A stretch of 63,575 nt of DNA, counting the filler, from Atractiella rhizophila (taxonomy: Eukaryota): the NCBI GenBank assembly GCA_021432655.1. It is 5 parts of 4 records of this genome, joined end to end, with 100 filler letters (N's around TTAATTAATTAA, not from the genome) between each part and the next. Parts side by side here need not be neighbours in the genome. Positions count along the whole stretch, not along the records: positions 14,662 to 29,124 come from MU271208.1; 4 more parts are not named here. One strand, given 5' to 3'. The number at the start of each line of letters is the position of its first letter. Positions within the stretch are counted from its first letter, which is position 1. The position numbers and the translations under genes are program-made. The notes beneath the pieces were generated by a model. The model was not told the origin of the DNA and made no database searches. It worked only from the letters and a program-made list of their open reading frames with translations. Positions 1-63,575 of this stretch are shown here, one piece after another.

Positions 1-1560
1 TACGGCTTGGTTGGTAGCGACAATCTGGAAGTTGTTGACGAGCTCATTCTGGACTGGTGGGTAGGTCTTGAATGTCCAAGAGGTCACAACCTTTGGACGG
101 GACATATATCAGCCGTCTTACTCCCCATACTGAGATAGACAGGACGACATACGCCAAGTCCGGCACCACCACCCCTGACAGCCCACCAAAGCTCGGTGTT
201 GGACCTCTCGTTCACAGTAAGGAGTGTTCCAGCAGCGGTGACGATGGTGAACTCGAGGACCTGGTCGACGGCCAGTCCCAAAGCGGGGGAGTAGCGCGAG
301 TGTCCGCCTCCCTGTGAATATCCGTCAAAATCAAGTGAGAGTGAGCGAGGGAGGAAGGAGACGAACGAGAGTGTAACCAGAGACAGAGACAGAGTCGCAC
401 CCACCACCCACAACGACGACGCCTTCCTGGTTGGCGGCTTGGTAGAGTTCTATTCCATCCCACGTCGCGTCAACTTCTCAATCCCAAGGAGGAGTGGAAA
501 CAACGGACCAGTGAACTGAACGCCAGCTCCAACGGTGACGGCGCTACCTTTGCCCTTGAAGTTATCGTGGAAGTCGATGTCCTTGAGATTGTGGACAGAA
601 ATGCCAAAGGCACCCTTAGCGCTAGCACCTATCAGCCAGAGAAACATTCAGTTTCCTCTCGCTAGTTGGAGTAGGAAAGAGGAAAAGATAACATACCTCC
701 AGTGGAGGAGTGGCCGGTCGACTTAACCCTCACCCTGAGGTTATACTTCCTGACGAACGCAAGGGCGTTGATGAGATCAGCGTTCGACTGAACGGCAGCA
801 AAGAGTGGGGGGACCTTTCAACAACCATCAGCCATGAACCTCTCAATCCAGTGAACCCGGTGGAGACATACCCTTCCCTGTCCGCAGGGTCCAGAGGTTG
901 CCGTCTTGACGGAGCACGAATCGGCGCCATATCCATCTCCCCAAGCTATCATCCACCAGAAACCAGTCAGTACAAGCTCATGCTCATGCTCGGAAGATCA
1001 GACGCGGCGCAGCGAAACTGTCACCCTTCGACTTCTACAAAGCAACCAAAACAATCGCATCCTCCTCAAAACAATCGTCGCTTTAGTAGATGCAATGATT
1101 CTTGACGGCAAGCAACAGTCCAACCAAACGGACAAACTCTACCAAAATCGACAAACTCCAAGAACAAGACATAATGTAATACAAAATAACAGAAAACTCA
1201 CAGTGCGCAACGTAACCACCTTCAATGTCGCTCACAAAGTCTCCCACATCCCAATTCGCCGTCAATGTCGCACACTTTGCCGCATCAAACTCTCCAGGGT
1301 TCGCCTGATGGCACACGGCTGCGGCTGGTCTCACAGCGTGTAAGCGGCCGCCGAGGGTCGAGTTGAGGGTCTGCGATCGTCTCTTCAATTTATACTCACG
1401 GACGAAGAGAGGGGAAAGAAAGACGGACCTTCCATGCTGCAGCGTTGGGCCAGCAGGCATCGCCGTAGCCGCAGGATTTGTCGGTCGCTTCGCGGATGGC
1501 GAAAGCTGAAGAGAGGGAAGGGAGGGCTGAGAGTGCGAGGAGGACGAGGGAGCGGGACAT
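1..1560 (-). CDS. Secreted FAD-linked oxidoreductase (berberine-bridge-enzyme-like), multi-exon, 3' end runs off the window
   Basis: ATG 1560 gives MSRSLVLLALSALPSLSSAF (signal-like), then CGYGDACWP; further exons encode VKSTGHSSTG, VTVGAGVQF, GYSQGGGHS..SPALGLAVDQVLEF and LWWAVRGGG; short GT-AG introns. Confidence 0.9.
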
Positions 1561-4169
1561 TTCGAAAGGTATTACTTATTGATTGATAAGAAGGAATGAA
1601 GTTCGAAGTATGTATGAAGCCGTTTGGGAGAGAGATCGACTTGAATGGATGTCGATCAATCGAGGTTTAGAGGAAATGAAAAAGTGGGTTTGAGGAGGAT
1701 GGACAGGATGGACGTCTTTTGTATGATGGTTTGAGGATTGAGTTTCGGTTTGGTTTGTAAATTTGCAGCGGGCTGAGTGAGGACAAAAGCTGCAAGGTAT
1801 CGAACGTTCCCCTGTCTGTCTGTCTTTGTTCCTGCAATTGGCAGGGACTGATGATTCTCCAAGCACGAAGGAAGTTGCGACCGCGTGTCCAGGAGACGAA
1901 AAGGAGGCTCGGGGAGAAGGAGATGTAGGAGAACAAGAGGATAGAAGCCTGCTCTCCTTCCTTATACCTCCGCTTTTGCTCCAAACGCGTCCGTGGAGCG
2001 TTTGTGACGCGTAACAGAGACTGTGTTGATGAAAGATGGACATGTGCGCAGGCTATGCGCCAAGAAGTCATCCCGCCCTCTCTCCTCCGTTCCTCCAGCC
2101 AACAATTGGACACCTTGGGTTGAGAAGATGACAATAACGTTCGGTCATGAATCGACCCTCAAACGTCCGAAGCCTTGCCAACAGCACAGTGCATCAATTC
2201 ATGCACATTCAGGGATCAATTCAGAATCAATGTAGTATCATGTATGTCCCGTCATATGTAACGAGAACAATTGCGAGCTGTGCCCCTTTCGTCACCAGGG
2301 ATTCTTCAACAATGCAGACATTGCGTCGGCTGCCAGTGGAAGGGCTAGCGGCGCGGAAAACAAAGATTTCAGCTGGCTCTTTCGTCGGACTGCCTTCATT
2401 ACCCGAGATACTCCAAAAGTTCTTCAAGTTTAATCGAAGAACAACGCTGGCTGGAGGCGAAACAACAACGCCAAGAGCGAAGGTGAAGCGAAGTACCGAG
2501 CCAGAGGCACATGTGCACTTTCCCCGAGAACTTTGTGAAGAAACAGAGACCAAGAGAAAGAGCGAAAGAGAGCAGAGCATACTAGTTGCCTCACATCCGA
2601 CAGCCACGCTGGTTGGACCCACACTGGTTGAGTTAAATTTCCTTGTCATCCCTTCCTTTCCTTCTGGCTTCCTGCTCTTCCTTTGACAACTCTGGATAAC
2701 TTCATCTCATTCTCCCCTTTGCCGAAACCGACAGGCTTCCAGCCGGGCGGAAAACGACGAACGCTTCGCCATCATGCCTACATGGCCGTTATTTGCACCT
2801 TCGCTAGCGCGGTACAGCTCTGATCGGGATTGGGCATAGTGTCAGATATATACGTGATGGAGATTTTCGAAGGACGGCTGGAGGACGGTGGTGGTGGGTG
2901 GATTTTACGTTTTTGTGTGATTGATTGCCAATTGGGAGATCCTGGTTGTTCATGGGTGGAGGGAAGTATAGTGTTGGGCAGCTGAGAGGTAGGCACATTT
3001 TCGCTTCGAGGTGACATGTTGCAGGTGGATGTCTCAATCTCTGAAGACACTCACCAAAGATCTGCTCATGACGCCTGTCGTCTATCAAATCATCTAAAAT
3101 GCATGAACTTGGACAAGCATCAACAGGCCATTAATCATGAAAATCAATGATTTTTCCACTTAGATTGAATGTTTCAATCCATAAATTAAGCTGTTGGAGC
3201 TTGAGCTTGGCTGGCAACGGGCTTGCCCGTCTATGTAATGTGGGCAAATAAGCGGAGAGGAAGCTCCCAGTTCTTGATTCGCACACGCACTAGTCTAGAA
3301 AGATATGAGACCTTGCCCCTTCCACCCAGTCACAACGTGGATGCTGCTTCGGCGACTATGCTCACAGATTAAGAAAGAGAATGATACTTGGACGAACACT
3401 TTGTTTCGTTCCCTGTTCAGTTCTTGGACTGGCGAAGTCGCCCAAAGAGGAGGATGGAGAATGAAGGAACTACAGCCATGGAAAGCTGCCTGCACTCTCA
3501 AAAGCACACAAACGGTGTCATCGTCACAGTTGGAGGGGACATGGAGAAAAACTGGCATGGGTTTATTTTTCATTTTTCATCTCTGACGACCGCATTCATA
3601 TCCTTACAAACTTGAAGGTAACCGCGTGAGAGAATAATGAGCAGAGGTTCTGAAGTTTGGACCGCCTCCTTCAACTGAGTGATGAGGAATAAGCTCTTCG
3701 CTCACAGTCTAGTTACGAACGACGAAAGCTCTATGGCGAGAGGGACATAAGTGATGAGATACGACTAGTTTGTAATCAGTGTCAAAATGTTTCGTTGAAG
3801 ATGGAGGCGCTCATTCCATTCCATAGCCATGGCTTAATAGAACAAGCCTTTTAGGTCGCGATTAGCACGAAGGATCCTGACTGTAAGCATGTAGTTAAAA
3901 GTTTGTACAGAGACTCTGAAGTATCAAACTTTCAGCTGTGCTATGATAGCTCTGATTTCAAACCCATTAACTACGCTTCTGCTCCCTTGAGTTTGGCGGG
4001 CTGAAGAGAAGTTGTTCCACTGGCACTGCGGTCTGTGACGTAACGATCGACGTGGGATATAAGAGCGCCTCTCGCCAGTTGGGCGAAATCCACAATGGCA
4101 TGCAGCGTCTGTGAGCCAATAGTCATACATTCTGATTCGAAATAAATAAATAAATATTAATATCAATCA

Positions 4170-5515
4170 ATGCCACCCACTCATACTCAACCGGGATCGA
4201 TTCTCCTCATCGCGCCTTCCTCTCCAGAAGACACCAAGACACCCTCATCAACCACACGATACTTTCGAAACTCCATCCCAGGACGCATCATCGAGAGCAC
4301 CGTCTCCACCTCGCGCGCGTCCATCTCTTCTCTCACCTGCATCGGTCCCTGGGGAGATGCCAATCCGGTCGTCCTCCCCACGTTCCGAGCGAGGGATGTC
4401 GTCCTTTTAGGCGTCGATACGGCTACGGGTGGCGCGAGTGGAGTGTTGGATGCCTATGGATTGCTAGGTGGTGGCATGGGTGGAGCCATTACTGGCGCGG
4501 TTGTGGATGAGGTGGTGGGCGATTATACGGAAGAGGGTGTTGACAAGATTTTGGATAAGGATGACGTGAAGAGGATTGACGGGAAGTGTAAGAACATTGT
4601 CACGCTGGTAATTCGGATCAAGCATTCGTTCCAGTCAGCCTGTCTTTTCATCCGGGTTAAAATGATGCTGAAGCGAGGTTACTGAAGCAACGAGCATGCC
4701 GTTTTGGGATTCTGGAAACCAGAGGGCGACGAGAAAGATTCACAGACAAACGACGAACCAACGGCAGAGAAAGAACTAGAAGGTAACGATTCTACCGAAT
4801 CGCCAACCAAGAAAGAGAAAGCGAAAGCTTTTCTTGCTCAAGCAAAGTCGTACTTTGACACACATCCAGGATGGTTCAGCCCTTACCTCATGGCAACAAA
4901 ACGTGTACGTCTTCCCTCTCAAATTTTGAATGGCACCGACTCGACTTGCTGCTGCAACAGCTCCCAGCGATTCCTCGCACGCTCTCACCGACTCTCGTCA
5001 TGTTCTACGCTCCGCTCGTACCTGGTGATCTCGCCTTAGCACACCACCTACTCTCTCACATGCACTCCGTTATCCGTCCAGCTTCGCCATCATCTAAGCA
5101 CCAGATGCTCATCACTGCTCTGGGAGTCAAGCCGTTGACAGGAGCCATTTGGGCGTCCTCTAGGCGACCTGAAGAAGGAAAGCTAAAATATCTGCTCGGG
5201 GACGGTGTGCCAGCCTTAATCGTCCCCGTCAAAGACGGCACTCCTACACTGTTTTGGAGCGGAAAGAAGCATGTTGACCCTCAGGACTTGTTCGAATTCT
5301 TGAGTGTCGTTATGCAGGATCGTGTGGATAAGGAGGAGGTACGAGATGCGGTAGATGGGTTGTGCAAGTCGCTTGAAAATTTGAGGGAGATGAAGGCAGT
5401 CAATGGAGATCGTGTGGGAGTTGTGGGGTTGCGTTATGAAGAGAATGAAGAAACGACGGATGAGGAAGGCGATGCAGTATCGAGGAAGAAGAGGTGGTGG
5501 AAGAGAAAGAAGTGA
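4170..5515 (+). CDS. Hypothetical fungal protein, about 3 exons
   Basis: Three consecutive protein-like ORFs (4170, 4704, 4871) joinable by short GT-AG introns; basic C-terminus RKKRWWKRKK. No family recognised. Confidence 0.65.
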
Positions 5516-5603
5516 ATGGAACTCTAACGCTAGTAACAACATGGTGTCGGCTACAATGTGAACGAAAACTTTCATAGGTCAGTATACAAGCGCTCCTAGA
5601 TAT

Positions 5604-6520
5604 TCAAAGCCTGTTTTCAAAGATTCCAAGCATTTCTTCCTCTCTCTGCACAAATCTCTTCGTAAACCATTCGCCTGCCACAAACCTATATTCGTTCTTC
5701 TGAACAGGTTTCACCTCTTCCTTCAATGAGGGATCCTCAGCTTCAGACCTTGCCACATCTCGAGCCTCCCAAAAGTGCTTGAACGCCATCATCATCTGAT
5801 TGGCACATCTATCGGGTTCGTACACGCCAACACCAGTCGCGAGACCCGTCATCAGGACCCTGCGAATTTTCTTCTTCTCCGTGGTCGTAGATGCAACTTG
5901 ATTCCATTTCTCCAACTGGCAGAGCAGGTTCCATACCGTCGTGTAGCAAAGTTCGCGGTGCCATCGAACGTCTGCAGGAATGGACATAGTCGGGCATATT
6001 GCCATGGAATGGATATTCATATAGTTAGGGAAGACGTATCCGCTATTGTCGTCGTCTGCCGTCGCAGAAGCAGCCGTTGACAATTCGCCTACTGGGATGG
6101 AGGTTATGGCGCAGCTACCAGGTGGGAGATAACCGAATGATTCTTCTGCGATCGTTGCTCGTGCGAGTTTCATTAATGCCTCGATGTCTTTTGGAGGAGA
6201 GAGTGATCTTGAAAGTACTAAATCGAATGCCTGTTACATCGCTCATAAGCATCCATGATACAAGAAGACAAAGTACCCACTCCATCCATGATGCCCCAAG
6301 AGTTGGCAGGTGAAACCACGCAATCGAAACCGCTATCTTCTTTCCCGCCTTCTTCTTCCCACTGATCAAAAATCGCTTCCATAGAGCTCTCGACGATTAC
6401 TATCTGATCCTTGTACTGTTCGGGCATGAGTTCCTGCAACGCATTGCGCCAGGCTTCGACAAGAGGGGCAACGCCTCCCTTCTTAGGAGGTTCCATGAGA
6501 GTGACGTGAATACTAGACAT
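5604..6520 (-). CDS. Macro-domain (ADP-ribose-binding/hydrolase-like) protein, 2 exons
   Basis: Splicing an intron with donor at 6280 gives FDCVVSPANSWGIMDG-AFDLVLSR; later ICPTMSIP and VLMTGLATGVG match the macro-domain motifs. Confidence 0.88.
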
Positions 6521-8073
6521 CTCGCTATGCTTCTCGTTCTTCGAGTTCCAACGGACGACTGCTATAAAATGACTGTCACCTTGAAGGGGCAACTTTAGAG
6601 GCCGTACGTAGCGTGACTCGCCCTTGCAGTTGTGTGGGAGGGAGAGAAAGCAAGTCAGAGGGTGCTTTTCACGTTATGGGCATGTCAACTAGTGTGCTTA
6701 TTGTGGAGTGTTCATATGCTCGTAAAATTCTTGCCAGCGCGTTTATATTTGTTCAAAGCACTTTCTAATTTCAAAAGGAATCATTGTTTCCCTTAATATC
6801 TACTCAGTTATCACTAGAAACGTGACTCTGTAACCTTCTAATGTGTACAGAATTTGCTCGAAAATCTTGCCTTTACTTGGAGCGTTGATTGCCATGTAGG
6901 GGATGAACCTGAGCAACGCAATAGTGAGCTGACTGGGTGAGCACTATATTTTTGAAACGACTGATGTCTCCATCTGCCTGTCGCCTAGCCCATAATAGAA
7001 AATATCCCCCCTATTCATGTATATCTCTAGCACTTCTAGGGGAAAGGGGCCTTGAGCGATGACAACGGCTCCGAAACGCTTATTATTCAGCATTGTGAAA
7101 CAGAAAGGAAGAAACATATAAACATGATATTCGAATCTCCACTGGAATTGTTGATCAGAATAGAGGGTAGAGGTGATGTGGAGAATTGGGAAGCTATACA
7201 GCAGTAGAAATTGTAAGGTACCTCAGTTGGCAGGGTAAATTGATTGAACAGGTGAGAATCACATTCTGAGGACTGGGGGTATTGGGGCTCTTGGGGACGT
7301 TATCTTCAGAGTGGAGGGAAAACGCGCTATCCTCGAAACTGAATAGATTGTCCCATCAAGCCTGGAGTGTCTGAAGTAGCCGAAGGCCATATTCCATACT
7401 TTCTGGCTGCCATTAAAACTGGTCATAAAGCTGTGCATCAACATGAACAGGAAGAAAGATGCCCCACGAACTACCAGAAGGTGCTGAGTAAAGAAGAATT
7501 GTATTTATCCCATCGCTAACGTCCAAGATCCTGTGGACATTAGTGTTCCCAGGTGTTTCATACGGATGTGGATGAAATATTCCTTGATTTGTGCTATTTA
7601 CTAAGACTGTTCTATGAAAGTTTCAATGATAGCGAACGAGCTATGCGGTTGAGTGTTTGGATTCTAAGAAGTGAGAATGAAGATTCACTTCCACACTTCG
7701 GTGAGAGGGGTCGTTGTTTCTGCAATCATCGGTGCCTTTTCTGGAAGTGGAAGAGCACTAAGAGATCCGCTTTCAGGAGTAAGGGGTGCTGGCACACGCA
7801 ATGAAGGATGAAACGACGGCGGAGTGCGTGTACCATATCCAAAGTTACAGCCTCGACCCGTGACCTCTTCTCAGGTTCCACGCGTGATAGAAATATCGCT
7901 GGGAAACTGCGAACGATGCCTCTCCGTCTGAATGAGCAAGAGAGATCCTTGCTTGCAACGTGACAACTTGTCACGAGAACTAGAGTGGTTGCTTATCTGC
8001 ATTTGAATTCTGAGTCAGTCTCATTAGAGAAATGTGAAGTGATAAAAGGTATCGTCATTACCATTCTGAAGAA

Positions 8074-9757
8074 TCAACATTTGACACGCTCTAAAACGAA
8101 GCAAGGTACTAACGCCTGTACGGCTACAAACTCAACGAATTTGGTGTAATACAAATTGCTAAACAATATACCAAAAACCAATGCGTCCTGCCAATGAAAA
8201 CGGCACTGAATCGTCTGTATGGTCATGCCGATTTCAGGTTTGCCCTCTGTTGTCTCATCATGTTCAACTGTGAATCTTGCCAGGCCATTGTTTCCTGCGC
8301 AATGCGTAACTGTTCTTTCACCTCTGCCTCCTATAAGCAATGCCCATCACCATACCATTCTGACAAGAGAAGGAACAAACCCTTTTTACACTCTCCGCAA
8401 GCTCCTTCTCTTTCTTTTTGGCCCAACCGTCAGCTGCGTATTTAGAAATGTGATAGTTTGCCCTCTGTTGTCTCATCATGTTCAACTGTGAATCTTGCCA
8501 GGCCATTGTTTCCTGCGCAATGCGTAACTGTTCTTTCACCTCTGCCTCCTATAAGCAATGTCCATCACCATACCATTCTGACAAGAGAATGAAGAAGGAA
8601 CAAACCCTTTTCACACTCTCCGCAAGCTCCTTCTCCTTCTTTTTGGCCCAACCGTCAGCTGCGTATTTAGAAATGTGATCTGGGTCCTATCAGACAAAAC
8701 GAAACTGTACCAACAATGAAAGGAAGAACATACTGTTCAGGTCATTATTTGTCTTCAAAAGCTCATCGTATTGCGTCTTGAGTGCGTTATGAGTGTGTTG
8801 AAGTGTTGCAAGCTGGTTGTGCAGATTGTGCACTGGTTTTTGCCTGTCGACAAGCTCTCCATGTGCATTTTGGAGCGAGACATGGTCTGCTTTCAATTGA
8901 AGTAGTTCTCTCTCTATCTTCTCTTCAGTACAGATGAAGATCTTGGAATGTCAACGTACCTAGCTGTCGTACTCGGGTGCTATGAAAATCGACTTGCTGT
9001 TGCAGATATATAACATCTGCTGTTGGGGGCGGCGGTTGGAAAGGTAGCGGATGAGCAGGATACATTGAGTGACTCTGAGCTAGCTGATTCTGTAACCCTT
9101 GACATCGCGTTTCTGCCAGCATGCATGGTTAGAGTGGAGATGAAATGCAACTGGAGGACCAACCGAGTTCAAACACTTTCCGTTTACTTCGTTCCGCTTC
9201 CGTTTTAACCTGCAATAATACGTCGTTGTTTTCAGAGCTGCGAGAATTCTCTCGTTTCAATGCATCCTGTAGTTCATTCTCTACCGTATACCATTAATTA
9301 GTCAATCATCAACAAGGTGAAGTGCAAGTGGACCTAGTTCTTCCATCTTCCTCTTCCTTACCGCCACCTCGTTCCTCAAGATTACGATGATTCCTTCCAG
9401 ATTCTCCTGGTTCGCTTTCTTCTCCTCCCATTCCCTCTTCAACCTTTCATACTTTTCTTTGAATATCATATTCTCCTTCTCTCTCGGCTTCGTTGCTCCA
9501 GGCGATCCATTCGCCGAAGGATTATATGAACTTGGGGTCATAGCGGTCTTTGCGTCGTTGAGTTCCTTTTTCAATCGATCGATCTGCACCTGCTTCCTTT
9601 GCGCCTCTCCTGCATCTTGAGTCTTTCTTAACCACTCATTCTCCTCTTTCAATCGTTTCAAATCATGTTGATATCTCTGCTCTGCCCGTTTCCGCTCGGC
9701 CTGCATACGATTGAGTTGCAGGCGCAGTTCTGTATGGCTCGTTGGGGCTGTAGACAT
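8074..9757 (-). CDS. Multi-exon coiled-coil hypothetical protein (ends approximate)
   Basis: Series of E/K/Q/R-rich exons (ORFs 9302-9772, 8925-9122, 8690-8896, 8318-8539) separated by GT-AG introns. Confidence 0.6.
8238..8679. repeat. 218-bp tandem duplication of an exon-intron-exon unit
   Basis: Copies 8238-8454 and 8456-8679 are nearly identical; each contains a minus-strand intron (8331-8380 in copy 1). Confidence 0.95.
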
Positions 9758-10339
9758 CGTTGCAAAGAACAAAATTCTGTAGCTGTAGTCTCTCCAGTTA
9801 TTCTCCTGCTGCTGTTATGGCCTTGTAACAGAAGTCAGCTCTCTGCTCGATATCATTTATGTAAAGTGGAAGACGCACAGCGGTTTGCCACGATCGAAAT
9901 GACCTGCGCCTGTGTCAAATTCTTATGAGCCCTGATACAAAGCAATACCGGGCAAGGCTATGGGAGATTCCTTTGGACAAGCTGGCTGCTAGTTCGAAAG
10001 AATCTGGTCCTGGGAATGGTGTTGGTTGCGGTTGGATACCGAGTATATCCGCACACCTTGCCTTTGTTGCTCCTTCCACATTGTCGGCATGGGAGGGAAA
10101 AGTCGAGCGTGATATTCACTGGTTGCGGGAAAAGGACAATGCAATGGATAGAGAATGTCATTAAAAAGAGTCCGAACTATCCCTAGGTGAAGCCTTCTGT
10201 GGTGTATCAACAAGAACACTAGTAAACAATTGAAGATTACAACAGGGGACTGACAGAGTGAACGAGAAGGAATCATGCAAACGAATGAGACGCGTGTTGG
10301 ATGACGCGCAACGAAAATGTTCCCAAAATAAATGAATAA

Positions 10340-12838
10340 TCAAATCATCGCCATGATGGCACTGATGCAAGAAATCTGTTGGACAGTCATCAGCAGTTCT
10401 CGCAGTACGATTGGCGTACCTTTTCTGGAGGTTCGAGGAGGTCACCGTTCTCTCCTCGCCAAATTCCATCATGGTCTACCTTTCCATACTTCTCCGTGTT
10501 TTGATTAGAACGAATGGCGTCCATCCAATCCGCAACGATTTGCGGGGAGTCTACCATGATGTTGATCTCGCAGGAGTGGAACCAAGATTGCGTATCTATC
10601 GACACAGTTTCAATGAACATCTAGATGGATTGAGGCTGCTCACCTTGATTTCCGTTCCCCATGATGCCAACCTTACCATCTATTGTCCTAATTGTTTAAG
10701 TTAGCAAACAGGTACTAAAGTCTCACAATGGAAACTAACATGAATTTTACGTGACAATTCCTTTGTTTCTTTACGGCATTCAGAGGCTTCCTCTGATCTT
10801 TTCCAGTGTACCAATAAACATCTAGGTACTCATGGCGGTCACACTCCCTGAGCTCCTTGTACAGCCGTCCAACGACTTCTTCATTCGTTCCGCCCTGAAA
10901 AGGAACCGATTCGCCTTTATCGTTGAAACCTGCAGTGCAACAGTCAAACACGCTGCATATGCCTTTGGAACATGCGACTGACCAAGATCGAGGTAGAGTA
11001 CTACCTTCACTTTTCGTTTACAAGTCTCCAACACAGCTCGCACGACTGGTTTCGCCTATCAAAGGGTGAGCTGCTATTCGCATAAGAAGGGGCATTAAAA
11101 CCAACATTCAGCGTGGGTGTTTGTATGAACACGTTCTCTTTCGCGTATCGGAAGCCAGCCAGCCAGGCGGCTGCTTGAGGTACTCGAATATCTTGATGGC
11201 CAGGAGCTGCGATTTCGATTAGCGGGCAAACAATCGGGTATGAGAACGTGGCATACCGCCATGAGGTTTCCGGTTCACCAAAGCTATGCGGAACGGTTTA
11301 TGGGCTGTTGTTGCCATTAAAGATTTATCATGAAGGCGTGGGAGCTACATACGCTTGTGAAGGATATGCGGTCTGAGGTCCTCAATTTCCTCATCCGTTG
11401 CTGTCACCTCCGGATGACTGAGAGCTCCGACGTTCAGAGCCTCCGACAGCAATTGCAAGCGAGACTTCGTTGTAGATGTACTGCCGGTGCGAGCATGCGA
11501 CGGGCTTTGAAGTGTTGTTGAATTGGGATGGGAAGGGTGTGAAGGAGTGTGTTCGTGACCTTCACCTCAGTCAACATTGCTGCATGTGGATACAGTAGGG
11601 AAAATCGCGCACCTTGAATGTCAGATTCCGCAATTCGCAGATGTGGAAGATCGCTGTGCGACCGTTTCGGCGGCGGTCTCCCTGACGGTGACGGTTCGCG
11701 GTGTTTTTCTTCTCCACTTTGTTTCTTATGTTCCCCAATATCTGCCATGGAAGAAACGGCTACAAAACCGTCAGCGACCAATTAAATTGTATTAGGAAAG
11801 GGGAAAGTTCTGACCAGTTGCACTAGCAGATGGTTCTCTTGCAGTGTCGTCCTCACTGTCCAGATCTGTATGAGACTTCCGTCTCTTCACCTCCGCCATC
11901 TCCAGCGTCTTGTTCTTCTCCTTCAAGGACGAAGCTCGATTCAGCCCATCACCACGACCCGACGGAGCCGCCCTGATAGCCTCCTGGACGACCTCCATCA
12001 GACTCCTCCTCTTCCCATCCGCCGAACTCGTCCCCGCCGTCTCTCCAAACCCCCAAAAATTCCAGCGCGCGCTCGAATCCGGGCTCGCCGGCAGACTCCT
12101 CCGCCTCCTATCGCCTCCAGAGGGGTTGGCAAAGTTCCAAAGGAGCGAGTTTTCCTGGTCCTTCATGAACCGCTCGAACTCCTCCGTCGTCTGCTTGTTC
12201 TGCTTGAGCAGGAGGATGCGTGCTGCCTTCGCGGCCTTGGCACTGTATCGCACGTCAACATCGATGACTACTGGGTGGGAGCTGTTCCGCTCACATTTCG
12301 ATCTTGTCGAGGTACGGATTGGCGTCCTGAAACAGATATTCCGGTGGAGGAACATACGGCTCGCTTAGACAGGGCGGTGTAGGATTGAGGCTTTTCGCCC
12401 ATGACTGAACCAGAGTGAGCGTCGACGCAAGAATGGGGGTTTGCGTACGATGAGAAAAGTTTCGTAGAAAGAATCTGGGAACTGGCAACCTCAGCAAAGA
12501 GATTGAGAAGTACGAGAAGAAAGCAGGCACACCGACAATTGGACCTTCAAGGTGAGCCATCATCTCTAGATTCGGTCGATCCTGGATATTGTTGCTGCAA
12601 ACTTTCCCATCAAGTCCACCAAACATCTGCACATCGAGCTCACCTATTGATGACCGCGACCTTACGATCGACCTACGCACCTTTCAGCCAGTCAACCAGA
12701 AGCGAAGAGCTGGAATACTCACCACCATAAACTTGGCATGGAACGTGCCCAAGAGGGGACGATGGTAGTTGATGATTTCGAGGTCGATGTTTGGGATCTC
12801 TTCTGGTTTGGGGAGGTCTAGTGCAGCCCAAGCTGAGG
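10340..12838 (-). CDS. Phospholipase D superfamily protein with two HKD motifs, 5' part lost in the N gap
   Basis: Spliced reading gives YHRPLLGTFHAKFMVVDRKVAVINSNNIQDR and NCHVKFMTIDGKVGIMGNGNQDTQSWFHSCEINIMVD; stop at 10340-10342. Confidence 0.92.
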
Positions 12839-13403
12839 NNNNNNNNNNNNNNNNNNNNNNNNNNNNNNNNNNNNNNNNNNNNNNNNNNNNNNNNNNNNNN
12901 NNNNNNNNNNNNNNNNNNNNNNNNNNNNNNNNNNNNNNNNNNNNNNNNNNNNNNNNNNNNNNNNNNNNNNNNNNNNNNNNNNNNNNNNNNNNNNNNNNNN
13001 NNNNNNNNNNNNNNNNNNNNNNNNNNNNNNNNNNNNNNNNNNNNNNNNNNNNNNNNNNNNNNNNNNNNNNNNNNNNNNNNNNNNNNNNNNNNNNNNNNNN
13101 NNNNNNNNNNNNNNNNNNNNNNNNNNNNNNNNNNNNNNNNNNNNNNNNNNNNNNNNNNNNNNNNNNNNNNNNNNNNNNNNNNNNNNNNNNNNNNNNNNNN
13201 NNNNNNNNNNNNNNNNNNNNNNNNNNNNNNNNNNNNNNNNNNNNNNNNNNNNNNNNNNNNNNNNNNNNNNNNNNNNNNNNNNNNNNNNNNNNNNNNNNNN
13301 NNNNNNNNNNNNNNNNNNNNNNNNNNNNNNNNNNNNNNNNNNNNNNNNNNNNNNNNNNNNNNNNNNNNNNNNNNNNNNNNNNNNNNNNNNNNNNNNNNNN
13401 NNN
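12839..13403. other. Scaffold gap, 565 N
   Basis: Run of N without linker. Confidence 1.
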
Positions 13404-13483
13404 CACAACGCCCGGTCGAACTCAAGTAAATACTGATGTCCCATCTTTGAAGCCGTTTCACGATTGGACTGATTGATGGGCAG

Positions 13484-13903
13484 GACGAAACAGGAGGAAG
13501 TTGGGAGGAAGAGGACGGAGAAACACGATTCCTACGCCCTTTACCATCCCACGAGGAAGAAGACCAACGCGCAAGTCCGACGGTCATCTCAAAGCAGCAA
13601 CGGACGAGAGCGTTAGCCAGGCATACACACCCAACTCCAGTCCACATGTCGCGCCCCATCCTCGCCCGACCAGTCACAACACCGCACGACCTCATTCCCA
13701 GACACCTTTCACGCGCAGCGTCCACAGGGCGACCACGACGGAGGAAAAGGGCGGAGTGGATGGCGAAGGGCCAAGACAAGCGATCGGCTCTCGCTTCGCC
13801 CATCGCTAATCTCGCTTCTGACCGCACCGCCCAGGGCAGGGAGGTCCCCGTCGACGTCGCTTGCAGAACGAGCGAGGATGACTCTCACTCGCTTCTCGGC
13901 TAA
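13484..13903 (+). CDS. Probable terminal exon of an unknown gene whose 5' part is in the gap
   Basis: Preceded by a GTAAAT...CTGAT...CAG intron ending at 13483; open to TAA at 13903; low-complexity R/S/P-rich product. Confidence 0.45.
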   Translation, partial: DETGGSWEEEDGETRFLRPLPSHEEEDQRASPTVISKQQRTRALARHTHPTPVHMSRPILARPVTTPHDLIPRHLSRAASTGRPRRRKRAEWMAKGQDKRSALASPIANLASDRTAQGREVPVDVACRTSEDDSHSLLG

Positions 13904-14561
13904 TATCCTGCGTCCCCTTTTCCCCTTTGGCGAGGACGGCGTGCTGTGAAATATTGCAGTCTTGCCGTCTTGGTTTTTAGGCGCGTGGGGGTTGGTTTGG
14001 TTGTGTGTTGAGATGTGCTTGTGAATGAGGTGGAGTCGGACCTCCGTCATTCTCTCACTCTTCATTCTATCTTTGATGGTCTTTACACGAAATCACGAAA
14101 ACAAAGAGGAAGAAGTGGCACTAACGTCCTCCTGTACAATCCACGGTCTGCAGTCTGCGTTTGTACTGAAGTCAACAAAGCAATTGCCTCTTGCCGCACA
14201 TCACCACAAACACACACACCAGCCAAACATATGATCCAAAATATACGCGATCTTCCGCTTTTGAATTCTCAAAATCATGTGATAACGCTGTTGGGAGCTA
14301 TGGGAGCTAGGAACGAGCTAAAGAGGGAGAAGGACAAAATCAGGCCAAAAGAACGTCTGTCCCTCTCCCCCTCCAGCTCCAGCACTCAAATTCAAAGCAA
14401 CCTCGACGCGTCAAAAGATCACATTAAACCCAACACATTGCCGGAAACCAAAACCACCCAAAAAGGTTTTAAAAAAAAGACATACCTTAAAGCTCCCTCT
14501 ATCAAACATAAGTTTCACGACCCTCCGTCCCCTCCCCTCCCTCCCCTTCCCCTTCCCCTCC

Positions 14562-14661
14562 NNNNNNNNNNNNNNNNNNNNNNNNNNNNNNNNNNNNNNN
14601 NNNNNTTAATTAATTAANNNNNNNNNNNNNNNNNNNNNNNNNNNNNNNNNNNNNNNNNNNN
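14562..14661. other. Artificial contig linker
   Basis: 44 N + TTAATTAATTAA (stops in six frames) + 44 N. Confidence 0.99.
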
Positions 14662-14756
14662 TAACCCTAACCCTAACCCTAACCCTAACCCTAACCCTAA
14701 CCCTAACCCTAACCCTAACCCTAACCCTAACCCTAACCCTAACCCTAACCCTAACC
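14662..14756 (+). repeat. Telomere (TAACCC)15 + TAACC, left chromosome end
   Basis: Perfect C-strand telomeric array at the first base of the contig. Confidence 0.98.
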
Positions 14757-15316
14757 TCTTGTTGGTGGTAACATCAAAGACAAAGCTGCAGAAAGCCGGC
14801 GCAGCACTGCGTGTCTTCATTGGCGGCAAAGAGAGAACGAGTAGAGATCCGGTCGATATTGAACAAAATTTCAATGTGGAAGACTATGCTGTGGTGATCG
14901 TGTAACATCCGCACTGTCTCGATTAAGAAGGAAGTGATTGTTACAATAATGTGTCAAACACTTTCGATCCAGTCAGTAACAATATTCTTTGAGAAAAGCG
15001 TCACATAATTGAGTCGTTAATTTATCATGTGAAGAGGACGGATAAAAGAAGCATAACTTACGCAGAGCAAATGTGTGCGGCTATGCGATCCAATAGGCTA
15101 TGTTGGCCCAATGTTGACAGCCTTGGAATCAGACCGATTATTCTACACTCCCTCCTGAATAATGACACAAACTACTGAGGTATGCTGGTTCTTGCACTAG
15201 GATAAATTTCTAAATGAGAAATCTGCTAACCCGATCTTTATCAGTGCAACACATGTAGTAATGAGTACGTAGCAGCCCATTTCTTTACGTGTTTAGTTCA
15301 AAGGACTGTTGGTGTA

Positions 15317-15800
15317 TGTTGGAAGATGAGGTGGAGACATGAAGCGTGTTGAGGTGTTTGCCGCGTGTTCCGATGCAGACGCAAACATGTGGCACTTCAC
15401 TGCAAGTCTGGTCCTATAAGGAGGCACCTGGGAATCCATTTTTTTCTTTCCCCAATCACATCATAAAACATTTTATTGTGCTCACTTCTGTGTGATTGGG
15501 GATCTTTTAGCCTCAAGCCAAAAATCTTATTTGGTAGCGAGAGCTCGATTATGGTCCGTGAGCATCATACGAAATGGCAACAGAAGGGAGCACAACGACA
15601 ACAGGTTTTACGTCCGGAAGAAGAGACCCGTTTGGGTCAGGAATATCAACACCCAGAACGGAGGACGTCCCACTACTTACAGCTTCGACTGTGGGAGACT
15701 CCGTGTCATCCTCAGCGAAAGTAGCATCCGAAATCAACATTCCAACAGGATCTATTCAGATGATCGTCGCGAATGAAAAGATCCCCCACTTAATCTGTAA
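15317..15800 (+). mobile_element. Decayed Ty1/Copia 5' LTR, PBS-like site and possible gag start
   Basis: Begins TGTTGGAAGAT; shares AAACATGT..CACTTCAC..TATAAGGA and CCCCAATCACA...GTGATTGGGGAT..TTAG with the Copia LTR at 25298-25608; followed by GATTATGGTCC (15547-15557, similar to the Copia GGTTATGRGCC PBS) and ORF 15574. Confidence 0.6.
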
Positions 15801-16125
15801 AACTCAACCAGGTTCTTTCGCTCCCAAAGGTCTATCCTCGACGCGAATAATGTCGGAATACTCTTGGATGGGATTGTGACGGAACCAGTCAGCCCTATGT
15901 ATGTCTCTATGTCTGAGGAAGGGCTGACGGTAATGCAGGTATAAGAGATGATGGTGAGAGGAAGAACCCCAAGAAGTTGCTTCTACCTGTGAACTCGATG
16001 TCAAAACATCACGTAGAAAGAAAGCAGGACGATGACGCCTTCCAAAGCTGGCGCTGATTCTTCAGCAGACGATTGGATCAAGAAGCCTGTTAAACCGTAC
16101 CAGCCCATCATCAGCAAGGAAGATG

Positions 16126-16670
16126 TGTCAGGTTTGCATCTTACGCAAATCGGCGCCTGTTCGCCACTCTGCGTCCCCCGTCGCCACTCTGCGTCCCCCG
16201 TCGCCACTCTGCGTCCCCCGTCGCCACTCTGCGTCCCCCGTCGCCACTCTGCGTCCCCCGTCGCCACTCTGCGTCCCCCGTCGCCACTCTGCGTCCCCCG
16301 TCGCCACTCTGCGTCCCCCGTCGCCTATTTGCACGCAGTGCAAATCGGCGCCTGGTCGCCGTTCGCCCATTTGCGCCTGCATCACCACTTAGCCCATTTG
16401 TGTCTATTCTCCTCTTATTAACTCCGCGTAATCCCACTGTCACTTTCCCCTTTTAGTTCTCTTACATGTTTCATCTGCTCTCCTCTACACCCTGTGGCAG
16501 TGTTATTCCGCTTGTATATATAGATCAGAGAGTAGTGGAGGTGAACTCAGAGTATTCTCTTAGGTTTATCTCCACTACAGGTTAGTCTTCATGTCATATC
16601 ATGCACTTAGGTTTATCACTACTACAGACGCATCACCCGTCGGCGACCGCACATAGTGTCAGCCCTAACA
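16126..16670 (+). mobile_element. Ty3/Gypsy solo LTR with 5-bp target-site duplication AGATG
   Basis: TGTCAGG...GTGTCAGCCCTAACA termini match the full-length element's LTR; AGATG at 16121-16125 and 16671-16675. Confidence 0.95.
16161..16325 (+). repeat. Minisatellite, 8 perfect copies of TCGCCACTCTGCGTCCCCCG, inside solo-LTR U3
   Basis: Directly counted, no spacers. Confidence 0.97.
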
Positions 16671-19410
16671 AGATGCTGACGAGCTTGGGATCTTTTGGGA
16701 ACGCAAGCAAGCTGCAGCCTGCGCGTAACTGGGATTCAGAACAATCTCCTCGATCCGGTACAGGTGCTGCACCAGCTTGTCTGTGACGAAACGGACAATA
16801 CAGTCGTCGCAGCAACACAACTGTCGAGGAGAACCACCGATGTCATACGAAATGATGCGACATTCTACACGAAATCCTATCTGGACACTACGAAATCGAT
16901 TAAGAACCAGACTGGACTCCGCAGGACCACATATCTCCCGAATATCCTTCGTAGGCTCGAGGCAGATTACAAGCTCGGTTCTCTGCCTTGGGAAGACTAA
17001 CTGGATGGCACGTATCTTCGTAACAGCTGTGCTAAGGAATACCAGGGGAAGTTCATACAACAACGAAGATGAGCAGGACTCTGGGGATGCCCAGGAAGGA
17101 GGCTGGACTGTTATGAGAGGAGTGAAGAGGAAGCAGGATGCCGATGGGTTTGTGGGTTCGAGGGAAAAAAGAAATCGAGTGCAGATTTTTGAAGGAGATC
17201 AGGGTAAGCAGCTCTCATTAACGTGAACTTAAAAGGGATTGTACTAAACAGCCCAGTGGAAGGTCTATGAGTACCAGAGAATTTGAAGATGCAGAGCGAG
17301 AAGAGAGCGAGAGCCATCATGCGCACACATCCTTTATGTGTCACAGACCCCACTCTACTGATTCATTTGTTTTCTATCAGGCTGACTTGCCAAATGATCC
17401 ACTCAGGGCAAACACGACTCGGACCAGTCAGGACAAGGTAGTTAAGAAAACCTATCCACCGGGCATCATTAAGGCAGCATCAGTTTGTCCTCTTCTTTTG
17501 GCCATATCGCCTTCTGACAGGATGATAGATGAGCTCAAAGCTATTGTTATCGATGACCGCTGTCTCACTACCCTCAATGTACTCGGCATGTTCGTTGTAG
17601 ATGGAGTACTGCCTCTCTTCCATGCTGATTCCCACACAAACGACAGTGATACGCTTGCCCAAACGACTACGAAACGCCTTCTAGCAGCTATTACATGTGT
17701 GGAATATGATGTCAAGCTTCCAATCAATACTGACGACGAAGAGTACACCTCTGAGGACCTGCGAAACAACGCTCGAGAGGATACACTTGGCCACAACAGC
17801 CTTGGGGAGGAGACCCTGTTCAGCTTGAGGAGATGGGAGAATGTGGGTTCGCAGGAAGCGATTGGAGAGCTGCTGCAAGCTGTGTTAAAGGGTGCAAAGA
17901 TCGCACAACGGTTGTGTCAGCGATGGAGGAAGGACATCCTGATTCGACTCAGGCGGCACCTTTACTTCTGAGCTTTAGCTGCATTGGGAGATTGGCAGAC
18001 AGTATGGTCAAAGCTTGGCTGGATGGAGGTGGGAGCAATGCTGTGACCATGAAGTCTTTTCTTACTCTTGCAAGATGCGATTTAAGCTGATTTGGTACAA
18101 GGATGCACAATCAGCCAAAGAACTCAAGGGAACCATGGTGCCGGCTGAATATTCGAAAGCACTCCAAGATAAGATGCAGCTTCAAGATCGCCTTGCGGAT
18201 TCGATCAAGATTGCAAAAGAGAAGGCTTCCGAAGTCGAACAACGTCAGACTTATCATCCCCCTCCGCACCGCACCGGTTGTGGTCTCCCTTATCCTCCCC
18301 CACATACTTACGGTTCTGCTCCTCCCATTTGTGCCAGCCACGGTTCCCTCCTGCTGAGCATGGACTCAGTCCTGCTCCTCCTCCACGTTGCAATGACGAT
18401 GCTCCTGCACCTGTAGTTGACACCAATCCCATTTCATCCATTCTGTGGAGGCAGGTGGCGCTACCAATCCTTCTCTGGCTCATCTGGATAGTGGTGGTCT
18501 CTTCCCTTTCTACATCCGCTCTGCACCGCTGAAGCTGGAACAGGGGCAAGTGAATGAAGGCACTGTGGGCAAGAATAAGAGAGGGAGGGCAAAGAAGATC
18601 GCTGAGGGTACAGGTGGGCCATCTCCGGATGAAGTTGCGAAGGTGCGTGAGGATGTGGAGAAACTGCGGCCGCTGCTGGACAAGCCGGATTCCATGGCAC
18701 AACTGGTCGAGGCAAAAAAAATGGCGAAGGACAGTGGCTGGAACGCGGATCATTGGAAAAAGATGTTACAACATCAGATAAGCGTTGACTTTCTCCTGGT
18801 TAAGTCCTTACGGCAGTTTAGGAGTATAACAAGGAAGTCATGATTACGAAATTCAATTCCATCGATAGAAGAATAATGGAACTTCTCAGGCTGCTTAAGT
18901 CGGACCAGGACAAAGAGAGTGCTGGTAACAATGCAAGCGGAAGTGGCAGAGGTAGTGGTGTAGATTCTGCAGGGAGGGCAGAGGGGCGACTGCTACGAAG
19001 ACGACGATAATAAGGAGGGATCGAGGAGGATAATGTCATTGAGCGGAGTAGAATGGGGAGGGGCTGGAGACGGATTAGAGTGAACAGGGGCATGTTGGAC
19101 GGATGGCATTGGCATTGTAATTTGAGGATAGGGCAATGTAATGCGATTATCCATTTCAAGAGAAAAATCTAGCAAACCTAGGCAGTGACTGAGACACGAA
19201 TAGAACAGGGCTAGACGCGCACTGGCGAAGCACTGATTCTCGACACTGAGGCAACACTGACAAGGCACACGATGGGCACTAAAAGCACCAAAGGTGCGCA
19301 CTGCTGTGGAGCCAAATTTCGGCCCTAAACCTGCTCTCAGCATGCACTGTTTTAGCTGGTAGTGCCTTGAGTGGCTAGGTCAGCACTAAGCCAGCCCTGC
19401 AAGGTTCCAG

Positions 19411-19910
19411 GGCGCATCATTGGTGGAAGAAGATGAAGGGGGTGCTTACGGAAATGGGATTCACGCAGACTTCAGCAGATGACGGCGTATACATTATGCG
19501 CAGACAGGACGACGTAATCATTTTCTGTCTTCACATTGATGACGGGCTGGTCGTGGACAGCTCTGGATCTCATTGAGAATGTATTCCAACGATTGGAAGA
19601 ATTTTCAGGCTGCAAGCAGGACCGGCATCTGTTTCCTTGGCATACAAATCAAAGGGAGGACGGAGGAAAGCATGTGAAGATACATCAGAAGCGGTATGCC
19701 ACCAAGATTGTCCGTAAATATCTCGGCAATTCCATCTCATCAGTACAGATGCCCTGCGACGCTGGTAGACTACTGTCCCCAGATCTATCACCTATGTCGT
19801 CAGTCGAATAAGAGAGGATGCGGAGTGTACCATACAGAGGCGGTCGGTGCACTTATATACCTCTCTGCATGCACCCATCCTGACATTGCCTATGCAGTGG
19901 GATTCCTCAT
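19411..19910 (+). mobile_element. Ty1/Copia reverse transcriptase fragment, degenerate
   Basis: WWKKMKGVLTEMGF..DDGVYI..FCLHIDDGLVV, HQKRYATKIV, EAVGALIYLSACTHPDIAYAVG, with frameshifts. Confidence 0.85.
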
Positions 19911-21779
19911 GCTGGCTCCAAGGGAGACCAAACATGACTGGAAAGGAAACTTGCACGAAAAAGTGGCGGCACTTACAGAGCTCCAGCTCGCAGTTCTCGA
20001 CGTCACTCCAAGTGGTGCTTCCCTGTCACAGGCTTCCGATGTAAGCACGGCGGAATATCGAGAGGAGTGTGAAGACCGACCACCCGCAACTTCTGGTGTC
20101 AATGTTGAACCCGGAAAAGAGAGACCTGTAGATGTATCAACCGCGAAAACGAAACACTTCAAGTTATTGGCCGAAGATACAGAACTCCAGAGGTTGTGCA
20201 CGCAGGTGAGGGATGAAGATGGGCGGCTGAAGCGTTGACAAAGATGGAAGTCACTATATATTCTACAGCGCTGAGCTTGCTGAGGATCAGGCATGGTGTC
20301 TAGGCTAAGCCAGCTGAAAGATAGAACTCTCTCTTTTTCTCTATACAATCATCCTACAAATGGTTTGCTTTTCCAACGAGATAGAGGGGTGGTGCCAATT
20401 GGGCTATGCACCAAAAATTTCGCTGGCTTTTGAGAATCCCGAAAATGTAAAAGTCGAAAGAGCGAGATATATATTGGATGGCACTTGGAATAGTCCAAAG
20501 AGGCTACCTGGCCCAGCAGGGTCCTAAATGGTACCATGAGTCACACAAACGTGGGACCACGTATTTTGTGATTTAACAGCCCAACTCTGTCCACCTCACC
20601 CTTTCTACAACCCTAGACTCATATAAAGATGTCAGATATGTTGATGGCATTGTAAACTCAAGAGCTGCCATGCTCATCATAGCCGCAGCTATTTGTTAAT
20701 ACAGATTTGATGTGCTCATAGCTCTGGAAAAAGGAGAGGAAGATGTACGAAAGCACCAAGGAGAGTGAAGAGGAGTATATGAACTGTTTGTCAAAACCTA
20801 TCATTAACAGAGCTCGGGAGTTAAGTTAGGATTGTGAACCTGAGATTTGTGTGGTTCACACGTGTTTTCAAAAGTCAAAAGTATGAAAGTGCCACGAACG
20901 GCCCAGACATGGGCCTCTGGCTCGACTTTCGCACTTTCGACTTTTAGATTCAACAGTTGCTATTTACAGGCACTTCAGACTACAGGAACGTGGTATTTGG
21001 GTGGTGATCAAAGTCGACCACTTGCTCCTTTCTCAAAAGCCAGCGATATTTTGAACACCGCTAGTCGTATGCCTTTGCCTTTGCATCAGACAACTCCCAG
21101 ATCTGATTGTCTCCCTGCTCCACAGTCTCTGTGCCTCTCATTCTAGTAATCCATTCTATGAAACTGGACTTCCGTCGTCCGTGGCCTTGTACTGAACAGT
21201 TACATCACAGAGATAGTGCACTTTCACCACATCATCCCTGATTTGCGTGCAGACAGCTAGAATGGCCGCGGTTCGTACCTCGATGGGAACTTCATGACAA
21301 AACACAGCAACTTGGGACATCAGAGCCAATGCCATGTCTGGTTCAGAAACTCTTGCTAGGTGGACGACCACAACTCCATCCATGGAGGATCCTTGAACCT
21401 CAGCTTCTTGCTTGAGGGCCTCTCATCTTCTGACGTAAGGGTCCTGTAGCAACACACCTCAAACCAGTACTTTGTCTTAGGCAAAGGAGAGTAGAACTTT
21501 CTGACGATGTGGTTGTGGGCAACTAGGAATGAGGAACCCAGGAAATCTGACATGGATGTCATCCCTGTTAACCATTGCTGTAATGGTTAACCCTAACCCT
21601 AACCTCACACATTATAGGAGATACTGGAACCTTCTGGAACCTCTTAGAACAATCTAGGACATTACTCTGGAATATGACAGAACAGTCTCTCCAGCAAGCA
21701 CCTTGCCTTCTGCAAGCAAAATGTGCAAAGTGCTTCAGCTGGCCAGAAGAGTAAGTGGCCACCTCAATGAGCCGAACCC

Positions 21780-22380
21780 ATTTTGAGCACCCAACCTTCG
21801 GTTCGCCATGGGAGAAAGAAGTGCTTACCCAGTTGGGTTTCGTACAGTCTACCATAGACGAAGGGGTGTACATTCTGTATGAGGACGGCAACACTCTCAT
21901 TCTCTGTCTCTACGTTGATAATGGACTAGTCGTTGGAAGCTCACACACCCTCATGGATTCCATCTTTCAAAAGTTGGGCGAATTCGTCTCCTTATGGGCT
22001 GGAGCGGTGTCCATGTTCTTGGGAATCCAGATCGAGGCGAAAGATGGATTGAGCATGGCAAAGATACAGCAAGGAGGCTATGCTAGGAAGATAGTGCAGC
22101 AATACCTGGGGGATGACGTATCCCCAGTCCAGATGCCATGCGAATCCAACAAACAACTCTCCCCCGAAATGTCACCCAAATCAGCTAAAGAACGAGAGAG
22201 CATGCGACATATACCTTACTGAGAGGCTGTTGGAGCGCTTATCTATCTTACAACATGCACACGCCCTAATATTGCTTACACCATTTGCGAGGTAACACGT
22301 TACTGTGACAATCCAGGACTAGACCACTGGCACGCAGTTATGTCTCCAGCAGTCTAGATCACGGATTAGTCTATGATGGA
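21780..22380 (+). mobile_element. Ty1/Copia reverse transcriptase fragment, degenerate
   Basis: LGFVQSTIDEGVY..LCLYVDNGLVVG..FLGIQI..PY*EAVGALIYL..TRPNIAY..DHWHAV. Confidence 0.88.
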
Positions 22381-23018
22381 TACATCTTCCCGCAACCATT
22401 ACTGGATGCATGTACTATGCAAACGGGGTGATGAGAGATGTAAACCCGCGAACAGGCACCAATTTGTAAAGGTGCAAACCTGACAAAGAACTTGAAGAAG
22501 ACTTGGATCAAAACTCTCGAAACACAAGACAGCTTCCGCATCAGCAGCTACTCCCAATCCAACAAGAATGGTTGCACCTGCCCCTTGCTTCTGCTCAATT
22601 GCTTTCAACTTTGCAAAACATCTTGTTCAGTTATTATGCATGCCTCCAGATTCTTTCTTCAATCATGTCCAAAGACACACGGTGATTCCTATCTGGACTG
22701 GACGAGCAAATGACTATGTGCTGTCCAGGCAATTGAATCAATCAAGGAGGACAAGTTGGGAGCGGTGGCCTTGAAAGAGGTGTTTGTGGGGGCAATGTGA
22801 ACTACAATTATATTCCAACAGCAGAACACCATCAGATTCTCCAGAAATACCCTTGAATACAGGTTCAGTGGCAACAGGTGCAAATTCCTCGAGCATTGGT
22901 TGGGACGTTGGCCGTCTCAGTTATCGCACACCAACAAATTTCAAGCGTTATGTTGTGGATATTATGTTCCTAAGTGACAGGGTGAGCATTTGAGCTATGA
23001 TGGGCGGACGAGTAAAGA

Positions 23019-23864
23019 TTACCTCTGTTGAAGATCGTGTGTTACGAGCTGGCGCCATTCCTCATTCGTCATGGTCGAGAAGTCCACAGGAGCTGAATCG
23101 CCACGGATCGGAGTACCAAAGCCAACATTGGGCTGCAGAAGAACAGGGTCGTCTTCCGACCACGGCTGGGCCAGCAGTTGGAAGACGGAACCTACCCTGA
23201 CGCTGACCTTGGCTTGAGATGGGCCCGTCGCCTGGATGACAACAGCGGCGAGGAGTTCTAGCGGGATACCGTCCTTCTGCTTTTCGTCCTCGCTCATCCA
23301 GATTTTGACGCAGTTGGGTTTGCGATGTTTCCGGTTTCCCCAGTCATCGCTTTTGATCACGGTTGCGTACTGACGCGCATAGTTACCCTCCTTGCCGAAC
23401 TCGAGCTCAGGACCACCTCCAACTGGGGTTACGCATGCATTTGCCCACAATGCCACCGAGCAGTGCCAGCTGCGGTCCTCGAGCGTGCCTGCCGATTGCA
23501 CCTTTTTGGGGCCGTAGCTCAGGACCACCGGATCGCCATCAGGAGGACCTGTTGGTCTGGACTGAAACTCTATGAGAATCTGAGCCTTCTTAAACCGGGA
23601 GAGTGTGGCATTGGCACTCTGGAACTGGAACCGAAAACCGATCAAGGAGGCTTCCTTTCCCGCCCATTGGCCATACTGAACTTTCGAGAGGCTGCTGATG
23701 ACGCTGAGGTTGGCCAGGTCACGTTGCATAATTTTAGACCGGTTGTAGTCCTCATCATTTTCGTTCTTCTGACCCAGTTCCGATGACGACTCGTCGAGCA
23801 GGAAATCCGCTTGGCGAGAGGAATAGGTTGCCAGGATGTTTTGGAAATCGGCGTTCGTGGCCAT
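23019..23864 (-). CDS. Intact intronless 281-aa hypothetical protein
   Basis: Uninterrupted ORF from MATNADFQ; globular, beta-rich looking sequence (LIGFRFQF..RFKKAQILIEF..DPVVLSYGP..WMSEDEKQKDGIP). Confidence 0.75.
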   Translation of the reverse strand: MATNADFQNILATYSSRQADFLLDESSSELGQKNENDEDYNRSKIMQRDLANLSVISSLSKVQYGQWAGKEASLIGFRFQFQSANATLSRFKKAQILIEFQSRPTGPPDGDPVVLSYGPKKVQSAGTLEDRSWHCSVALWANACVTPVGGGPELEFGKEGNYARQYATVIKSDDWGNRKHRKPNCVKIWMSEDEKQKDGIPLELLAAVVIQATGPSQAKVSVRVGSVFQLLAQPWSEDDPVLLQPNVGFGTPIRGDSAPVDFSTMTNEEWRQLVTHDLQQR

Positions 23865-24108
23865 GATGAGTTTGCGGCCAATGTTGACGAGGTGACTTTG
23901 GTGGAGGATCCCGCAGCTCAGGTTTTTATCTGTTTGGTTTGGCAACGCAGAATGCGAGCAAGCGAAATTCCGCTTCAAGAATGAAAAGATCTAAACAACT
24001 CGACACACGTTAACTCCAATGAAAGGATTAAATATCAATGAATACTGCGCCACATGACCCACTTCACCAACTGCGACAAAAGCATCAAAAGCATCTGATC
24101 TCGAACCT

Positions 24109-25290
24109 CTAACCCTTCTCCCACTTCGCCTCCAACAGTTCCCTACTGAATCCAAGAATAGATTGTCTTATGGCGGTCATCACTTCTTCTATGACGTCCT
24201 TGAATGCCAGCGCAGTCGTGAGTTCGAGATGCTCCACAGTCCTCTCTGATCCAATCACCGACTTTCTGGCCTTAATCCACACTGAAAGTTTGTGGAGCGG
24301 CACTCTATCAAGGTTGGGAGAGGAATCGTCCGCGTTTGTCGGGGGTCATAGTGCCAGGCGCGTAAGAGGCTGTTGTCCACAGAAGAACGTAGATGATTGA
24401 CCCATATCGTCCTGTACTTCATGATCAGGCACAATGCTCTCGAAGAGCCGCATGGACATAAACTCCTCTGTTCCCTATCATGCCGTCAGTAATGTCATTC
24501 GTACTGAACAACCACATTTACAGTTCGCTCATTCACCTCAGATGTGTCCTCTCCCACCTTAGCCAACTCCCAGCCTGAGCCACCAAGGAAACCGCGTCCG
24601 TTCTCGTAAAAAAGAATGGATACATCTCTATGAAGGATCGAAACTTGACCATTGGAGGAATCGAAGTATTTCTGATGATCTAAAGCGGCCAGATGGGTAC
24701 GACCTTGGTGTTGTCGAGAAAATTTACACACCTTCAAGGCATCAGCCAGAGTCTGAGCGAAGCACTTCGTGGATGGGCACTCCCACAGCAGACAGCCGAC
24801 CTCGTCCAAAACCAATCGATAGCGACGGAGAGATTTCTCCCCTGCAGAAGCGAGCTGCAAAATTCCAGGGACATCACTATGGGCGACGGGTTTCAGAACG
24901 TGCGGCACCCCTTTCTCTTTCAACAGCTCGTAAATTTCTCCTTCGGCCTTAGCGTATCCGACGTTGCGCCACGTATCTTTCAAGGAAACTTGCTGTTCTT
25001 CGTCGAGGTCTCCATTTGGATCGAATCCTCGAAAGTACCTCGTGTCGCGACCGACTGGGACGTTATGCTGGGAGGTAAACGGTGTCGAAACGTGACGGTG
25101 ACTGTGAAAGCTGGAGCGACTGGTTGTACGTCGGGGGCGTTACTTTTATTTGATTTGACTTGGGCACTAGACTCGATTGTGGAGAGGTCGGAGCCCTGTG
25201 GAAAGTCCCAACTGGTTTTTGGACAATTACCAGAGCAGGTTCTGTACCTGACTTGAGTCTGGTGAAGTTGCAGAAAACGGGGTGAATCCA
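24109..25290 (-). pseudogene. FunK1 fungal-type protein kinase pseudogene
   Basis: ATRGT, KDTWR..AEGEIYELL..GVPHV, YRLVLDEVG, ILHRDVS (NIL deleted), WELAK, ERT-GT.EFMS, HEVQDD; frameshifts. Confidence 0.85.
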
Positions 25291-25297
25291 GGTAGTT

Positions 25298-27140
25298 TGT
25301 AAAGGGAGTGAGAAATTGACTTTCTATCACTTTGCGCTAACAATCCCCAATCACTGATCAGTGAGTACAAATGATATAAATGAATATGTGATTTCAGTAT
25401 AAGTAATCGTACATACCTAACAATCCCCAATCACTTATTAGTGAGTGCAAATGATATAAACAAATATGTGATTGGGGAGAAGAAAAGGAAAGAAAACACA
25501 TCGAGCATCCTTATAAGTCCGGACTAGCGGTGAAGTGCACATGTTTGGTATGGCATCCGGAACGCAATGCAAATAGAACAAACAGATGACATCCACCGAT
25601 CTTCAACACTCCGCCTCACTTCGCCGCTCCGCTTCCTGCTTTATCTGCTTCCCGCTTTATTCACTCCCACATCCTCCGCACCGTATACCATCTCGTGAGC
25701 CCCATGATGGAACAGAAACGCCAATGAGTTGTGGCCGCCAATCCCTTTGTAAGCATGTCAGCGGCTTGTTGACGAGTCGGTATCCAGTGAAGAATAACAG
25801 TGCCAGCATCGACCTTCTCCCGCTTGAAGTGGTAGTGTACAGCGATGTGCTTCGTCTGCGCATGTGCCGTCAGGTGAGAAGCCAGCTGTATCGCTCCTTG
25901 ATTATCGCCCCATATCAGTGTCGGCTGCACTTATGGAAATCCCAAGTCGGAGAACAGCCTGCGCAGCCATACTGCCTCTCGAGTGGCAATGGACATGGCA
26001 ATGTACTCGCCTTCTGTTGAGGAGACAGCCACGCTCAACTGTCGTTTCGATACCCACGAAACCGCCCCACCAGCATTTCAGAACAGTACACCAGAGACAG
26101 ACCGTCATGCCGTAGGGTCCACTGCATGGTCCGCATTGATGAACGTACTCCATGAATCTTTTTCCACCATTGCCGCCCTGCCTGACATAGCCTGTACAGT
26201 GCCTTCCCTAACTCATAGACACCTTTCGGGCGTTCCTCGTCAATGAAACCTGGTGGCTGTTTGACGAACACTTGTTCTTCGAGGTCACCATTCAGAAAAG
26301 CGTTGCTGACGTCGAATTGTCGCCTGATCCATCCCTTTTGGGCTAAGATGGATAGTACTGCTCTGACAGACGCAGTCCGCACGGTTGGTGCCAAAGTCTC
26401 CGTGTAGTCTAGGCCTGCATTTTGCTGATCACCTCATACAACTTGGCGCGCATTGTACTTTATCACCTCCCCTCCCGGATCGTGCTTCACCGTGAGCACC
26501 CACTTGACACCTATTGCCTTTCTCCCCATAGGTAGCTCCTTCAATTCACCTTTCCACGTCCCCATTAACTCGAGCGCCGCTATCTCCACTACCATCACAG
26601 CCAGCCACTTATCATGGTCAGGTCCAGTGATTGCTTGCTTGAACATTGGTTCATTGACACTGCCTATCCAGTAGATTTGTGGTCTTCATAATTGTTCATA
26701 TCCTCTTCAAGCGTAACATTGTAGACTGATGGATTTCGTTTCACCTCCACCGCCAGTTCCCTTGCAGGTGTGACGACTTCATCATATCCATACACTTGAG
26801 AATAGTATGGACCTCGCTCGTGTAGTTTCTTGTAATCCCACATATTTCGTCCTGTACGACGCATCCTTCTCCCCAGCCGTTGTTGTCGTTGCGGGGAGAA
26901 CCATGTGATTTCTTCTTCTTGGACCCTCGCCTTCCATGTGGATGCTTCGATTTGCGCACCTCGATCTTGGACAAATGAGGGGTCCCCTTCTGGAGGTCTT
27001 AGCGTGTCAGTGGTAGCTGGTCCTCCCCCTTGTTCTACTGCCCCTTGAGTGTTGTCTAAGTGCTTTCTTGATGGGGTAGGAGATTCTGGTATGTCAGGTA
27101 TCGTATGGCTTGATGCTCGAACATCGTCTGCTTCCATCTC
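25298..27140 (-). mobile_element. Ty1/Copia remnant: partial RT, RNase H, PPT and 3' LTR (25298-25608)
   Basis: KAIGVKWVL, QFDVSNAFLNGDLEE, SSTEGEY, GDNQGAI, TKHIAVHYHF, ADMLTKGL; purine tract GAAGTGAGGCGGAG, then TGTTGAAG...CCCTTTACA. Confidence 0.9.
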
Positions 27141-27506
27141 AGTTGTGTTTATGCATTGTCCACCCAGCTCTCCCTCTAGCCACAGATCTGAAGAGGCTCC
27201 AATTTGGAGTTAAAGTTATGCCCCTAACCCTTGGACTTAGTATAAAGTTAAGGTTTAAACCTCCCTTAGGGGCCAGTACTAAGCTACTTCAACCCGAAGG
27301 GGCTTGCAAGAACTCCTTATAAGGCTGGACTCCCTTACTTGACCCCTAAGAAATACGAAGGTGAGTGTTCGCCTGAAATTATCCTCTACTCTTTTTTCGT
27401 TGCTCTTACTGGCCGAAGGTGAAGTGCTCACTTGGAGGATCTGAATCTACAAGAGCACTCGGTCCTGAGGTTTGCTGTGGGATTGATCAAGGCGACTTAT
27501 GCATCC

Positions 27507-28492
27507 GGTCTCTCAGGAACATTGTCCTTGCCTATATACAAAGGGCTGCACAGCTACAAGCTATAACTATAACCCTATCTAAGATAGGCAGTCCGAAAGA
27601 TCATGTTACATGCAGGGCAAAAGGGATGGGGAAACAGAAATGCAAAAATAAAACAACACAAACATGAATCGAGCCCATGACTCCAAATAGGCTAAAAATA
27701 GGTGATGTAGAGTGATCCTGACACTGACCGATTTCACGTTTGCATAGGCTCCGCAACTGCCTTCTCCGGAAGATGCCAGCAAACTAGTGTGAATGGAGAA
27801 GAGTGCATGATGTATTTGTGGCTGGTTGCGCGATGGCGAAACTCAGTTAGAAGATATTGTATGCTCTCTTTTCGCTTATCTCACTTCTTCCCACTTTTGT
27901 CATTAAGATACTGATATTCATTTAGAGGACTTGAATAGCCGAACGATGGGACAATTGGTGCCCTCAACACAACACAGCGATAACGACGAAGGAAGTTCGA
28001 TTGTAGGACCCCTTTAACCTCTGAGCCCTTCTCTATCAACACAACCACATCCTATATCTCCAACCCATTGTACAACGTGGTTTAGGTCCTAAACCGAGTC
28101 CTGAAGAACTAGGGTGGGGAGAAGGTTTTTGAGGGGTCCAAACAAAGGTATGTACTTTATCATGTGTGGAAATAGTTTGCATTGTATAGAGAGGGCTTGA
28201 AAAAAGATGCCAAAGAAAATTGGGCACCTGTATGGTGATAGCTGTTAGAGATTTGAAATGCCCACTCTGCAGATATGTCAGGGCGGATGCAAAGATGTGT
28301 GAATGTGACATGTTAGGTCGTGTACTGTAAGGACAATGCTAAGCAGAAATCCTGAGAGAACAAACTAGGTCTCTCAGGGGCATTGTTCTTGCCTATATAC
28401 ATAAAAGCCTGCACAGCTACAACAATAACTCTGACTCTATCTAGGATAGGCGTAAAGGTCATGTGATATGTAGAGCAAAAAAGGTGGGGAAA
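27507..28492 (+). repeat. Two diverged ~125-bp copies (about 27507-27635 and 28368-28492), probable remnant of another LTR family
   Basis: Shared GGTCTCTCAGG..CATTGT.CTTGCCTATATACA..CTGCACAGCTACAA..CTATCTA.GATAGGC..TGGGGAAA. Confidence 0.55.
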
Positions 28493-28856
28493 TGTCAGGT
28501 TTGCATCTTACGCAAATCGGCGCCCGTTCGCCGGATTGCGTCTCCTATCGCCCATTTGCGTTCCCTGCGAATCGGAGCCCGGTCGCCACTGCGTCTCCCG
28601 TCGCCTATTTGCACGCAGTGCAAATCGGCGCCCGTTCGCCCGTTCGCCCATTTGCGCCTACATCACCACTTAGCCCAATTGTGCCTATCCTCCTCTTATT
28701 AACTCCGCGTAATCCCACTGTCACTTCCCCTTCTAGTTCTCTTACATGTTTCATCTGCTCTCCTCTACGCTCTGTGGCAGTGTTATTCCGCTTGTATATA
28801 TAGATCAGAGAGTAGTGGAGGTGACCTCAGAGTATTCTCTTAGGTTTATCTCCACT
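28493..28856 (+). mobile_element. 3'-truncated Gypsy LTR, same subfamily as 16126-16670
   Basis: Near-identical U3, TATA and hairpin; similarity stops at TCTCCACT. Confidence 0.92.
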
Positions 28857-29124
28857 CTAGAACAAGCTAAAAAAACTTGACGAAAAGCCAACACTCCACA
28901 TCTCAAACCTTGTAGGAAAGATTTGCTACCTACGCAAGAAGCGAGCAGCCGCTAAGCGCGCAAAGGTATAGAGGAGTTTGGAGGCTGTAAAAAATTCAAA
29001 CCAAAACTTTAACTCTCTCTCATAAGAAGACAATCCCGACTGTGATACACGCCCAGCGGCTATCCGCTACGCAGACATCACCTCTATTTGGATTCACGTA
29101 CTATACTGTACTTCTGATTGGATC

Positions 29125-29224
29125 NNNNNNNNNNNNNNNNNNNNNNNNNNNNNNNNNNNNNNNNNNNNTTAATTAATTAANNNNNNNNNNNNNNNNNNNN
29201 NNNNNNNNNNNNNNNNNNNNNNNN
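29125..29224. other. Artificial contig linker
   Basis: Same 100-bp linker. Confidence 0.99.
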
Positions 29225-29231
29225 TATTCCA

Positions 29232-30600
29232 GATGGACGTCACATCACCAATCTTCTGAACCTGACCCGTTTATCTCCTCAACGAATACGTTCCATTCTT
29301 TCCTCACCCCGCTTCCCGTTCCCGCATCCTTACGATCCAAAGAAGTCGTAAACAATCCTTGATCCATGTGTGGAGCAAGGATGCAATAGCCATAAATCGC
29401 AGCGGTCGCATCAGCCAGTTGCTTCACCGGCTACCATGGCCTTAAACCCACAAGAATGTGGAAGTGACATTTCAAGACCACTTTTTGAGGGCTCTGGATC
29501 TCTTCCTGAGAGTATCAAGGTGACGTTTTAGGGTCAGGCAGTGGTTTAAGATGTGGTCGAGCGATATGTTTGTTAAACAATAAGCCAACGCTAACGAGGA
29601 GAACTCTTAGACTGGAACGCACGATGCAATTGGCGGAGGATCTGATTGCTTTTCTTCGCTCGTACCCAGCGACGGCCTAGTCCTCTGACGATTCAAATAG
29701 ACAACGGTCAGTTAACATTCAGCGGAAGCGCACGATTAACATTTTTTCAGTCGAATTGTACGCGTCAAATGTCAAGATCTGGGTGGAATGACCTTCGTCC
29801 TACTGGCAAGTACAGTTGTACAACACTATCGCGAACAGTTGTTCATCGTATTTGCCTTCGGCAGCCAACCGATTCCCTGATACACCAAGAGTGGGGACCT
29901 TCATCAATAACCGCTGCCCCATAATCGCATGAAAATACGTCTCATTTCTAGCAACCCGGCCTCCAACTTAAAAGAAGATAGAACGCAGCCATCTTGAATT
30001 ATATCCTCAATTGTTTCCCACGTTTCTACAACTAGAAGTGTAGTTTCGGCCCTCATCCTTACTTTCAGGTCTTCGCTCTCATGAACGCTCATGAACGAAA
30101 TGTTCTCCGTCAGGTGGAGTGTGTGAAATACTCGAATCAAACCGGGCGACCTGTTTTCCTCGAACACTTGTTTCTGGTTGTACAGGAGATCCTACGAAGA
30201 AAGCGTAAGGTCCTCACGTCTCACGAACTGGTAACAAGTTTTCAGTTCGTGAAAGGTATGGCGGCAATTGGCCCCATTTTTCTTTTGGGGATCGTTCATC
30301 GTGATTTGGACTCCTGACCAGACCAACTGATATGTCAAGCAACAACCCCAGGTCAGTCACTTAGCTTGATCCTCTAGACTTTGGGATGGCAAATGAAGTT
30401 CGCATGGCCGAAACCACGTAGTTGTCGAGCTCCGCCTGAAAGGCCAGTTCCAATTATGATTCTATGTGCATCAACGACATCCTTCCAATTGCTCTCAATT
30501 GGCACGGACGCAACTCTCATTCTGTGACAGGCACAAGGGTTCTCGGGGAGGTTTGGAACTTCTTGCGAAAATGAAGTGGGATACTTCGGCATAGGTTGGA
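29232..30600 (+). pseudogene. Diverged pseudogene paralogue of the 37014 kinase
   Basis: Broken frames give FLTPLP, VWSKDAI, VEVTFQDHF, LERTMQLAEDL and GIVHRDLDS*PDQL..LLDFGMANEV, collinear with 37014-39159. Confidence 0.75.
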
Positions 30601-31913
30601 AAGAAGAACCATGTAAAGAGTGGGTTTCCACCTCATTTCTTATGTCAGTCTGAACAGTCTTATTACAATGTGATGGCTTCAACCGTCATATGAGCGTGGA
30701 GCTTTGCTGCACGATTTTCGCAAGTCTCAGCAATCGTTGTTTTGGAAAGTGCAAAAAATGGAGGCACGTCTGCATACAGAATAAGATATCAGAATCTGAC
30801 CATATTGCTAAAATGTAGTTTGAGATTGTCATCCAACCAATGCAAGGTTGAATGCCATGCCTAACGTCCAGAATTGGCATACTGAGGGTGGTGAAAGCAC
30901 CGATGTCAAAGTCAACACTCCGACCCAACAGTCAGGGGTCACTATCATGCTTGCGGATTATTCTGGGCTATGGACGGAGATTTAATGCAATCGATGGAGC
31001 CGACCTCCAGAATTTGAAATAGAGATGAATGTTGGTCAGGAGGAGTTGAGCAGGAGCATGGGAGAGAAGAGCAAGTGGATTCGGAATAGAAGCTTCTTGA
31101 TAAAAACAGGGAGGAATACCATCTACTCATCGAGAAGCGAACACGAAACAAGAGGGAAGAGTGCTCTCTTCGTATCAGCAGCGGTGCGGTCGTCCAAAGT
31201 ATTCGGGAAGAGGTTGACGATCGCAGGCGAATGCCAGTGAAGGAAGGAGGAAGAACCGCCTGGCTTAGAGAAGAATCTACTTCTTCTCCTTTCCTTTCAC
31301 TTTTATGACGCTACCTAGGGTGAAACGCACGTTCAGCAGGAGGTGGTGGGCAGAGGATCACATTGCTCTGCGTTAACGATGTGACCATACGGCGACGTTT
31401 GAACGTTGAGGTTGTTCTGCGTTGCAAGGTTGCATAGAGAACTTTGAGCTCGCCTCTAGTCGCTGGACAGAAGACATGATGTTAGCAGGAGATCCAACAG
31501 ACGGGGAGGAAAAGCGGCGTCATAACTGACAGGGCTGGACGACTGGATGGCCGCTGCATGTAATTGGAGGCGGGAGAGCGAAGCGAGAAAGACTGTCAGT
31601 TGGATAGAAGCGTAGTGAAGATAAAGATAAAAGTTCTCATGAGTGCTTAGTAGCGAAAAGGTCACCCTCTTCCCGCAACAGGCATGATGAACAAAGACAG
31701 GTGCAAAATATTGGTGGTCCAGAATTCTGGTAGGCCCTCATGGTGCCAGGGATCGATGAGGTTTATCGCACTTCCAAGGTACAAAGAACGCAATTTCGGA
31801 GAAACTTGTCATACTGGCATCGGCCGCCAGTTTCTTCAACCTCTCCACATTAGCTCCAGCTACTACTGCATCTCCAATGAACCAATGAATGAACAATTTC
31901 TCATCTTTCCGTA

Positions 31914-33400
31914 TCAAACGACCAAATCCTCCTCTCTAAATAAATCACCAACATCAAGCTTTATACCTACGTTCTGTAGTTTCCTCGCGAGCCGCAATAT
32001 TCCCTGGTATTCTTCCTCGTTCTCAGTCCAGTCTTCAAACACTCCATCTCTCAGATATAGCACATCCAAGGTATCTACGAAGCGAGCTGCCGTGTCGTAC
32101 AAAATGTCGGGGAGGGCTCCATTTCCAAAGCAAGCTTGAAGGGCTAATTCTCGAATGTTGGGGACGAACGGCCCAGTACACGGAAAACTCCAACCGTCCA
32201 AAGGGAACAGGCGGAGTTCAAGAACTTGCAGAGAGTGAAGTTGTGCAACGATTTCATAGAAGATATTGGTTAGGCGGAAGGGAACTTGATCGGATTCATC
32301 GGCCGCCACCAAATATTCATCTAAGAGGGAGAGTCGTACAACTTCCAACGTCCCCTTGCAATGTCGGAAAATTGGGTAAACGTAGGCATCGAGTGGTTGT
32401 TCGAAGATGAAAAGTTCCAAAAGCCTCAGAGGCGGAAGAGGTTCGTTTTGCCGGATGGTATTAGTTAGGACTTGAAGCATAAATGCAGCCTGACGGTCCG
32501 AACGCGTAGCTCGTACACGCAAATTTCGAAGAGTCCTAGGGAAAACGAGTTCTGCGGGAGCGCGGATAGGTGTCTCGATCGGATCCCAGTACTCCCTTGA
32601 GCCTGGTAAGTAGTCTTCGCGTATGAACTCATAATTTTCGGCAGGTTGTGAAACCCAAATCTGGGTCACAGGCGTCAGAAGGTCATCACGGCGCCATTCC
32701 TCAAAAATATTGGTCGTTTTCAGTCGATCCATGCATCGGACGAGCTCTGGAAGGTGTAATCTGATATCGTTAACAGCTTCTGGCTCCGTCAGGAGCGAGT
32801 GGTCATCAAAACTTGGTAGAAGGTGGAAGATCTCAGGCAGGTCGGCAAAAATAGTCAAGGTACACAAACAAGTGCACTTCGAAAGAACCATGAGAATGAA
32901 AAGGCGTTGGTGCATTTCTAGTTCCGGGGGATTTATCGCATATCGAAGGTGTCGAACAAATGTGGCGATCTCAGGGCGCTTCTGTAATGCTCGTTGTAAG
33001 GAAAGGACGTCGTTCAGGCTGCGTAGAGTTGGTGGAGTGTGATATAGTGCTCGTTGGACCTATGAAGTTCTGGTATAAGTCAATTGCCCGACTGAACGAA
33101 GAGGACATGTACCACCCGATACAACGGCTTGGATAAACACAATAGCGCGACTGTGTCCTCACTGTATTCCATCACGACTTCATCGAAGATATGTTGTAAA
33201 ACTTCCATCGGAAGCCTCTCTAATCTGCTCGGAGGCGACGATTGTTGCACTGAGTTCGCTTGAGGTTGCGGGCTTGATAAATTGGCTGATGATGATGAAT
33301 GCGAAAACGAGATTTGTTCTTGCTGCCATCGTTCGGGTTCGATTGGTGACGTTGGGGCTCCTGACTCTGAGTCTGGCTCAAAAAATTCACTTCAATTGTG
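31914..33400 (-). CDS. F-box protein with leucine-rich C-terminal region (start uncertain)
   Basis: LERLPMEVLQHIFDEV..LLCLSKPLYRV, intron, then VQRALYHTP..PEIATFVRHLRY continuing into the 333-aa LxxLxL-rich ORF. Confidence 0.75.
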
Positions 33401-35399
33401 ACTGCAATTAGCTCCTCCCACCTCTACATCTGCCGAACGACTTACTTGAGCGTAGCCCTCACGCTGCAAACCTCAGACCACATGACATCGAGCTGTGACC
33501 CAAGCTCAAAACTGACCCTTTTTTCCCATTTGAGCACCCAATCGTTCAGAAAAGCGGCGACTTCCTTCAGGGACTCTTCCACCGGACCCGTTGAATCAAA
33601 GCGGTACATAATTGTCGAAGAAGACCAGAAACAAGCTGTCTGGAAGAGTAGACGAGGTCCGTTTACAACACCAGAAAACCGCTTTTATACCTGTTGCTTC
33701 TTTGTGGACGTGCAAGCTTTCGGAAGCGACAATAATAGTCAACAGGAAGGAGTGAAAGGCGGAGGATTGCATTTCGGGATCGAAGAAGGCATTCATCGTG
33801 GTTTGTACTCGTACACGACCCGTTGAAACTTGGTAACAGGTTCCCACTGGATCCAGTCTGGCCCTTCTCGAGAACCCGTCACCTCCTTCCACGGTCACGC
33901 TATCAACTCTTTTCTTTTTCTCTCGCCACCATCGTACCCAGCGACAGCGCAGCCCAGCTGTTTCCTTATGGGGTCATATGGTCTCTTGCGACACAAGTGC
34001 CAATTTCGAAACCAGACGGGGCAAGAATGAAATATAATGTGCAGAGGTCAGACTGGCTTTCTCTTCACAGCAACGCGAACAGAAAACGAGTTTGAACTCC
34101 CTTGTATCAATAAGGGCCATTCGAGGAGATGGAACGCAAGGACGTGGGATGGACGGAGGGAAATATGGAGTGATACAGACAAATCAGTACATAAATGTTA
34201 CCATCGCATTGTACTACTTCTCCCAGTCGGCAAATAGCAAATGACTAGGAATGGGCCGAATGGCCGCAACCTCAAACTGTCTAATGGATCTGCTGTCTTA
34301 CGTCTTTACATTCCTGTCAGCTGCTGAAGAATGGGTCTGAAAGCCTCCCCTCCCATTTGCACCCAGTGGGCACGAAAGATCCCGTTCTGTGTCTCCGCTC
34401 CGTTAATTCTCGCCTTCTCTTCCCATTGTTCTGATTTATGAGGGTTTATGATGAAACAGGAAAGGAACTAGGAGAGGAGGGAGAGCCGTCAATTGGGGGG
34501 GACAGGTTTGCTGTGAATATGCGTGCGGCGCACAACACCTGCAGACTGGCTTTAGGAACGGGCAGTAATCACAGGAGAGATTGGAGTTGTTGAGGTGGTC
34601 AGTTGCATTTCAAATAGAGACGCGACAACCAAATCAACGAAATTGATTGAGCACTCATTGTGCGATCTTTCTCCTTCTTTCGCCAATTCGACCGGAGGAA
34701 GAGAGGAGTCTAGGCCAAGACGGTGTGATAATTTTTGATCATGTTAATCTGGGGCTATAAGAGCTAAGGCATTTGACTTCTTACACTCTTGCACACTTGT
34801 AAGCGTCTTCCTTTCCGAGAAGCGGGCATGTGGGGTGTTCTTCCTTCTCTGATCCGTCGTAACATCAATACGTTGATCAGTCCATCGTAGTTATTGTTAG
34901 TTAGCTACAAAACTGCTTTGGTTAACCTTGGATGATCTTTGGTTGACAGTGCGAGGACCTTCAAGTATCAATCTTTCGGCGATGTGATTATGACATTCCT
35001 TGGTCATGCATCAATTATATGTGGGGAGTACTTGAAGGCTTCTAACCCGTTTCAATGTACTTTCAAGGACAAATTAAAGCTGATTAAGGAGGAACATGGA
35101 TTGGGTTAAGAAATTCCCTGCGTTGATCATCATTGGCATGTCAAATTGTTTGAGGGATGATACGCTATTTAAAAAGAGTTTGCATTGCAAGGCAGTCACT
35201 GATTCAGCTCTATACACAGTCGGGAAGATATTATCATTCTAATTATTTGCTTACTGCAATGACCTTGGTTGTTCGTGCCCTTGGCCTTCAAAGTCAGAGC
35301 CAGCTAGTTAGAAAAAGCAAGAGCAAAATCTCACCTTGCTTTAAGGAACTGAACTCTAATAAACTCTGGGGTGATCCACTTCACCTCAGTTCTGGAATA

Positions 35400-36646
35400 C
35401 CATGTCTTTGACCACGTAGATTAATGTTGTGGATTCGTGGTCTGTCAAAGCCCCGAAAGGTGTCTAATACTGCTCCATGTAGTTGAGAATGTGGGGTAAA
35501 CGTAATACAGCGCGTTTTCACGCGGTGTTACCTCCTTCCAGGTATTGGCCTTGTTTCGTCGTGCAACACTCTTCTTTTCCCACACTTCGCACAGGTCCTG
35601 TACGTCCTGGAAAGATTGCTCCGTGACAACACCTTTTTCTAGCCATGACGTCAGGTTTAGCTTCAGAATGGCACCGTGCTCACCTTCACCTCCACGAAAG
35701 AAACAGTGATGTTACTCGCGCCACTCACTTTCAAGGCTAGTTTTGAATTTCTAATCATGACTTCTAGGAGCTCCTCGGCGAAAAAACCAATGACATTGTC
35801 AACTCGCGCTATTTCAGAGGAGTTGTTAGATGCGGTATCGCTATTTGTTAATATACGCACTAGAACGTCCTTTGTCGTCTGTCGGACGATGAACTTCTGA
35901 TCTGTATTCCAGCATCCCCGTCAATTTGGTTTCGTTCAGTTGGTATCTAGTTCGAACTGGGTGGAATGCGCAAATTATTTTGCCCAAAGCTTGGCAAAAC
36001 GGATGCGAGGATGTCGCGACTACCATGCAAGCTGTTCCTTTGGCTGGTGGCTGTCGCAAATTGTGAGCAAAACTCACAACACATTTTGATTTCTCGGATA
36101 ACCTGGTCGGTTTTGCGTTCGGTATGGGGAACAACAGGTCTTTCAATGCTTTCTTGTACGGTTCTTTGGATGCCTTCTTGACCGTAGCTTCGTGCTCCTG
36201 GATTGCTTCCTGCTCCTCAATAGGTTCTTTCTCCCCAACAGCTTTTTCCACCGTGGCCGCTCGTTTCGCATCGACATCTTTTTTCTGCTCTGCGATGTCC
36301 GAAACGTTGACCTCCTTCCTCAAGAATGCGAGAAAGTCCTTTATTCGGCACGATTTAGCTGTGATCATGTCGTGATGTTCCTGTTTCCACCAATCGAGTT
36401 TGAGGAACTTCACTACACTCGGCTTCAGCGTTTTAGCCATATTTTCGCTCCCTTTCGAAGAAAAGCTCGAAATTGGCTTAGAACTTGGAACGGAAAGGAG
36501 TTGCGAGTCGACTTTGCCTTTATCAGTCGCTCCGCTTGCTGCTGAAGCCCGTGATTTAGAGGAGTGAGTCTCGTCATCAAACATCTTTCCAGGATGACGA
36601 AATGCTCTTGCGGTTCACACAAATCAAGGACAGGTTTGTCGGCCAT
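35400..36646 (-). CDS. Hypothetical multi-exon gene or pseudogene, boundaries uncertain
   Basis: 247-aa K/E-rich ORF plus adjacent short ORFs; no family recognised. Confidence 0.35.
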
Positions 36647-37013
36647 CGGAGGATATCAGAGCAATGTCTTGAAAACAGGGATCAAGTTATCTGGAGGTAG
36701 TCTCAAGAGGACACCTCCCATTTATATCCCTCAGCCTGTAGTGCGCGTCCTCCATGAGGTGCCTCTTTGTCACAGGCGTTGTCCCTTCAACTGTTGTGAA
36801 CATTTCATGAAAGATGTTCCCTCTCTTTGTTGTTCACAGTCTGGAGCTTATCCTCCGTGTACATTTATCAAGGTCCCTTTTTCTCGTTCCCTCCACCTGG
36901 TAGTTTCTTTGACCTTGTGTACCTTTTCACTAAACGATTCACACAAGTATTTAAGATACCCTACTTTGCTCCCCTAACTGATCATCGACTTGACATAGCA
37001 ATAATCTGTTAGT

Positions 37014-39159
37014 ATGGACTCCCTAGAATTGCAATCTACGGAATCGGTTTGCTTCGTCGACAATTTTCGTTTACAGGCATTCATCACGCCGCTTTCGCCA
37101 CCAGAGCGACCGGAGGATGCGAATGCTCAATCTTACGTATGGCATGAAGATGCTTTGGGTCATTGCTCTCAGGAAGGCGGGATATTTCCTTACCTTCACA
37201 GCTGGCCGCGGCGTGAAACGGATAAGGGTACCGAGGTTACGTATTATGACCACTTCGTAAAAGATCTGGATCTCCTCCCTAGCAACGTCAAAGCAGCATT
37301 CTGGCATGACATGATTGTCTGGAATTCAGTGGACCGGTAAGTGCCTTTTCATATACAGGAAATGCGACTTACGACAGCTGTTAGCCCTGAACGTACAACC
37401 CAATTTGTAGAAGACCTGAGAGTGTTCCTTCGCTACATGTATCCTGGAAGAGCACCCGGTCCTCCGACTGTTCAAGTAGAGAAAGGTAGGTCGACATTGA
37501 TTAGTGTCGTAATGATTGACATTCGTCATAGTGGAACCCATGGACGTGGACATCATACACCTCAAGTGTCAAGATGAGGTTCTTCTCACGTTCATCTTGC
37601 TGGTAAGTCCATCCCTCAATTGCTTGCAAGTGTAGTCCTCAGTCATGCTGCAGCCAGCTAATTCCTTGGTCCCTGAGGACTGGGAGACCGATACGCTAGA
37701 TGAATCTAACAAGATTGCACGGAACTATATATCATTTCTGGCCACGTTGCCAGCTGACTCGAATGGGCATCGGTTTGCGGCTTTCATGGATTTCAAATCG
37801 TCGGTGCTCTTCCGTGGATCTTACAAGTTTATTTGCACTTTTGAGGCTCACCCATATTTCCAAGTTTTCGCACTCATGAGTGAGGTGTTCTCCATCAAAT
37901 GGGACTGTTCGAAGTACTCTAACCAAACAGGACCTGCCTGCTTCCCTCGAACCCTTGTCTCCGGCTGTGCGAGAGATCCTGCGACGAGGGTACACATAGA
38001 CCTGTCCCCCGTGTTAGCATCTTCGGAACACGATCTTTACGAAGTTCAGACGGGAGATCCCTACTTACAACATCTCTTTATGTACTGGCACCAATTGCGA
38101 ATGGAGGAAGGCGAGCGATGGCTCGATAATTTGACTTTCGTTGACACAGATATCACCGTTGCGTCAGTGCTATCGACCACGACCAGCCATACCATTTTCC
38201 CTCCGTTGGTTCTAACGGCAGATAATCCAACGTTGCTATGGTTCCAAAACATCTTATTCCAAGCTACCAGCTCTACCCGCCGTGCTTCTCCTTCCTTCTC
38301 AGCCCTCAACGTCGGCGATCGAATCAAGCTTATCAGCTCAATCCGTTCAGGCCCTCAACTACATGGTCAGACTTTCCTTGTGGGTGTTGAAGGAGAAGAT
38401 TATCCCTTTGTGCTCAAGATTTATGACGAGCGCTTATTTCCTTATCCGAAATGGGACATGGATTACGAAGGCATCGATCGACTCCGGCGATGGCCTGATG
38501 CTGAGGCGTCGATGCGGAAGGAAGAGAATGCCTATTCGGTTTTGCGGTTGCTTCAAGGATCAGCTATTGCGAGATCTTATGGGTTTTATAACGTTTGTAT
38601 TTGCTTACGTTTTTGAAAAGCGTTGTCCTTCCTGACACACGCATTAGGTCAAATTAGGAGATGGCACCATCTGTCAAGCACACTTAATGGAATACGTGGA
38701 AGGACCCACGCTGGACAGAGCAGATGTGCACACACTTTCCGACGAAGAACAAGACGCCTTCGTAAGCCTGATCTCCCATTTCATTAAAGCTAACACACCT
38801 TGCAGTATGTCAAAGCAATGGTTCTAATTGGCGTAATCTTTCTCTTGGGAATTGTGCACGGCGATTTGGAGTACGAACCACACCAAGTGTTATGTCCACC
38901 AACAGCACCAGGTCGCTCGCCTGACATCGTTCTTCTCGACTTTGGGATGGCTAATGAAGTTCATATTGACGAGACAACTCTGCTATCGGAAGACGCCTGG
39001 GACTTTCATGTTACTGAAGATTTTGCAAATTTCAGCGCCATGGTTAGCATTGCTCTCCAGCCGGATGCCAGCAAACGTCGAGGAGGTGCACCTGCAGAGA
39101 TCTGGGAAAAATTGAGGGAAATGAAGTGGGGCTATTTCGACATAGATTGGAAATTGTGA
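37014..39159 (+). CDS. Atypical protein-kinase-like protein, about 6 exons, apparently intact
   Basis: FVLKIYDE, MRKEENAYSVLRLLQGSAIARSYGFY, LMEYVEGPTL, GIVHGDL, IVLLDFGMA; canonical short introns. Confidence 0.85.
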
Positions 39160-40832
39160 TACAATACAATGGTTTACCATCCTACTTTTCTTCTGCATTC
39201 ATGAAGCTATTATAAGATGCGACTTACCCTGAAATAAATAAATGGGATTGTCGTTGGTCTGATGACATCACTTAATGTCCATTGGCCTGTGATGAACATC
39301 TGGATGTCAGCTCTCAAGTTGTCCCAACACAGCGCATTCTGTGTAAATAGCTTCCTTTCCACAGGTATTCCATTCCATGATATCCATGATATCCATTATC
39401 CCATCCATCCACCCAAATCTTCCATCCCTCTACAAAGCTTATTCAGTCTTCACAGAATTTTTCATACAAGCTGAGCGGCCGAAATCAATTTTTTTCGTGT
39501 TTCAAATAGTCTTTGGTGTATACCCTTCGAAAGGCGCCGACACGTGTATTCTGTTGGTATACTCAGAATCCTGGAAGGTTGTTGTGGGCAGTGATATAAG
39601 CACTCAAAAGTACATGAGTGAGTCATGATCAAAACCCATCATGCTTTTTATATAAGGATGAGCCTTGACTGAACTATGACCAAAAGTTGGAGCAATGAGC
39701 AGCAAGGGAAGCATGGCACACGGATTGCATAGATAGCAGCAAAGGACAGCACAGATTGTAGATGGAAGCAGCAACCATTATCTGTTTTGGTATCAGGTAT
39801 GGAGCATTTTGACTTAGATCTTACAAGTTCATTTTGCCCTTGTCCCTCGCCATGCCAGGGTCGAAGCCCCGTGCACCTGAGACTCCAGCAGCCACTGTGT
39901 GGGGACTTGCCTTCAGCAAGCACATAGTCAATATTTGGTTTAGCCTCAATCCCTGGAATAACGCACTTCCTTTAGTTAGCGGTCGCGTGGTGTTGACTTA
40001 GGGGTCGGTGCTCAAGTGGCTTAAATCTTGGCCAAAATAACACCACTCGAACGCCATCCAACAACATCAAATCGGCGCTACTTGAGCTCATTAATGACGT
40101 TGGATAGTGGTAAAGTAGTGTTAGGATAGTGTTCCTTATTTCGTTCAATGGTCTTTGGATAGGGTATTTCTGGCGTTCTTGTTTCGTTCCGCTTTCGTCC
40201 ATTTAGCGTTCTCTAGGTTGGAGTTTTCTTCAGGTAGGGTTTGCATTCGGGTCAAATAGTGTTATTATTTGAAAGTAATCATATTACTGCATATTCCTAT
40301 ATCTTACTGCCTCCCCATTCCTCCCCCTCTGCTCGTTATTGGTAAGGACAACCCAAGCTCTTCTCCAGGTTCCACTGCTTCCAATCCTCCCCTCACCTAC
40401 ACCAAAACTTGGCAAAAGTCGAATAGACGAGTCGCTTTGAAGGCTCCTATCGATGGCTTGAAGCACGTCTCGCCAGGTAAAAGCTGGATTTCAGTTTAGC
40501 GAACTTGCAGAAGGTGTAGGATAACGAGGACGACCGGTCGTAGTCAGAAGCATTCGATGGGAGAAGTGGGAGAGGGAAGGAAAGGCGCGGGAGAGGCCGA
40601 TAAGTGGCGAGGTCCGGGCTTCTAATCATTTCCTGCGGCGAGTTCCTTGTGATGCAGCTCCTATAAGACAAATAGAGGCGAAATGGAGCAATCAGCCACA
40701 GTGCTTGGATGCTGGAGATGAGGAAAGACAGCGACCTACGGACCCAAATGAACCATTAGCTCTACTCACTGAAAGAGAGAAGAGAAACAGGATAGGAAGC
40801 AGGGGAAATCACATACCTTGCGTGGCCCTAGT

Positions 40833-41190
40833 AGAAGGAGATCAGTTGTGACAATGTAAGATGGAAAGAAACACTTACAAGTCACGACGCGTTGACTCAT
40901 TCCGATAAGCTGTGATGGGGTAAGTCACAGTTCGAAAGCAAAAAGGATCAGAATGCGTCTAACTCACTAAGGAGTGGCCACGTGCCTGCAGGCATCAGGA
41001 TGAGCCAGAAGGAGATCAGTTGTGAGGATTTAAGAGGGAAAGAAACACTTACAAGTCACGACGCGTTGACTCATTCTGATATGCACTGCGACGGGCAAAT
41101 CGCATTGTTGAAAGAGGCAACAAAAGGGATCAGAACGCGTCTAGCGGGCTAAGGAGCAGCCACGTACCTCTGCAGGCAGTAGGACGAGCC
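40833..41190. repeat. Diverged tandem duplication, 174-bp period
   Basis: Units start at 40833 and 41007 (AGAAGGAGATCAGTTGTG) and share GAAAGAAACACTTACAAGTCACGACGCGTTGACTCATTC. Confidence 0.9.
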
Positions 41191-42635
41191 ACTGTGTTAT
41201 TGATTCCCTCGTAGCGTCCTCCTCTAAAGTCCCATCATCCTGAAAGAAAAACAAACCAACTTTCTGACACGGGATGACCGTCACGTCAATTCAGACTCAC
41301 CCTATCCCGTGTCTGGCTGCTCAAAGAGAATCATATTCGAATTTGGTGCCAAAATACCTCATTTCGACGATATTGACGCGTCCACAGATTCCTATCGCGT
41401 CAGACTGTAAAATGCGGAACATCCTATGGAGCGTGTTTCAAAGGTGCCTTCGTCCCAGTTTAGTCGATAGGGGTATCGAAGTTTACAGGAAGAGTTTGAC
41501 GCGTCGATTGTGGATGTGAGGGGCGAAATTGTCGACTTTGTCGTTTGGGGACGGTGGTTAGTGGTGCTCAGACTTAGACTTCCCGTGCGCAAACAACCAA
41601 CTCTAGCACCTTCGACCTTCAAATCTGGATGACCTGAACAATGTGTCTAGGTTGTACCACAAATTTAAAGGTGGATACTCTCCACTCGGTCTGCCATCAG
41701 ACACATTCCACAAATCAAGCTGACCAATCCAGACACTGTCAAAGGAGTTCACTTTCGGCTTCTCTCCATCCGACCCCTTCCTTCTCTTGATCGGTTGTCC
41801 CCCTTGTGAGCTACAGTCTCTGAGTGGTGGCAGATGGGACTCTGCTCCAGTAGCAGCGGAATGAGTGGGGTAATGATTTGTTCAGAGATAAAATTGCAAT
41901 AAGATAACTTGCTTTAGTTCTACTTCATACAGTCTAATATGTTAAACAGTCAAACATGCCGAATAGTGTTATGATAAGCACAGAGCGCTAGAGCTAAGCT
42001 TCATAAATTAAAGATTCTTAACCGAAACTTTGCCTTTCTGAAGGAGCACACGTTCTACAAGGACATCCTTCGTGCCTTTTGCATCCAATCCAAAAGACTG
42101 TTCCCAGAGTTAAGTCAGCTACCAAGCTACGAAACGGAGTAGAACAGAGTTACGAGCAAAGCTTGCTTTAGAAGTGGGATAGTCGTCTTTAATCTACAGG
42201 CTTCATCGTCTCCTGCTAAGAGAAACGTCCAAATTGGTGATGCAGACATCTTGCCAGGCTTTTCAGAATGGACATAGACGGTCCCTTTGGATTCGAGCTG
42301 AACCGCCTTTCTGCCTGCTTTCCTCTTCCCATCAGAAACATTACCCCCAGGAGTAGAATTGGACTTGGTAGAAAGCTCTATTTGAGAACTTGGCGCATCG
42401 AAGGAGACGGTGCCAGTGGAAGCAGGAGTTGTAATTATCTTTGGGAAGGTCGTACGTGTCAACGTGTGTTTATTCCCATTGTTGCGTAGCAGCTGGACTG
42501 GAGCTGGCAGTTTCGTGGATCCTTTCTTCGGCATCTCAGATGGTATGGAAAGAGTAGAAACAGAGGCTGTCGTCTGAGAATCAGTTGGGGTCGTAGTGGG
42601 GACCGCCGTAGCGGCTGCGGCCATGAGAAGCACAT

Positions 42636-43076
42636 TGTCAGGCTTGCCCCTACGCATTACCGAAATGCACCTTCTGGAGTCACGTGACCTACTTTACCAT
42701 GCATAGGATCACGCACCTGCCCATCGCCGCTTTGCTCACGTTCACGCCGATCGCCGCTTTCCCCTGTCTCACACGAATCGCCGCTCAGCAAACCTTAAAC
42801 ATTTCGCCGGTCTGTATCATCTCCATTATTACCTTTATTGTCCTTTCTCACTTGTACTGCTTAGTATGTCTTATTTCCGAGTATTCCCTTTATTGCTTTC
42901 CTGATCCAACTATCTTACATGTTTCAAGAAACGTATGTTACAGTTTATGGCAGTGCCCTTACATATATATATATACATCGAGATGTAGTGGTGGTGACCT
43001 CAGAGTATTCTCTTAGGTTTACCTCCACTACAGACGCATCGCCTATCGGCGACCGCACATAGTGTCAGCCCTAACA
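42636..43076 (+). repeat. 5' LTR
   Basis: Identical by eye to 50874-51314; TA run 42962-42975; GTCACGTGAC palindrome at 42679. Confidence 0.98.
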
Positions 43077-43078
43077 GA

Positions 43079-43088
43079 AGAATACTCT
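43079..43088 (+). promoter_or_regulatory. Self-priming primer-binding site (Tf1/sushi type)
   Basis: AGAATACTCT is the exact reverse complement of LTR 43002-43011 AGAGTATTCT; no TGG tRNA-type PBS. Confidence 0.85.
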
Positions 43089-43117
43089 CTCTCATTTTCA
43101 AAACCAAAGTTAAAAAA

Positions 43118-44415
43118 ATGTCGGAGGTTTGGGGAGATATGGAAACGCGCGAACCGCCGACCAGCGAGGAACGCATCCAGCACTTAGAAAGGATGTTCCA
43201 AACTCTACACCTCACAACTGAAAAACAATTCAAAAAACTCGAACAAGACCTCATAACAAGCTTCAACCAACAAAATGCGCAAACCTCCCAGAATGCGAAC
43301 GAAATTGCGCAACTGAGGTCCGACGTCCAAAACACAAATGACCGAATTTTACAATTGCTAGACTCCAGACTACCCCTCCTAGAGATAGTGGGACCACTTC
43401 CCCCTTTTTATCGCGAACAGACCCAATACCTCAGGCTTACCCTTCTCCCTCTATACCCCAAACTGCCCAAGTTGCACCATATGCAGGTATCAAACTTGCC
43501 CCACCTTCAATCTTCAAAGGAGTACCCAACACAGCTCCGACATTTTTACGCGAAATTTACGTCTACACGTCTACTGTTCCAGGCCAATTCCCGACCGAAA
43601 AATCGAAAATCCTATTTACCCTTTCTTACATGAAAGAAGGAGATGCGGAAAAATTCGCCGCTGGGATTTTGCGCCGACTTGTCGAAAACGAGGAACAAAT
43701 TTCGTGGGAACAATTTTTGTCGGAGTTCAAAGCGCGTTTCTGCAAGACAGACCACAAGCTCATTGCGCAGACAAAAATATCATCCCTCCAACAAAAAGGG
43801 AACCTAGAAACCTACATCATCAAGTTTGAAGAATTGGCAAATCAAGCTGATTTTGATGATGAAGCCCTCATTTTTTTCTTCAAACGGGGACTCAATCCTG
43901 CCCTACACCTCAAAGTAACCCAAGGGGAGTTCCCAAAATCGCTGGAAGACTGGAAAGAAAAATCTCGGCGAATTGATGCGGAAGAATCTGCTCATTCAAC
44001 CTTCTTTCAAAACATCCCATCGGCGAAAGACGGACCACAAAATACATTTTCTGCAAAAAGAGACAGCTCAAAATCCTCAAAGCACAGAGAGAACAGAACG
44101 CCAGTATCGTATCGACCGAGCGCCGCATTGTCACCGGCCGCCGATCCGCCACCCAATGCCGCTCCACACGCTCATAGGGCCAAAGACCCCGATGACATGG
44201 AAGTTGACGCGACAAAGTCTAGACCTCCCCGTTGCAGGCGATGCCAGAAGATAGGACACCGAGAAAGAGAGTGTAGAACGATTATGAGCAAGGAGCAATA
44301 TCTTCGGGCCCAAGGAGAATATTTTGATTCGAAAATGATACATCTCGGACAATTCGCCGACCAGTCGCCGAAAACGAGTGCTACCCAATCGAAAGATCTT
44401 GAGGAGGATTTTTAG
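43118..44415 (+). CDS. gag: Gag with CCHC zinc knuckle, frame discontinuity near 43318-43380
   Basis: Second frame, open from 43342, has KLAPPSIFKG..KSKILFTLSYMKEGDA, DDMEVDA and CRRCQKIGHREREC; ATG 43118 is in another frame. Confidence 0.9.
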
Positions 44416-44486
44416 GACGGCGGTGGGTGGAAGAAGTGTCCCCATCGCCGAATTGCAATTCATTTACGTCACATAAAATCACTTCC
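44406..44486 (+). promoter_or_regulatory. -1 ribosomal frameshift signal between gag and pol
   Basis: G GAT TTT before the gag stop, 5-nt spacer, 10-bp stem 44418-44427/44441-44450; pol is in the -1 frame. Confidence 0.85.
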
Positions 44487-47400
44487 AACAAGATGCCGCC
44501 CAGCACAGTATTCCCCCCACGAGAACAAGACCCCCCATTCCCGAAGTTGCGTTTTCCCTCCTGGAGACAAAGATGCGCAGAAGTCGCAAAAATGTATGAC
44601 AAAGTCCACCTACGCTCGACTACAGCATCCCTCGTCAGTTCGAAGACGAAGCTCAGAACCGCATTCCACCATCCACATTCCCATCGCCGACACGCCACAT
44701 CGGCGCTCGTCGACAGCGGCGCAACTACTTCTTTCATTTCTCCAAAACTCGTTTCTGCATACAACCTACCTGTCACTCAACTTCCCTCCCCAGTACCTGT
44801 TTATAACATCGACGGATCCCTCAATCAAGGAGGATCCATCCACTCTGTTACTTACTTGCCCATTTCGATCGCCGCTCACCATGAAGTTTGGCAATTCGCT
44901 GTAGCGGAGTTAGGGACTGTCGACATGATTTTAGGCCACGACTGGCTAAGACACCACAACCCAGAGATCAACTGGGACTCAGGGAAAGTTGAGTTCTCTC
45001 GCTGCCCTACCAGTTGCAATGCAGATGACGTGTCTACCACTCGCGAAAAATTCCCGCCATCATCTACCTCGATACGAGCCGCTATGACAAAATCGCAGAA
45101 ACTGGCGAAAGACGCAGCGGCGATGAGACCAAAAAATGTCGTCGAAATACCAACGCAAATCGCCGATTTTGCAGACATCTTCGACGACGAAAAATTCAAA
45201 ACTTCTCTTCCTCCCCGACATCCTTGGGATCACGCGATCAACCTCATACCCGAAGCACGACCATATGCGGGACCGGTCTACCCCTTGAAAAGAGACGAAC
45301 AAGCGGCGCTCGACCAATTCATTGACGCCGAACTAAGCGCCGGCCGTATACGTCCTAGCACAGGTGAACATGGAGCCTCAGTTTTCTTCACGCACAAAAA
45401 AGACTCATCTGAACTTCGTCCCCTTTTCGATTATCGGAAGCTGAACGAAGCCACAGTCAAAGACAAGACCCCACTCCCCATTCAGGCTGACCTCTTTTCC
45501 ATGGTCTCAGGTAAAAAGTTCTTCAGCAAGATTGATCTGAGGAAAGGGTTCAACAACGTTCGTATCAAAGAAGGAGACGAACACAAAGCGGCGTTTCGCA
45601 CAAATCGAGGACTTTTCGAACCATTGGTAATGTATTTCGGACTCTGCAACTCACCGGCGACTTTCCAAGCTTTCCTGAACTCTATTTTCCGCACTATGAT
45701 CGCCACTGCGTTCATCTTCATATACATAGACGACATCCTAATTGCGACAGAAACTGAAGAAGAACACTGGGAACGCGTTCGACAAGTTTGTCAAGTTTTA
45801 CGCGAAAATGGGCTTTATGTCAACTTACAGAAATGTGTCTGGTGTCAAAGCGAAGTAGAGTATCTAGGTTTGATCATTACCAGCAGAGGGATCGAACCGG
45901 ATCCAGTAAAAGTTGCAGGAGTGATGGATTGGCCGGAACCGAAGAACATGAAGGAAGTCCAAATGTTCCTCGGTTTCGCTAATTTCTATCGCCGCTTTTG
46001 CGACAGATTTAGTCACATCGCAAGACCTTTATATGAACTGACCAAAAAGGGGATTTCCTGGGTCTGGGGGGTAGATGAACGACGTTCGTTCGCCGCTCTG
46101 AAGCAGCTCATGACTTCTGCGCCCGTTTTGGCACATCCCGAACAAATAGGACGATTTTTGCTTGAAGTCGATGCGTCAAATTTCGCGACAGGCGCTGTTT
46201 TGTCGCAAATGAAGCCAGATGGGAAGTTTCATCCTCTCGGTTTCGTATCAAAATCGCTCGACGCTGCCCAGAGGAACTATGACACCTACGACAAAGAAAT
46301 GCTCGCAATTATGCGAGGACTGCAAGAATGGAGACACCTTCTTCAAGGTACTGATGAGCCATTTCTGATCTTGACCGATCACAAAAATCTTGAGTATTTC
46401 AGGATGCCACAAAAGTTGAATCGGCGACAGGCACGCTGGATCACCGAACTTGCATCTTTCAACTTCACTCTTTTACACCGTCCTGGACGAAACTCCGCAA
46501 AACCAGATGCGCTCAGTCGGCGACCGGATCACAAACCGGCGACTTGCGACAACTTTGACGTAGTATTACTCCCAGAACGTTTTTTCAACACGGATCGTAT
46601 CACGATCAACGCGACTGGGAGCGCAGTTGCGCTCACTAGACAAATGTCAGAGTTGAGTATACTGGAACGTGTGAAAAAGGTACCTGAACGGGAAGAACAA
46701 GTAGTCAAAGCCTTGAGAGAGATCCTAGACGAACCAGTCGACGCAATTCGCCGACGGGAGTGGCAAGAAGTTGACGGCGCTGTCTACTTTCGAGGGAAAC
46801 TTTACATTCCCCGAGACGACGAAATTCGCCGCTCGATTTTGCAAGACCTGCACGATTCGCAAATCGCCGGTCATCCAGGTGTAAAATCAACGACGGCTCT
46901 CATAAAAAGGTACTACTGGTGGCCGGGTATGGCGCATTACGTTCGCCGCTATGTCGGCGCCTGTCACACTTGCCACAGAACAAAAAACTTTCCTTCCCCA
47001 CCTGTCGGGTTTTTGCAACCAAATGACATTCCCACGCGTCGATGGCAAATTGTCAGCATGGACTTGGTTGGACCACTCCCAGAATCTGGGGGGTTTGACA
47101 CGATTTTCGTCATAGTAGACAGACTCTCAAAACGCACCCATCTCATCCCCACCCATTCGACGATGGATGCAGAAGGCCTTGCAAGACTTTTTCGCGATCA
47201 CGTATGGAAGCTACATGGACTTTTCGATGTCGCAATTTTTGATCGAGGCAAAGAGTTTGTGTCCAAATTCACATCCGCGCTTTTTCGCCTATTGGGTATC
47301 AAAGGCTCACCATCGACAGCCTATCACCCGCAAAGTGATGGTCAGACTGAACGCATGAACCAAGAGGTTGAACAATATTTGCGCATTTTCTGCAATCACC

Positions 47401-48206
47401 TTCAAGATAATTGGGTAGAAGGACTTCCCAACGCAGAATTTGCGCTCAACAATCGCGTCAGTTCGGCGACGGGCGTAACTCCATTTTCGCTCGATTGCGG
47501 TCAACATCCCCGCATGGCCTTTGAACCCATCTCCGACGAGGACGTTCCCGCGGCGGCGCAATTCGTCGAAAAGATGCAAATCGCCGACCGGGAAGCACAA
47601 GCGGCACTCGAGCAAGCAGCAGATCTCATGGCAAAACATTATGACAGAAAGCGCGCACCGGCGCCCGAATATCATGTCGGCGATTTCGTCTGGTTGAGCG
47701 CGAAAAACATCAAATCGACGAGACCTGTCAAGAAGTTAGACGACAAATGGCATGGCCCTTTTCGTGTTTTGCAAGTTTTGGGTCCCCTCAACCTTAAACT
47801 CGAGTTGCCATCCTCATGGAAGATACATCCAGTGTTCCATGTAGGTCTAATACGAAAAGTCAACGAAGACGACATCCCGGGCAGAGTCCAGTTGCCCAAA
47901 CCACCTCCAGAATTGGTGAACGGAATTGAAGAATGGGAAGTGGAGAAAATTGTCGATGGAAAATGGTTCGGTACCCGAAATAGAGTTTTCAAATATCGCG
48001 TTCGATACAAAGGGTATTCACCATCTGAGGACGAGTGGATCAACATCGCAGATCTAGAAAATTCGCAGGACGCTATAAAAGACTATCACACTGCACACCC
48101 TCTCGCAGTTCATCCCAATTCCATACCGAACTCCGCAAAAAATCGCCCAAATGCACGTTTTCGTAACCTTCGACGAAAACACGCTGAAGGGTCTTCCTCA
48201 CTTTAA
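44427..48206 (+). CDS. pol: Pol: protease, RT, RNase H, integrase, chromodomain; intact
   Basis: LVDSGA, DYRKLN, YIDDIL, VDASNF, HHCC, SMDLV/FDRG/QTERMN, GPF, WEVEKIV..YRVRYKGY..DEW. Confidence 0.99.
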   Translation: MEEVSPSPNCNSFTSHKITSNKMPPSTVFPPREQDPPFPKLRFPSWRQRCAEVAKMYDKVHLRSTTASLVSSKTKLRTAFHHPHSHRRHATSALVDSGATTSFISPKLVSAYNLPVTQLPSPVPVYNIDGSLNQGGSIHSVTYLPISIAAHHEVWQFAVAELGTVDMILGHDWLRHHNPEINWDSGKVEFSRCPTSCNADDVSTTREKFPPSSTSIRAAMTKSQKLAKDAAAMRPKNVVEIPTQIADFADIFDDEKFKTSLPPRHPWDHAINLIPEARPYAGPVYPLKRDEQAALDQFIDAELSAGRIRPSTGEHGASVFFTHKKDSSELRPLFDYRKLNEATVKDKTPLPIQADLFSMVSGKKFFSKIDLRKGFNNVRIKEGDEHKAAFRTNRGLFEPLVMYFGLCNSPATFQAFLNSIFRTMIATAFIFIYIDDILIATETEEEHWERVRQVCQVLRENGLYVNLQKCVWCQSEVEYLGLIITSRGIEPDPVKVAGVMDWPEPKNMKEVQMFLGFANFYRRFCDRFSHIARPLYELTKKGISWVWGVDERRSFAALKQLMTSAPVLAHPEQIGRFLLEVDASNFATGAVLSQMKPDGKFHPLGFVSKSLDAAQRNYDTYDKEMLAIMRGLQEWRHLLQGTDEPFLILTDHKNLEYFRMPQKLNRRQARWITELASFNFTLLHRPGRNSAKPDALSRRPDHKPATCDNFDVVLLPERFFNTDRITINATGSAVALTRQMSELSILERVKKVPEREEQVVKALREILDEPVDAIRRREWQEVDGAVYFRGKLYIPRDDEIRRSILQDLHDSQIAGHPGVKSTTALIKRYYWWPGMAHYVRRYVGACHTCHRTKNFPSPPVGFLQPNDIPTRRWQIVSMDLVGPLPESGGFDTIFVIVDRLSKRTHLIPTHSTMDAEGLARLFRDHVWKLHGLFDVAIFDRGKEFVSKFTSALFRLLGIKGSPSTAYHPQSDGQTERMNQEVEQYLRIFCNHLQDNWVEGLPNAEFALNNRVSSATGVTPFSLDCGQHPRMAFEPISDEDVPAAAQFVEKMQIADREAQAALEQAADLMAKHYDRKRAPAPEYHVGDFVWLSAKNIKSTRPVKKLDDKWHGPFRVLQVLGPLNLKLELPSSWKIHPVFHVGLIRKVNEDDIPGRVQLPKPPPELVNGIEEWEVEKIVDGKWFGTRNRVFKYRVRYKGYSPSEDEWINIADLENSQDAIKDYHTAHPLAVHPNSIPNSAKNRPNARFRNLRRKHAEGSSSL

Positions 48207-48560
48207 GGGGTCCAACACCCCTATATGCCTTGCCGGGTGAAATCCTAGTCTTTGAGACTTAGGTCAAGGCAAGGCGCCGACTTGCTCCTCAACGGGCAAG
48301 TCGGCGACTTGGTCGTGGGTGAGTCCATTCGTCGCCCGTCAAAGACAAATGCTCATTGCGTTCTCGCACCATCACCAATGTCGCATTTACGAAAATTGTC
48401 CTCAATCGCGAGGTCCCCTCCCCCTCACTTTAAGAGGTCCTACTCCTCTATATGCCTCGCTGGGTGAATCCCTAGTCACACTGTTGAACATAGGTCTAAG
48501 CGAGGCGCCGGTCTGTTCCTCAACGGACAGATCGGCGACCGGTTTGTCGGTGAGTTACTC
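48196..48560 (+). ncRNA. Two copies (227-bp period) of a candidate structured cis-RNA element after the pol stop
   Basis: Three helices with compensatory substitutions between copies; loops conserved. Confidence 0.65.
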
Positions 48561-49264
48561 ACCCCATTATCACAAACGGTTGCTTACTGCACCAAAAACA
48601 ACACCGGTCAAACTTCAAAAAATCCCTCAATTGCGAGGTACACGATGACTTCCCCTCATCCTACACTCTGTTTTGGTTTTGATGATTATTGTTTCCTGTT
48701 TTTGCTTTTACATTTTGCTTCCCATCCTTGTTCGCTCGACAACACATTCTTCCACAAAGAAGACAGACCAGCGACGAGCACGCAAATCGCCGACACGTTA
48801 TACTGCGCGTTGTGTCCACGAACGCGTGGCCCGGGCCTATTTGGTTGCGAGCTCCATAATAAGCTTGGGTAGCTAGTGGGAGGAACACCTGAGGGTCCTC
48901 CCCTAGACAGGGGAGTGTGAGTCCTGCATCACCCACTTGGCCATTGCTCTCCTCACTCACCACAATGCCTTATGCCACCATGACACGATTTACACTTGTC
49001 GCCGCCTGGCGATTCGCCGCTGTTACGGAGGCGCAAAACGAATACATTTCAGAGATCAAAATCACCACTCTGGACTGACTCCTCACTATCGCTGCTGCTC
49101 GAAGAAGAAACGGAATGTGCATCATAATTGGAATTGTCATAGGCCTCTTGGGCTAAAGAAGGATTTAAGTCGCCCAGTCGAAACTCAATTTCGCCGATAC
49201 GACGTATTTTCTGCAACTGGCGATGGGTCAGGTGCCCTACGATGCCTAAACAACATCTAGATAG

Positions 49265-50749
49265 TCAGACAGATCGCCGAAAAACGGATGAACTCACCCT
49301 ACCAGTCACATCGGCGATCACACCTTCCACAGCCGAATCTTCACTAGCCCCATCCTCCGCGGCTCGATCGTCCTGCCTCCTTTTATACAATTCCATCTGC
49401 AACTCAGCGGCCTTCAGGGCGTCCGCCACCGCTTGCGCATTCAATTTGGCGGCAGCTAACATGGTTTGCGCGAAGTCCAGGCTGAATGCCTCAGAGTACA
49501 ATCGGGCGGCGCTCAGCAACGACTGCGAAGGAGAATCCTCGTCGACGTCCGAAATATTCTCGTAATTGCTTTCGATGAGAGCCGAAGGACGTTTTTTCCC
49601 GTCGCCGATACGTTTAGGATGGAATGAAGTCGACATTACGACCAACATTGAGAGTTCCCGCAAATAACCCAATGGCAAAACCTCACACCTTTTTCGCAAA
49701 CTATGACAACGCGAACAGACCCGTCCGAACGCGGTTGCGACATACCCAGCAGAGAAGTCGCACACCTGCGAGTCGTTGTCACCCTTGGCTTTCTTTTTCG
49801 CCGCTTTGACAGGCGCCGCTCGAACCTTTCCAGTACAATTGCTACAGCGCTGTGTCCCGATGCTTGCTAACGTGGGAAGAATGCGCGCATTCGCCCGAGG
49901 AGTCGTGATAACCAATTCGAGATCCAGCTCACCCAGATTGATGTTCGCCGCAGCGTGGGAATAAGCCTCACGAGTACCCGGCCAGAAGTACCGGTATTTC
50001 GCCGCATCCAATTCCTTGTCGCCGATTCGAACTTTCCCGTCGCGCACTACGAATTCGGCGACCGGCGCACCGGCGAACGGATTTCGATCCCCCAACGCTG
50101 CAGGCAAAACGAAAGTAGTTGCAGTAACCAGGTGGTCGGACAAGGTCCTCACGACCCCGACCTCGGATCCCTTCGTCGCCGAAATCGACTTTTGAGCGCG
50201 CAAATTTTCCTCCGCCGCTCGACGTTTAATTTCAAGCGCCGCCCGTTTTCGCTCCTCTCCTTCCTTAGCCAAGCGTTTTTTCGTGTCAGACAGGAAAAGA
50301 TCTCGTTCTTTCCTTCGCAAAACAGGGTCGCCGTTCGCCGACTCGGAGGGCTGATACCCGAGTTTCACCGCTTCCTCCTCGATGAGCGCCGCTTGTTCGG
50401 CCCAAAGACGAAGTTCATCACGCAATACCTGCAGACTTTCCACAGGCATCCGCAGAGGAAATGACAGAACCCGCTCATCACCGAAACCTTTAACGGCCTC
50501 GTAAGCCATTCGCACCTTCCCATCGCCGACGAGTTACCACACAATATACGAGACAAGAAAACTCACCTCTGCTTGCACCTCATCACAAAATTTGACATAC
50601 AGAGGGTAGCACCTTTTCCCCCACTCCAGCACATCGGCGAATCGCCCGAAGTTCACCTCCTTCGCCTTCTCCACGTCCCAGTAAATGGTACTCTCTTTCC
50701 TGTCCTTGTTCGCCAGAACGAAGTCGAAGAGTTGCGCATCGGTCGACAT
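49265..50749 (-). CDS. Antisense accessory gene inside the Gypsy, 2 exons, about 477 aa, Zn2Cys6-like cluster and coiled coils
   Basis: Exon 1 50749-50567 (61 codons), phase-0 intron 50566-50516 (GTGAGT...GTAAC...AAG), exon 2 50515-49265; C-x2-C-x24-C-x14-C-x2-C-x6-C. Confidence 0.85.
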
Positions 50750-50873
50750 TTTTGCAAGAATGGAAGCAGGGTGATGGTGGTAGAACTGGAAAAATTTTTC
50801 GCCCAAGCTAGCCGCAAACCTTAACTTTAAAATTCCGTGACTCACGTACACGAGTCAGTAATTTGGGGGGTGT

Positions 50874-51314
50874 TGTCAGGCTTGCCCCTACGCATTACCG
50901 AAATGCACCTTCTGGAGTCACGTGACCTACTTTACCATGCATAGGATCACGCACCTGCCCATCGCCGCTTTGCTCACGTTCACGCCGATCGCCGCTTTCC
51001 CCTGTCTCACACGAATCGCCGCTCAGCAAACCTTAAACATTTCGCCGGTCTGTATCATCTCCATTATTACCTTTATTGTCCTTTCTCACTTGTACTGCTT
51101 AGTATGTCTTATTTCCGAGTATTCCCTTTATTGCTTTCCTGATCCAACTATCTTACATGTTTCAAGAAACGTATGTTACAGTTTATGGCAGTGCCCTTAC
51201 ATATATATATATACATCGAGATGTAGTGGTGGTGACCTCAGAGTATTCTCTTAGGTTTACCTCCACTACAGACGCATCGCCTATCGGCGACCGCACATAG
51301 TGTCAGCCCTAACA
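50874..51314 (+). repeat. 3' LTR
   Basis: Identical by eye to the 5' LTR; preceded by GGGGGGTGT. Confidence 0.98.
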
Positions 51315-52241
51315 CACATCGAGGCTAGAAGCGCTTCGTGGGGAGGTAACTGTGCCCCAATATTAATACCTCTGGAGCCTTTAATGAAGGAGGAAAGGGA
51401 CATACCAATAAGTCCCAGCTCAGCACAATCAGACGGTGCGAGCTGAAGAGACTGTCAATATTAGAAGCATCAGAAGCATTTCAAGAAATACACCTTTCCA
51501 ATAATTCCCTCTCCCCCACCCTGAACCCAGCCCTCCGTTACCCCTTTCAACAGCTTATGCAGCTTCCTTGTAAGCACGAGGTAACACCCTCTTCCTGCCT
51601 CTCTTTCCAATACCATGCCGCTCCCTATCACAGTGAAAAGCTCTCTGAGGTGTGAAACAGACGCGATTCGTTCCCATGCACATAAGGACTTTGTTGCTTC
51701 CTCCGGGTCCAGCTTGTGGCCGAATCCTGTCTCTAAATCGTCGGCCGCATCTTCTCCAACTTGTTCACGTTTTGCTGCAAGCTTCCATACTGACAGTTCC
51801 TCTCGTAACACTGAGATGAAGTGACTAATAGTTCTGACCTTGTGAATCGTTCCATCGGTCTTCTGAGGGAGGTTAATCGAGACTTCTTTTGGGTGATGCT
51901 GTTTCAGAAGGATCGAGCTTGAGAGTTGCTGCCACAGTCTCTTGAAGAGTGGTTCTTCACCCAATTCAAGTTGACGAGTGATTTCATCTGTACAAATCAT
52001 CAGCTTTATTGAACAGTTAGAAACTTGCACATACCAAAACCCACCGAAACCTGTTCTTCAGACAATTCGAGGATTACTCCTGACGACATCACATCCATCT
52101 ACTGTGCATGAAACTTCAGTACTGCTGCTTCATGTGGGCTAATAAACAAGCGTCACACCTAGTTGAGAGACTTCCAACACATCGCCTTCTTTATGCAGTG
52201 GAGGGATTAGCTGCGTAGTGGCTCTGATGGTAGGTGAAGGC

Positions 52242-55200
52242 ATGGATGCCGAGCTTGACCTTCTGCGTTTTGAGGTAGGTGTTGGCTGCTCAAAAACCTT
52301 AGAATCGTAATATAAATGATAGGAGAGGACAGAAACTAACAACTATGGCCCGCTGTGCCGACATCCCCATCTAGAGATACCCATTCCACATACACAACCG
52401 GAGGACGAAAACATCGATGAGGAGAATGATGTAGAACCGGACGAGGCAGTTGGTCTGCATGGAGAAGAGCTGAGGGAGAGAGAGTTGGAGTTTGCCATAG
52501 AAGCGGAGGTGGAGTTGGATGCCATAGAAGCAAGTGAAGAATCGGAATTTGGAAACGGAAGGAAGCTTGAGGGAGTGAACCTGCTACAGGAGAGTGAACG
52601 GTAAGTAAAGTTTTGTTTTAGCGGTAAAACTAACAACAACTTGCAGAATGGATAGAACTGCATCAGGATTGCTGGAGATCCAAGCATCCGATGTCATTCA
52701 TGTCCTCAAAGTTGACCACAACCCCGGACCACGCCCTCAGTATATCCCTGATCCTCCATCTCCTCTCTCATGCGAAGATGAATGGACATTACGACATCTA
52801 CGAGCGTGGTTAGGGACTGTCGGAGCAAAGCAGAAAGCATACGAAGACCATGCAGCTAATCTTCGAGCATGTGGAAAGGAGGTTGGATCCCTTCACCGTG
52901 CAAGAAAGCTATTGTGCCGGCTGTCACGATTGAGCCCACAGTGGTTTGACCAGTGCGTTGATACGTGTATGGCCTTTACAGGGGAGTACGCGGATCCATC
53001 TTTCGATCACTGCATCGTCTGCTTTCAACCTCGGTTCACAAGTGGAAAGGAGCGCCGGACTGGTTCGCGGATTCCTGGTTTGCGGGTTCCTAGACGGCGT
53101 TTTGCATATCTTAGCTTCTTGCCTCGGATACGAGCACTCTTTGAAAATGAAGAGACGGCACGTACCATAGGAGACTTTGGGAAGATGTTGAAAGAGAGTG
53201 TTGAGGTTGTGGACAAGGCGCAAAAGCAGTATAGAGACTGGTACGATGGAGAGTGCCTTCACAACCTTCATAAATCGAACCTGAAAGTCCTCGACGATCC
53301 ACGCGAAACCGGCTTTTACGCCTCGAGCGATGGCGCGTCTCTCCAACTTCGCAAAGCGGAAAGCAATGCATGGGTCTTCGTCCTCACCGCTTCTTGCTAC
53401 CCTGCCAAGACCCGGTATCGAAAGGAGCACTTATTCCTCCTCTGCATTATTCCCGGCCCTCATAACCCCAAAAGAATTGCCACTTTTTTCCACCAGTTCT
53501 TCCACGAGATCACTGTTGCCTCGCTGGGCCACTGGCTGTTCGACCGAGCAAAGGAGGAGTGGTTGTTATGGAAGGCATGGCTATTGGGGAAGCTGGGAGA
53601 TCTTCATGGATCGACATACTTCAGTGGTGGCACAGGTCATATAGGAGCATGCGGATGCCGTTTCTGTAAACTTCAAGGTCAGCTACGAGCAAAAGGAATA
53701 GTACCACATTTTTTTCCTTGGAAGACGGTCCCTTGGGTTGATGACAAGGGCAACTGGTATCTTCCAGTCAACAACAAGCGACCGAAACAGTACGACCCCT
53801 ACGATGAAGATCTTCTTCGAACACCAGAGGATTACTACTGGGCTCTCAGGCAGCTCAACGAAGCGGGTTCAGAGGCCGCAAGAAAGCAGGTTTACAAGGA
53901 CACAGGAATCAAACGGCCCTCTGACTGCTCTATCCTTCCTACATTCATCGACATCTCCACTTTCCATCCTCTCGACATCTCTCATCTCACGCTTGCAGAC
54001 CTCGTAGCTCTCGTTTTCAAGATTTGGATTGGGAGCATGCCGGCCAAAGATCCGGATTGTGAGCCGCTACTCCTTACGCAGGACCAGCAGATCATGATAG
54101 GAGAGATGGTTCAAAACGCTGGTTCTGACCTCCCCGTTCTCTTGTCGGCGACTGCTCCACGGAATATCCATGAATACAAGAACACGCATTACAAAATGAA
54201 CGAGTGGTGGGCATGGGTCGACTGGTACTCCCTCCCCATCCTTATTCATCTTGGAGTGAACAAAGAAGTCCTCAACAATTGGGACACCTTCATTCAAGGC
54301 TTCCGGTTGGCTTGGCAGCACGAATGTTCTGAGGCAGAGGTCAAAGCCATGCAACTTTACTTCAACGAATGGGCTATCGGTTTCGAGCGCCTGTACGTCC
54401 GAGACGTTGCTGAAAATATTGATCGCACAACTATGAACTTTCACTCTGTCGCCCATCTCCCCCTTAATACGCGCAACCATGGCCCCTCGATTCTCATCTC
54501 CCAACTTCCTTGTGAGCGCATTATTGGTCAGAGCAAGGAATCTATTACTCAGAAGGCGAAGTATTTCGAGAACATGATGCAGAACATGATCCACAGGGAG
54601 CAACTCAACATTGTCGACATTCTCTACCCTTCCAATGAGTATAACTTTGGCTTCACCTCTTCAAAGACTCAGCGGGAACGTAATGCGAAGTTTGGTCTCT
54701 CTTTGGTAGGACCAAAGTGGTCCTCTTTCCCCTACACCAGAGTTCAAGGAGAAGAGAAGGAGGATTGGGTTAAGGAACTCATCACCCTCAAGGACTACTG
54801 TACGACCTGCGGCCTTGAAATTCCCAACGATGATGCAGAATTTGAAGAGATGGCTGCTGCGTGGACTCGGTGGGGAAAGGCTACATTGGAGAATGGTGAT
54901 CTCATCTGCTCAAGACGTCAGGAGAGAGGAAATGTAAAAGTTACTCGGTCGCACAGGCGCATGCAGGCATGTGGTTGGATTCAGAAAAGAGAACAATCTA
55001 ATGAGAGCTTTGCAGGCATTCTCGACGGATGGTCAACCTATTTTCTGCGAAGTCCACTGCTTCCTTCAGGTACCTCTACAACCGCAGTCCAAATGGAGTG
55101 TCAAACGAAGTGTTGCGGTTGTTCAGTACTATGATGAAGTCAAGACCCCATACCGGAGTGTGATCCAGACTCGATTCAACGGTGCATGGGGAATCGTTCC

Positions 55201-55390
55201 CTTGACATGCATTCAGAACATCATTGGCATCTTCAATATCGACCACGACACATACATCCTGCATCGACACTGTACCAACATTAATCTAACAATGCAGCCG
55301 CCATTGGACGTTGACATTCATCAGGATGTAGGAGAAGAAGACGAGACGGCAGAACCTGAGCAGGAAGATTCAGATGAAGAAGTCGAGTAA
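52242..55390 (+). CDS. CACTA/En-Spm-type (tnp2 family) DDE transposase, about 4 exons, apparently intact
   Basis: DQCVDTCMAFTG..CIVCFQPRF, YRDWYDG, SSDGA, LLCIIPGP, GDLHG..GHIGACGCRFC, LDISH, PCERIIG; introns about 52275-52322, 52601-52647 and 54967-55015. Terminal inverted repeats not found. Confidence 0.9.
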
Positions 55391-55580
55391 GAATTGTATA
55401 ATAGCAGGAAGCGGGTGAAGAGAATGTTAGAGCGCTGCTTTGGTAACAATCCCTGCCGCATTCGCTAGTCGCAGACCTTGCTCCATCAAGCCACCTGCAA
55501 CTGGCTGAAGGTGTTCAAATGATCAATGCACCCGACTTGCATTTCATTCCGATGTACTGTAAGAAAGTTTGTCTCTGTTG

Positions 55581-56742
55581 CAAGGGTTATAGGACGCGTG
55601 CGGAAACGCACAGGTGGGGTGTCCATGCATGGTTTTCATACCACAGAGAAGCATAAATAGGAGATGTCAAAGATGGAGCTTGGAGAACACACCGTATATT
55701 GCTAAATACAGAGCGAGCCTTTGCATCTACCGTCTTCATATCTAACTGGACTAGCCTAACTATCGTCCATCTTGCAACTATTTTGGCTGGATTGGGTTGC
55801 AACTTGTTTCGTTCTGTTGTTTCGGTGTATGATATTTCCGTAGTTTTGTTTGTTCCTATTTGTCCACAGCTATTCAATTTTTCAACTCATCGTGATCAAT
55901 TCCATTTCATTTCACGGATGTTCCGCACATTTTCTCTCTCCACACCATCCCGGCACCACGCAAACACCAGCCCCTAAGCCCACCGTATTCTAACACCACG
56001 ACCACCAGCGAAACACTATTCCGGACCATCGGTTTTTTCCAGGGCCTCAATCTATATATAGCATTTTATTAGGGTATATACATACAATCTTGAAAATTCA
56101 AAACTTCTCTATATACTATGTTTTTGGTCCTCTTATTCTCCATCCCTCCAACTAGTGTAAATAACCTCATATTTGAAATTCTTGAAGTCCTGTGTAAAGT
56201 TGCCCATGTGCAAAACCTGGGGTATCCAGGTACAATCGAACAGTCTCCACTGATTGGCCTTGTGACTTGTTGATGGCGAGACAGAAAGCCAACTTCACTG
56301 GGAATTGAAACTGCCATAAGGTAAAGGGGAATGAATTGAACACCTTTGTCATGGTTCGAGCCCCTGATATACCTTAAGTACAGACCAAGATATGTGTAAA
56401 CACCCATCATTAGCTCTTTTAGTTCAGTTGGTTAGTTGTTGGTCCATAGCCATCCTGACAACCTTGCTATACAATGTGATGCATAGGATGAGAATTGAGG
56501 TCCTGTGAATGTGCCTGTAATGGTGATAGCCTTGATGACACACTAGAGCAGCTATCTAATGATCAACCATGTACCATTATGGAGCCCAGTCAAAGGACTT
56601 TTGCAATAGGATGGTAGGGAATGCAACTTTGAGATAAAGCTGATGGAGACGGAGACTGATCGTATTGGGAGTATTAAGGTATTCAACTGTGAAGCTTCGT
56701 TGAATATTCTTCCTTTCGTACAACAATTGGACAGCACAAAGA
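55581..56742 (-). mobile_element. Helitron remnant: decayed PIF1-type helicase C-terminus and possible 3' hairpin
   Basis: FTVEYLN..HQLYLKV, GLHNGTWLII, QFPVKLAFCLAINKSQGQS..FAHGQLY, TKNIVYREVL; GTGCG-TTTC-CGCAC hairpin (55598-55611) then CTTG instead of CTAG. Confidence 0.82.
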
Positions 56743-57100
56743 TGTCAGGCTTTGTGAATCCACACCCAGTTGCCTGTTCGCCTATTTGCACTCTCATCAC
56801 TGCTCTGTATCTCCTGTCACCCATTTGTATTCTGTGCAAGTTGGCGCCTCTTTACACTTCTATCGCAACTATGCTTTTCCTTTTTGGTTCTCTTACATGT
56901 TTCATATACTCTCCTCTACACTTTGTAGCAGTGTGATTCCGCTTGGATATAGATCGGAGATAAGTGGAGGTGACCTTAGAGTGTTCTCTTAGGTTTATCT
57001 CCACTACAGGTTAGTCTTCTCATGTCATATCATGCACTTAGGTTTATCTCCACTACAGACGCATCACCCATTGGTGAGTGTATATAATGTCAGCCCTAAC
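56743..57100 (+). mobile_element. Decayed Gypsy LTR, intron-containing variant
   Basis: TGTCAGGC...TGTCAGCCCTAAC; hairpin and 22-bp direct repeat as in 16126-16670. Confidence 0.9.
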
Positions 57101-57124
57101 TCAGTGCACTATCAAACCAGCTTT

Positions 57125-57765
57125 CTTAGGTTCATTCTATATACAAGTGGAATAATACTGCCTCTAAGTGTAGAAAGTAGTATAGTCAATAAGAGGAGAG
57201 AAAATACAAATTCACCAAGCGGCGACACGAGGCATAGAGTGGCGATGGGAGTGCAAACGGGCGCTGGCTCACACAGAATGTAAATGGATGACAGGAAACA
57301 CAGGCAGCAATGAGAAATGCAAGTAGGCGAATGGGTGACAGGAGACACAGAGTGGCAATGCGAGTGCAAATGGGCGAATGGATGCTGATATGCGCAGAAC
57401 ACAAATGGGTGATGTGAGACACAATCCGGCAAATGGGAGCTGATTTGCACAGGACGCAAACCTGACACGATGCTTTCCTTGTGAACATAACTGTGCTCAC
57501 AGTTGCACTAATGGTGATATGATCTGTGTTGAAGAAACACTCAAAGAGTAGCACAACATCGGAATTGTTACAAGTCGCCAGTTTGTGATCCATTTTCGAA
57601 CTGAGCACACACGAGTTTGTGGAATTTTCTTCGGGATGGTGTAAAAGTGAAGTTGAAAGGTGCAAGTTCAGTAATCCAATTTGCTTGTCTCCAATGCAAC
57701 TTTTGGCCATCCTGAAATACTCAATGTTTTTGTACTCTGTCAAGATCAAAAAGGGCTCATCAGTC
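57125..57765 (-). mobile_element. Inverted truncated Gypsy LTR (to 57467) plus decayed pol RNase H fragment (57468-57765)
   Basis: Reverse complement begins TGTCAGGTTTGCG at 57467; TDEPFLILTEYKNIEYFRM..DHKLATCNNSDVVLL aligns to about 46350-46640. Confidence 0.88.
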
Positions 57766-58006
57766 CTCTCCTCTGAAGGAGGAATCTCCCTTCTTTCAGT
57801 CCCTCCTCTTTTTGTTGTTAAGTGTGTGGGGTTTATCCTCTTTGTGCTTTCATGAAGGCCACTATTCCTCATTCCTCCTCCCTTGTAGTTTCTTTTAACC
57901 TTCTGTGCCTTTCACTAAAGTATTCATGCAAGTATTTCTTACCCTAAAGATACCCTACTTTGCCCCGTAACTGATTATCGACTTGACATAGCAATGACCT
58001 GTTAGT

Positions 58007-59515
58007 ATGGACTCCTTAGAATTGCAATCGTCGGAATCGGTTTGCTTCGTCGACAGTTTTCGTTTACAGGCGTTCATCACGCCGCTTCCGCCACCAGAGC
58101 GACCGGAGGATGCGAATGCTCAATCTTACGTATGGCATGAAGATGCTTTGAGTCATTGTTCTCACAATGGCACAATATTTCCTTACCTTCACGGCTGGCC
58201 AGAGCGTGAAACGGACAAGGGTCTCGAGGTTACGTATCATGACCACTTCGTAAAAGATCTGGAACTCCTTCCTCGCAACGTCAAAGCAGCGTTCTGGCCT
58301 GACGTGATTGTCTGGAATACAGTGGATCGGTAGGTGTCTTCCTATGCAGGAATTCCACTGACTGGAGCCGATAGACTTGAACGTACAACTCGATTCGTAG
58401 AAGACCTGAGAGTGTTCCTTCGCTACATGTACCCTGCAAGAGCACCCGGTCCTCCGACCGTTCAGATAGACAAAGGTCGGCCCGCATTCATTAGGTCGCA
58501 TATAACTGAGGTTCATCGTAGCGGAATCAGTGGATATCGTACGCCTCAAGTGTCAAGATGATGTTCTACTCACATTCATCTTGCTGGTAAGTCTATTCAT
58601 CAACTGCTTGCGAGTGTAATCCTCAGTCATACCGCAGCCAGCTAATTCCTTGGTCCCTGAGGACTGGGAGATCGACACGCTCAATGAATCTGACAAGATT
58701 GCACAGAAATATGTGTCATTTCTGAAAACGTTGGGCAACAACTCGAAAGGGAAACACTATGCGGCTTTCATGGATGTCAAATCGTCGGTGGTCTTCCGGG
58801 GATATTACGACTTTGTTTGTGCTTTTGAGTCTCACCCATATTTCCAAGTTTTCGCTCTCATGAGCGAAATGTTCTCCGCCAAATGGGACTGTTCGAAGTA
58901 CTCTAACCAAACAGGGCCTACCTGCTTCCCTCGAACCCTTGTCTCCGGTTGTGCGAGAGATCCTGTGACGAATGCACACATAGACCTGTCCCGCGTGCTC
59001 GCATCTTCAGAACACGACCTCTATGAAGCTCAGACAGGAGACCGGTATTTCCAACACTGCTTTATCGACTGGCATCATAGACGAATGAAGGATGGAGAAC
59101 GATGGCTAGATAGTTTGACTTTCCCTGATACAGATATCGCCATCGCGTCAGTGCTATCTACTACGGCCAACCCTGTCGTCTTCCTTCCGTTAGTTCTAAC
59201 GGTAGATGATCCAACGCTGCTCTGGTTCCAAAACATCTTATTTCATGCCACCAGCTCCGTCCGCCCTACATCTCCTTCCTTCTCAGCCCTCAACGTCGGG
59301 GATCGAATCAAGCTTATCCGCTCAATCCGTTCAGGCCCTCAGCTACATGGTCAGACTTTCCTTGTGGGTGTTGAAGGAGAAGATTCTCCCTTTGTGCTCA
59401 AGATTTATGACGAGCGCTTATTTCCTTATCCGAAATGGGACATGGATCGTGAAGGTGTCAATCGAATTCGGCGTTGGCCCGACGCTGAAGCTTCGATGAG
59501 AAAGGAAGAGAATGC
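58007..59515 (+). CDS. Close paralogue of the 37014 kinase, truncated by contig end
   Basis: Collinear, same introns; the ~125 bp upstream is also duplicated. Confidence 0.88.
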
Positions 59516-59615
59516 NNNNNNNNNNNNNNNNNNNNNNNNNNNNNNNNNNNNNNNNNNNNTTAATTAATTAANNNNNNNNNNNNNNNNNNNNNNNNNNNNN
59601 NNNNNNNNNNNNNNN
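59516..59615. other. Artificial contig linker
   Basis: Same 100-bp linker. Confidence 0.99.
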
Positions 59616-60030
59616 CAGAGGAAAGAAAAGGAAAAGACTCTTTATGAGCGTTGTGGTTTCTCAAGCGAGGGTGGTGAGGGAGACAGCTATTGAATGATGC
59701 CGTCTCGATGTATCGTGTATGGTTATAAGTTGTTTGGTTACAGTCATCTCAATGTTGATAGCTTTTTCCTATGGAGGTGACCTCAGGGAACTTCCAGTAA
59801 ATAAAGTGCGAATCTTGGGCAATGGTTGCCTGCTCCCTTGCTCCGCTATTACGTCCTATCGACGTGCGATTGGATCAAGATCAGAGCAAAGCATGTCCTC
59901 CAACCTCAAGTATTCAAGCTATTCAAAGGCTCCACTCAGTAACGTCATGCCAGGCGCGATACCGATGATGATGCTACATTCTTTTGATTTCTTTTTCCAG
60001 CAAAAACGTCTAAAAGGCCGTAGGGAACGC

Positions 60031-60942
60031 TCAATTGATTTTTGCCTGTTCTCATACGCAACAGCGATTACAGTTCAGCTAATAACGGAAGATAATGAAC
60101 GCACGTTGGAGAAGTCCAGCTGAGGATTAGCCTCTTGGAATTTCTTGAGCATGTCAAGCTTCTTCTGCTCATCAGATGTCGGTTTCCCCATTTGCTACAA
60201 ACAACAAATTCAGATGACGGTTTATCGAAATAAAGTGGAGCCTGCCTTTTGCGCATTATCGTACTGCGTTTGCCAAAGATAATCCACATCAGCGATATGA
60301 ATCTAAAGAAAGTGCAAACGAACCATCATCTTCTCCACCATCCCTCTCGTCTCACCATCGAGATCTCCGAGCTTCGAATTCTCGGGCACAATCTTTGTCG
60401 TGTCACTAGAAAGTCATCCTGGCTCAGCTACAGTAGTCACATGGACGTAGCAGGAAAGGGCACATTTTAGGATCGTGCGTCAAGACGTGAGGCCACCAAG
60501 TTTGTTTTTTCACCTTCTCAAGGGTGATGACGACCAATTTCTCGTCCTCTTCATACATCCATTAGTCGCCTCACCGCATTTGTAGCTGAAGAAGGGCCGT
60601 ACCGATATGCCAAGTGCTATCATCCAGTTTCACATCCGCATACAATTCTCCACCCATCACCTGTTCCTGTCCCTTCAACCCAACGCTCAGCTTCTTCTTC
60701 CCGATCGTCACCGCCAACATCTTCGACCTAGTCCCAGGAGGCACCGGTACAGAAACGTTGACATCGTCTAAGGTTTGTGTCCAGCGGTATGGAAGAGCTA
60801 AACCCAACAAAGGAGACTCGTCAATAGAAACCTGAAGTAATCAAGATGGATACGAACCTGCTTGTTCAGCGGCCTCTTTCTCTCGCGCTGCTTTCTCAGT
60901 TGCTGTCTCAGGGACTGGACCTTCACTTCCACTGTCCGACAT
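60031..60942 (-). CDS. nudC: Nuclear movement protein NudC (CS domain), multi-exon
   Basis: [80 protein letters not shown]. Confidence 0.95.
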
Positions 60943-61431
60943 TTGGTTTAGATGATAGTGGGTGGTTGTTACTCTCAATATTGACGATCCCGAGTGATCA
61001 GGTTCTGCACTGGGTTTTACCGTGTCTTAGGGGATCAGCCTGAGATGATCAACACTAATGCATTGATGAGGGGAGGCTTGGGAAGCTTGAGATTTTACAA
61101 TGAAGACTGCACAAAAGTTTTGGTATGAAGCAACTCTTCTGGATGGCGGTCACATGACTATGTGAGTCGCCTGAATTGTGACAATGCAATTTGCTGCCTT
61201 CCGCTACTTATAGGTTCTTGCGCTAGGCTGAGATTATGTGTAGTGTCTATAACTCCATTACTCCAATGCAAATCTACGCAGGAACGAAACAGAATAATAG
61301 ACAATTACTTTTGGGGCTAGTAAAAAATCGATCAGGATCCAGAGGCACAGGACGTCTCGTTCACGAAGAAGAAGGGAACGATGCGTAAGGAAGGTCAGTG
61401 GTCGGACTGCATGTCGTTAACAGTCAAAGGT

Positions 61432-61531
61432 NNNNNNNNNNNNNNNNNNNNNNNNNNNNNNNNNNNNNNNNNNNNTTAATTAATTAANNNNNNNNNNNNN
61501 NNNNNNNNNNNNNNNNNNNNNNNNNNNNNNN
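61432..61531. other. Artificial contig linker
   Basis: Same 100-bp linker. Confidence 0.99.
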
Positions 61532-63575
61532 GTGCACGACGAACCATATGACCTGCGCCGAAGACTTTGAGGTAGGTAAAGTTGCCTGCTCCTTCGCCTC
61601 CAGTCCTCACTTCACCAGCGGGTTTGCCATTAACGAAGAACAATTTGTCTTTTCCCTCTTCAAGTTCCTTCTGGAATGGTGTGGGAAGCGCGAGGACCCA
61701 TCGTTTGTTTCCGATCCAGTTGCACTTGTAATCTTCCCGGTCGTTCAGTGCGTACTCTGGAATATGGAGAGAGAGACGAACCCCATTCGCCTGCGTAGAT
61801 GAGCACCCTGATTCCATCAGAGATGAGCGGCTGGAGGAGGAGAGAGTTTTTGTACGAGGATTCGCCCTGCGCTTCAATCAGATGCCGATGTTCATTTCAA
61901 GAACGGAGAAGCAGTCACCGCTACACATCCAGGTCAAGGAGGGTACTCAGCCAGTATTCAGTACCGGAGAAACGACCTACAAAGCATGAAATTTTGGCCG
62001 ACTTCATTGGTATCATCGCCTGCCCCCTTCTGTCAACTCCTGTTCCGATGGTCAGCACGAGAATGAACCATAGCTGATGTTTTTCGGCACTCCAAGCTCC
62101 TTCTTCACGTCTTCTCTGTTCATATAGGCGCCGACGCTCGTTGCCCAAGCGTAACAGCTCAAATCCTGTTCACCGGGACATGTCCTGCGCACGTCGAAGG
62201 GGTCCTTATTGGCTAATCCGAGATGAGGTCAGTCAAAGGACGAAAGAGGCAGCCTGGAGCAACATGCAATAAGAAGAAAGTTCGCTCATCAACCCAAAAC
62301 CTTTCAAGACAGCAGTAGAACAAATCAGCTGATCCCTCGTCTCGTAACACAATTCTGATAATCGTCTGGAGACGTCCGCCTTGGAAATAGCATCGATTTC
62401 TGCGCAGATGGAGGAATTGAGGAAGCTGTATGGAGGGGAGTGGCAGGCATATTCCGTTAAAGCTGGGAACTTGAAGTGCCAGAGAGCAGCCGTTAAAGAT
62501 GAGGAACATCAGCGATAAAAGATGTGGACGGACTTGGTACACAGGGTCAGTGAGCCCATTCCCAATCATGACTGTTTGAAGAGGGATGTGCAGTCCGTCC
62601 TTAGCCACATTGTGGTTGTATATCGCGTTGACCATATGAGGGACATAAATCCCACCGTATGACTATAGTAGGTACGTCCAGTTCAGCAACTATTTTGAGA
62701 AGCAAGTTGTAATCGAAAAGGACTGACCTCTCCAGCGAGCGTGAATCCTCCTTTGAGATATTTGGGGAACTGCTGGTAGAAGAGCTGGAGGAAGGTCCAC
62801 ACGTCCTCCGCACCTTCAACGGAGTTTGCGACTTGGTGATCATCGTCGTGATAGGAAAAGCCGACCTGAACGGCCGACACGACAGGTAAACAAGAGGTAA
62901 CTCTTGGAAAGAGGGGGAGAAGTCTTACGGGCACAGGTTGGTCAATGAAGATGAGGTTTGCAAAGCTGTTCCAAGAATATTCGTTGATGTAGGTTTCCTT
63001 TCCATCATCCGAAACGAGACATGGTCCTATAGTGGTCTCTGTTATTTGGTATTTGGTAGAGCTTGAGGAACGCACCCAACTCGCTTAACATGCCCATGAA
63101 CGATGAGCCGCCTGGACCACCTGTCGCAAATGTATTCATATCATAAGTCTGAGGACTAGCAGGTAAAGCAAATACCTTGAATCCAAAGAATCATCTGCGC
63201 GGAAGGAAAGGTTGGTTCGGCATTTCATTCTTCTGAGGAAACTACGCACAGGATCGTTCTCGGGGTCACTTCTCGACTCGAAGAACCACCAAAAGATATG
63301 CTTGGTCTCAGAAATATCCATAAATCCTGAATACTGCACAAACCCCTTCTTTTTTCGCAAATCTGTCAGTTATAGCCAATGATATCAGTTTCGGATGACC
63401 CAAACATAATCAAGAACGCGCCTGAGGTTGTTTGTACCGCAGTTGGTATTCAGGAAAAGCTTCATGTTTGAATATTCCAAACTCTCCTTCCTCTTGCTGA
63501 GAAACTGGAGGTCGCACGACCTGAAGGAGTTGTTGGTCACTTTGAAAACGTGATCAAGCCTGAAAAGGCTGGCAG
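61532..63575 (-). CDS. Serine carboxypeptidase, peptidase S10; multi-exon, both ends cut off
   Basis: [66 protein letters not shown]. Confidence 0.95.

Follow-up and report, generated by a model that had tools for sequence, protein, structure and literature searches.

A conserved, intron-like R-region insert with a direct repeat in the LTRs of a Tf1-type self-priming chromovirus of Atractiella rhizophila

Sense-strand introns are expected to be lost when a retroelement passes through spliced RNA, and in Ty1 and in retrotransposition reporters a spliced template gives rise to intron-less progeny. Sense-strand introns of the spliceosomal type are carried by plant Ogre and Penelope-like elements in their internal or coding regions, and we know of no flanking repeat that is able to rebuild them. 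HTLV-1 and the foamy viruses possess splice donors in R or in the leader, which are paired with distant acceptors for subgenomic mRNAs. Among retroelements, the closest described systems belong to the Tf1/sushi group (Tf1 and Tf2 of fission yeast), whose domain order with a C-terminal chromodomain is common to the element reported here and whose transcript has a 5' end complementary to a PBS just past the 5' LTR, as is also the case here (PMC10085805). For Tf1/Tf2, the portions of that source covered describe neither a duplication in R nor an insert resembling an intron, in contrast to the present element (PMC10085805). The closest engineered system is that of the split-intron retroviral vectors (Ismail et al. 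2000), in which an intron is assembled by reverse transcription (PMC3182074). These vectors resemble the locus in that LTR sequence of the 3' end is transferred to the 5' end by copying, but they are engineered, their donor lies in the 3' LTR and their acceptor downstream of the packaging signal, and, in the excerpts of that source, the intron arises a single time, in the target cell, with no rebuilding after splicing through an R repeat (PMC3182074). In the titles, abstracts and passages of the literature covered, neither a natural intron in an LTR R region nor one rebuilt by strand transfer was found.

The window analysed here is a stretch of 63,575 nucleotides of A. rhizophila DNA (assembly GCA_021432655.1), in which five LTRs of one family could be identified. 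The only intact element of the window (42636–51314, 8.7 kb) had LTRs that were 100% identical to each other and was flanked by a 5-bp target duplication, CACAT (42631–42635 and 51315–51319). Its pol protein of 1259 aa matched the Pfam families RVP_2, RVT_1, RT_RNaseH, Integrase_H2C2, rve, SH3_Tf2-1 and Chromo, and the closest Atlas clusters of pol were basidiomycete. The element is thus a Tf1/sushi-type self-priming Ty3/gypsy chromovirus, with the following features.

42636..43076, plus strand: 5' LTR of the intact element, subfamily B, insert-less (sequence, LTR alignment)
43002-43011, plus strand: primer AGAGTATTCT in the 5' LTR (complement of the PBS)
43012-43033, plus strand: X in the 5' LTR (sequence)
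43079..43088, plus strand: PBS AGAATACTCT, 2 nt past the end of the 5' LTR (10-bp duplex with the primer, fold)
43630..44415, plus strand: gag (Pfam Retrotrans_gag, 2.7e-14)
44427..48206, plus strand: pol with protease, RT, RNase H, integrase, SH3_Tf2-1 and chromodomain (Pfam)
50874..51314, plus strand: 3' LTR of the intact element, insert-less (LTR comparison)

An ORF of 171 aa located 5' of gag (43118–43633) matched no Pfam family. The stretch between pol and the 3' LTR is about 2.66 kb long (48207–50873) and contains an antisense ORF of 416 aa (49265–50515) with no Pfam match and an uninformative best Atlas score of 0.84 (recognition 1757). An internal repeat of approximately 130 nt, 77% identical between its copies, was present at 48196–48324 and 48423–48555. 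Elsewhere in the window, a second repeat family unrelated to the LTR family occurred at 36971–38056 and 57964–59040, about 21 kb apart, with 83–91% identity over at least 1 kb. Mobile or repeated genes, including two copia-type RT fragments, were recorded at 21755–22219 (+), 26038–26433 (-), 24498–25139 (-), 52609–55131 (+) and 57468–57821 (-), and the list further holds a FunK1-type fungal-kinase fragment and a long ORF with a sub-threshold match to tnp2 transposase. A run of 565 N was present at 12839–13403, and two blocks of 44 N with 12 bases between them in four places (14562–14661, 29125–29224, 59516–59615 and 61432–61531); all of these are probably gaps or withheld stretches.

The self-primer of 10 nt proposed in the preliminary description was confirmed, with AGAGTATTCT at 43002–43011 being exactly complementary to the PBS AGAATACTCT at 43079–43088. 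The predicted fold of the leader (43002–43125) contained this 10-bp primer:PBS duplex, prolonged where the first bases of X pair with the LTR end, and a further stem in which UAGUG of U5 is paired with the 3' part of X. The fold had a z value of -4.4, and 0 of 200 shuffles were as good; it agrees with the three-duplex pretzel that the excerpted source describes for Tf1 (PMC10085805). Since X pairs with the LTR end and with U5 in this predicted fold, its conservation is explained on the model by a reason unrelated to splicing.

The other three LTRs of the family fall outside the intact element, and two of them carry an insert downstream of X, as follows.

16126..16670, plus strand: LTR A, subfamily A, insert-plus, solo (sequence reading, LTR alignment)
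16515..16522, plus strand: TATATATA box (TATA), 27–34 nt 5' of the presumed transcript start AGAG (read from sequence)
16549..16558, plus strand: self-primer AGAGTATTCT of LTR A, 10 nt, start of R (complementary to the PBS of the intact element)
16559..16580, plus strand: X of LTR A, copy 1 of the 22-nt repeat, with CAG at its end (sequence, repeat search)
16581..16605, plus strand: filler of LTR A, 25 nt, with GTTAGT at its start as candidate splice donor (sequence, alignment)
16606..16627, plus strand: X' of LTR A, copy 2 of the repeat, with its CAG end as candidate acceptor (sequence, repeat search)
16628..16670, plus strand: U5-side end of LTR A, ACGCATC...CCCTAACA (sequence, LTR alignment)
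28493..28856, plus strand: LTR A', preceded by a purine-rich tract and ending abruptly inside X (repeat search, alignment)
56743..57101, plus strand: LTR C, subfamily C, insert-plus, solo (sequence, repeat search, LTR alignment)
56978-56987, plus strand: primer AGAGTGTTCT of LTR C (sequence)
56988-57009, plus strand: X of LTR C (sequence)
57010-57036, plus strand: filler of LTR C, 27 nt (sequence)
57037-57058, plus strand: X' of LTR C, identical to X (22/22)

The order primer, X, filler, X' and U5 that had been described for the LTRs at 16126 and 56743 was confirmed by sequence reading and alignment, as were the insert edges CAG/GTTAGT...CAG in both LTR A (47 nt, 16581–16627) and LTR C (49 nt, 57010–57058). 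X reads CTTAGGTTTATCTCCACTACAG, and X' of LTR A differs from it by 2 mismatches in 22. The transcript would start at AGAG, and the primers of LTR A and LTR C share the consensus AGAGT(A/G)TTCT. Subfamily A could be recognised by T at position 11 of X and by CACCCGTCGG in U5, and subfamily C by the primer AGAGTGTTCT and by CACCCATTGG in U5. LTR A is flanked by a 5-bp target duplication, AGATG (16121–16125 and 16671–16675), whereas no clear target duplication was found at the flanks of LTR C, next to which lies a degenerate gypsy pol fragment. LTR A' was 96–100% identical to LTR A over the U3-proximal part and over primer plus X. Joining the LTRs at 16126 and 28493 into one element was rejected, as no PBS follows 16670, no gag or pol lies between them and LTR A has its own target duplication. 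The U3 of LTR A also contains a perfect 20-nt minisatellite (16161–16325; 8.2 copies, 100% matches), of which only about one to two degenerate units are present at the same site of the LTR at 28493, despite the close kinship of the two.

Searching the window with the X 22-mer at up to 3 mismatches revealed 7 occurrences, every one inside LTRs of this family, and no match was obtained in shuffled sequence (0/100 shuffles). Across the whole window, the motif CAG/GTNAGT was present at 3 sites on the plus strand and at none on the minus strand; the third plus-strand occurrence, which has a YAG at intron distance downstream, lies outside both LTR inserts. An alternative GT..AG register (GTTTAT...ACTTAG) is also present.

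Comparison of LTR A with LTR C demonstrated unequal conservation along the LTR. Identity was 84/98 in the U3-proximal 100 nt, 31/32 in primer plus X, 45/47 in the insert (plus a 2-nt indel) and 34/43 in U5. The insert differed from U5 in identity (p = 0.023), and the filler, with 0 differences in 25 aligned bases besides the 2-nt indel, differed from the U3-proximal and U5 flanks, where 23/141 positions were changed (Fisher p = 0.027). The conserved block of the filler spans about 15 nt, which is longer than a 6-nt donor. Among the matches listed for window copies and family contigs, all five variants carried a donor-like hexamer, GTTAGT or GTCAGT. In these alignments the insert seems to be under more constraint than a neutral loop would be, which speaks against the reading preferred below. 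The arrangement exists as described, is tidy and conserved, and belongs to an element of the Tf1 type.

Copies of the family beyond the window were surveyed by aligning DNA contigs of four runs and three organism labels to positions 42400–50872. The family was very abundant in organism A (5689 and 3423 contigs aligned), where the coverage bin containing R reached about 10 times the summed depth of the internal bins, and insert-plus forms were present under all three organism labels. Among the matches listed, a contig of run X1 jumped back from 43033 to 43009 with 23 letters in between, the first of which read GTCAGT. Loose ends before 43006 reading CAG followed by GTTAGT... were seen in at least 6 X1 contigs and at least 3 X2 contigs. 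Record 14 of X8 had a 21-letter filler followed by 43006–43052 with 0 differences, and record 7 of X13 a 25-letter filler followed by 43012–43076 with 0 differences, at which point, the LTR end, the alignment stops. Filler length thus ranges from 21 to 27 nt, and the 3' half of the filler differs among family variants. None of the family contig matches listed showed an insert-plus 5' LTR that continues into a PBS.

Sequence differences in X1 family copies were mostly C>T (424) and G>A (404), against 257 A>G, 216 T>C and 37–77 of each transversion, and C>T and G>A also dominated in X2; this suggests that cytosine deamination, methylation- or RIP-like, may act on the family. Some X2 contigs ran from element sequence straight into TTAGGG-type telomere repeats, with loose ends at 43893 and 49693.

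The distribution of the insert outside the family was assessed in pol relatives from metagenomes (best 80 of 314 loci, 35–48% identity). Three metagenomic chromovirus families (L011/L012, L014/L015, L027, L037, L039, L048, L058, L061 and L064) possess a TATA box, a 9–10-nt primer and a PBS 0–2 nt past the LTR, and would be suited to comparisons of Tf1-type leaders. Seven copies of one such family had a primer-to-PBS spacing of 75–78 nt, a spread of only 3 nt. A direct repeat of at least 10 nt in the interval between primer and PBS was found in 0 of 11 leaders of these three distant self-priming families; because of this, the insert is best regarded, on the leaders compared, as a derived, family-specific gain and no general trait of the self-priming group. 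A 22-mer of primer plus X gave 0 matches in metagenome contigs, and an 18-mer scan of viral contigs gave 10 loci, all of them unrelated chance matches on inspection.

The reading that we prefer, to which a probability of about 0.5 may be given, is that the insert is a heritable duplication in the R region, made and lost at minus-strand transfer and perhaps also spliced. The insert would then be composed of a 21–27-nt filler and a second copy of the post-primer stretch, which in some members partly overlaps the primer. Transcription would begin at AGAG, and the first 10 nt of the transcript would pair with the PBS and be released as primer by RNase H at a putative cleavage site behind them. Minus-strand strong-stop DNA would copy U5, X', filler and X and would be transferred by homology to the 3' R, so that the insert would be copied like any other R sequence. 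With X present twice in R, two annealing registers would be available to the strong-stop DNA, and annealing on the upstream X would delete filler and X' and yield the insert-less form seen in subfamily B. The insert may be tolerated in that X keeps pairing with the LTR end by the PBS and X' keeps the U5 pairing; since both pairings are kept, the insert would amount to extra bases in the pretzel loop. A template-switch error may have been its origin. A simple tandem duplication of the 49 nt before the end of X was rejected, as the first 21 filler bases match at 8/21 positions by hand comparison, which is the level of chance; in the comparison of filler with upstream sequence, only the 6 bases preceding X' match, and these in some copies.

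Two further observations bear on an R-region duplication of this kind. The same insert occurs in LTRs with differing U3 (84/98 identity of LTR A and LTR C in the U3-proximal part, and LTR A and LTR B not alignable in the distal U3). As judged from these alignments, this fits lineages exchanging sequence at the U3-R border as the minus strand is transferred, where a jump to the co-packaged RNA of a different lineage would join the insert to another U3; exchange at this border is discussed for Tf elements in the excerpts of the source seen (PMC10085805). In several family copies, moreover, the second repeat takes in the primer bases TCT or TATTCT (3–6 nt), a 6-base match having a chance of about 1 in 4096. 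The preliminary description had taken X' as an exact copy of the 5' exon left after primer cleavage, and this stands for both window copies but not for several other family copies, in which the repeat reaches back 3 or 6 nt into the primer. Its start falls at 43012, 43009 or 43006 among the matches listed, and the repeat is therefore not tied to the cleavage site. Since the second repeat enters the primer in other copies, the founding event would not have been an exact copy of the post-cleavage 5' end, and the first duplication probably took in some of the primer.

A second argument had been that splicing of the insert-plus LTRs would yield exactly the LTR that the intact element has. The intact LTR does read X/ACGCATC at 43033/43034, but this is not independent, as any deletion between X and X' matches it; in LTR C, removal of an insert-length block at either of the GT..AG registers compared, r=5 and r=22, leaves the same product. 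Because splicing, recombination between X and X' and a register shift at strand transfer all converge on one product, the spliced form is no independent evidence for splicing. The comparison with Ty1-type intron loss is to be read in the same way: subfamily B would be such a loss product if the insert is an intron, but here any X/X' deletion gives the same product, which hence is no proof of splicing. Two of the three supports of the earlier interpretation are accordingly weaker than they appeared in these sequences, and the interpretation is still coherent. What remains as the real coincidence in the case is the good donor together with GT...AG ends. The donor claim held, CAG/GTTAGT agreeing with the U1-pairing consensus, a general standard, at 8 of 9 positions.

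The alternative that survives best, although we hold it to be somewhat unlikely, is that the insert is a real short 5'-UTR intron inherited in the ordinary way through unspliced RNA templates. Splicing would be partial and may aid mRNA accumulation, and fully spliced RNA would give insert-less progeny such as subfamily B. Its yardstick in the host was a single gene, a serine carboxypeptidase (S10) on the minus strand (61540–63370; Pfam PF00450 on two frames), and no other host gene usable for intron inference was found by Pfam over 113 stop-to-stop frames. This gene would have at least six short introns, extends past the analysed parts and abuts the N block at 61488–61531. Joining frames on reading frame and homology gave six putative introns of 55, 55, 49, 63, 65 and 64 nt (n = 6, one gene) with the donors GTGCGT, GTATTT, GTGCGT, GTAAGA, GTCAGT and GTCCGT in the same order and the acceptors CAG (3), TAG (2) and AAG (1); the joined frame was open and contained GGPGGSS and GESYGG. 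At 47 and 49 nt, against 49–65 nt in just six such introns of one host gene, the insert would lie at the short end of a small host sample and be otherwise unremarkable.

The ends of the insert, GT...AG, are likewise comparable with those of the host introns, one of which has the donor GTCAGT. The branch point had been called weak, and the only candidate was indeed CTTAG in X', 19 nt from the insert end, which counts against an intron but is no worse than the CTTAT of one host intron. The filler conserved between LTR A and LTR C and the GTNAGT retained in the five variants argue for an intron, whereas the conserved filler block is longer than a donor needs. Given the repeat, both the AG end and the exact spliced product are automatic. 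The young intact element manages without the insert, which is therefore dispensable. The premise that introns matter for expression in several basidiomycetes was borne out by the portions of the sources seen, in which introns increase expression in Cryptococcus, Armillaria and Ganoderma, good expression of basidiomycete genes often depending on an intron (PMC3744415, PMC4935854, PMC7017817, PMC8379801). Like Ogre and Penelope-like elements, element copies here would carry a sense-strand intron, with the difference that the insert sits in an LTR and is accompanied by a repeat. From its length and ends, the insert resembles the short introns of the host, and a fraction of the transcripts may well undergo its splicing; with every reading taken together, splicing of any kind comes a little short of an even chance on the present sequences.

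The interpretation offered in the preliminary description, a self-regenerating intron, appears unlikely. It holds that the 5' copy is spliced while the 3' copy stays unspliced by reason of polyadenylation near the end of X', and that the strong-stop DNA made on the spliced leader lands on X' and is extended through filler and X, which would rebuild the intron in both new LTRs; annealing on X instead would give the insert-less variant. Were only the 5' copy to be spliced, the cycle would follow logically, and every point in favour of an ordinary intron counts here too. It also fits self-priming, as after primer release the 3' end of the strong-stop DNA would be complementary to X in the window copies, and the split-intron vectors provide an engineered precedent in the excerpts seen (PMC3182074). 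In LTR C, X' is identical to X (22/22) although U5 differs from that of LTR A at 9/43 positions, as overwriting of X' predicts; X' of LTR A, however, differs from X at 2/22, and both the identity in LTR C and the divergence in LTR A are explicable by constraint on X. The poly(A) site is an assumption, as is the unequal splicing of two identical copies within a single RNA, and the start of the second repeat 3–6 nt into the primer elsewhere in the family does not suit the cycle. Nor was an insert-plus 5' LTR with PBS seen, the alignment of X13 record 7 ending at the LTR end. Such a cycle is, finally, unnecessary for the insert to persist: unspliced RNA alone would carry it through retrotransposition, and its persistence requires no regeneration.

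Another cis function in R, such as a donor used with a distant acceptor for subgenomic RNA, or signals for 3'-end formation or packaging, seems improbable. R-located splice donors serve subgenomic RNA in some retroviruses, and the candidate donor here, like those of HTLV-1 and the foamy viruses, lies near the transcript start and in both LTRs; the insert is conserved, and its position in R would place it at both RNA ends. In HTLV-1 and the foamy viruses the acceptors are distant, whereas here 47–49 nt separate donor from acceptor, both of them within the LTR. Neither an acceptor further downstream nor an additional gene was tied to insert-plus elements, of which the window contains no intact one, and the R-U5 of the insert-plus LTRs folded no better than shuffles (z = 0.11 and +1.28). 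These z values also ruled out an autonomous RNA structure of the insert. Chance resemblance or an assembly artefact, for which only the post-hoc nature of the find speaks, is most improbable in view of the two independent window copies, the same insert in contigs of four runs and three organism labels, and the absence of X from all 100 shuffles.

Were the insert spliced and rebuilt, it would represent a natural LTR design that both splices and keeps an intron, a new answer to the conflict between intron loss and intron-dependent expression, and a natural counterpart of the engineered split-intron vectors. It would allow intron-dependent expression in a basidiomycete without intron loss through RNA passage, and it could bear on how spliceosome-linked RNAi, as outlined in the excerpts of one source, perceives the transcripts of fungal transposons (PMC6643885). 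On the plainer reading as an R-region duplication, a repeat in R that begins at or near the self-primer would be a rare footprint of minus-strand transfer errors in Tf1-type elements.

Follow-up and report, generated by a model that had tools for sequence, protein, structure and literature searches.

The 3′ LTR of a Copia remnant in the fungus Atractiella rhizophila carries a 57-nt segment (X), a 23-nt spacer and then a second, diverged copy of the segment (X′), and spacer and X′ together (80 nt) begin and end as an intron would. These 80 nt may be an intron or an intron relic in the LTR leader whose 3′ part came from reverse transcription, a reading that is given a probability of about 0.45. 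A comparable layout occurs in LTRs of a Gypsy family. That two unrelated families show it gives a hint that splicing and reverse transcription are connected; that the layout is a functional and convergent device is, at the level of sequence, unproven.

The window is the whole stretch of DNA analysed, 63,575 nt of A. rhizophila (GCA_021432655.1) in five joined parts, and all searches described as made in the window are limited to it. Contigs from two runs of one sample (runs X1 and X2) and from a run of a relative (run X3) were aligned at 80% likeness or more. Contig results refer to the matches listed, which cover 24 of 353 contig pieces and 18 of 132 loose ends, with 367 letter differences beyond them. 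Features are collected in Table 1.

Table 1. Positions of the features discussed, counted along the window.
Feature	Position	Strand	Remarks
Telomere-type array	14662-14756		Source of five census rows
Related Copia 5′ LTR, 218 nt	15317..15534	plus	TATAAG, single X with the same stem, 21-nt tail
TGGTAGCG, primer-binding-like site	15535-	plus	Directly after the tail of the 15317 LTR
Gypsy LTR insert, 47 nt	16581-16627	plus	GTTAGT...ACTACAG
3′ LTR of the Copia remnant	25608 to ~25319-25317	minus	TG start TGTTGAAG at 25608; end inferred (..AAAGTCA)
U5 tail after X′, 18-20 nt	25336-25317	minus	Followed by ~100 nt at single-copy depth
X′, second copy of X	25393-25337	minus	Ends TTAG; without the CCCC arm
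CTGAT in X′	25361-25357	minus	21 nt before the end of X′
Spacer, 23 nt	25416-25394	minus	GTATGT start, ACTGA end
X, 57 nt	25473-25417	minus	3′ end TTAG; presumptive first 57 nt of the transcript (R)
CT-rich tract	~25496-25474	minus	Ends CCCC (25477-25474); read from sequence
TATAAG	25515-25510	minus	42 nt upstream of X start; read from sequence
Purine-rich tract, polypurine-tract-like	25657-25609	minus	Between pol stop and LTR start; read from sequence
pol stop codon	25663-25661	minus	
Copia pol remnant (RT/RNase H)	25661..26685	minus	Frameshifted; Pfam, tblastn, ORF pieces
Gap in the window	29125-29224		
Gypsy insert absent (empty sites)	43033/43034 and 51271/51272		
Self-priming site of the intact Gypsy	43079-43088	plus	2 nt after LTR end
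Same Gypsy insert, second LTR	57010-57058		
Serine carboxypeptidase host gene	61545-63538		Exons 97-100% identical to NCBI protein from Atractiella rhizophila

The Copia remnant and its LTR

An earlier, sequence-only reading had assigned the element to Copia, and protein comparison agrees with it. RVT_2 is found upstream of the LTR on the same strand (26433-26038, E=6.5e-27, Pfam), and the 1437-aa Copia polyprotein P0003 is matched by tblastn through residues 915-1417 only, at 26643-25724. The pol ORFs are broken; gag, protease and integrase were not detected upstream of the pol remnant, and no second LTR that could be its 5′ LTR was found in the window. Since the matching 5′ LTR and the target-site duplication are missing and the 5′ part is truncated, the structure is a remnant rather than a full element. 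Judged by these neighbours, the duplicated segment lies at the R/U5 end of a 3′ LTR that belonged to a Ty1/Copia element, now dead and 5′-truncated.

The LTR starts directly after the purine-rich tract and the pol stop codon. It measures 290-292 nt with the 80-nt insert and would measure ~210-212 nt without it; its end (..GTCA, 25317) is inferred from contig ends alone. TATAAG, CT-rich tract, X, GTATGT, X′, CTGAT and TTAG all lie on the minus strand exactly where they had first been placed. The direct-repeat search returns two 57-nt copies, 91% identical and spaced by 80 nt, and blastn aligns them at 52 of 57 positions (E=3.7e-17), the identity originally reported. Tandem Repeats Finder does not report the duplication because the spacer interrupts the repeat. 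X begins with A, preceded by C, which makes a plausible transcription start. With up to three mismatches allowed, the window holds no further copy of X′, and the spacer matches only itself. Alignments of the spacer with the sequence upstream of X and with the U5 tail do not rise above shuffled sequence (for the tail, 1953 of 2000 shuffles score as well), and terminal inverted repeats of the LTR give no score above shuffles.

A related LTR and a conserved hairpin

The LTR at 15317 is related to that of the remnant, with 73% identity over 143 nt (blastn, E=1.2e-10). It has the same start, TGTTGGAAG, which aligns with the start of the remnant LTR, and its TATAAG lies 39 nt before X. Homology stops exactly at the TTAG that ends X, beyond which the single-X LTR reads TTAG/CC, with no GT and no AGGT. 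The TGGTAGCG that follows this LTR is of the type that serves Ty1/Copia elements as a primer-binding site for initiator tRNA. The 15317 LTR is a member of another, diverged family. The proposal that it is a relative with X in single copy is thus borne out; that it is an intron-minus variant of the same family is not. A pure tandem duplication of an AGGT segment was also considered as the source of the layout and was rejected: the spacer is repeated neither after X′ nor before X, and the relative has TTAG/CC at this point.

Together with the CCCC just upstream, X can fold into a hairpin whose arms occupy 25477-25468 and 25434-25425. The predicted stability is -19.5 kcal/mol (z=-4.6), and that of the corresponding hairpin in the 15317 LTR is -21.2 kcal/mol (z ~-4.6); in either case none of 200 shuffles is as stable. 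The stem has 10-13 bp in both LTRs, the stems being alike and the loops different. X′ alone folds at -7.3 kcal/mol, no better than shuffled sequence (171 of 200 as stable). A metagenome scan with the hairpin arms returned one locus, an unrelated palindrome, and a viral-contig scan with 18 nt of the end of X returned six loci, all of them unrelated coding sequence.

The two arms of the hairpin in X carry CCAAT and ATTGG. Such an inverted pair could mean that the duplication multiplied a transcription-factor site, in the manner of LTR enhancer repeats. Repeats within LTRs are common, and the window offers an example in a 20-nt array in a Gypsy U3. X lies downstream of the TATA motif, however; the 18-20 nt that follow X′ would leave no room for R plus U5, the CCAAT arm is lost in X′, and the GT...AG register would go unexplained. 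A duplicated promoter module is therefore most improbable, and the enhancer-repeat form of it was rejected on position.

Copy number and contig evidence

The flank is covered by exact single-copy contigs, at depth 78 in run X1 and 159 in run X2, that stop at 25348; as these contigs are built on 31-letter words, repeated sequence starts at ~25319. Summed depth in run X1 is 78 in the bin 25220-25303, 4053 in 25304-25387, 11952 in 25388-25471, 8837 in 25472-25555 and 5389 in 25556-25639, and the pol region stands at 170-1630. Contig ends and depth profile together therefore set the LTR at 25608 to ~25317 and identify a multi-copy family. For this Copia LTR family the depth amounts to at least tens of copy-equivalents, several times that of the element's interior.

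In run X2 the bin of X plus spacer averages 19168, practically the same as the 19124 of U3, and the bin with X′ and the tail averages 7148; no sampled LTR position exceeds 19678. The means indicate weakly that the spacer itself is at multi-copy depth. That would fit the intron reading and also an arrangement in which two LTR ends abut. Here an older related LTR would have been hit, just before its X, by an element whose complete LTR is 25608-25394, so that the spacer would be an ordinary 23-nt U5, X′ and the following U5b (25393-25317) the old tail, and GTATGT a coincidence. The similar depths of X plus spacer and of U3, beside the lower X′/U5b bin, are what two subfamilies would give. Among the matches listed, one ambiguous contig of run X2 runs from 25375 straight to 25500 and so skips the spacer. 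The inserted LTR would have 215 nt, much like the 218-nt LTR at 15317 with its 21-nt tail after X, and the stop of homology at TTAG suggests that the tail after X is free to differ between subfamilies. Nested elements are, moreover, abundant in the window.

Several features are nevertheless awkward for abutting LTRs. The spacer and the U5 tail are unrelated although X and X′ are still 91% identical. An insertion at precisely the presumptive transcription start would be needed, and GTATGT would have to arise by chance at the very start of the spacer. Neither the U3 of the old LTR nor the 5′ LTR is in the window. A remaining half of the LTR that would have been interrupted is likewise absent from the window, but this concerns a truncated element and a window with an assembly gap (Table 1). 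Nor can abutting LTRs account for the Gypsy case described below, where the spacer is not an LTR end and is common to two diverged copies. On balance, two abutting LTR ends are rather unlikely.

Splice-site register and host introns

A census of all local direct repeats in the window with a period of 25-200 nt gave 15 rows, representing ~5-6 independent events. Five rows come from the telomere-type array, five from the 20-nt array and a related motif in the Gypsy U3 and two from a single duplication with a 174-nt period; the Gypsy LTR insert is seen twice and the Copia insert once. The arrangement AG/GT...AG, with AG closing each copy and GT directly behind the first, is found only in the Gypsy-insert and Copia-insert events, both times in the sense orientation of the element concerned, and in none of the other 12 rows in either orientation. 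Two hits in ~5-6 independent events, against an expectation of ~1 in 256 per test, make chance an unlikely cause. The intron-like layout is thus non-random, and the claim that this is no chance duplication is supported.

The signals can be compared with 11 introns of the host, all from one carboxypeptidase gene and defined by exact spliced translation. These are 49-109 nt long (median 55) and start with GT, with GTNNGT in 6/11, G at +5 in 7/11 and T at +6 in 9/11. CTGA occurs in seven of them, and their 3′ ends are CAG (5), TAG (3) or AAG (3). The Copia candidate (80 nt, GTATGT, two CTGA, TAG end) fits the 11 host introns in signals and in length. The Gypsy insert (47-49 nt, GTTAGT, without CTGA, CAG end) fits them less well and is at the lower limit of host intron length. 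Several observations count against the intron reading of the Copia insert: the 3′ splice-site region in X′ is G-rich, with AG only 3-4 nt past CTGAT; the single relative in the window has CC and not GT behind its one X; and the insert is seen in one inspected copy only, a dead fragment. Among the contig matches listed, one or two contigs fit both X and X′, and none skips exactly 80 nt.

The absence of an exact 80-nt skip among the matches listed would also suit a one-off local duplication with filler, made by repair or slippage at the hairpin palindrome in a dead copy and unrelated to splicing or reverse transcription. Inverted repeats are break-prone, X holds one of 10-11 bp, and the copy is degenerate. 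X and X′ differ at 5 of 57 positions, though, and so the event was not recent, and a one-off accident would leave the sense-oriented AG/GT...AG in two of ~5-6 events to be explained against ~1 in 256 per test. Depth speaks weakly in the same direction, as a single-copy spacer would force X to an average of ~29000 in run X2, well above the highest sampled value. A one-off duplication is accordingly quite improbable.

A sibling case in Gypsy LTRs

The sequence-only reading had described the same layout in both LTR superfamilies, and for Gypsy this is confirmed by two LTRs that carry the insert and two empty sites. Presence and absence are seen at exact boundaries among LTRs of the window, so that the idea of plus and minus variants stands for Gypsy. 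It finds no clear support for Copia, where the only single-X LTR in the window is the one that is 73% identical and the evidence otherwise consists of one ambiguous contig. The last 22 nt of the Gypsy insert repeat the 22 nt just before it (16559-16580), and the spacers are of similar size, 23 nt in Copia and 25-27 nt in Gypsy. Neither spacer has a match elsewhere in the window with up to three mismatches that would point to its origin.

The start of the Gypsy RNA can be placed with the help of an intact chromovirus at 42636-51314, which has gag and a 1267-aa pol with a chromodomain. Its primer site (Table 1) is a 10-nt perfect complement of AGAGTATTCT in the LTR (43002-43011). A search with AGAGTATTCT gives five matches where 0.06 are expected, four in LTRs (plus strand) and one at the primer site (minus strand). 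In Tf1, as outlined in PMC7175516, the RNA primes itself: its initial 11 nt anneal to the primer-binding site, and nt 11 and 12 are then separated by RNase H. The 10-nt complement is a signature of such Tf1-type self-priming and therefore fixes the start of the Gypsy RNA. The well-kept 22 nt of the Gypsy X′ begin at nt 11 of this inferred RNA. They match the X of their own LTR at 20/22 positions in the LTR at 16.5 kb and at 22/22 in the LTR at 57 kb, and the 12 nt that precede them match at 7/12 only. The left edge of the duplicate thus falls no more than 1 nt from the place where strong-stop cDNA has its 3′ end, which points to minus-strand transfer as the maker or keeper of the duplicate.

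Between the two insert-bearing Gypsy LTRs, identity reaches 97% in X and 92% in the insert, against 81% in U5 and 75% in the U3 tail. An insert at 92% beside a U3 tail at 75% implies that the insert was inherited through retrotransposition and not made in place. The intact chromovirus, the only intact young element in the window, has LTRs that are 100% identical over the 300 nt compared and that are without the insert, and therefore the insert is not needed for activity. This bears on the suggestion of a convergent strategy: the layout is indeed non-random in two superfamilies, but a strategy implies a function, and the intact, young Gypsy does without the insert.

A possible origin by strand transfer

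The intron reading can be put in terms of the replication cycle. Minus-strand strong-stop cDNA would end with a copy of the 5′ end of the RNA, which is X if transcription starts there, as the position of X in the Copia LTR suggests. A cDNA in which X is joined directly to U5, made from a spliced or insert-free leader, would then have attached to the acceptor RNA 23 nt past X and not on X itself. The 5′ splice site (TTAG/GTATGT) would come from the spacer and the 3′ splice site from the TTAG of X′, and excision of the 80 nt would restore a leader with a single X. In a tRNA-primed Copia element the cDNA should run to the cap, and X′ does start at the presumptive cap site. If X′ is a strand-transfer copy of exon 1, this would explain its left edge, its right edge, its sense orientation and its recurrence in two superfamilies. 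Within the Copia family the insert may likewise have been passed on through replication and may have been spliced.

Such an origin by strand transfer, in two superfamilies with a common replication scheme, would need no “strategy”. The layout is explained just as well by a by-product of reverse transcription common to both as by a convergent strategy.

A stronger version of the idea is a “retro-competent” intron, that is, an intron in R that is lost by splicing and rebuilt by strand transfer. If R ends near the end of X′, the intron copy in the 3′ part of the genomic RNA would have hardly any exon behind it and would escape splicing. Strong-stop cDNA of the spliced leader would land on X′ rather than on X, which would rewrite spacer and X′ into both new LTRs, and, if this recurs, only the stretch of X′ that begins at the cDNA end would stay close to X. 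The sharp edge at nt 11/12 in the Gypsy LTRs matches the pattern so predicted. The element would obtain a spliced, well-expressed mRNA while the intron is still passed on. In a basidiomycete yeast, as outlined in PMC3744415, removal of introns greatly lowers mRNA accumulation for most tested genes. Intron-dependent expression may thus be the benefit, although this is not evidence for the present fungus. If such introns exist, having them in both Copia and Gypsy would mean convergence. A self-rebuilding intron is held to be unlikely here.

Implications and comparison with known systems

All implications rest on the sequence layout in one window. Retroelements replicate via RNA, and an intron should vanish when spliced RNA is reverse-transcribed. 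If strand transfer could rebuild an intron in the LTR leader, mobile elements would have a new means of retaining their introns, and there would be a concrete path from reverse transcription to intron creation. Engineered split-intron retroviral vectors exist, and the LTR layout would then be their natural counterpart. If it is only a by-product of replication, the duplicate would still mark the end of strong-stop cDNA in genomic fossils, and transcription starts and priming modes could be read from DNA alone.

In titles and the opening lines of abstracts, nothing comparable to an intron inside a retrotransposon LTR was found, and at title and abstract level no description was found of a strand-transfer product that carries splice signals. 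The closest parallels lie in systems that share part of the layout. Tandem genomic duplication creates introns, as outlined in PMC3265369 and PMC4974935. These are similar in having a 5′ site after the first copy, an AG that ends the second and one removable period. In contrast, only the 3′ site is duplicated in the Copia LTR and the 5′ site lies in a 23-nt unrelated spacer; what harbours it is the leader of an LTR rather than a coding exon, and the candidate intron is known from sequence. Strong-stop transfer, including that of Tf1 in the outline of PMC7175516, provides the match between the left edge of a duplicate and the cDNA end, at the presumptive cap site in Copia and at nt 11/12 in the self-priming Gypsy. 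Normal landing is in register on R, however, and gives no duplication, whereas landing here would have been 23-27 nt beyond R.

Some retroviruses, among them deltaretroviruses, have splice donors inside the LTR (see also 10.1101/2023.01.28.526022). As in these viruses, the candidate 5′ splice site is placed inside R or where R ends; the retroviral introns end far downstream, whereas both ends of the candidate lie in the LTR and the intron repeats exon 1. Enhancer repeats of U3 are local duplications inside an LTR that are inherited by its copies, but they lie upstream of TATA and are usually head-to-tail, with neither a spacer nor a splice-site register.

A Gypsy chromovirus and its related LTRs

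Across the 300 nt compared, the two LTRs of the Gypsy chromovirus show 100% identity. Its pol encodes 1267 aa and comprises protease, RT, RNase H, integrase, an SH3_Tf2-1 domain and a chromodomain, while a Tf1-type self-priming site is formed by 43079-43088, the complement of 43002-43011. The element is missing the 47-nt intron-like insert carried by some Gypsy LTRs of the window. Another Gypsy LTR copy, at 28493-28857, loses homology (..CTCCACT|CTAG..) 4 nt short of the end of X, the first of the two duplicated segments, and this break is the very boundary at which the insert starts in other copies. The sequence beyond it is unrelated and has seven consecutive A's 14 nt further on.

The Gypsy U3 has a 20-nt unit of which the LTR at 16.1 kb (16161-16340) holds about 8-9 repeats; in the LTR at 28.5 kb, which is 97% identical to it, the unit is unexpanded (28560-28640). 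Between the chromoviral pol and 3′ LTR extends a stretch of about 2.6 kb (48196-50873), with duplications of 227-231-nt period at 48196-48555. An antisense ORF of 422 aa in this stretch (49268-50533) has no Pfam match.

Coordinates of the main features
Feature	Position	Strand	Remark
Telomere-type array (TAACCC)n	14662-14756		mid-window
Gypsy chromovirus	42636-51314		apparently intact, young
gag ORF of the chromovirus	43342-44412		
Serine carboxypeptidase (Peptidase_S10) gene	61545-63538	minus	

Flank and hairpin of the Copia LTR

Over 24800-25219 the Copia LTR is flanked by sequence that is repeated in its turn: summed contig depth there is 8-28x single copy in X1, a contig set from one sample, and the sequence is also found in X3, the contig set from a relative. 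Single-copy depth is limited to about 25220-25318. ORFs in the flank give a weak Pkinase_fungal match (24498-25139). Within the LTR a hairpin is conserved, with CCAAT and ATTGG in its two arms (25468-25477 with 25425-25434; 15450-15460 with 15491-15501 in the related LTR). This palindrome could be bound as DNA by a CCAAT-binding factor, besides or in place of forming an RNA stem.

Other features of the window

The serine carboxypeptidase gene is interrupted by 11 short introns (49-109 nt), and the exons share 97-100% identity with a protein listed at NCBI under the name Atractiella rhizophila; the filler gap at 61432-61531 falls just outside it. An open frame of 841 aa on the plus strand (52609-55131) has no Pfam match at E<=1e-4. 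The telomere-type array is directly preceded by two N runs (14562-14605 and 14618-14661, both in the filler; region 14562-14768), and could be either a chromosome end where scaffolds were joined or a telomeric tract in an internal position. Two more local duplications occur at 8238-8679 and 40833-41084, with units of about 218-225 nt (98% identity) and 174 nt (92% identity).

Follow-up and report, generated by a model that had tools for sequence, protein, structure and literature searches.

A tandemly duplicated RNA fold at the pol stop codon of a Tf1/Tf2-like retrotransposon of Atractiella rhizophila

Our analysis of a 63,575-nucleotide stretch of Atractiella rhizophila DNA (the window, filler between its parts included) showed that an LTR retrotransposon carries, at the point where its pol gene ends, a diverged tandem duplication (units 48196-48422 and 48423-48650, with a direct repeat spacing of 227 nt in a repeat search), the first ~135 nt of each unit sharing a common fold of three hairpins, P2, P3 and P4. 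This module is very probably a selected RNA structure of the plus strand, and no other stretch of the 8.7-kb element is as strongly structured. As its mechanism we tentatively favour, as possible rather than probable, a protein-docking element on the plus strand that would serve the stability or export of the full-length RNA.

The host retrotransposon and its 3' tail

The element is an intact Tf1/Tf2-like chromovirus of the Ty3/gypsy group, 8.7 kb long (Table 1), with LTRs and a target duplication, a gag gene, and a pol gene in the order PR-RT-RH-IN with a C-terminal chromodomain. Its two 441-nt LTRs are identical (base-by-base comparison gives a 442-nt run without differences, one flanking T counted in), the target duplication measures 5 bp, and the start of the 3' LTR is marked in DNA contigs by loose ends and a joint at 50874; the retrotransposon looks young and this copy seems to have been active of late. 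No TGG tRNA-type primer-binding site was found at the edge of the 5' LTR. Self-priming is probable: AGAAUACUCU begins 4 nt beyond the 5' LTR, the region 43000-43100 folds with a z of -4.4, and the predicted fold, which we take to resemble Tf1 self-priming, would be consistent with the Tf1/Tf2-like assignment. For pol, identity to the best database relatives does not exceed 53% over the integrase-chromodomain part; those of them that bear a name are Tf2-like.

An ORF at 43118-43633 lies upstream of gag and overlaps its start codon (ATGA). The pol frame is open from 44403, the gag stop lies at 44413-44415, and the two genes are predicted from the sequence to be joined by a -1 frameshift, in which case most ribosomes should terminate at the gag stop, 3.8 kb upstream of the module. 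Readthrough of the pol stop codon was rejected, the frame beyond the TAA shutting after 13 codons.

From the pol stop to the 3' LTR there are 2667 nt. The original prediction of a ~2.7-kb 3' UTR is right as to length, but this tail also holds an antisense, intron-containing orphan gene, which was mapped by tblastn and whose exon 1/exon 2 junction follows protein P0002. All six matches of the antisense protein (6/6) are hypothetical proteins of A. rhizophila, 57-91% identical to it, and it has three representatives among 1.84 billion proteins. A Pfam search gave no family for it, its AlphaFold2 model (8 sequences) has a mean pLDDT of 43.7, too poor for a structure search, and its best score in the ESM Atlas, 0.84, is under the meaningful level.

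Table 1. Features of the retrotransposon and of the duplicated module (positions in the window).
Feature	Position	Strand	Details
5' LTR	42636..43076	+	441 nt, TG..CA; target-site duplication CACAT 42631-42635 directly upstream
Self-priming fold, probable	43005..43089	+	AGAGUAUUCU 43005-43014 (LTR) pairs with AGAAUACUCU 43080-43089
gag (Retrotrans_gag, zinc knuckle)	43630..44415	+	Pfam PF03732 E 2.7e-14; zf-CCHC E 0.0024
gag/pol -1 frameshift region, predicted	44409..44448	+	five-U run, gag stop UAG, then 9-bp hairpin GGCGGUGGG/CCCAUCGCC
pol (protease, RT, RNase H, integrase, SH3, chromodomain)	44427..48206	+	Pfam; stop TAA 48204-48206
Structure copy 1	48197..48323	+	fold and two-copy alignment
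P1 of copy 1	48197-48202/48318-48323	+
P2 of copy 1	48206-48210/48218-48222	+
P3 of copy 1	48227-48234/48268-48275	+	GGGUGAA internal loop and distal stem
P4 of copy 1	48276-48287/48294-48305	+	loop CUCAAC
GGUGAGU of copy 1	48318-48324	+
Spacer 1	48324..48423	+	conserved blocks UGCUCAUUGC, small hairpin CCUCAAUCGCGAGG (48400-48413), then C/U-rich run
Structure copy 2	48424..48554	+	fold and two-copy alignment
P1 of copy 2	48424-48429/48549-48554	+
P2 of copy 2	48433-48437/48445-48449	+
P3 of copy 2	48454-48461/48499-48506	+
P4 of copy 2	48507-48518/48525-48536	+
GGUGAGU of copy 2	48549-48555	+
Spacer 2	48555..48650	+	conserved hairpin CCUCAAUUGCGAGG (48625-48638)
Antisense orphan gene	49265..50749	-	~477 aa; exon 1 50749-50567, exon 2 50515-49265
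Intron of antisense gene	50566-50516	-	51-nt, GUGAGU...AAG
Polypurine tract (GGGGGGUGU)	50865..50873	+	adjoins 3' LTR; read from sequence
3' LTR	50874..51314	+	same sequence as 5' LTR; target-site duplication CACAT at 51315-51319

Fold, conservation and strand of the two units

In each copy P3 carries an invariant GGGUGAA internal loop and P4 an invariant CUCAAC loop. The former had been placed beside a CCTA/TAGG stem; the loop is indeed conserved, and the distal stem of P3 is corrected here to CCUAGU/ACUUAGG. UUUAA and AUAU linkers are further invariant single-stranded motifs, and CCUCA recurs, with six occurrences in 455 nt (13 per kb) vs 1.4 per kb in the flanks, the complementary UGAGG being found there 0 times. 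The GGUGAGU sequence had been thought able to pair with CTCA of the P4 loop; its best partner is instead the 5' CUCACU, with which it may form a 6-bp helix, P1 (CUCACU/GGUGAG), that closes the three hairpins and would possibly give a four-way junction. P1 is invariant between the copies and thus shows no covariation; it disappears on joint folding of 551 nt, three other pairings compete with it, and the GGUGAGU of copy 2 has an alternative local hairpin with CUCACC at 48558-48563. Copy 1 encloses the stop codon of pol, and the earlier placement of the module just after pol has been amended to that extent.

The comparative signal consists of two sequences, both from one element, and for these RNAalifold, given the structured parts 48194-48328 and 48421-48558, returned 39 pairs in six helical segments. 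All 39 form in both copies, with six double compensatory changes (one in P2, two in P3 and three in P4), one change from A-U to G-U and no broken pair, which bears out the duplicated structure with compensatory changes that had been predicted. Paired cells amount to 100% of 78, against 30-44% when the 3' partners are shifted by 1-3 columns; the observed pairing values were matched by 8 of 500 shuffles, the floor for two sequences, and when 13 random transitions were put in the stems by simulation, no pair was broken in 285 of 200000 trials. The copies differ at 13 of 78 paired columns and at 19 of 56 unpaired ones, and transitions account for every stem difference (13/13) vs 9/19 elsewhere (Fisher p 0.0016). 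Identity is 101/129 columns in the structured part and 49/92 aligned columns (~50%) in the spacers, or 31/67 if their terminal conserved hairpin is excluded. Structured parts have thus been kept while neighbouring spacers decayed, and both copies have therefore been maintained, within an element whose two LTRs have not yet diverged. The element family is high-copy in DNA contigs and, among the best-supported 40 of 755 contig differences, the two structured parts (274 nt) contain one, the spacers (185 nt) three and the preceding 596 nt of pol nine, which lends weak support to conservation of the module.

The MFE z is -5.4 for copy 1 and -4.0 for copy 2 (as good in 0 of 200 shuffles). When the whole element was scanned in sliding segments of 140 nt, the five lowest z values of 244 scan windows all fell within 48166-48620. 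The plus strand has five G-U cells and no A-C cell, which favours the pol-sense strand, as the original prediction had it; the fold of copy 1 is equal on the two strands (-64 kcal/mol each), and that of copy 2 is weaker on the minus strand (-50.7 vs -55.2), where P1 is lost.

In the listed pol relatives with downstream DNA, a purine tract and the TGTCAGG start of the LTR follow within about 20 nt of the pol stop, and the closest two of them (L002 and L003, ~50% identity) carry no module. Since these, the nearest relatives found, do not have the insert, the module is lineage-specific. A covariance model of the module recovered only its two training copies within the window, gave no match in 80 metagenome loci of pol relatives (39-51% identity), and gave none in another 100 loci made up of 3 IMG/VR pol relatives, 66 of 120 genome-contig pattern matches and all 31 viral pattern matches, where the best score was 15.6 bits (E 0.47). 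An exact-motif scan of viral contigs had 0 matches. A loose pattern of the loops matched at least 120 times in the genomes of prokaryotes and 31 times in viral contigs; we take these matches as chance because none of the 66 genome-contig and 31 viral ones scanned by the covariance model scored. Local alignments that sought a third, degenerate copy, or a resemblance of the units to other parts of the element, LTR and leader included, scored 27-49 throughout, which is background.

The fold class is without a relative in Rfam: at E up to 10, searches of Rfam 15 with 47000-52000 and 48170-48680 returned no family at gathering score, and the sole matches (mir-iab-4, mir-1677 and UCA1) reached 16-21 bits vs gathering scores of 73-84. 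No known ribozyme matches, in agreement with the earlier statement that no hammerhead, hairpin or HDV core was recognised. Two other identities were tried and discarded. ARAGORN finds 0 tRNA in the window and the junction linkers are unlike a cloverleaf; as for a coding region, there is a 130-aa stop-to-stop pseudo-ORF with no match among 11 candidates.

Possible roles of the module

In the explanation we prefer, the two units would form a cis-acting RNA module of the full-length, pol-sense transcript of the retrotransposon. The three stable hairpins of each copy would present the invariant single-stranded motifs GGGUGAA, CUCAAC, UUUAA, AUAU and CCUCA at fixed positions, as docking sites for RNA-binding proteins, and duplication of the module would raise avidity. 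Located where translation of pol ends and the 2.67-kb untranslated tail with its antisense gene starts, the module may mark an unusual mRNP, such that the unspliced full-length RNA would be stable and/or exported; we infer both the docking of proteins and this effect. Such an effect would be akin to those of the RSV direct repeats, the RSV stability element and CTE-type elements. A structure scan of the element and the covariance model found no module-like element near the gag stop, which weakens a purely NMD-insulating reading of the module.

It is also conceivable, though rather unlikely, that the module is the RNA target of a protein encoded by the element itself, either the antisense orphan protein, gained together with it as a Rev/RRE-like pair, or the zinc knuckle of Gag, which would use exposed G-rich loops in packaging or dimerisation. 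The antisense gene and the module share the 2.67-kb insert missing from the nearest relatives, the antisense protein is an orphan limited to this element family, Gag does carry a CCHC knuckle, and the invariant GGGUGAA stays unpaired between covarying stems. However, the antisense protein is without a recognisable domain, and summed contig depth is ~5-fold greater over pol and the module than over the antisense region, a gap that hints, weakly, at many copies of the module without the antisense gene. As regards packaging, the signals of retroelements mostly lie near the 5' end.

A splicing-related explanation arises because GGUGAGU is the 5' splice-site sequence of the antisense intron, and we consider it distinctly unlikely. 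On the 3' edge of either copy, the invariant GGUGAGU would be a 5' splice site, which might recruit U1 snRNP (silencing nearby cleavage/polyadenylation, or stabilising the RNA) or be masked by P1, and the invariant CUCACUUUAAG on the 5' edge would supply a branch point and a 3' splice site, making 48319-48434 a 116-nt intron. Splice consensus sequences are present (GGUGAGU in both copies, and CUCAC..UUUAAG at 48198-48207 and 48425-48434), the antisense intron of the same element uses GAG/GUGAGU with a junction that matches P0002, and the plus strand of the 63.5-kb window has only four occurrences of GGTGAGT, two of them in the module and none in gag-pol. The 12-nt block CCUCACUUUAAG is non-coding in copy 2, yet the same as in copy 1, and a C/U-rich run lies ahead of it in copy 2. 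Against this, GUGAG and CUCAC are reverse complements, so that such a helix mimics both signals on either strand; the joint 48318>48435 is absent among 15 of 23 DNA-contig joints; splicing within the 3' UTR should make the RNA a likely target of NMD; and the covarying hairpins are left unaccounted for. To our knowledge, U1-dependent control of polyadenylation is not established in fungi.

The tandem, diverged and compensated copies at the very head of the untranslated tail recall the xrRNA1 and xrRNA2 of flaviviruses, which likewise stand in tandem where a 3' UTR begins and are diverged and compensated, and the fungal helices are highly stable. The two folds could thus stall a 5'-3' exonuclease and leave a stable 3' fragment overlapping the antisense gene. 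We regard this as very unlikely, since no three-way junction with a ring-closing pseudoknot, as in xrRNAs, was found in the fungal module: enumeration of the helices common to both copies gave no pseudoknot with covariation, and no xrRNA family of Rfam matches even at E up to 10. The literature on retrotransposons, exoribonuclease resistance and Xrn1 yielded only a general review.

There is a similarly small probability that the units have no present function, being a captured fragment of a structured host RNA or gene, or quasi-palindromes kept by templated repair in reverse transcription. The insert is lineage-specific and the sample is two sequences only, both of which this explanation would accommodate. 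But the G-U pairs and the A-U to G-U change indicate pairing at the RNA level rather than identity of arms in DNA, the loops and linkers keep invariant blocks while the spacers have decayed, and the host RNA families in Rfam give no match. Finally, a role on the minus strand, as the antisense gene's 3' UTR or terminator region or in keeping antisense transcription out of pol, is barely plausible: pol and the antisense gene do converge on the module, the fold of copy 1 is equal on the two strands and the region of the antisense 3' end could be an A-rich minus-strand stretch at ~48670-48735, but the five plus-strand G-U cells would become A-C mismatches with no converse case, copy 2 folds worse there and without P1, and the antisense ORF ends at 49265, ~600 nt away.

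Comparison with known elements

Post-transcriptional cis elements such as the CTE, DR, RSE and RRE are well characterised in vertebrate retroviruses; we know of very few for LTR retrotransposons in general. Our searches of the literature found none described in a fungal LTR retrotransposon, a topic they covered only indirectly, and nothing relevant on retrotransposons of Atractiella. The CTE of MPMV consists of a single long hairpin that has two symmetric loops, and the transport elements of IAP and MusD are CTE-type export elements of unspliced RNA. The fungal module is like these in its conserved internal loops flanked by covarying stems and in its position before the 3' LTR, and differs in having three hairpins per unit where the CTE has only one. 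CTE-type elements are described as structured RNAs between the last ORF and the 3' LTR that serve export of unspliced RNA (PMC3856414). The direct repeats of RSV are described in the same source as 115 nt long, as flanking an acquired gene, and as acting on the unspliced RNA, with effects on stability and cytoplasmic accumulation as well as on Gag expression and packaging (PMC3856414). The fungal units share with them two diverged direct repeats (~115-135 nt) in an untranslated 3' part beside an acquired gene (PMC3856414); however, the RSV repeats flank src rather than standing in tandem and belong to a vertebrate retrovirus, and the two are alike in layout.

The stability element of RSV (RSE) is reported to be 155 nt long, to follow a stop codon immediately and to precede a long 3' UTR (PMC2925335); it depends on PTBP1 (PMC4764554), and the 3' UTRs of RSV pol and src may act like it (PMC2925335). 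Copy 1 is similarly a structured element at a stop codon before a very long 3' UTR, but the RSE follows the gag stop, the main termination site, whereas the fungal module lies at the pol stop with nothing comparable at gag. In plants, Retand (Ty3/gypsy) is described as having antisense ORFs in the long stretch that separates pol from the 3' LTR, and tandem repeat arrays in about half of its clusters (PMC11963269). The fungal element resembles it in the long region, the antisense ORF and the tandem repeats. Retand, however, belongs to a non-chromovirus plant lineage and its antisense ORFs have a TRP28 domain, RNA structure not being claimed in the parts of that source concerned (PMC11963269); in the fungal element the antisense protein is an orphan and the repeat, present in two copies, is structured.

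It is doubtful, though worth stating, that the element has acquired an accessory system in two parts, the antisense orphan gene and a tandem RNA platform at the pol stop, the latter of which would control the fate of its full-length RNA; this might work as a Rev/RRE-like pair, or the platform might be the first element described in an LTR retrotransposon that insulates RNA from NMD or blocks an exonuclease. Should larger alignments fail to support the helices, the module would be merely a lineage-specific tandem repeat, as in the plant elements. If functional, it would provide a handle on how a long-tailed, gene-bearing full-length RNA stays stable and unspliced, would test whether accessory genes and their RNA targets come together, and would define a new family of structured RNAs that could be searched for across Pucciniomycotina.

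Two structured units at the end of pol

Two tandem units at the end of pol share a first part of about 135 nt that folds alike in both (39 pairs; RNAalifold, two sequences). The original prediction of a duplicated RNA structure with compensatory changes is borne out by this fold: 78 of 78 cells are paired, with six pairs altered on both sides, one changed from A-U to G-U and none broken. The GGGUGAA internal loop and the CUCAAC loop proposed earlier are found in P3 and P4, two of the four predicted helices. The minimum free energy lies below that of shuffled sequences (z -5.4 for copy 1 and -4.0 for copy 2), and when the whole element was scanned in 244 sliding windows, the five lowest z-scores all fell in 48166-48620. 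The same scan gave low values at two windows of pol, 45856-45995 (-4.9) and 46521-46660 (-4.3). The TAA stop codon that ends pol (48204-48206) is placed between P1 and P2, with its final A as the first base of P2; of the copies said to lie just after pol, copy 2 is indeed downstream, but copy 1 encloses the stop codon. The 12 nt around this stop, CCUCACUUUAAG, are identical in copy 2, where they are noncoding.

Pairing fell to 30-44% when partners were slid by 1-3 columns. In a shuffle control, 8 of 500 shuffles reached the observed value; since this control has a floor of about 1 in 64 with two sequences, we ran a simulation with 13 transitions placed at random in the stems, and 285 of 200000 trials left zero broken pairs. 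All 13 stem differences are transitions, compared to 9 of 19 differences at unpaired columns (Fisher p 0.0016), as passage through G-U intermediates predicts. The units are identical at 101/129 columns of the structured part and 49/92 of the spacers (31/67 once a small conserved terminal hairpin is excluded). The transition-only stems, the conserved structured part and the fold z-scores support selection on pairing. For n = 2, the fold is solid, as is the evidence that it is under selection.

As P1 never varies between the copies, it is backed by the thermodynamics of the isolated unit only. A 551-nt fold keeps P2-P4 in both copies and lacks P1, whose 5' strand, UCACUU, has a competing partner in GGGUGA of the P3 loop; GGUGAGU can pair instead with a conserved spacer block (GCUCAUU/GCUUACU, 7 bp) and, in copy 2, with a local CUCACC. 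Together, these observations leave the three adjacent hairpins P2-P4 as the robust object, with a four-way junction as one possible closure.

The retrotransposon that carries the units

The units belong to the one complete LTR retrotransposon in the window (42636-51314), which has a 5-bp target duplication, CACAT, on both sides. Its gag and pol domains make it a Ty3/gypsy chromovirus; over the integrase-chromodomain part, the nearest protein relatives reach no more than 53% identity, and those that carry a name are Tf2-like. The identity of the LTRs shows the insertion to be young, so the divergence between the units must have accumulated along the lineage of the element, with both units retained.

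Features of the retrotransposon in window positions
Feature	Position	Strand	Description
5' LTR	42636-43076	+	441 nt, TG start, CA end
Upstream ORF	43118-43633	+	171 aa, without Pfam family; ends in ATGA overlapping gag start codon
gag	43630-44415	+	Retrotrans_gag, zinc knuckle (Pfam)
Putative gag/pol -1 frameshift site	44409-44448	+	five U ahead of gag stop UAG, then 9-bp hairpin
pol	44427-48206	+	protease, RT, RNase H, integrase, SH3, C-terminal chromodomain (Pfam)
Unit 1	48196-48422	+	tandem duplication, 227-nt spacing
Unit 2	48423-48650	+	tandem duplication, 227-nt spacing
P1	both copies	+	CUCACU/GGUGAG, 6 bp
P2	both copies	+	5 bp
P3	both copies	+	8 bp, internal loop with GGGUGAA, then 2 + 6 bp
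P4	both copies	+	12 bp, loop CUCAAC
Antisense gene	49265-50749	-	~477 aa; between pol and 3' LTR, in 2.2 kb after units
3' LTR	50874-51314	+	441 nt, same as 5' LTR over full length

No tRNA-type primer-binding site follows the 5' LTR. Ten nucleotides beginning 4 nt past this LTR pair with 10 nt within it (43005-43089; fold z -4.4), which we take to resemble Tf1-type self-priming and which suggests such priming here, with transcription starting near 43003. The gag and pol frames overlap by 13 nt (-1) at the run of five U, a short spacer precedes the hairpin, and the site differs from the canonical X XXY YYZ heptamer; the self-priming fold and the -1 overlap fit the Tf1/Tf2-like group. The upstream ORF could be an additional gene, or else encode the N-terminus of gag in a different frame. 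Within the element, the hexamer TCGCCG and its complement CGGCGA show strong enrichment and a strand bias (36 TCGCCG in 8.7 kb versus 7 in about 55 kb of flanks), with UCGGCGA at the base of P4 in both copies. The hexamer may serve the family as a word that proteins bind.

The predicted 3' UTR of about 2.7 kb is correct in length (2.67 kb) but not empty of genes. The antisense gene starts with an ATG at 50749; an intron of 51 nt (GUGAGU...AAG) precedes its second exon, of 416 codons, and the exon junction agrees with that of a homologous protein (P0002). Six homologues, all hypothetical proteins of Atractiella rhizophila, were found in a 90%-clustered database, and three representatives among 1.84 billion proteins; a Pfam search returned no family and the structure model was unusable. 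The protein is thus an orphan, and the species name shared by its six homologues makes A. rhizophila, or a close relative of it, the probable source organism. Its sequence contains a CxxC...CxxCx6C cysteine pattern together with a lysine-rich patch. The 5' UTR probably has an intron near 50790-50848 (minus strand), and the gene model of one homologue begins within the LTR.

Possible roles of the module

A search of 511 nt against Rfam 15, with E values up to 10, gave no family match to the module (both units together), in agreement with the predicted lack of a hammerhead, hairpin or HDV core; this excludes detectable relatives among the hammerhead, HDV-like, twister, hairpin, xrRNA, tRNA-like and snRNA classes. 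ARAGORN found no tRNA in the window. Closest in architecture is the pol-3'LTR region of plant Retand elements, for which PMC11963269 describes antisense ORFs and tandem repeats. Closest in proposed function would be the direct repeats (DR) and stability element (RSE) of Rous sarcoma virus (RSV) and the constitutive transport elements (CTE). None of these is homologous to the module as far as tested.

We tentatively favour a plus-strand, post-transcriptional element on which proteins would dock, leading to stability and/or export of the full-length RNA, because the module heads the untranslated tail, its invariant unpaired motifs sit between covarying stems, CCUCA is in tenfold local excess, and there are two copies and retroviral precedents. 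In PMC2925335, the RSE is 155 nt long and lies directly 3' of a stop codon before a long 3' UTR; PMC3856414 has the RSV direct repeats, of 115 nt, flanking an acquired gene and acting on accumulation, stability, Gag expression and packaging. Against this reading as a whole, the frameshift should make most ribosomes end at the gag stop, where neither the fold scan of the element nor the covariance model revealed a comparable element, and the comparative support comes from two sequences only.

It is rather unlikely that the module is the target of a protein of the element itself, either the antisense orphan or Gag. A splicing-signal module is more doubtful: GGUGAGU is the 5' splice site used by the element's own antisense intron and is rare in the window (four plus-strand copies, two in the module), but since CUCAC is the reverse complement of GUGAG, a helix built from them resembles splice signals on both strands. 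An exonuclease block is improbable, and a module without function equally so. Action on the minus strand is the least probable role: as predicted, G-U pairs favour the plus strand (5 G-U versus 0 A-C cells), and copy 2 folds at -55.2 kcal/mol on the plus versus -50.7 on the minus strand, where P1 is lost. Copy 1 reaches -64 kcal/mol on each strand, and the pol-sense strand is moderately favoured overall.

Family copies and origin of the module

The family is high-copy in organism A, with 2054 and 1214 contigs over 3.6 kb in two sequencing runs. Pol and the module have about five times the summed contig depth of the antisense region, contig depth being a poor measure, and one contig connects 48154 straight to the LTR start; this gives no more than a hint of a wider spread for the module than for the present antisense gene. 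Differences among family contigs of these runs (X1 and X2; 47600-51200) are mostly C>T and G>A (in X1, 122 and 151 places versus 13-38 per transversion type), a pattern that either the usual transition bias or a RIP-like process might produce. In a soil metagenome run (X4), two 151-nt contigs over the module (48139-48289 and 48355-48505) differ from the window by 2 and 1 positions, so this organism, or one very close to it, is present in this type of sample.

The listed pol relatives with downstream DNA, among them the closest two (metagenome loci L002 and L003, ~50% identity), have a purine tract and an LTR starting with TGTCAGG, as in the present element, within about 20 nt of the pol stop. 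The entire 2.67-kb stretch between pol and LTR, with the module in it, is therefore a gain of the present lineage.

Follow-up and report, generated by a model that had tools for sequence, protein, structure and literature searches.

Among LTR retroelements, the deltaretroviruses and the plant Retand/Tat elements are known to carry accessory genes in antisense orientation. The HBZ gene of HTLV-1 is an antisense, spliced bZIP gene located at the 3' end, in or near the 3' LTR, and its product is a nuclear regulator of LTR-driven transcription. According to the sections of PMC11963269 available to us, both HTLV and STLV encode antisense genes, and in plant Retand elements the region from pol to the 3' LTR harbours tandem repeats and antisense ORFs whose products have predicted DNA-binding domains. 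In the literature searched, so far as its text was accessible, no fungal chromovirus is described with an antisense accessory gene and none with introns, and the listed matches mentioning Atractiella rhizophila include, by title and abstract, no work on its transposons.

Here, in a window of 63,575 nucleotides (the whole stretch of A. rhizophila DNA that was analysed, filler letters included), the opposite strand between pol and the 3' LTR of a Gypsy element carries a genuine intron-containing ORF. With HBZ this gene shares its antisense orientation at the 3' end of a retroelement, its position adjoining the 3' LTR and its splicing, which here is predicted; it differs in having neither a bZIP nor another known domain and in residing in a fungal retrotransposon and not in an infectious retrovirus. 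With Retand/Tat (TRP28-domain ORFs; gene 23 of Grande) the likeness, judged from the same sections of PMC11963269, lies in an opposite-strand gene within an enlarged region between pol and the 3' LTR, in repeats beside pol and in a predicted nucleic-acid-binding product for which a regulatory role is proposed. Unlike Retand, which represents flowering-plant elements that are not chromoviruses, the element described here is a fungal chromovirus whose antisense gene has neither TRP28 (PF04195) nor any other Pfam domain. One or two spliceosomal introns are present here, whereas the word "intron" does not occur in the main text of PMC11963269, and the element-wide motif described below has no counterpart described for Retand in the available part of that paper.

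The element at 42636-51314 is a complete, very recently inserted Ty3/Gypsy chromovirus of A. rhizophila, with the following parts:

42631-42635, no strand: 5' target-site duplication CACAT, read from the sequence and repeated at 51315-51319.
42636-43076, plus strand: 5' LTR of 441 bp, TG...CA, with 100% identity to the 3' LTR by self-BLAST.
42709-42785, plus strand: 27-bp tandem repeat of U3 with three ATCGCCGCT cores (TRF and exact matches); the same array recurs at 50947-51023.
43118-44415, plus strand: gag region in two overlapping frames, an ORF at 43118-43633 and the Retrotrans_gag and CCHC ORF at 43630-44415.
44493-48206, plus strand: pol, with protease, RT, RNase H, integrase, SH3 and chromodomain (Pfam).
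48196-48555, plus strand: pair of direct repeats of ~130 bp directly 3' of pol, with units 48196-48324 and 48423-48555 that are 78% identical.
50874-51314, plus strand: 3' LTR, with the 10-bp palindrome GTCACGTGAC at 50917-50926, motif repeats at 50947-51023 and a (TA)n run at 51201-51213.

The LTRs begin and end with TGTCAG...CTAACA and CACAT is read on both flanks. The U3 repeat comprises ~2.5-3 units with one ATCGCCGCT per unit, and the (TA)n run of the 3' LTR is TATA-like. Pfam reports Retrotrans_gag in gag (2.7e-14), together with a zf-CCHC of 18.4 bits that falls under the cut-off of 20.8. The pol product contains RVP_2 (residues 70-170), RVT_1 (301-462; 2.6e-33), RT_RNaseH (554-656; 1.5e-32), Integrase_H2C2 (4.5e-20) and rve (849-946; 8.2e-10), and after the integrase a chromodomain (PF00385, residues 1148-1199, E = 3.8e-08, 33.6 bits against a cut-off of 25.1). 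The LTR pair, the gag capsid domain, the order protease-RT-RNase H-integrase and the C-terminal chromodomain together are those of a Ty3/Gypsy chromovirus. From the pol stop at 48206 to the 3' LTR start at 50874 there are 2.67 kb, which end on a G-rich, putative polypurine tract, GGGGGGTG, at 50860-50873 of the plus strand, immediately 5' of the 3' LTR. A hairpin is found at 48270-48311, within the first ~130-bp repeat unit downstream of pol.

The antisense gene is laid out within these 2.67 kb as follows, in its own direction of reading:

50750-50873, minus strand: 124-bp stretch from the ATG to the 3' LTR, holding the inverted repeat TGACTCA..GAGTCA (50838-50857) and the polypurine tract.
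50567-50749, minus strand: exon 1, 61 codons, with the ATG at 50749 in the context gcaaaaATG.
50516-50566, minus strand: intron 1, 51 nt, GTGAGT...GTAAC...AG with an in-frame TAA; the junction is common to the database models P0002 and P0003.
49298-50515, minus strand: exon 2, 406 codons, from the sequence and frame analysis.
49685-49846, minus strand: six-Cys cluster C-x2-C-x24-C-x14-C-x2-C-x6-C with a Lys-rich first loop, read from the sequence, with no Pfam or PDB match.
49217-49297, minus strand: putative intron 2, 81 nt (87 nt with the acceptor at 49211), with a GTGAGT donor, CTGAC branch and CAG acceptor.
49049-49216, minus strand: putative exon 3, 53-55 codons plus the stop at 49051-49049, in frame with exon 2.

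An earlier note on this DNA had described a two-exon gene of 477 residues between pol and the 3' LTR with a good start context, and both the coordinates and the frame statistics agree with it: with exon 2 starting at 50515, the two-exon model is exactly 477 aa and ends at the TGA at 49267-49265, and the context of the ATG is as noted. Nevertheless, the sequence suggests a third exon ending at 49049 and a protein of ~520 aa, which we favour over the 477-aa model. Beyond the TGA at 49267-49265 the exon-2 frame has no stop for a further 71 codons, and the TGA itself lies inside the putative intron 2, which has its donor at 49297 and two in-frame CAG acceptors; at this same place the database model P0002 exits the frame after the identical ...TGR residue. 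Putative exon 3 would encode a Ser-rich, acidic tail. As its peptide has no match at E<=10 in the longer database proteins, exon 3 is a feature that we infer only.

It is conceivable that this stretch is not a functional protein gene and is instead a decaying relic or the template of a regulatory antisense RNA, such as the one that governs Ty1 copy number, with splice-like signals that are fortuitous. We hold this to be very improbable. Over 49049-50749 (1701 nt) the minus-strand coding frame has 3 stops compared to 11-32 in the other five frames, two of the three fall within GTGAGT...AG intervals of a length divisible by 3, as in canonical short introns, and an open frame of 422 codons was reached in none of 1000 first-order Markov simulations (the largest was 379). 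GC by codon position in exon 2 is coding-like (0.61/0.46/0.58), and no long plus-strand ORF overlaps the region. On the other side, the identical LTRs leave no time for decay in this copy, with or without a function, so that an intact ORF in the single copy of the window is expected whether the gene is useful or not, and most of the paralogous models are broken. Even so, relatives whose aligned residues are 9-26% different from those of the window copy keep the frame over 220-430 residues, and six of seven share its start codon and N-terminus.

These seven are the only relatives found in two libraries (5.8 billion clusters and 1.84 billion representatives). All are hypothetical proteins of A. 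rhizophila by source naming, they come from seven different contigs, and they are mostly truncated, frameshifted or chimeric models; all six Cys are kept only in the window copy and in the relative P0001. The alignment of P0001 spans 51064-49388 and its first 35 residues map into the LTR, indicating that this copy adjoins the same LTR family. When metagenomes were scanned with the protein family, 599 stretches fitted the pattern but none of them encodes a relative, and 80 related chromovirus loci yielded none either (best tblastn E = 1.7). Judged by these searches, the antisense protein and its relatives form a small orphan family with no known member outside the copies of A. rhizophila.

Several long minus-strand ORFs do occur among the 27 related loci that have at least 1.5 kb downstream of pol. 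Pfam, run on 12 ORFs from 6 loci (11 on the minus strand and 1 on the plus strand), assigned 9 of them to gag, integrase or RT from other retrotransposons and the remaining 3 to no family. At the two loci where direct repeats were read as LTRs (L040 and L048), the pol ORF either stops 75 bp short of the 3' repeat or extends into it. An origin of the gene as a nested transposon was considered and rejected, there being no terminal inverted or direct repeats that bracket it; the sole 23-nt inverted pair (49008-49030 / 50624-50646) is made up of the TCGCCG motif itself.

The earlier note had labelled the product Zn2Cys6-like, and this label could not be upheld. The six-Cys cluster with its expanded, Lys-rich first loop is there as claimed, at 49846-49685. 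The canonical spacing of Zn2Cys6 clusters is C-x2-C-x6-C-x5-12-C-x2-C-x6-8-C, and two of the five spacings here, those of the x24 and x14 loops, exceed its ranges. A Gal4-type binuclear-cluster transactivator (PF00172) binding CGG/CCG triplets in U3 would account for the six Cys, for the final three in canonical C-x2-C-x6-C arrangement, for the basic residues of the first loop, for the predicted helices flanking the cluster and for a candidate motif that is partly palindromic and contains CGG/CCG-type triplets (CGGCGA), all in a fungal host. However, the cluster sits about two thirds along the protein and not at the N-terminus, Pfam finds no fungal_trans middle domain, and scans at E<=10 of the Cys region, the exon-2 ORF and P0001 return no family at all, PF00172 included. 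In the PDB sequence searches, the matches at E<=10 were limited to a ferredoxin at E = 0.66 and, at E > 1, to two KcsA chains and a phosphatase, with no chain of the Gal4 family, and Zn_clus, although a very large family in fungi, is absent among the listed atlas neighbours. We therefore regard this identity as most improbable, and the family of antisense proteins should not carry the "Zn2Cys6" label in annotation.

Of the coiled coils said to flank the cluster, what stands is the prediction of long helices, at residues 23-49, 62-111 and 327-386 of the 414-aa exon-2 ORF, and nothing beyond helices. The two AlphaFold models are poor (mean pLDDT 46.3 and 30.9, with 25-33 in the Cys region), and in the exon-2 ORF model pLDDT is above 70 only in helices 23-49 and 62-111. 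The inverted repeat upstream of the gene is likewise present as described, but the TGASTCA sequence of which it consists occurs 7 times in the window compared to 13 expected. A bZIP identity, based on a charged helix and this AP-1-like site, was rejected, as TGASTCA is unenriched and neither bZIP nor TRP28 (PF04195) homology is reported by Pfam at E<=10.

Another fungal family merits mention at this point. DUF3716 (PF12511), a Cys-rich fungal domain of unknown function, annotates neighbour clusters found with a protein language model, at 0.78 for the whole ORF (the family on 92% of members) and 0.82 for the Cys region (28%). The Cys cluster could thus be a divergent DUF3716 and the gene one of a broader class in which transposons carry DUF3716 accessory proteins. 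The passages available from PMC8232023 describe two such genes inside the IS3EU DNA transposon REP9 of Zymoseptoria tritici, a parallel of Cys-rich fungal accessory proteins on a mobile element. That carrier, however, is an ascomycete DNA transposon, and the Pfam model misses the protein described here, PF12511 being unreported at E<=10; since every atlas score is under 0.9, these neighbours are leads only, and we consider a DUF3716 identity unlikely.

The most striking property of the element is a short motif that recurs throughout it:

42636-51314, both strands: TCGCCG/CGGCGA, 53 copies, in the LTRs, gag, pol, the spacer, both introns and the antisense exons.

The 8.68-kb element has 53 copies, compared to 20 in the remaining 53,979 non-N bases of the window. 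Within the element 5.7, 6.2 and 19.2 are expected from Markov models of orders 1, 2 and 3, and TCGCCG is its top hexamer. The coding parts (gag, pol and the antisense gene) hold 35 copies compared to 7.1 +/- 2.5 after synonymous-codon shuffling, a count reached in none of 1000 shuffles (largest 15). CpG richness was rejected as the cause of the excess, since the Markov and synonymous-shuffle controls leave it at 3- to 9-fold. Palindromic TCGSCGA accounts for 28 of the 53 sites and TCGCCGC for 18, the latter with 17 on the plus strand and 1 on the minus. The flanks are symmetric about the centre: of the 53 sites, 35 have C at -4 and 36 have G at +10. Density is highest in the antisense gene region and the LTRs, all 9 exact matches to ATCGCCGCT in the window lie within the element, and the 80 related chromovirus loci (435.7 kb) have 0.067 copies per kb compared to 6.1 per kb here. 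In the literature, as far as titles and abstracts go, the motif strings have no related occurrence.

The TCGCCG repeats of U3 that the earlier note proposed as candidate binding sites are present, in the 27-bp array, but the motif is spread over the whole element; its enrichment throughout, even at synonymous positions, strengthens the idea of candidate sites while changing it. The gypsy element of Drosophila has its Su(Hw) array, a local cluster in the untranslated region that is read by a host protein. The two cases resemble each other as retroelements with many copies of one short protein-binding motif, which here is a candidate, and they differ in that here the 53 sites, on both strands, extend across the coding sequences of three genes, where they fall at synonymous positions.

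As the element is studded with a symmetric motif, the antisense gene may encode a regulator that recognises element DNA. We tentatively propose, at a little under an even chance, that its predicted product is a nuclear, zinc-dependent nucleic-acid-binding regulator of the element that reads the element's own motif. The gene would be transcribed from its own promoter, situated in the 124 bp beside the polypurine tract and/or directed antisense out of the 3' LTR. An antisense intron is not spliced from plus-strand genomic RNA and so survives reverse transcription; the introns of this gene would persist because the plus-strand genomic RNA does not show them in GT-AG form. The predicted product would combine long charged helices, a Lys-rich loop, two CxxC knuckles with two further Cys, and a Ser/acidic tail. 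One candidate target is TCGSCGA with its symmetric flanks, C-N3-TCGSCGA-N3-G, and a second is TCGCCGCT, which is almost exclusively on the plus strand and of which three copies make up the 27-bp U3 array, ~180-260 bp upstream of the TATA-like run. Binding at the U3 array might drive or protect transcription of the element, a mode of working that would be akin to that of the antisense genes of plant Retand/Grande and of HTLV HBZ. The connection between protein and motif we purely infer, and the reader of the motif could be a host factor, or recognition could take place at the RNA level, given the 17:1 plus-strand bias of TCGCCGC.

Such considerations lead to an alternative that we think rather unlikely, in which the gene is real and element-borne, goes back to a single capture from the host or another element, and encodes a passenger or an accessory protein of different action that does not read TCGCCG. 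Its product could be a chaperone, an antagonist of silencing acting via protein contacts, or useless to the element, and the motif would be recognised by a host factor or act on genomic RNA. Homology to DNA-binding families is absent from Pfam and PDB, and the strand bias of TCGCCGC suits an RNA-level or orientation-dependent signal. Codon usage of the antisense gene is unlike that of gag and pol (GC3 0.58-0.72 vs 0.46-0.49; RSCU r = 0.02, in itself an uninformative comparison), which is compatible with a foreign origin and silent on function. As the related chromovirus loci lack both gene and motif, the two could have independent origins; yet a single lineage holds them together, the two libraries yielded no host paralogue, the 28 palindromic sites and the symmetric flanks fit a dimeric binder of double-stranded DNA, and motif density peaks in the LTRs and around the antisense gene.

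Returning to a product that reads the element's own motif, a stronger version can be formulated, which we put forward as improbable. A TCG-S-CGA site is composed of two head-to-head TpCpG trinucleotides, and TpCpG is the target of RIP-like hypermutation in Pucciniomycotina (PMC5381629, from the part of the article available). As the motif is built of this target, the protein could coat the element and shield it from a RIP-like defence or from methylation. A DNA-binding zinc-cluster dimer of a novel type, encoded by the antisense gene, would then read ~50 dyad sites selected across the element, in the LTRs, in the introns and, within gag, pol and the antisense gene, even at synonymous positions, and the U3 array would double as an enhancer.

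A dyad-symmetric motif kept at synonymous sites of three genes is a rare sign of selection at the nucleotide level acting on a whole transposon. With antisense accessory genes known so far from plants and deltaretroviruses, a fungal case in a culturable root endophyte offers a tractable system in which the function of such genes can be studied. Should the protein of the element indeed read the motif, the two together would amount to a transposon-encoded device for self-marking or for countering defence.

The antisense gene lies towards the 3' end of a complete LTR retrotransposon, a Ty3/Gypsy chromovirus at 42636-51314, and the parts of both are listed here.

LTRs and antisense gene of the element
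42636-43076 and 50874-51314: LTRs, 441 bp each, ends read from the sequence
50749-50567, minus strand: exon 1, 61 codons, from the sequence
between 50567 and 50515, minus strand: intron 1, 51 nt, GTGAGT ... GTAAC ... AG, with an in-frame TAA
from 50515, minus strand: exon 2, from the sequence; the 477-aa product stops at TGA 49267-49265
from 49216 or 49210 to 49051-49049, minus strand: putative exon 3, starting after either of two in-frame CAG acceptors

Self-comparison of the window returned two direct repeats, 42635-43076 and 50873-51314, that are 100% identical. The LTR starts with TGTCAG and ends with CTAACA, CACAT flanks the element at both sides and a G-rich tract directly precedes the 3' LTR. 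As its LTRs are identical, the element is very young. By Pfam, the ORF 43630-44415 contains Retrotrans_gag and a CCHC knuckle, and the 1237-aa ORF 44493-48206 contains, in this order, aspartyl protease, RVT_1, RNase H, Integrase_H2C2, rve, an SH3 domain and a chromodomain. The gag region consists of two overlapping open frames, 42998-43633 (ATG at 43118) and 43342-44415; going by position, there is a -1 shift from the first frame to the second and another -1 shift from the second to pol, which is open from 44403. Two programmed frameshifts could underlie this split gag, as could a mutation that shifted the frame in a copy whose LTRs are still identical. U3 also holds a perfect 10-bp palindrome, GTCACGTGAC, with a CACGTG core (50917-50926 and 42679-42688).

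The element sits in transposon-rich DNA. Only one copy of it is present within the window, besides short fragments resembling the LTR end and one diverged RT fragment. A piece of a second, related Gypsy element at 57489-57802, with 76% DNA identity to pol 46317-46628, falls inside a 241-codon open frame (57186-57911, minus strand) that has no Pfam match at E<=0.01. At 16515-16670, 28795-28856 and 56947-57100, pieces of 63-67 nt are 84-92% identical to the last ~110 LTR bases, and may be what remains of related elements, or their LTR ends. A ~174-bp tandem direct repeat (40833-41191, 81-92% identical) lies 1.4 kb upstream of the element and carries TGACTCA in each unit. Nine runs of N, 917 letters in all, interrupt the window: one has 565 (12839-13403) and eight have 44, the latter forming four pairs, with 12 bases between the two runs of a pair, at 14562-14661, 29125-29224, 59516-59615 and 61432-61531.

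The two-exon, 477-aa model of the earlier note was exactly reproduced from the sequence, and the start said to be in good context is indeed gcaaaaATG, with its ATG at 50749. The antisense ORF is no chance product. Over 49049-50749 its frame contains 3 stops as compared to 11-32 in the other five frames, and 1000 first-order Markov simulations of the region never gave, over all frames, an open frame of 422 codons; their largest had 379 and the median was 155. The plus strand has no long ORF across the gene, which we regard with fair confidence as real.

While the 477-aa reading holds as sequence, it does not hold as the likeliest 3' end: the frame stays open for 71 further codons after the first TGA, up to the TGA at 49051-49049, for which simple arithmetic gives a chance of (61/64)^71 ~ 0.03. 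A second GTGAGT occurs at 49297, eight codons before the first TGA, and downstream of it come CTGAC, which resembles a branch site, and, in frame, two CAG acceptors. Based on this open frame and these signals, a three-exon product of ~520 aa with a Ser-rich, acidic tail seems more likely than the 477-aa form. The exon-3 peptide was absent from all database proteins in the protein search, and the only other hint of this exon is that the database model P0002 leaves the frame after the same residues as the window gene.

The word-indexed search returned six relatives of the antisense protein, with 57-91% identity in the best local alignment, all named by the source as hypothetical proteins of Atractiella rhizophila, one contig apiece. 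An exhaustive HMMER search of 1.84 billion representatives gave three relatives, all close, of which P0007 was new; it was also the sole match when the Cys region alone served as query. The metagenome scan yielded no relatives of the protein. Taken together, the word-indexed, HMMER, Cys-region and metagenome searches indicate that the family is confined to one species, as far as the searched libraries go. Few Atractiellomycetes have been sequenced, so this range may be a sampling effect.

Most of the seven relatives (P0001-P0007) are gene models that are truncated, frameshifted or chimeric, which is what decaying copies of a transposon would be expected to give. Six models share the start Met, two of which (P0002 and P0003) have the exon 1-exon 2 junction of the window, whereas P0005 reads into intron-like sequence and the remaining three skip more. 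In P0001, residues 1-35 fall within the LTR (alignment from 51064 to 49388), and therefore this copy, too, adjoins an LTR of the family. In P0006, a copy of the antisense gene at the N-terminal end is fused to a C-terminal part that resembles the neighbouring tnp2-like ORF (22% identity, E = 1.8e-11). The tnp2-like ORF itself (828 aa, 52648-55134, plus strand) lies just beyond the 3' LTR; its Transposase_21 (tnp2) match is weak (E = 1.3e-3) and, at 18.4 bits, below the 28.6 cut-off. In the alignment, the first Cys of the cluster is present in all five covering rows, the second in four of five (Tyr in P0006) and the third in three of five, the other two rows being out of frame by then; the last three Cys occur in two of three rows (window and P0001), the third row, P0006, being unrelated sequence there. 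Little can be learned from this Cys conservation.

The Gal4-type consensus spacing is x2, x6, x5-12, x2, x6-8. The cluster here reads C-x2-C-x24-C-x14-C-x2-C-x6-C, two of its five spacings being outside that consensus, and Pfam found no family for the antisense ORF at E<=0.1; in the profile search proposed by the earlier note, even E<=10 brought up none for the ORF, for P0001 or for the Cys region. Searching PDB sequences with either the Cys region or the family profile as query gave chance-level rows only, and no Zn_clus cluster is among the language-model atlas neighbours listed. On these grounds we reject the Zn2Cys6 label. The atlas neighbours listed include DUF3716-bearing clusters, scoring 0.78 for the whole ORF and 0.82 for the Cys region, where scores under 0.9 count as leads only. 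DUF3716 is of interest because two such genes are described as riding in an IS3EU transposon of Zymoseptoria (PMC8232023); as the Pfam model of DUF3716 gave no match, this kinship stays a lead. AlphaFold on the family alignment reached a mean pLDDT of 46.3, exceeding 70 only in helices 23-49 and 62-111 of the exon-2 ORF, with another long helix predicted at 327-386; the central and Cys part modelled alone averaged 30.9. In composition the protein combines long charged helices and two CxxC knuckles with a Lys-rich loop and an acidic tail, which would suit a nuclear protein that binds nucleic acids but says nothing stronger.

U3 does carry the ATCGCCGCT/TCGCCG motifs noted earlier as candidate sites, within a 27-bp repeat of ~2.5 units (TRF; 42709-42785 and 50947-51023), and all nine exact ATCGCCGCT matches of the window are inside the element. 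The motif is not confined to U3: TCGCCG/CGGCGA is spread over the LTRs, both coding regions gag and pol, the spacer, and the exons and two introns of the antisense gene. This hexamer, the most over-represented of the element in a Markov test, is found 53 times in 8.68 kb, as compared to 20 in the other 53,979 non-N bases of the window and to 5.7, 6.2 and 19.2 expected within the element at Markov orders 1, 2 and 3. We shuffled synonymous codons within each gene 1000 times, keeping protein and codon usage fixed: the coding parts hold 35 sites against 7.1 +/- 2.5, a number reached by no shuffle (largest 15), with 17 against 2.7 in pol and 11 against 2.6 in exon 2. TCGCCG ranks first of all hexamers in this test (z = 10.3), followed by its overlapping neighbour CGCCGA/TCGGCG, and the pol sites, by their positions, occupy two different codon phases. 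The palindrome TCGSCGA accounts for 28 of the 53 sites. Position -4 is C in 35 of the 53 and position +10 is G in 36, a symmetry of the flanks that suggests a 15-bp dyad. A second class, TCGCCGC, is distributed 17:1 between plus and minus strand. Eighty metagenome chromovirus loci, 39-51% identical to the element in integrase-chromodomain, contain 29 sites in 435.7 kb (0.067 per kb, maximum 0.5), compared with 6.1 per kb in the element. TpCpG is at 1.56 of expectation in the element and 0.97 in the rest of the window; it is the target of the RIP-like hypermutation reported for Pucciniomycotina (PMC5381629). Motif copies at 49191, 49602 and 50019 of the antisense gene, one of them within putative exon 3, all encode R-I-G-(D/E) in the same codon phase, and here a repeated peptide is indistinguishable from a repeated DNA motif. 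The first unit of the post-pol repeat contains a 16-nt hairpin (48270-48311, 94% complementary, 10-nt loop) in which one GTCGGCGAC copy of the motif falls.

We propose that antisense transcription would start from the 124 bp beside the polypurine tract and/or from the 3' LTR, and that the introns would be retained because, on the genomic RNA, they do not read as GT-AG. The product would be a nuclear, probably zinc-binding and probably dimeric factor acting on the element. A 13-nt alternating (TA) run at 51201-51213 might provide the sense promoter with its TATA box; the U3 array lies ~180-260 bp upstream of it, a position that would be reasonable for an upstream activating sequence, and in the 3' LTR ~200-275 bp upstream of the antisense ATG, so that one array could serve both promoters. 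The TGACTCA..GAGTCA inverted repeat upstream of the gene is present as described, but its heptamer is not enriched (7 observed, 13 expected). The antisense protein as reader of the motif would be the weakest link; with the strand-biased TCGCCGC sites, reading at the RNA level or by a host factor would also be consistent.

By sequence comparison, the antisense gene is absent from the related chromoviruses examined: none of the 80 loci encodes a relative, and of 12 ORFs from such loci (11 minus-strand, one plus-strand) nine are gag, integrase or RT of other retrotransposons by Pfam and three have no Pfam family. In the two loci with direct repeats read as LTRs, the pol ORF stops 75 bp short of the 3' repeat or runs into it. 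The closest functional analogue of the antisense gene would be HBZ of HTLV. No fungal case was among the papers listed in literature searches; the word "antisense" is absent from one fungal LTR survey (PMC3248453), and in another fungal survey (PMC2864245) the legend of a figure refers to an "additional ORF with unknown function" that certain elements have, orientation unstated. The closest known architecture, as far as described in PMC11963269, is that of the plant Retand elements, with a long region between pol and the 3' LTR, tandem repeats and antisense ORFs mostly carrying a TRP28 domain predicted to bind DNA. The case presented here is set apart by a fungal host, a chromovirus lineage, spliceosomal introns, an orphan protein and an element-wide motif.
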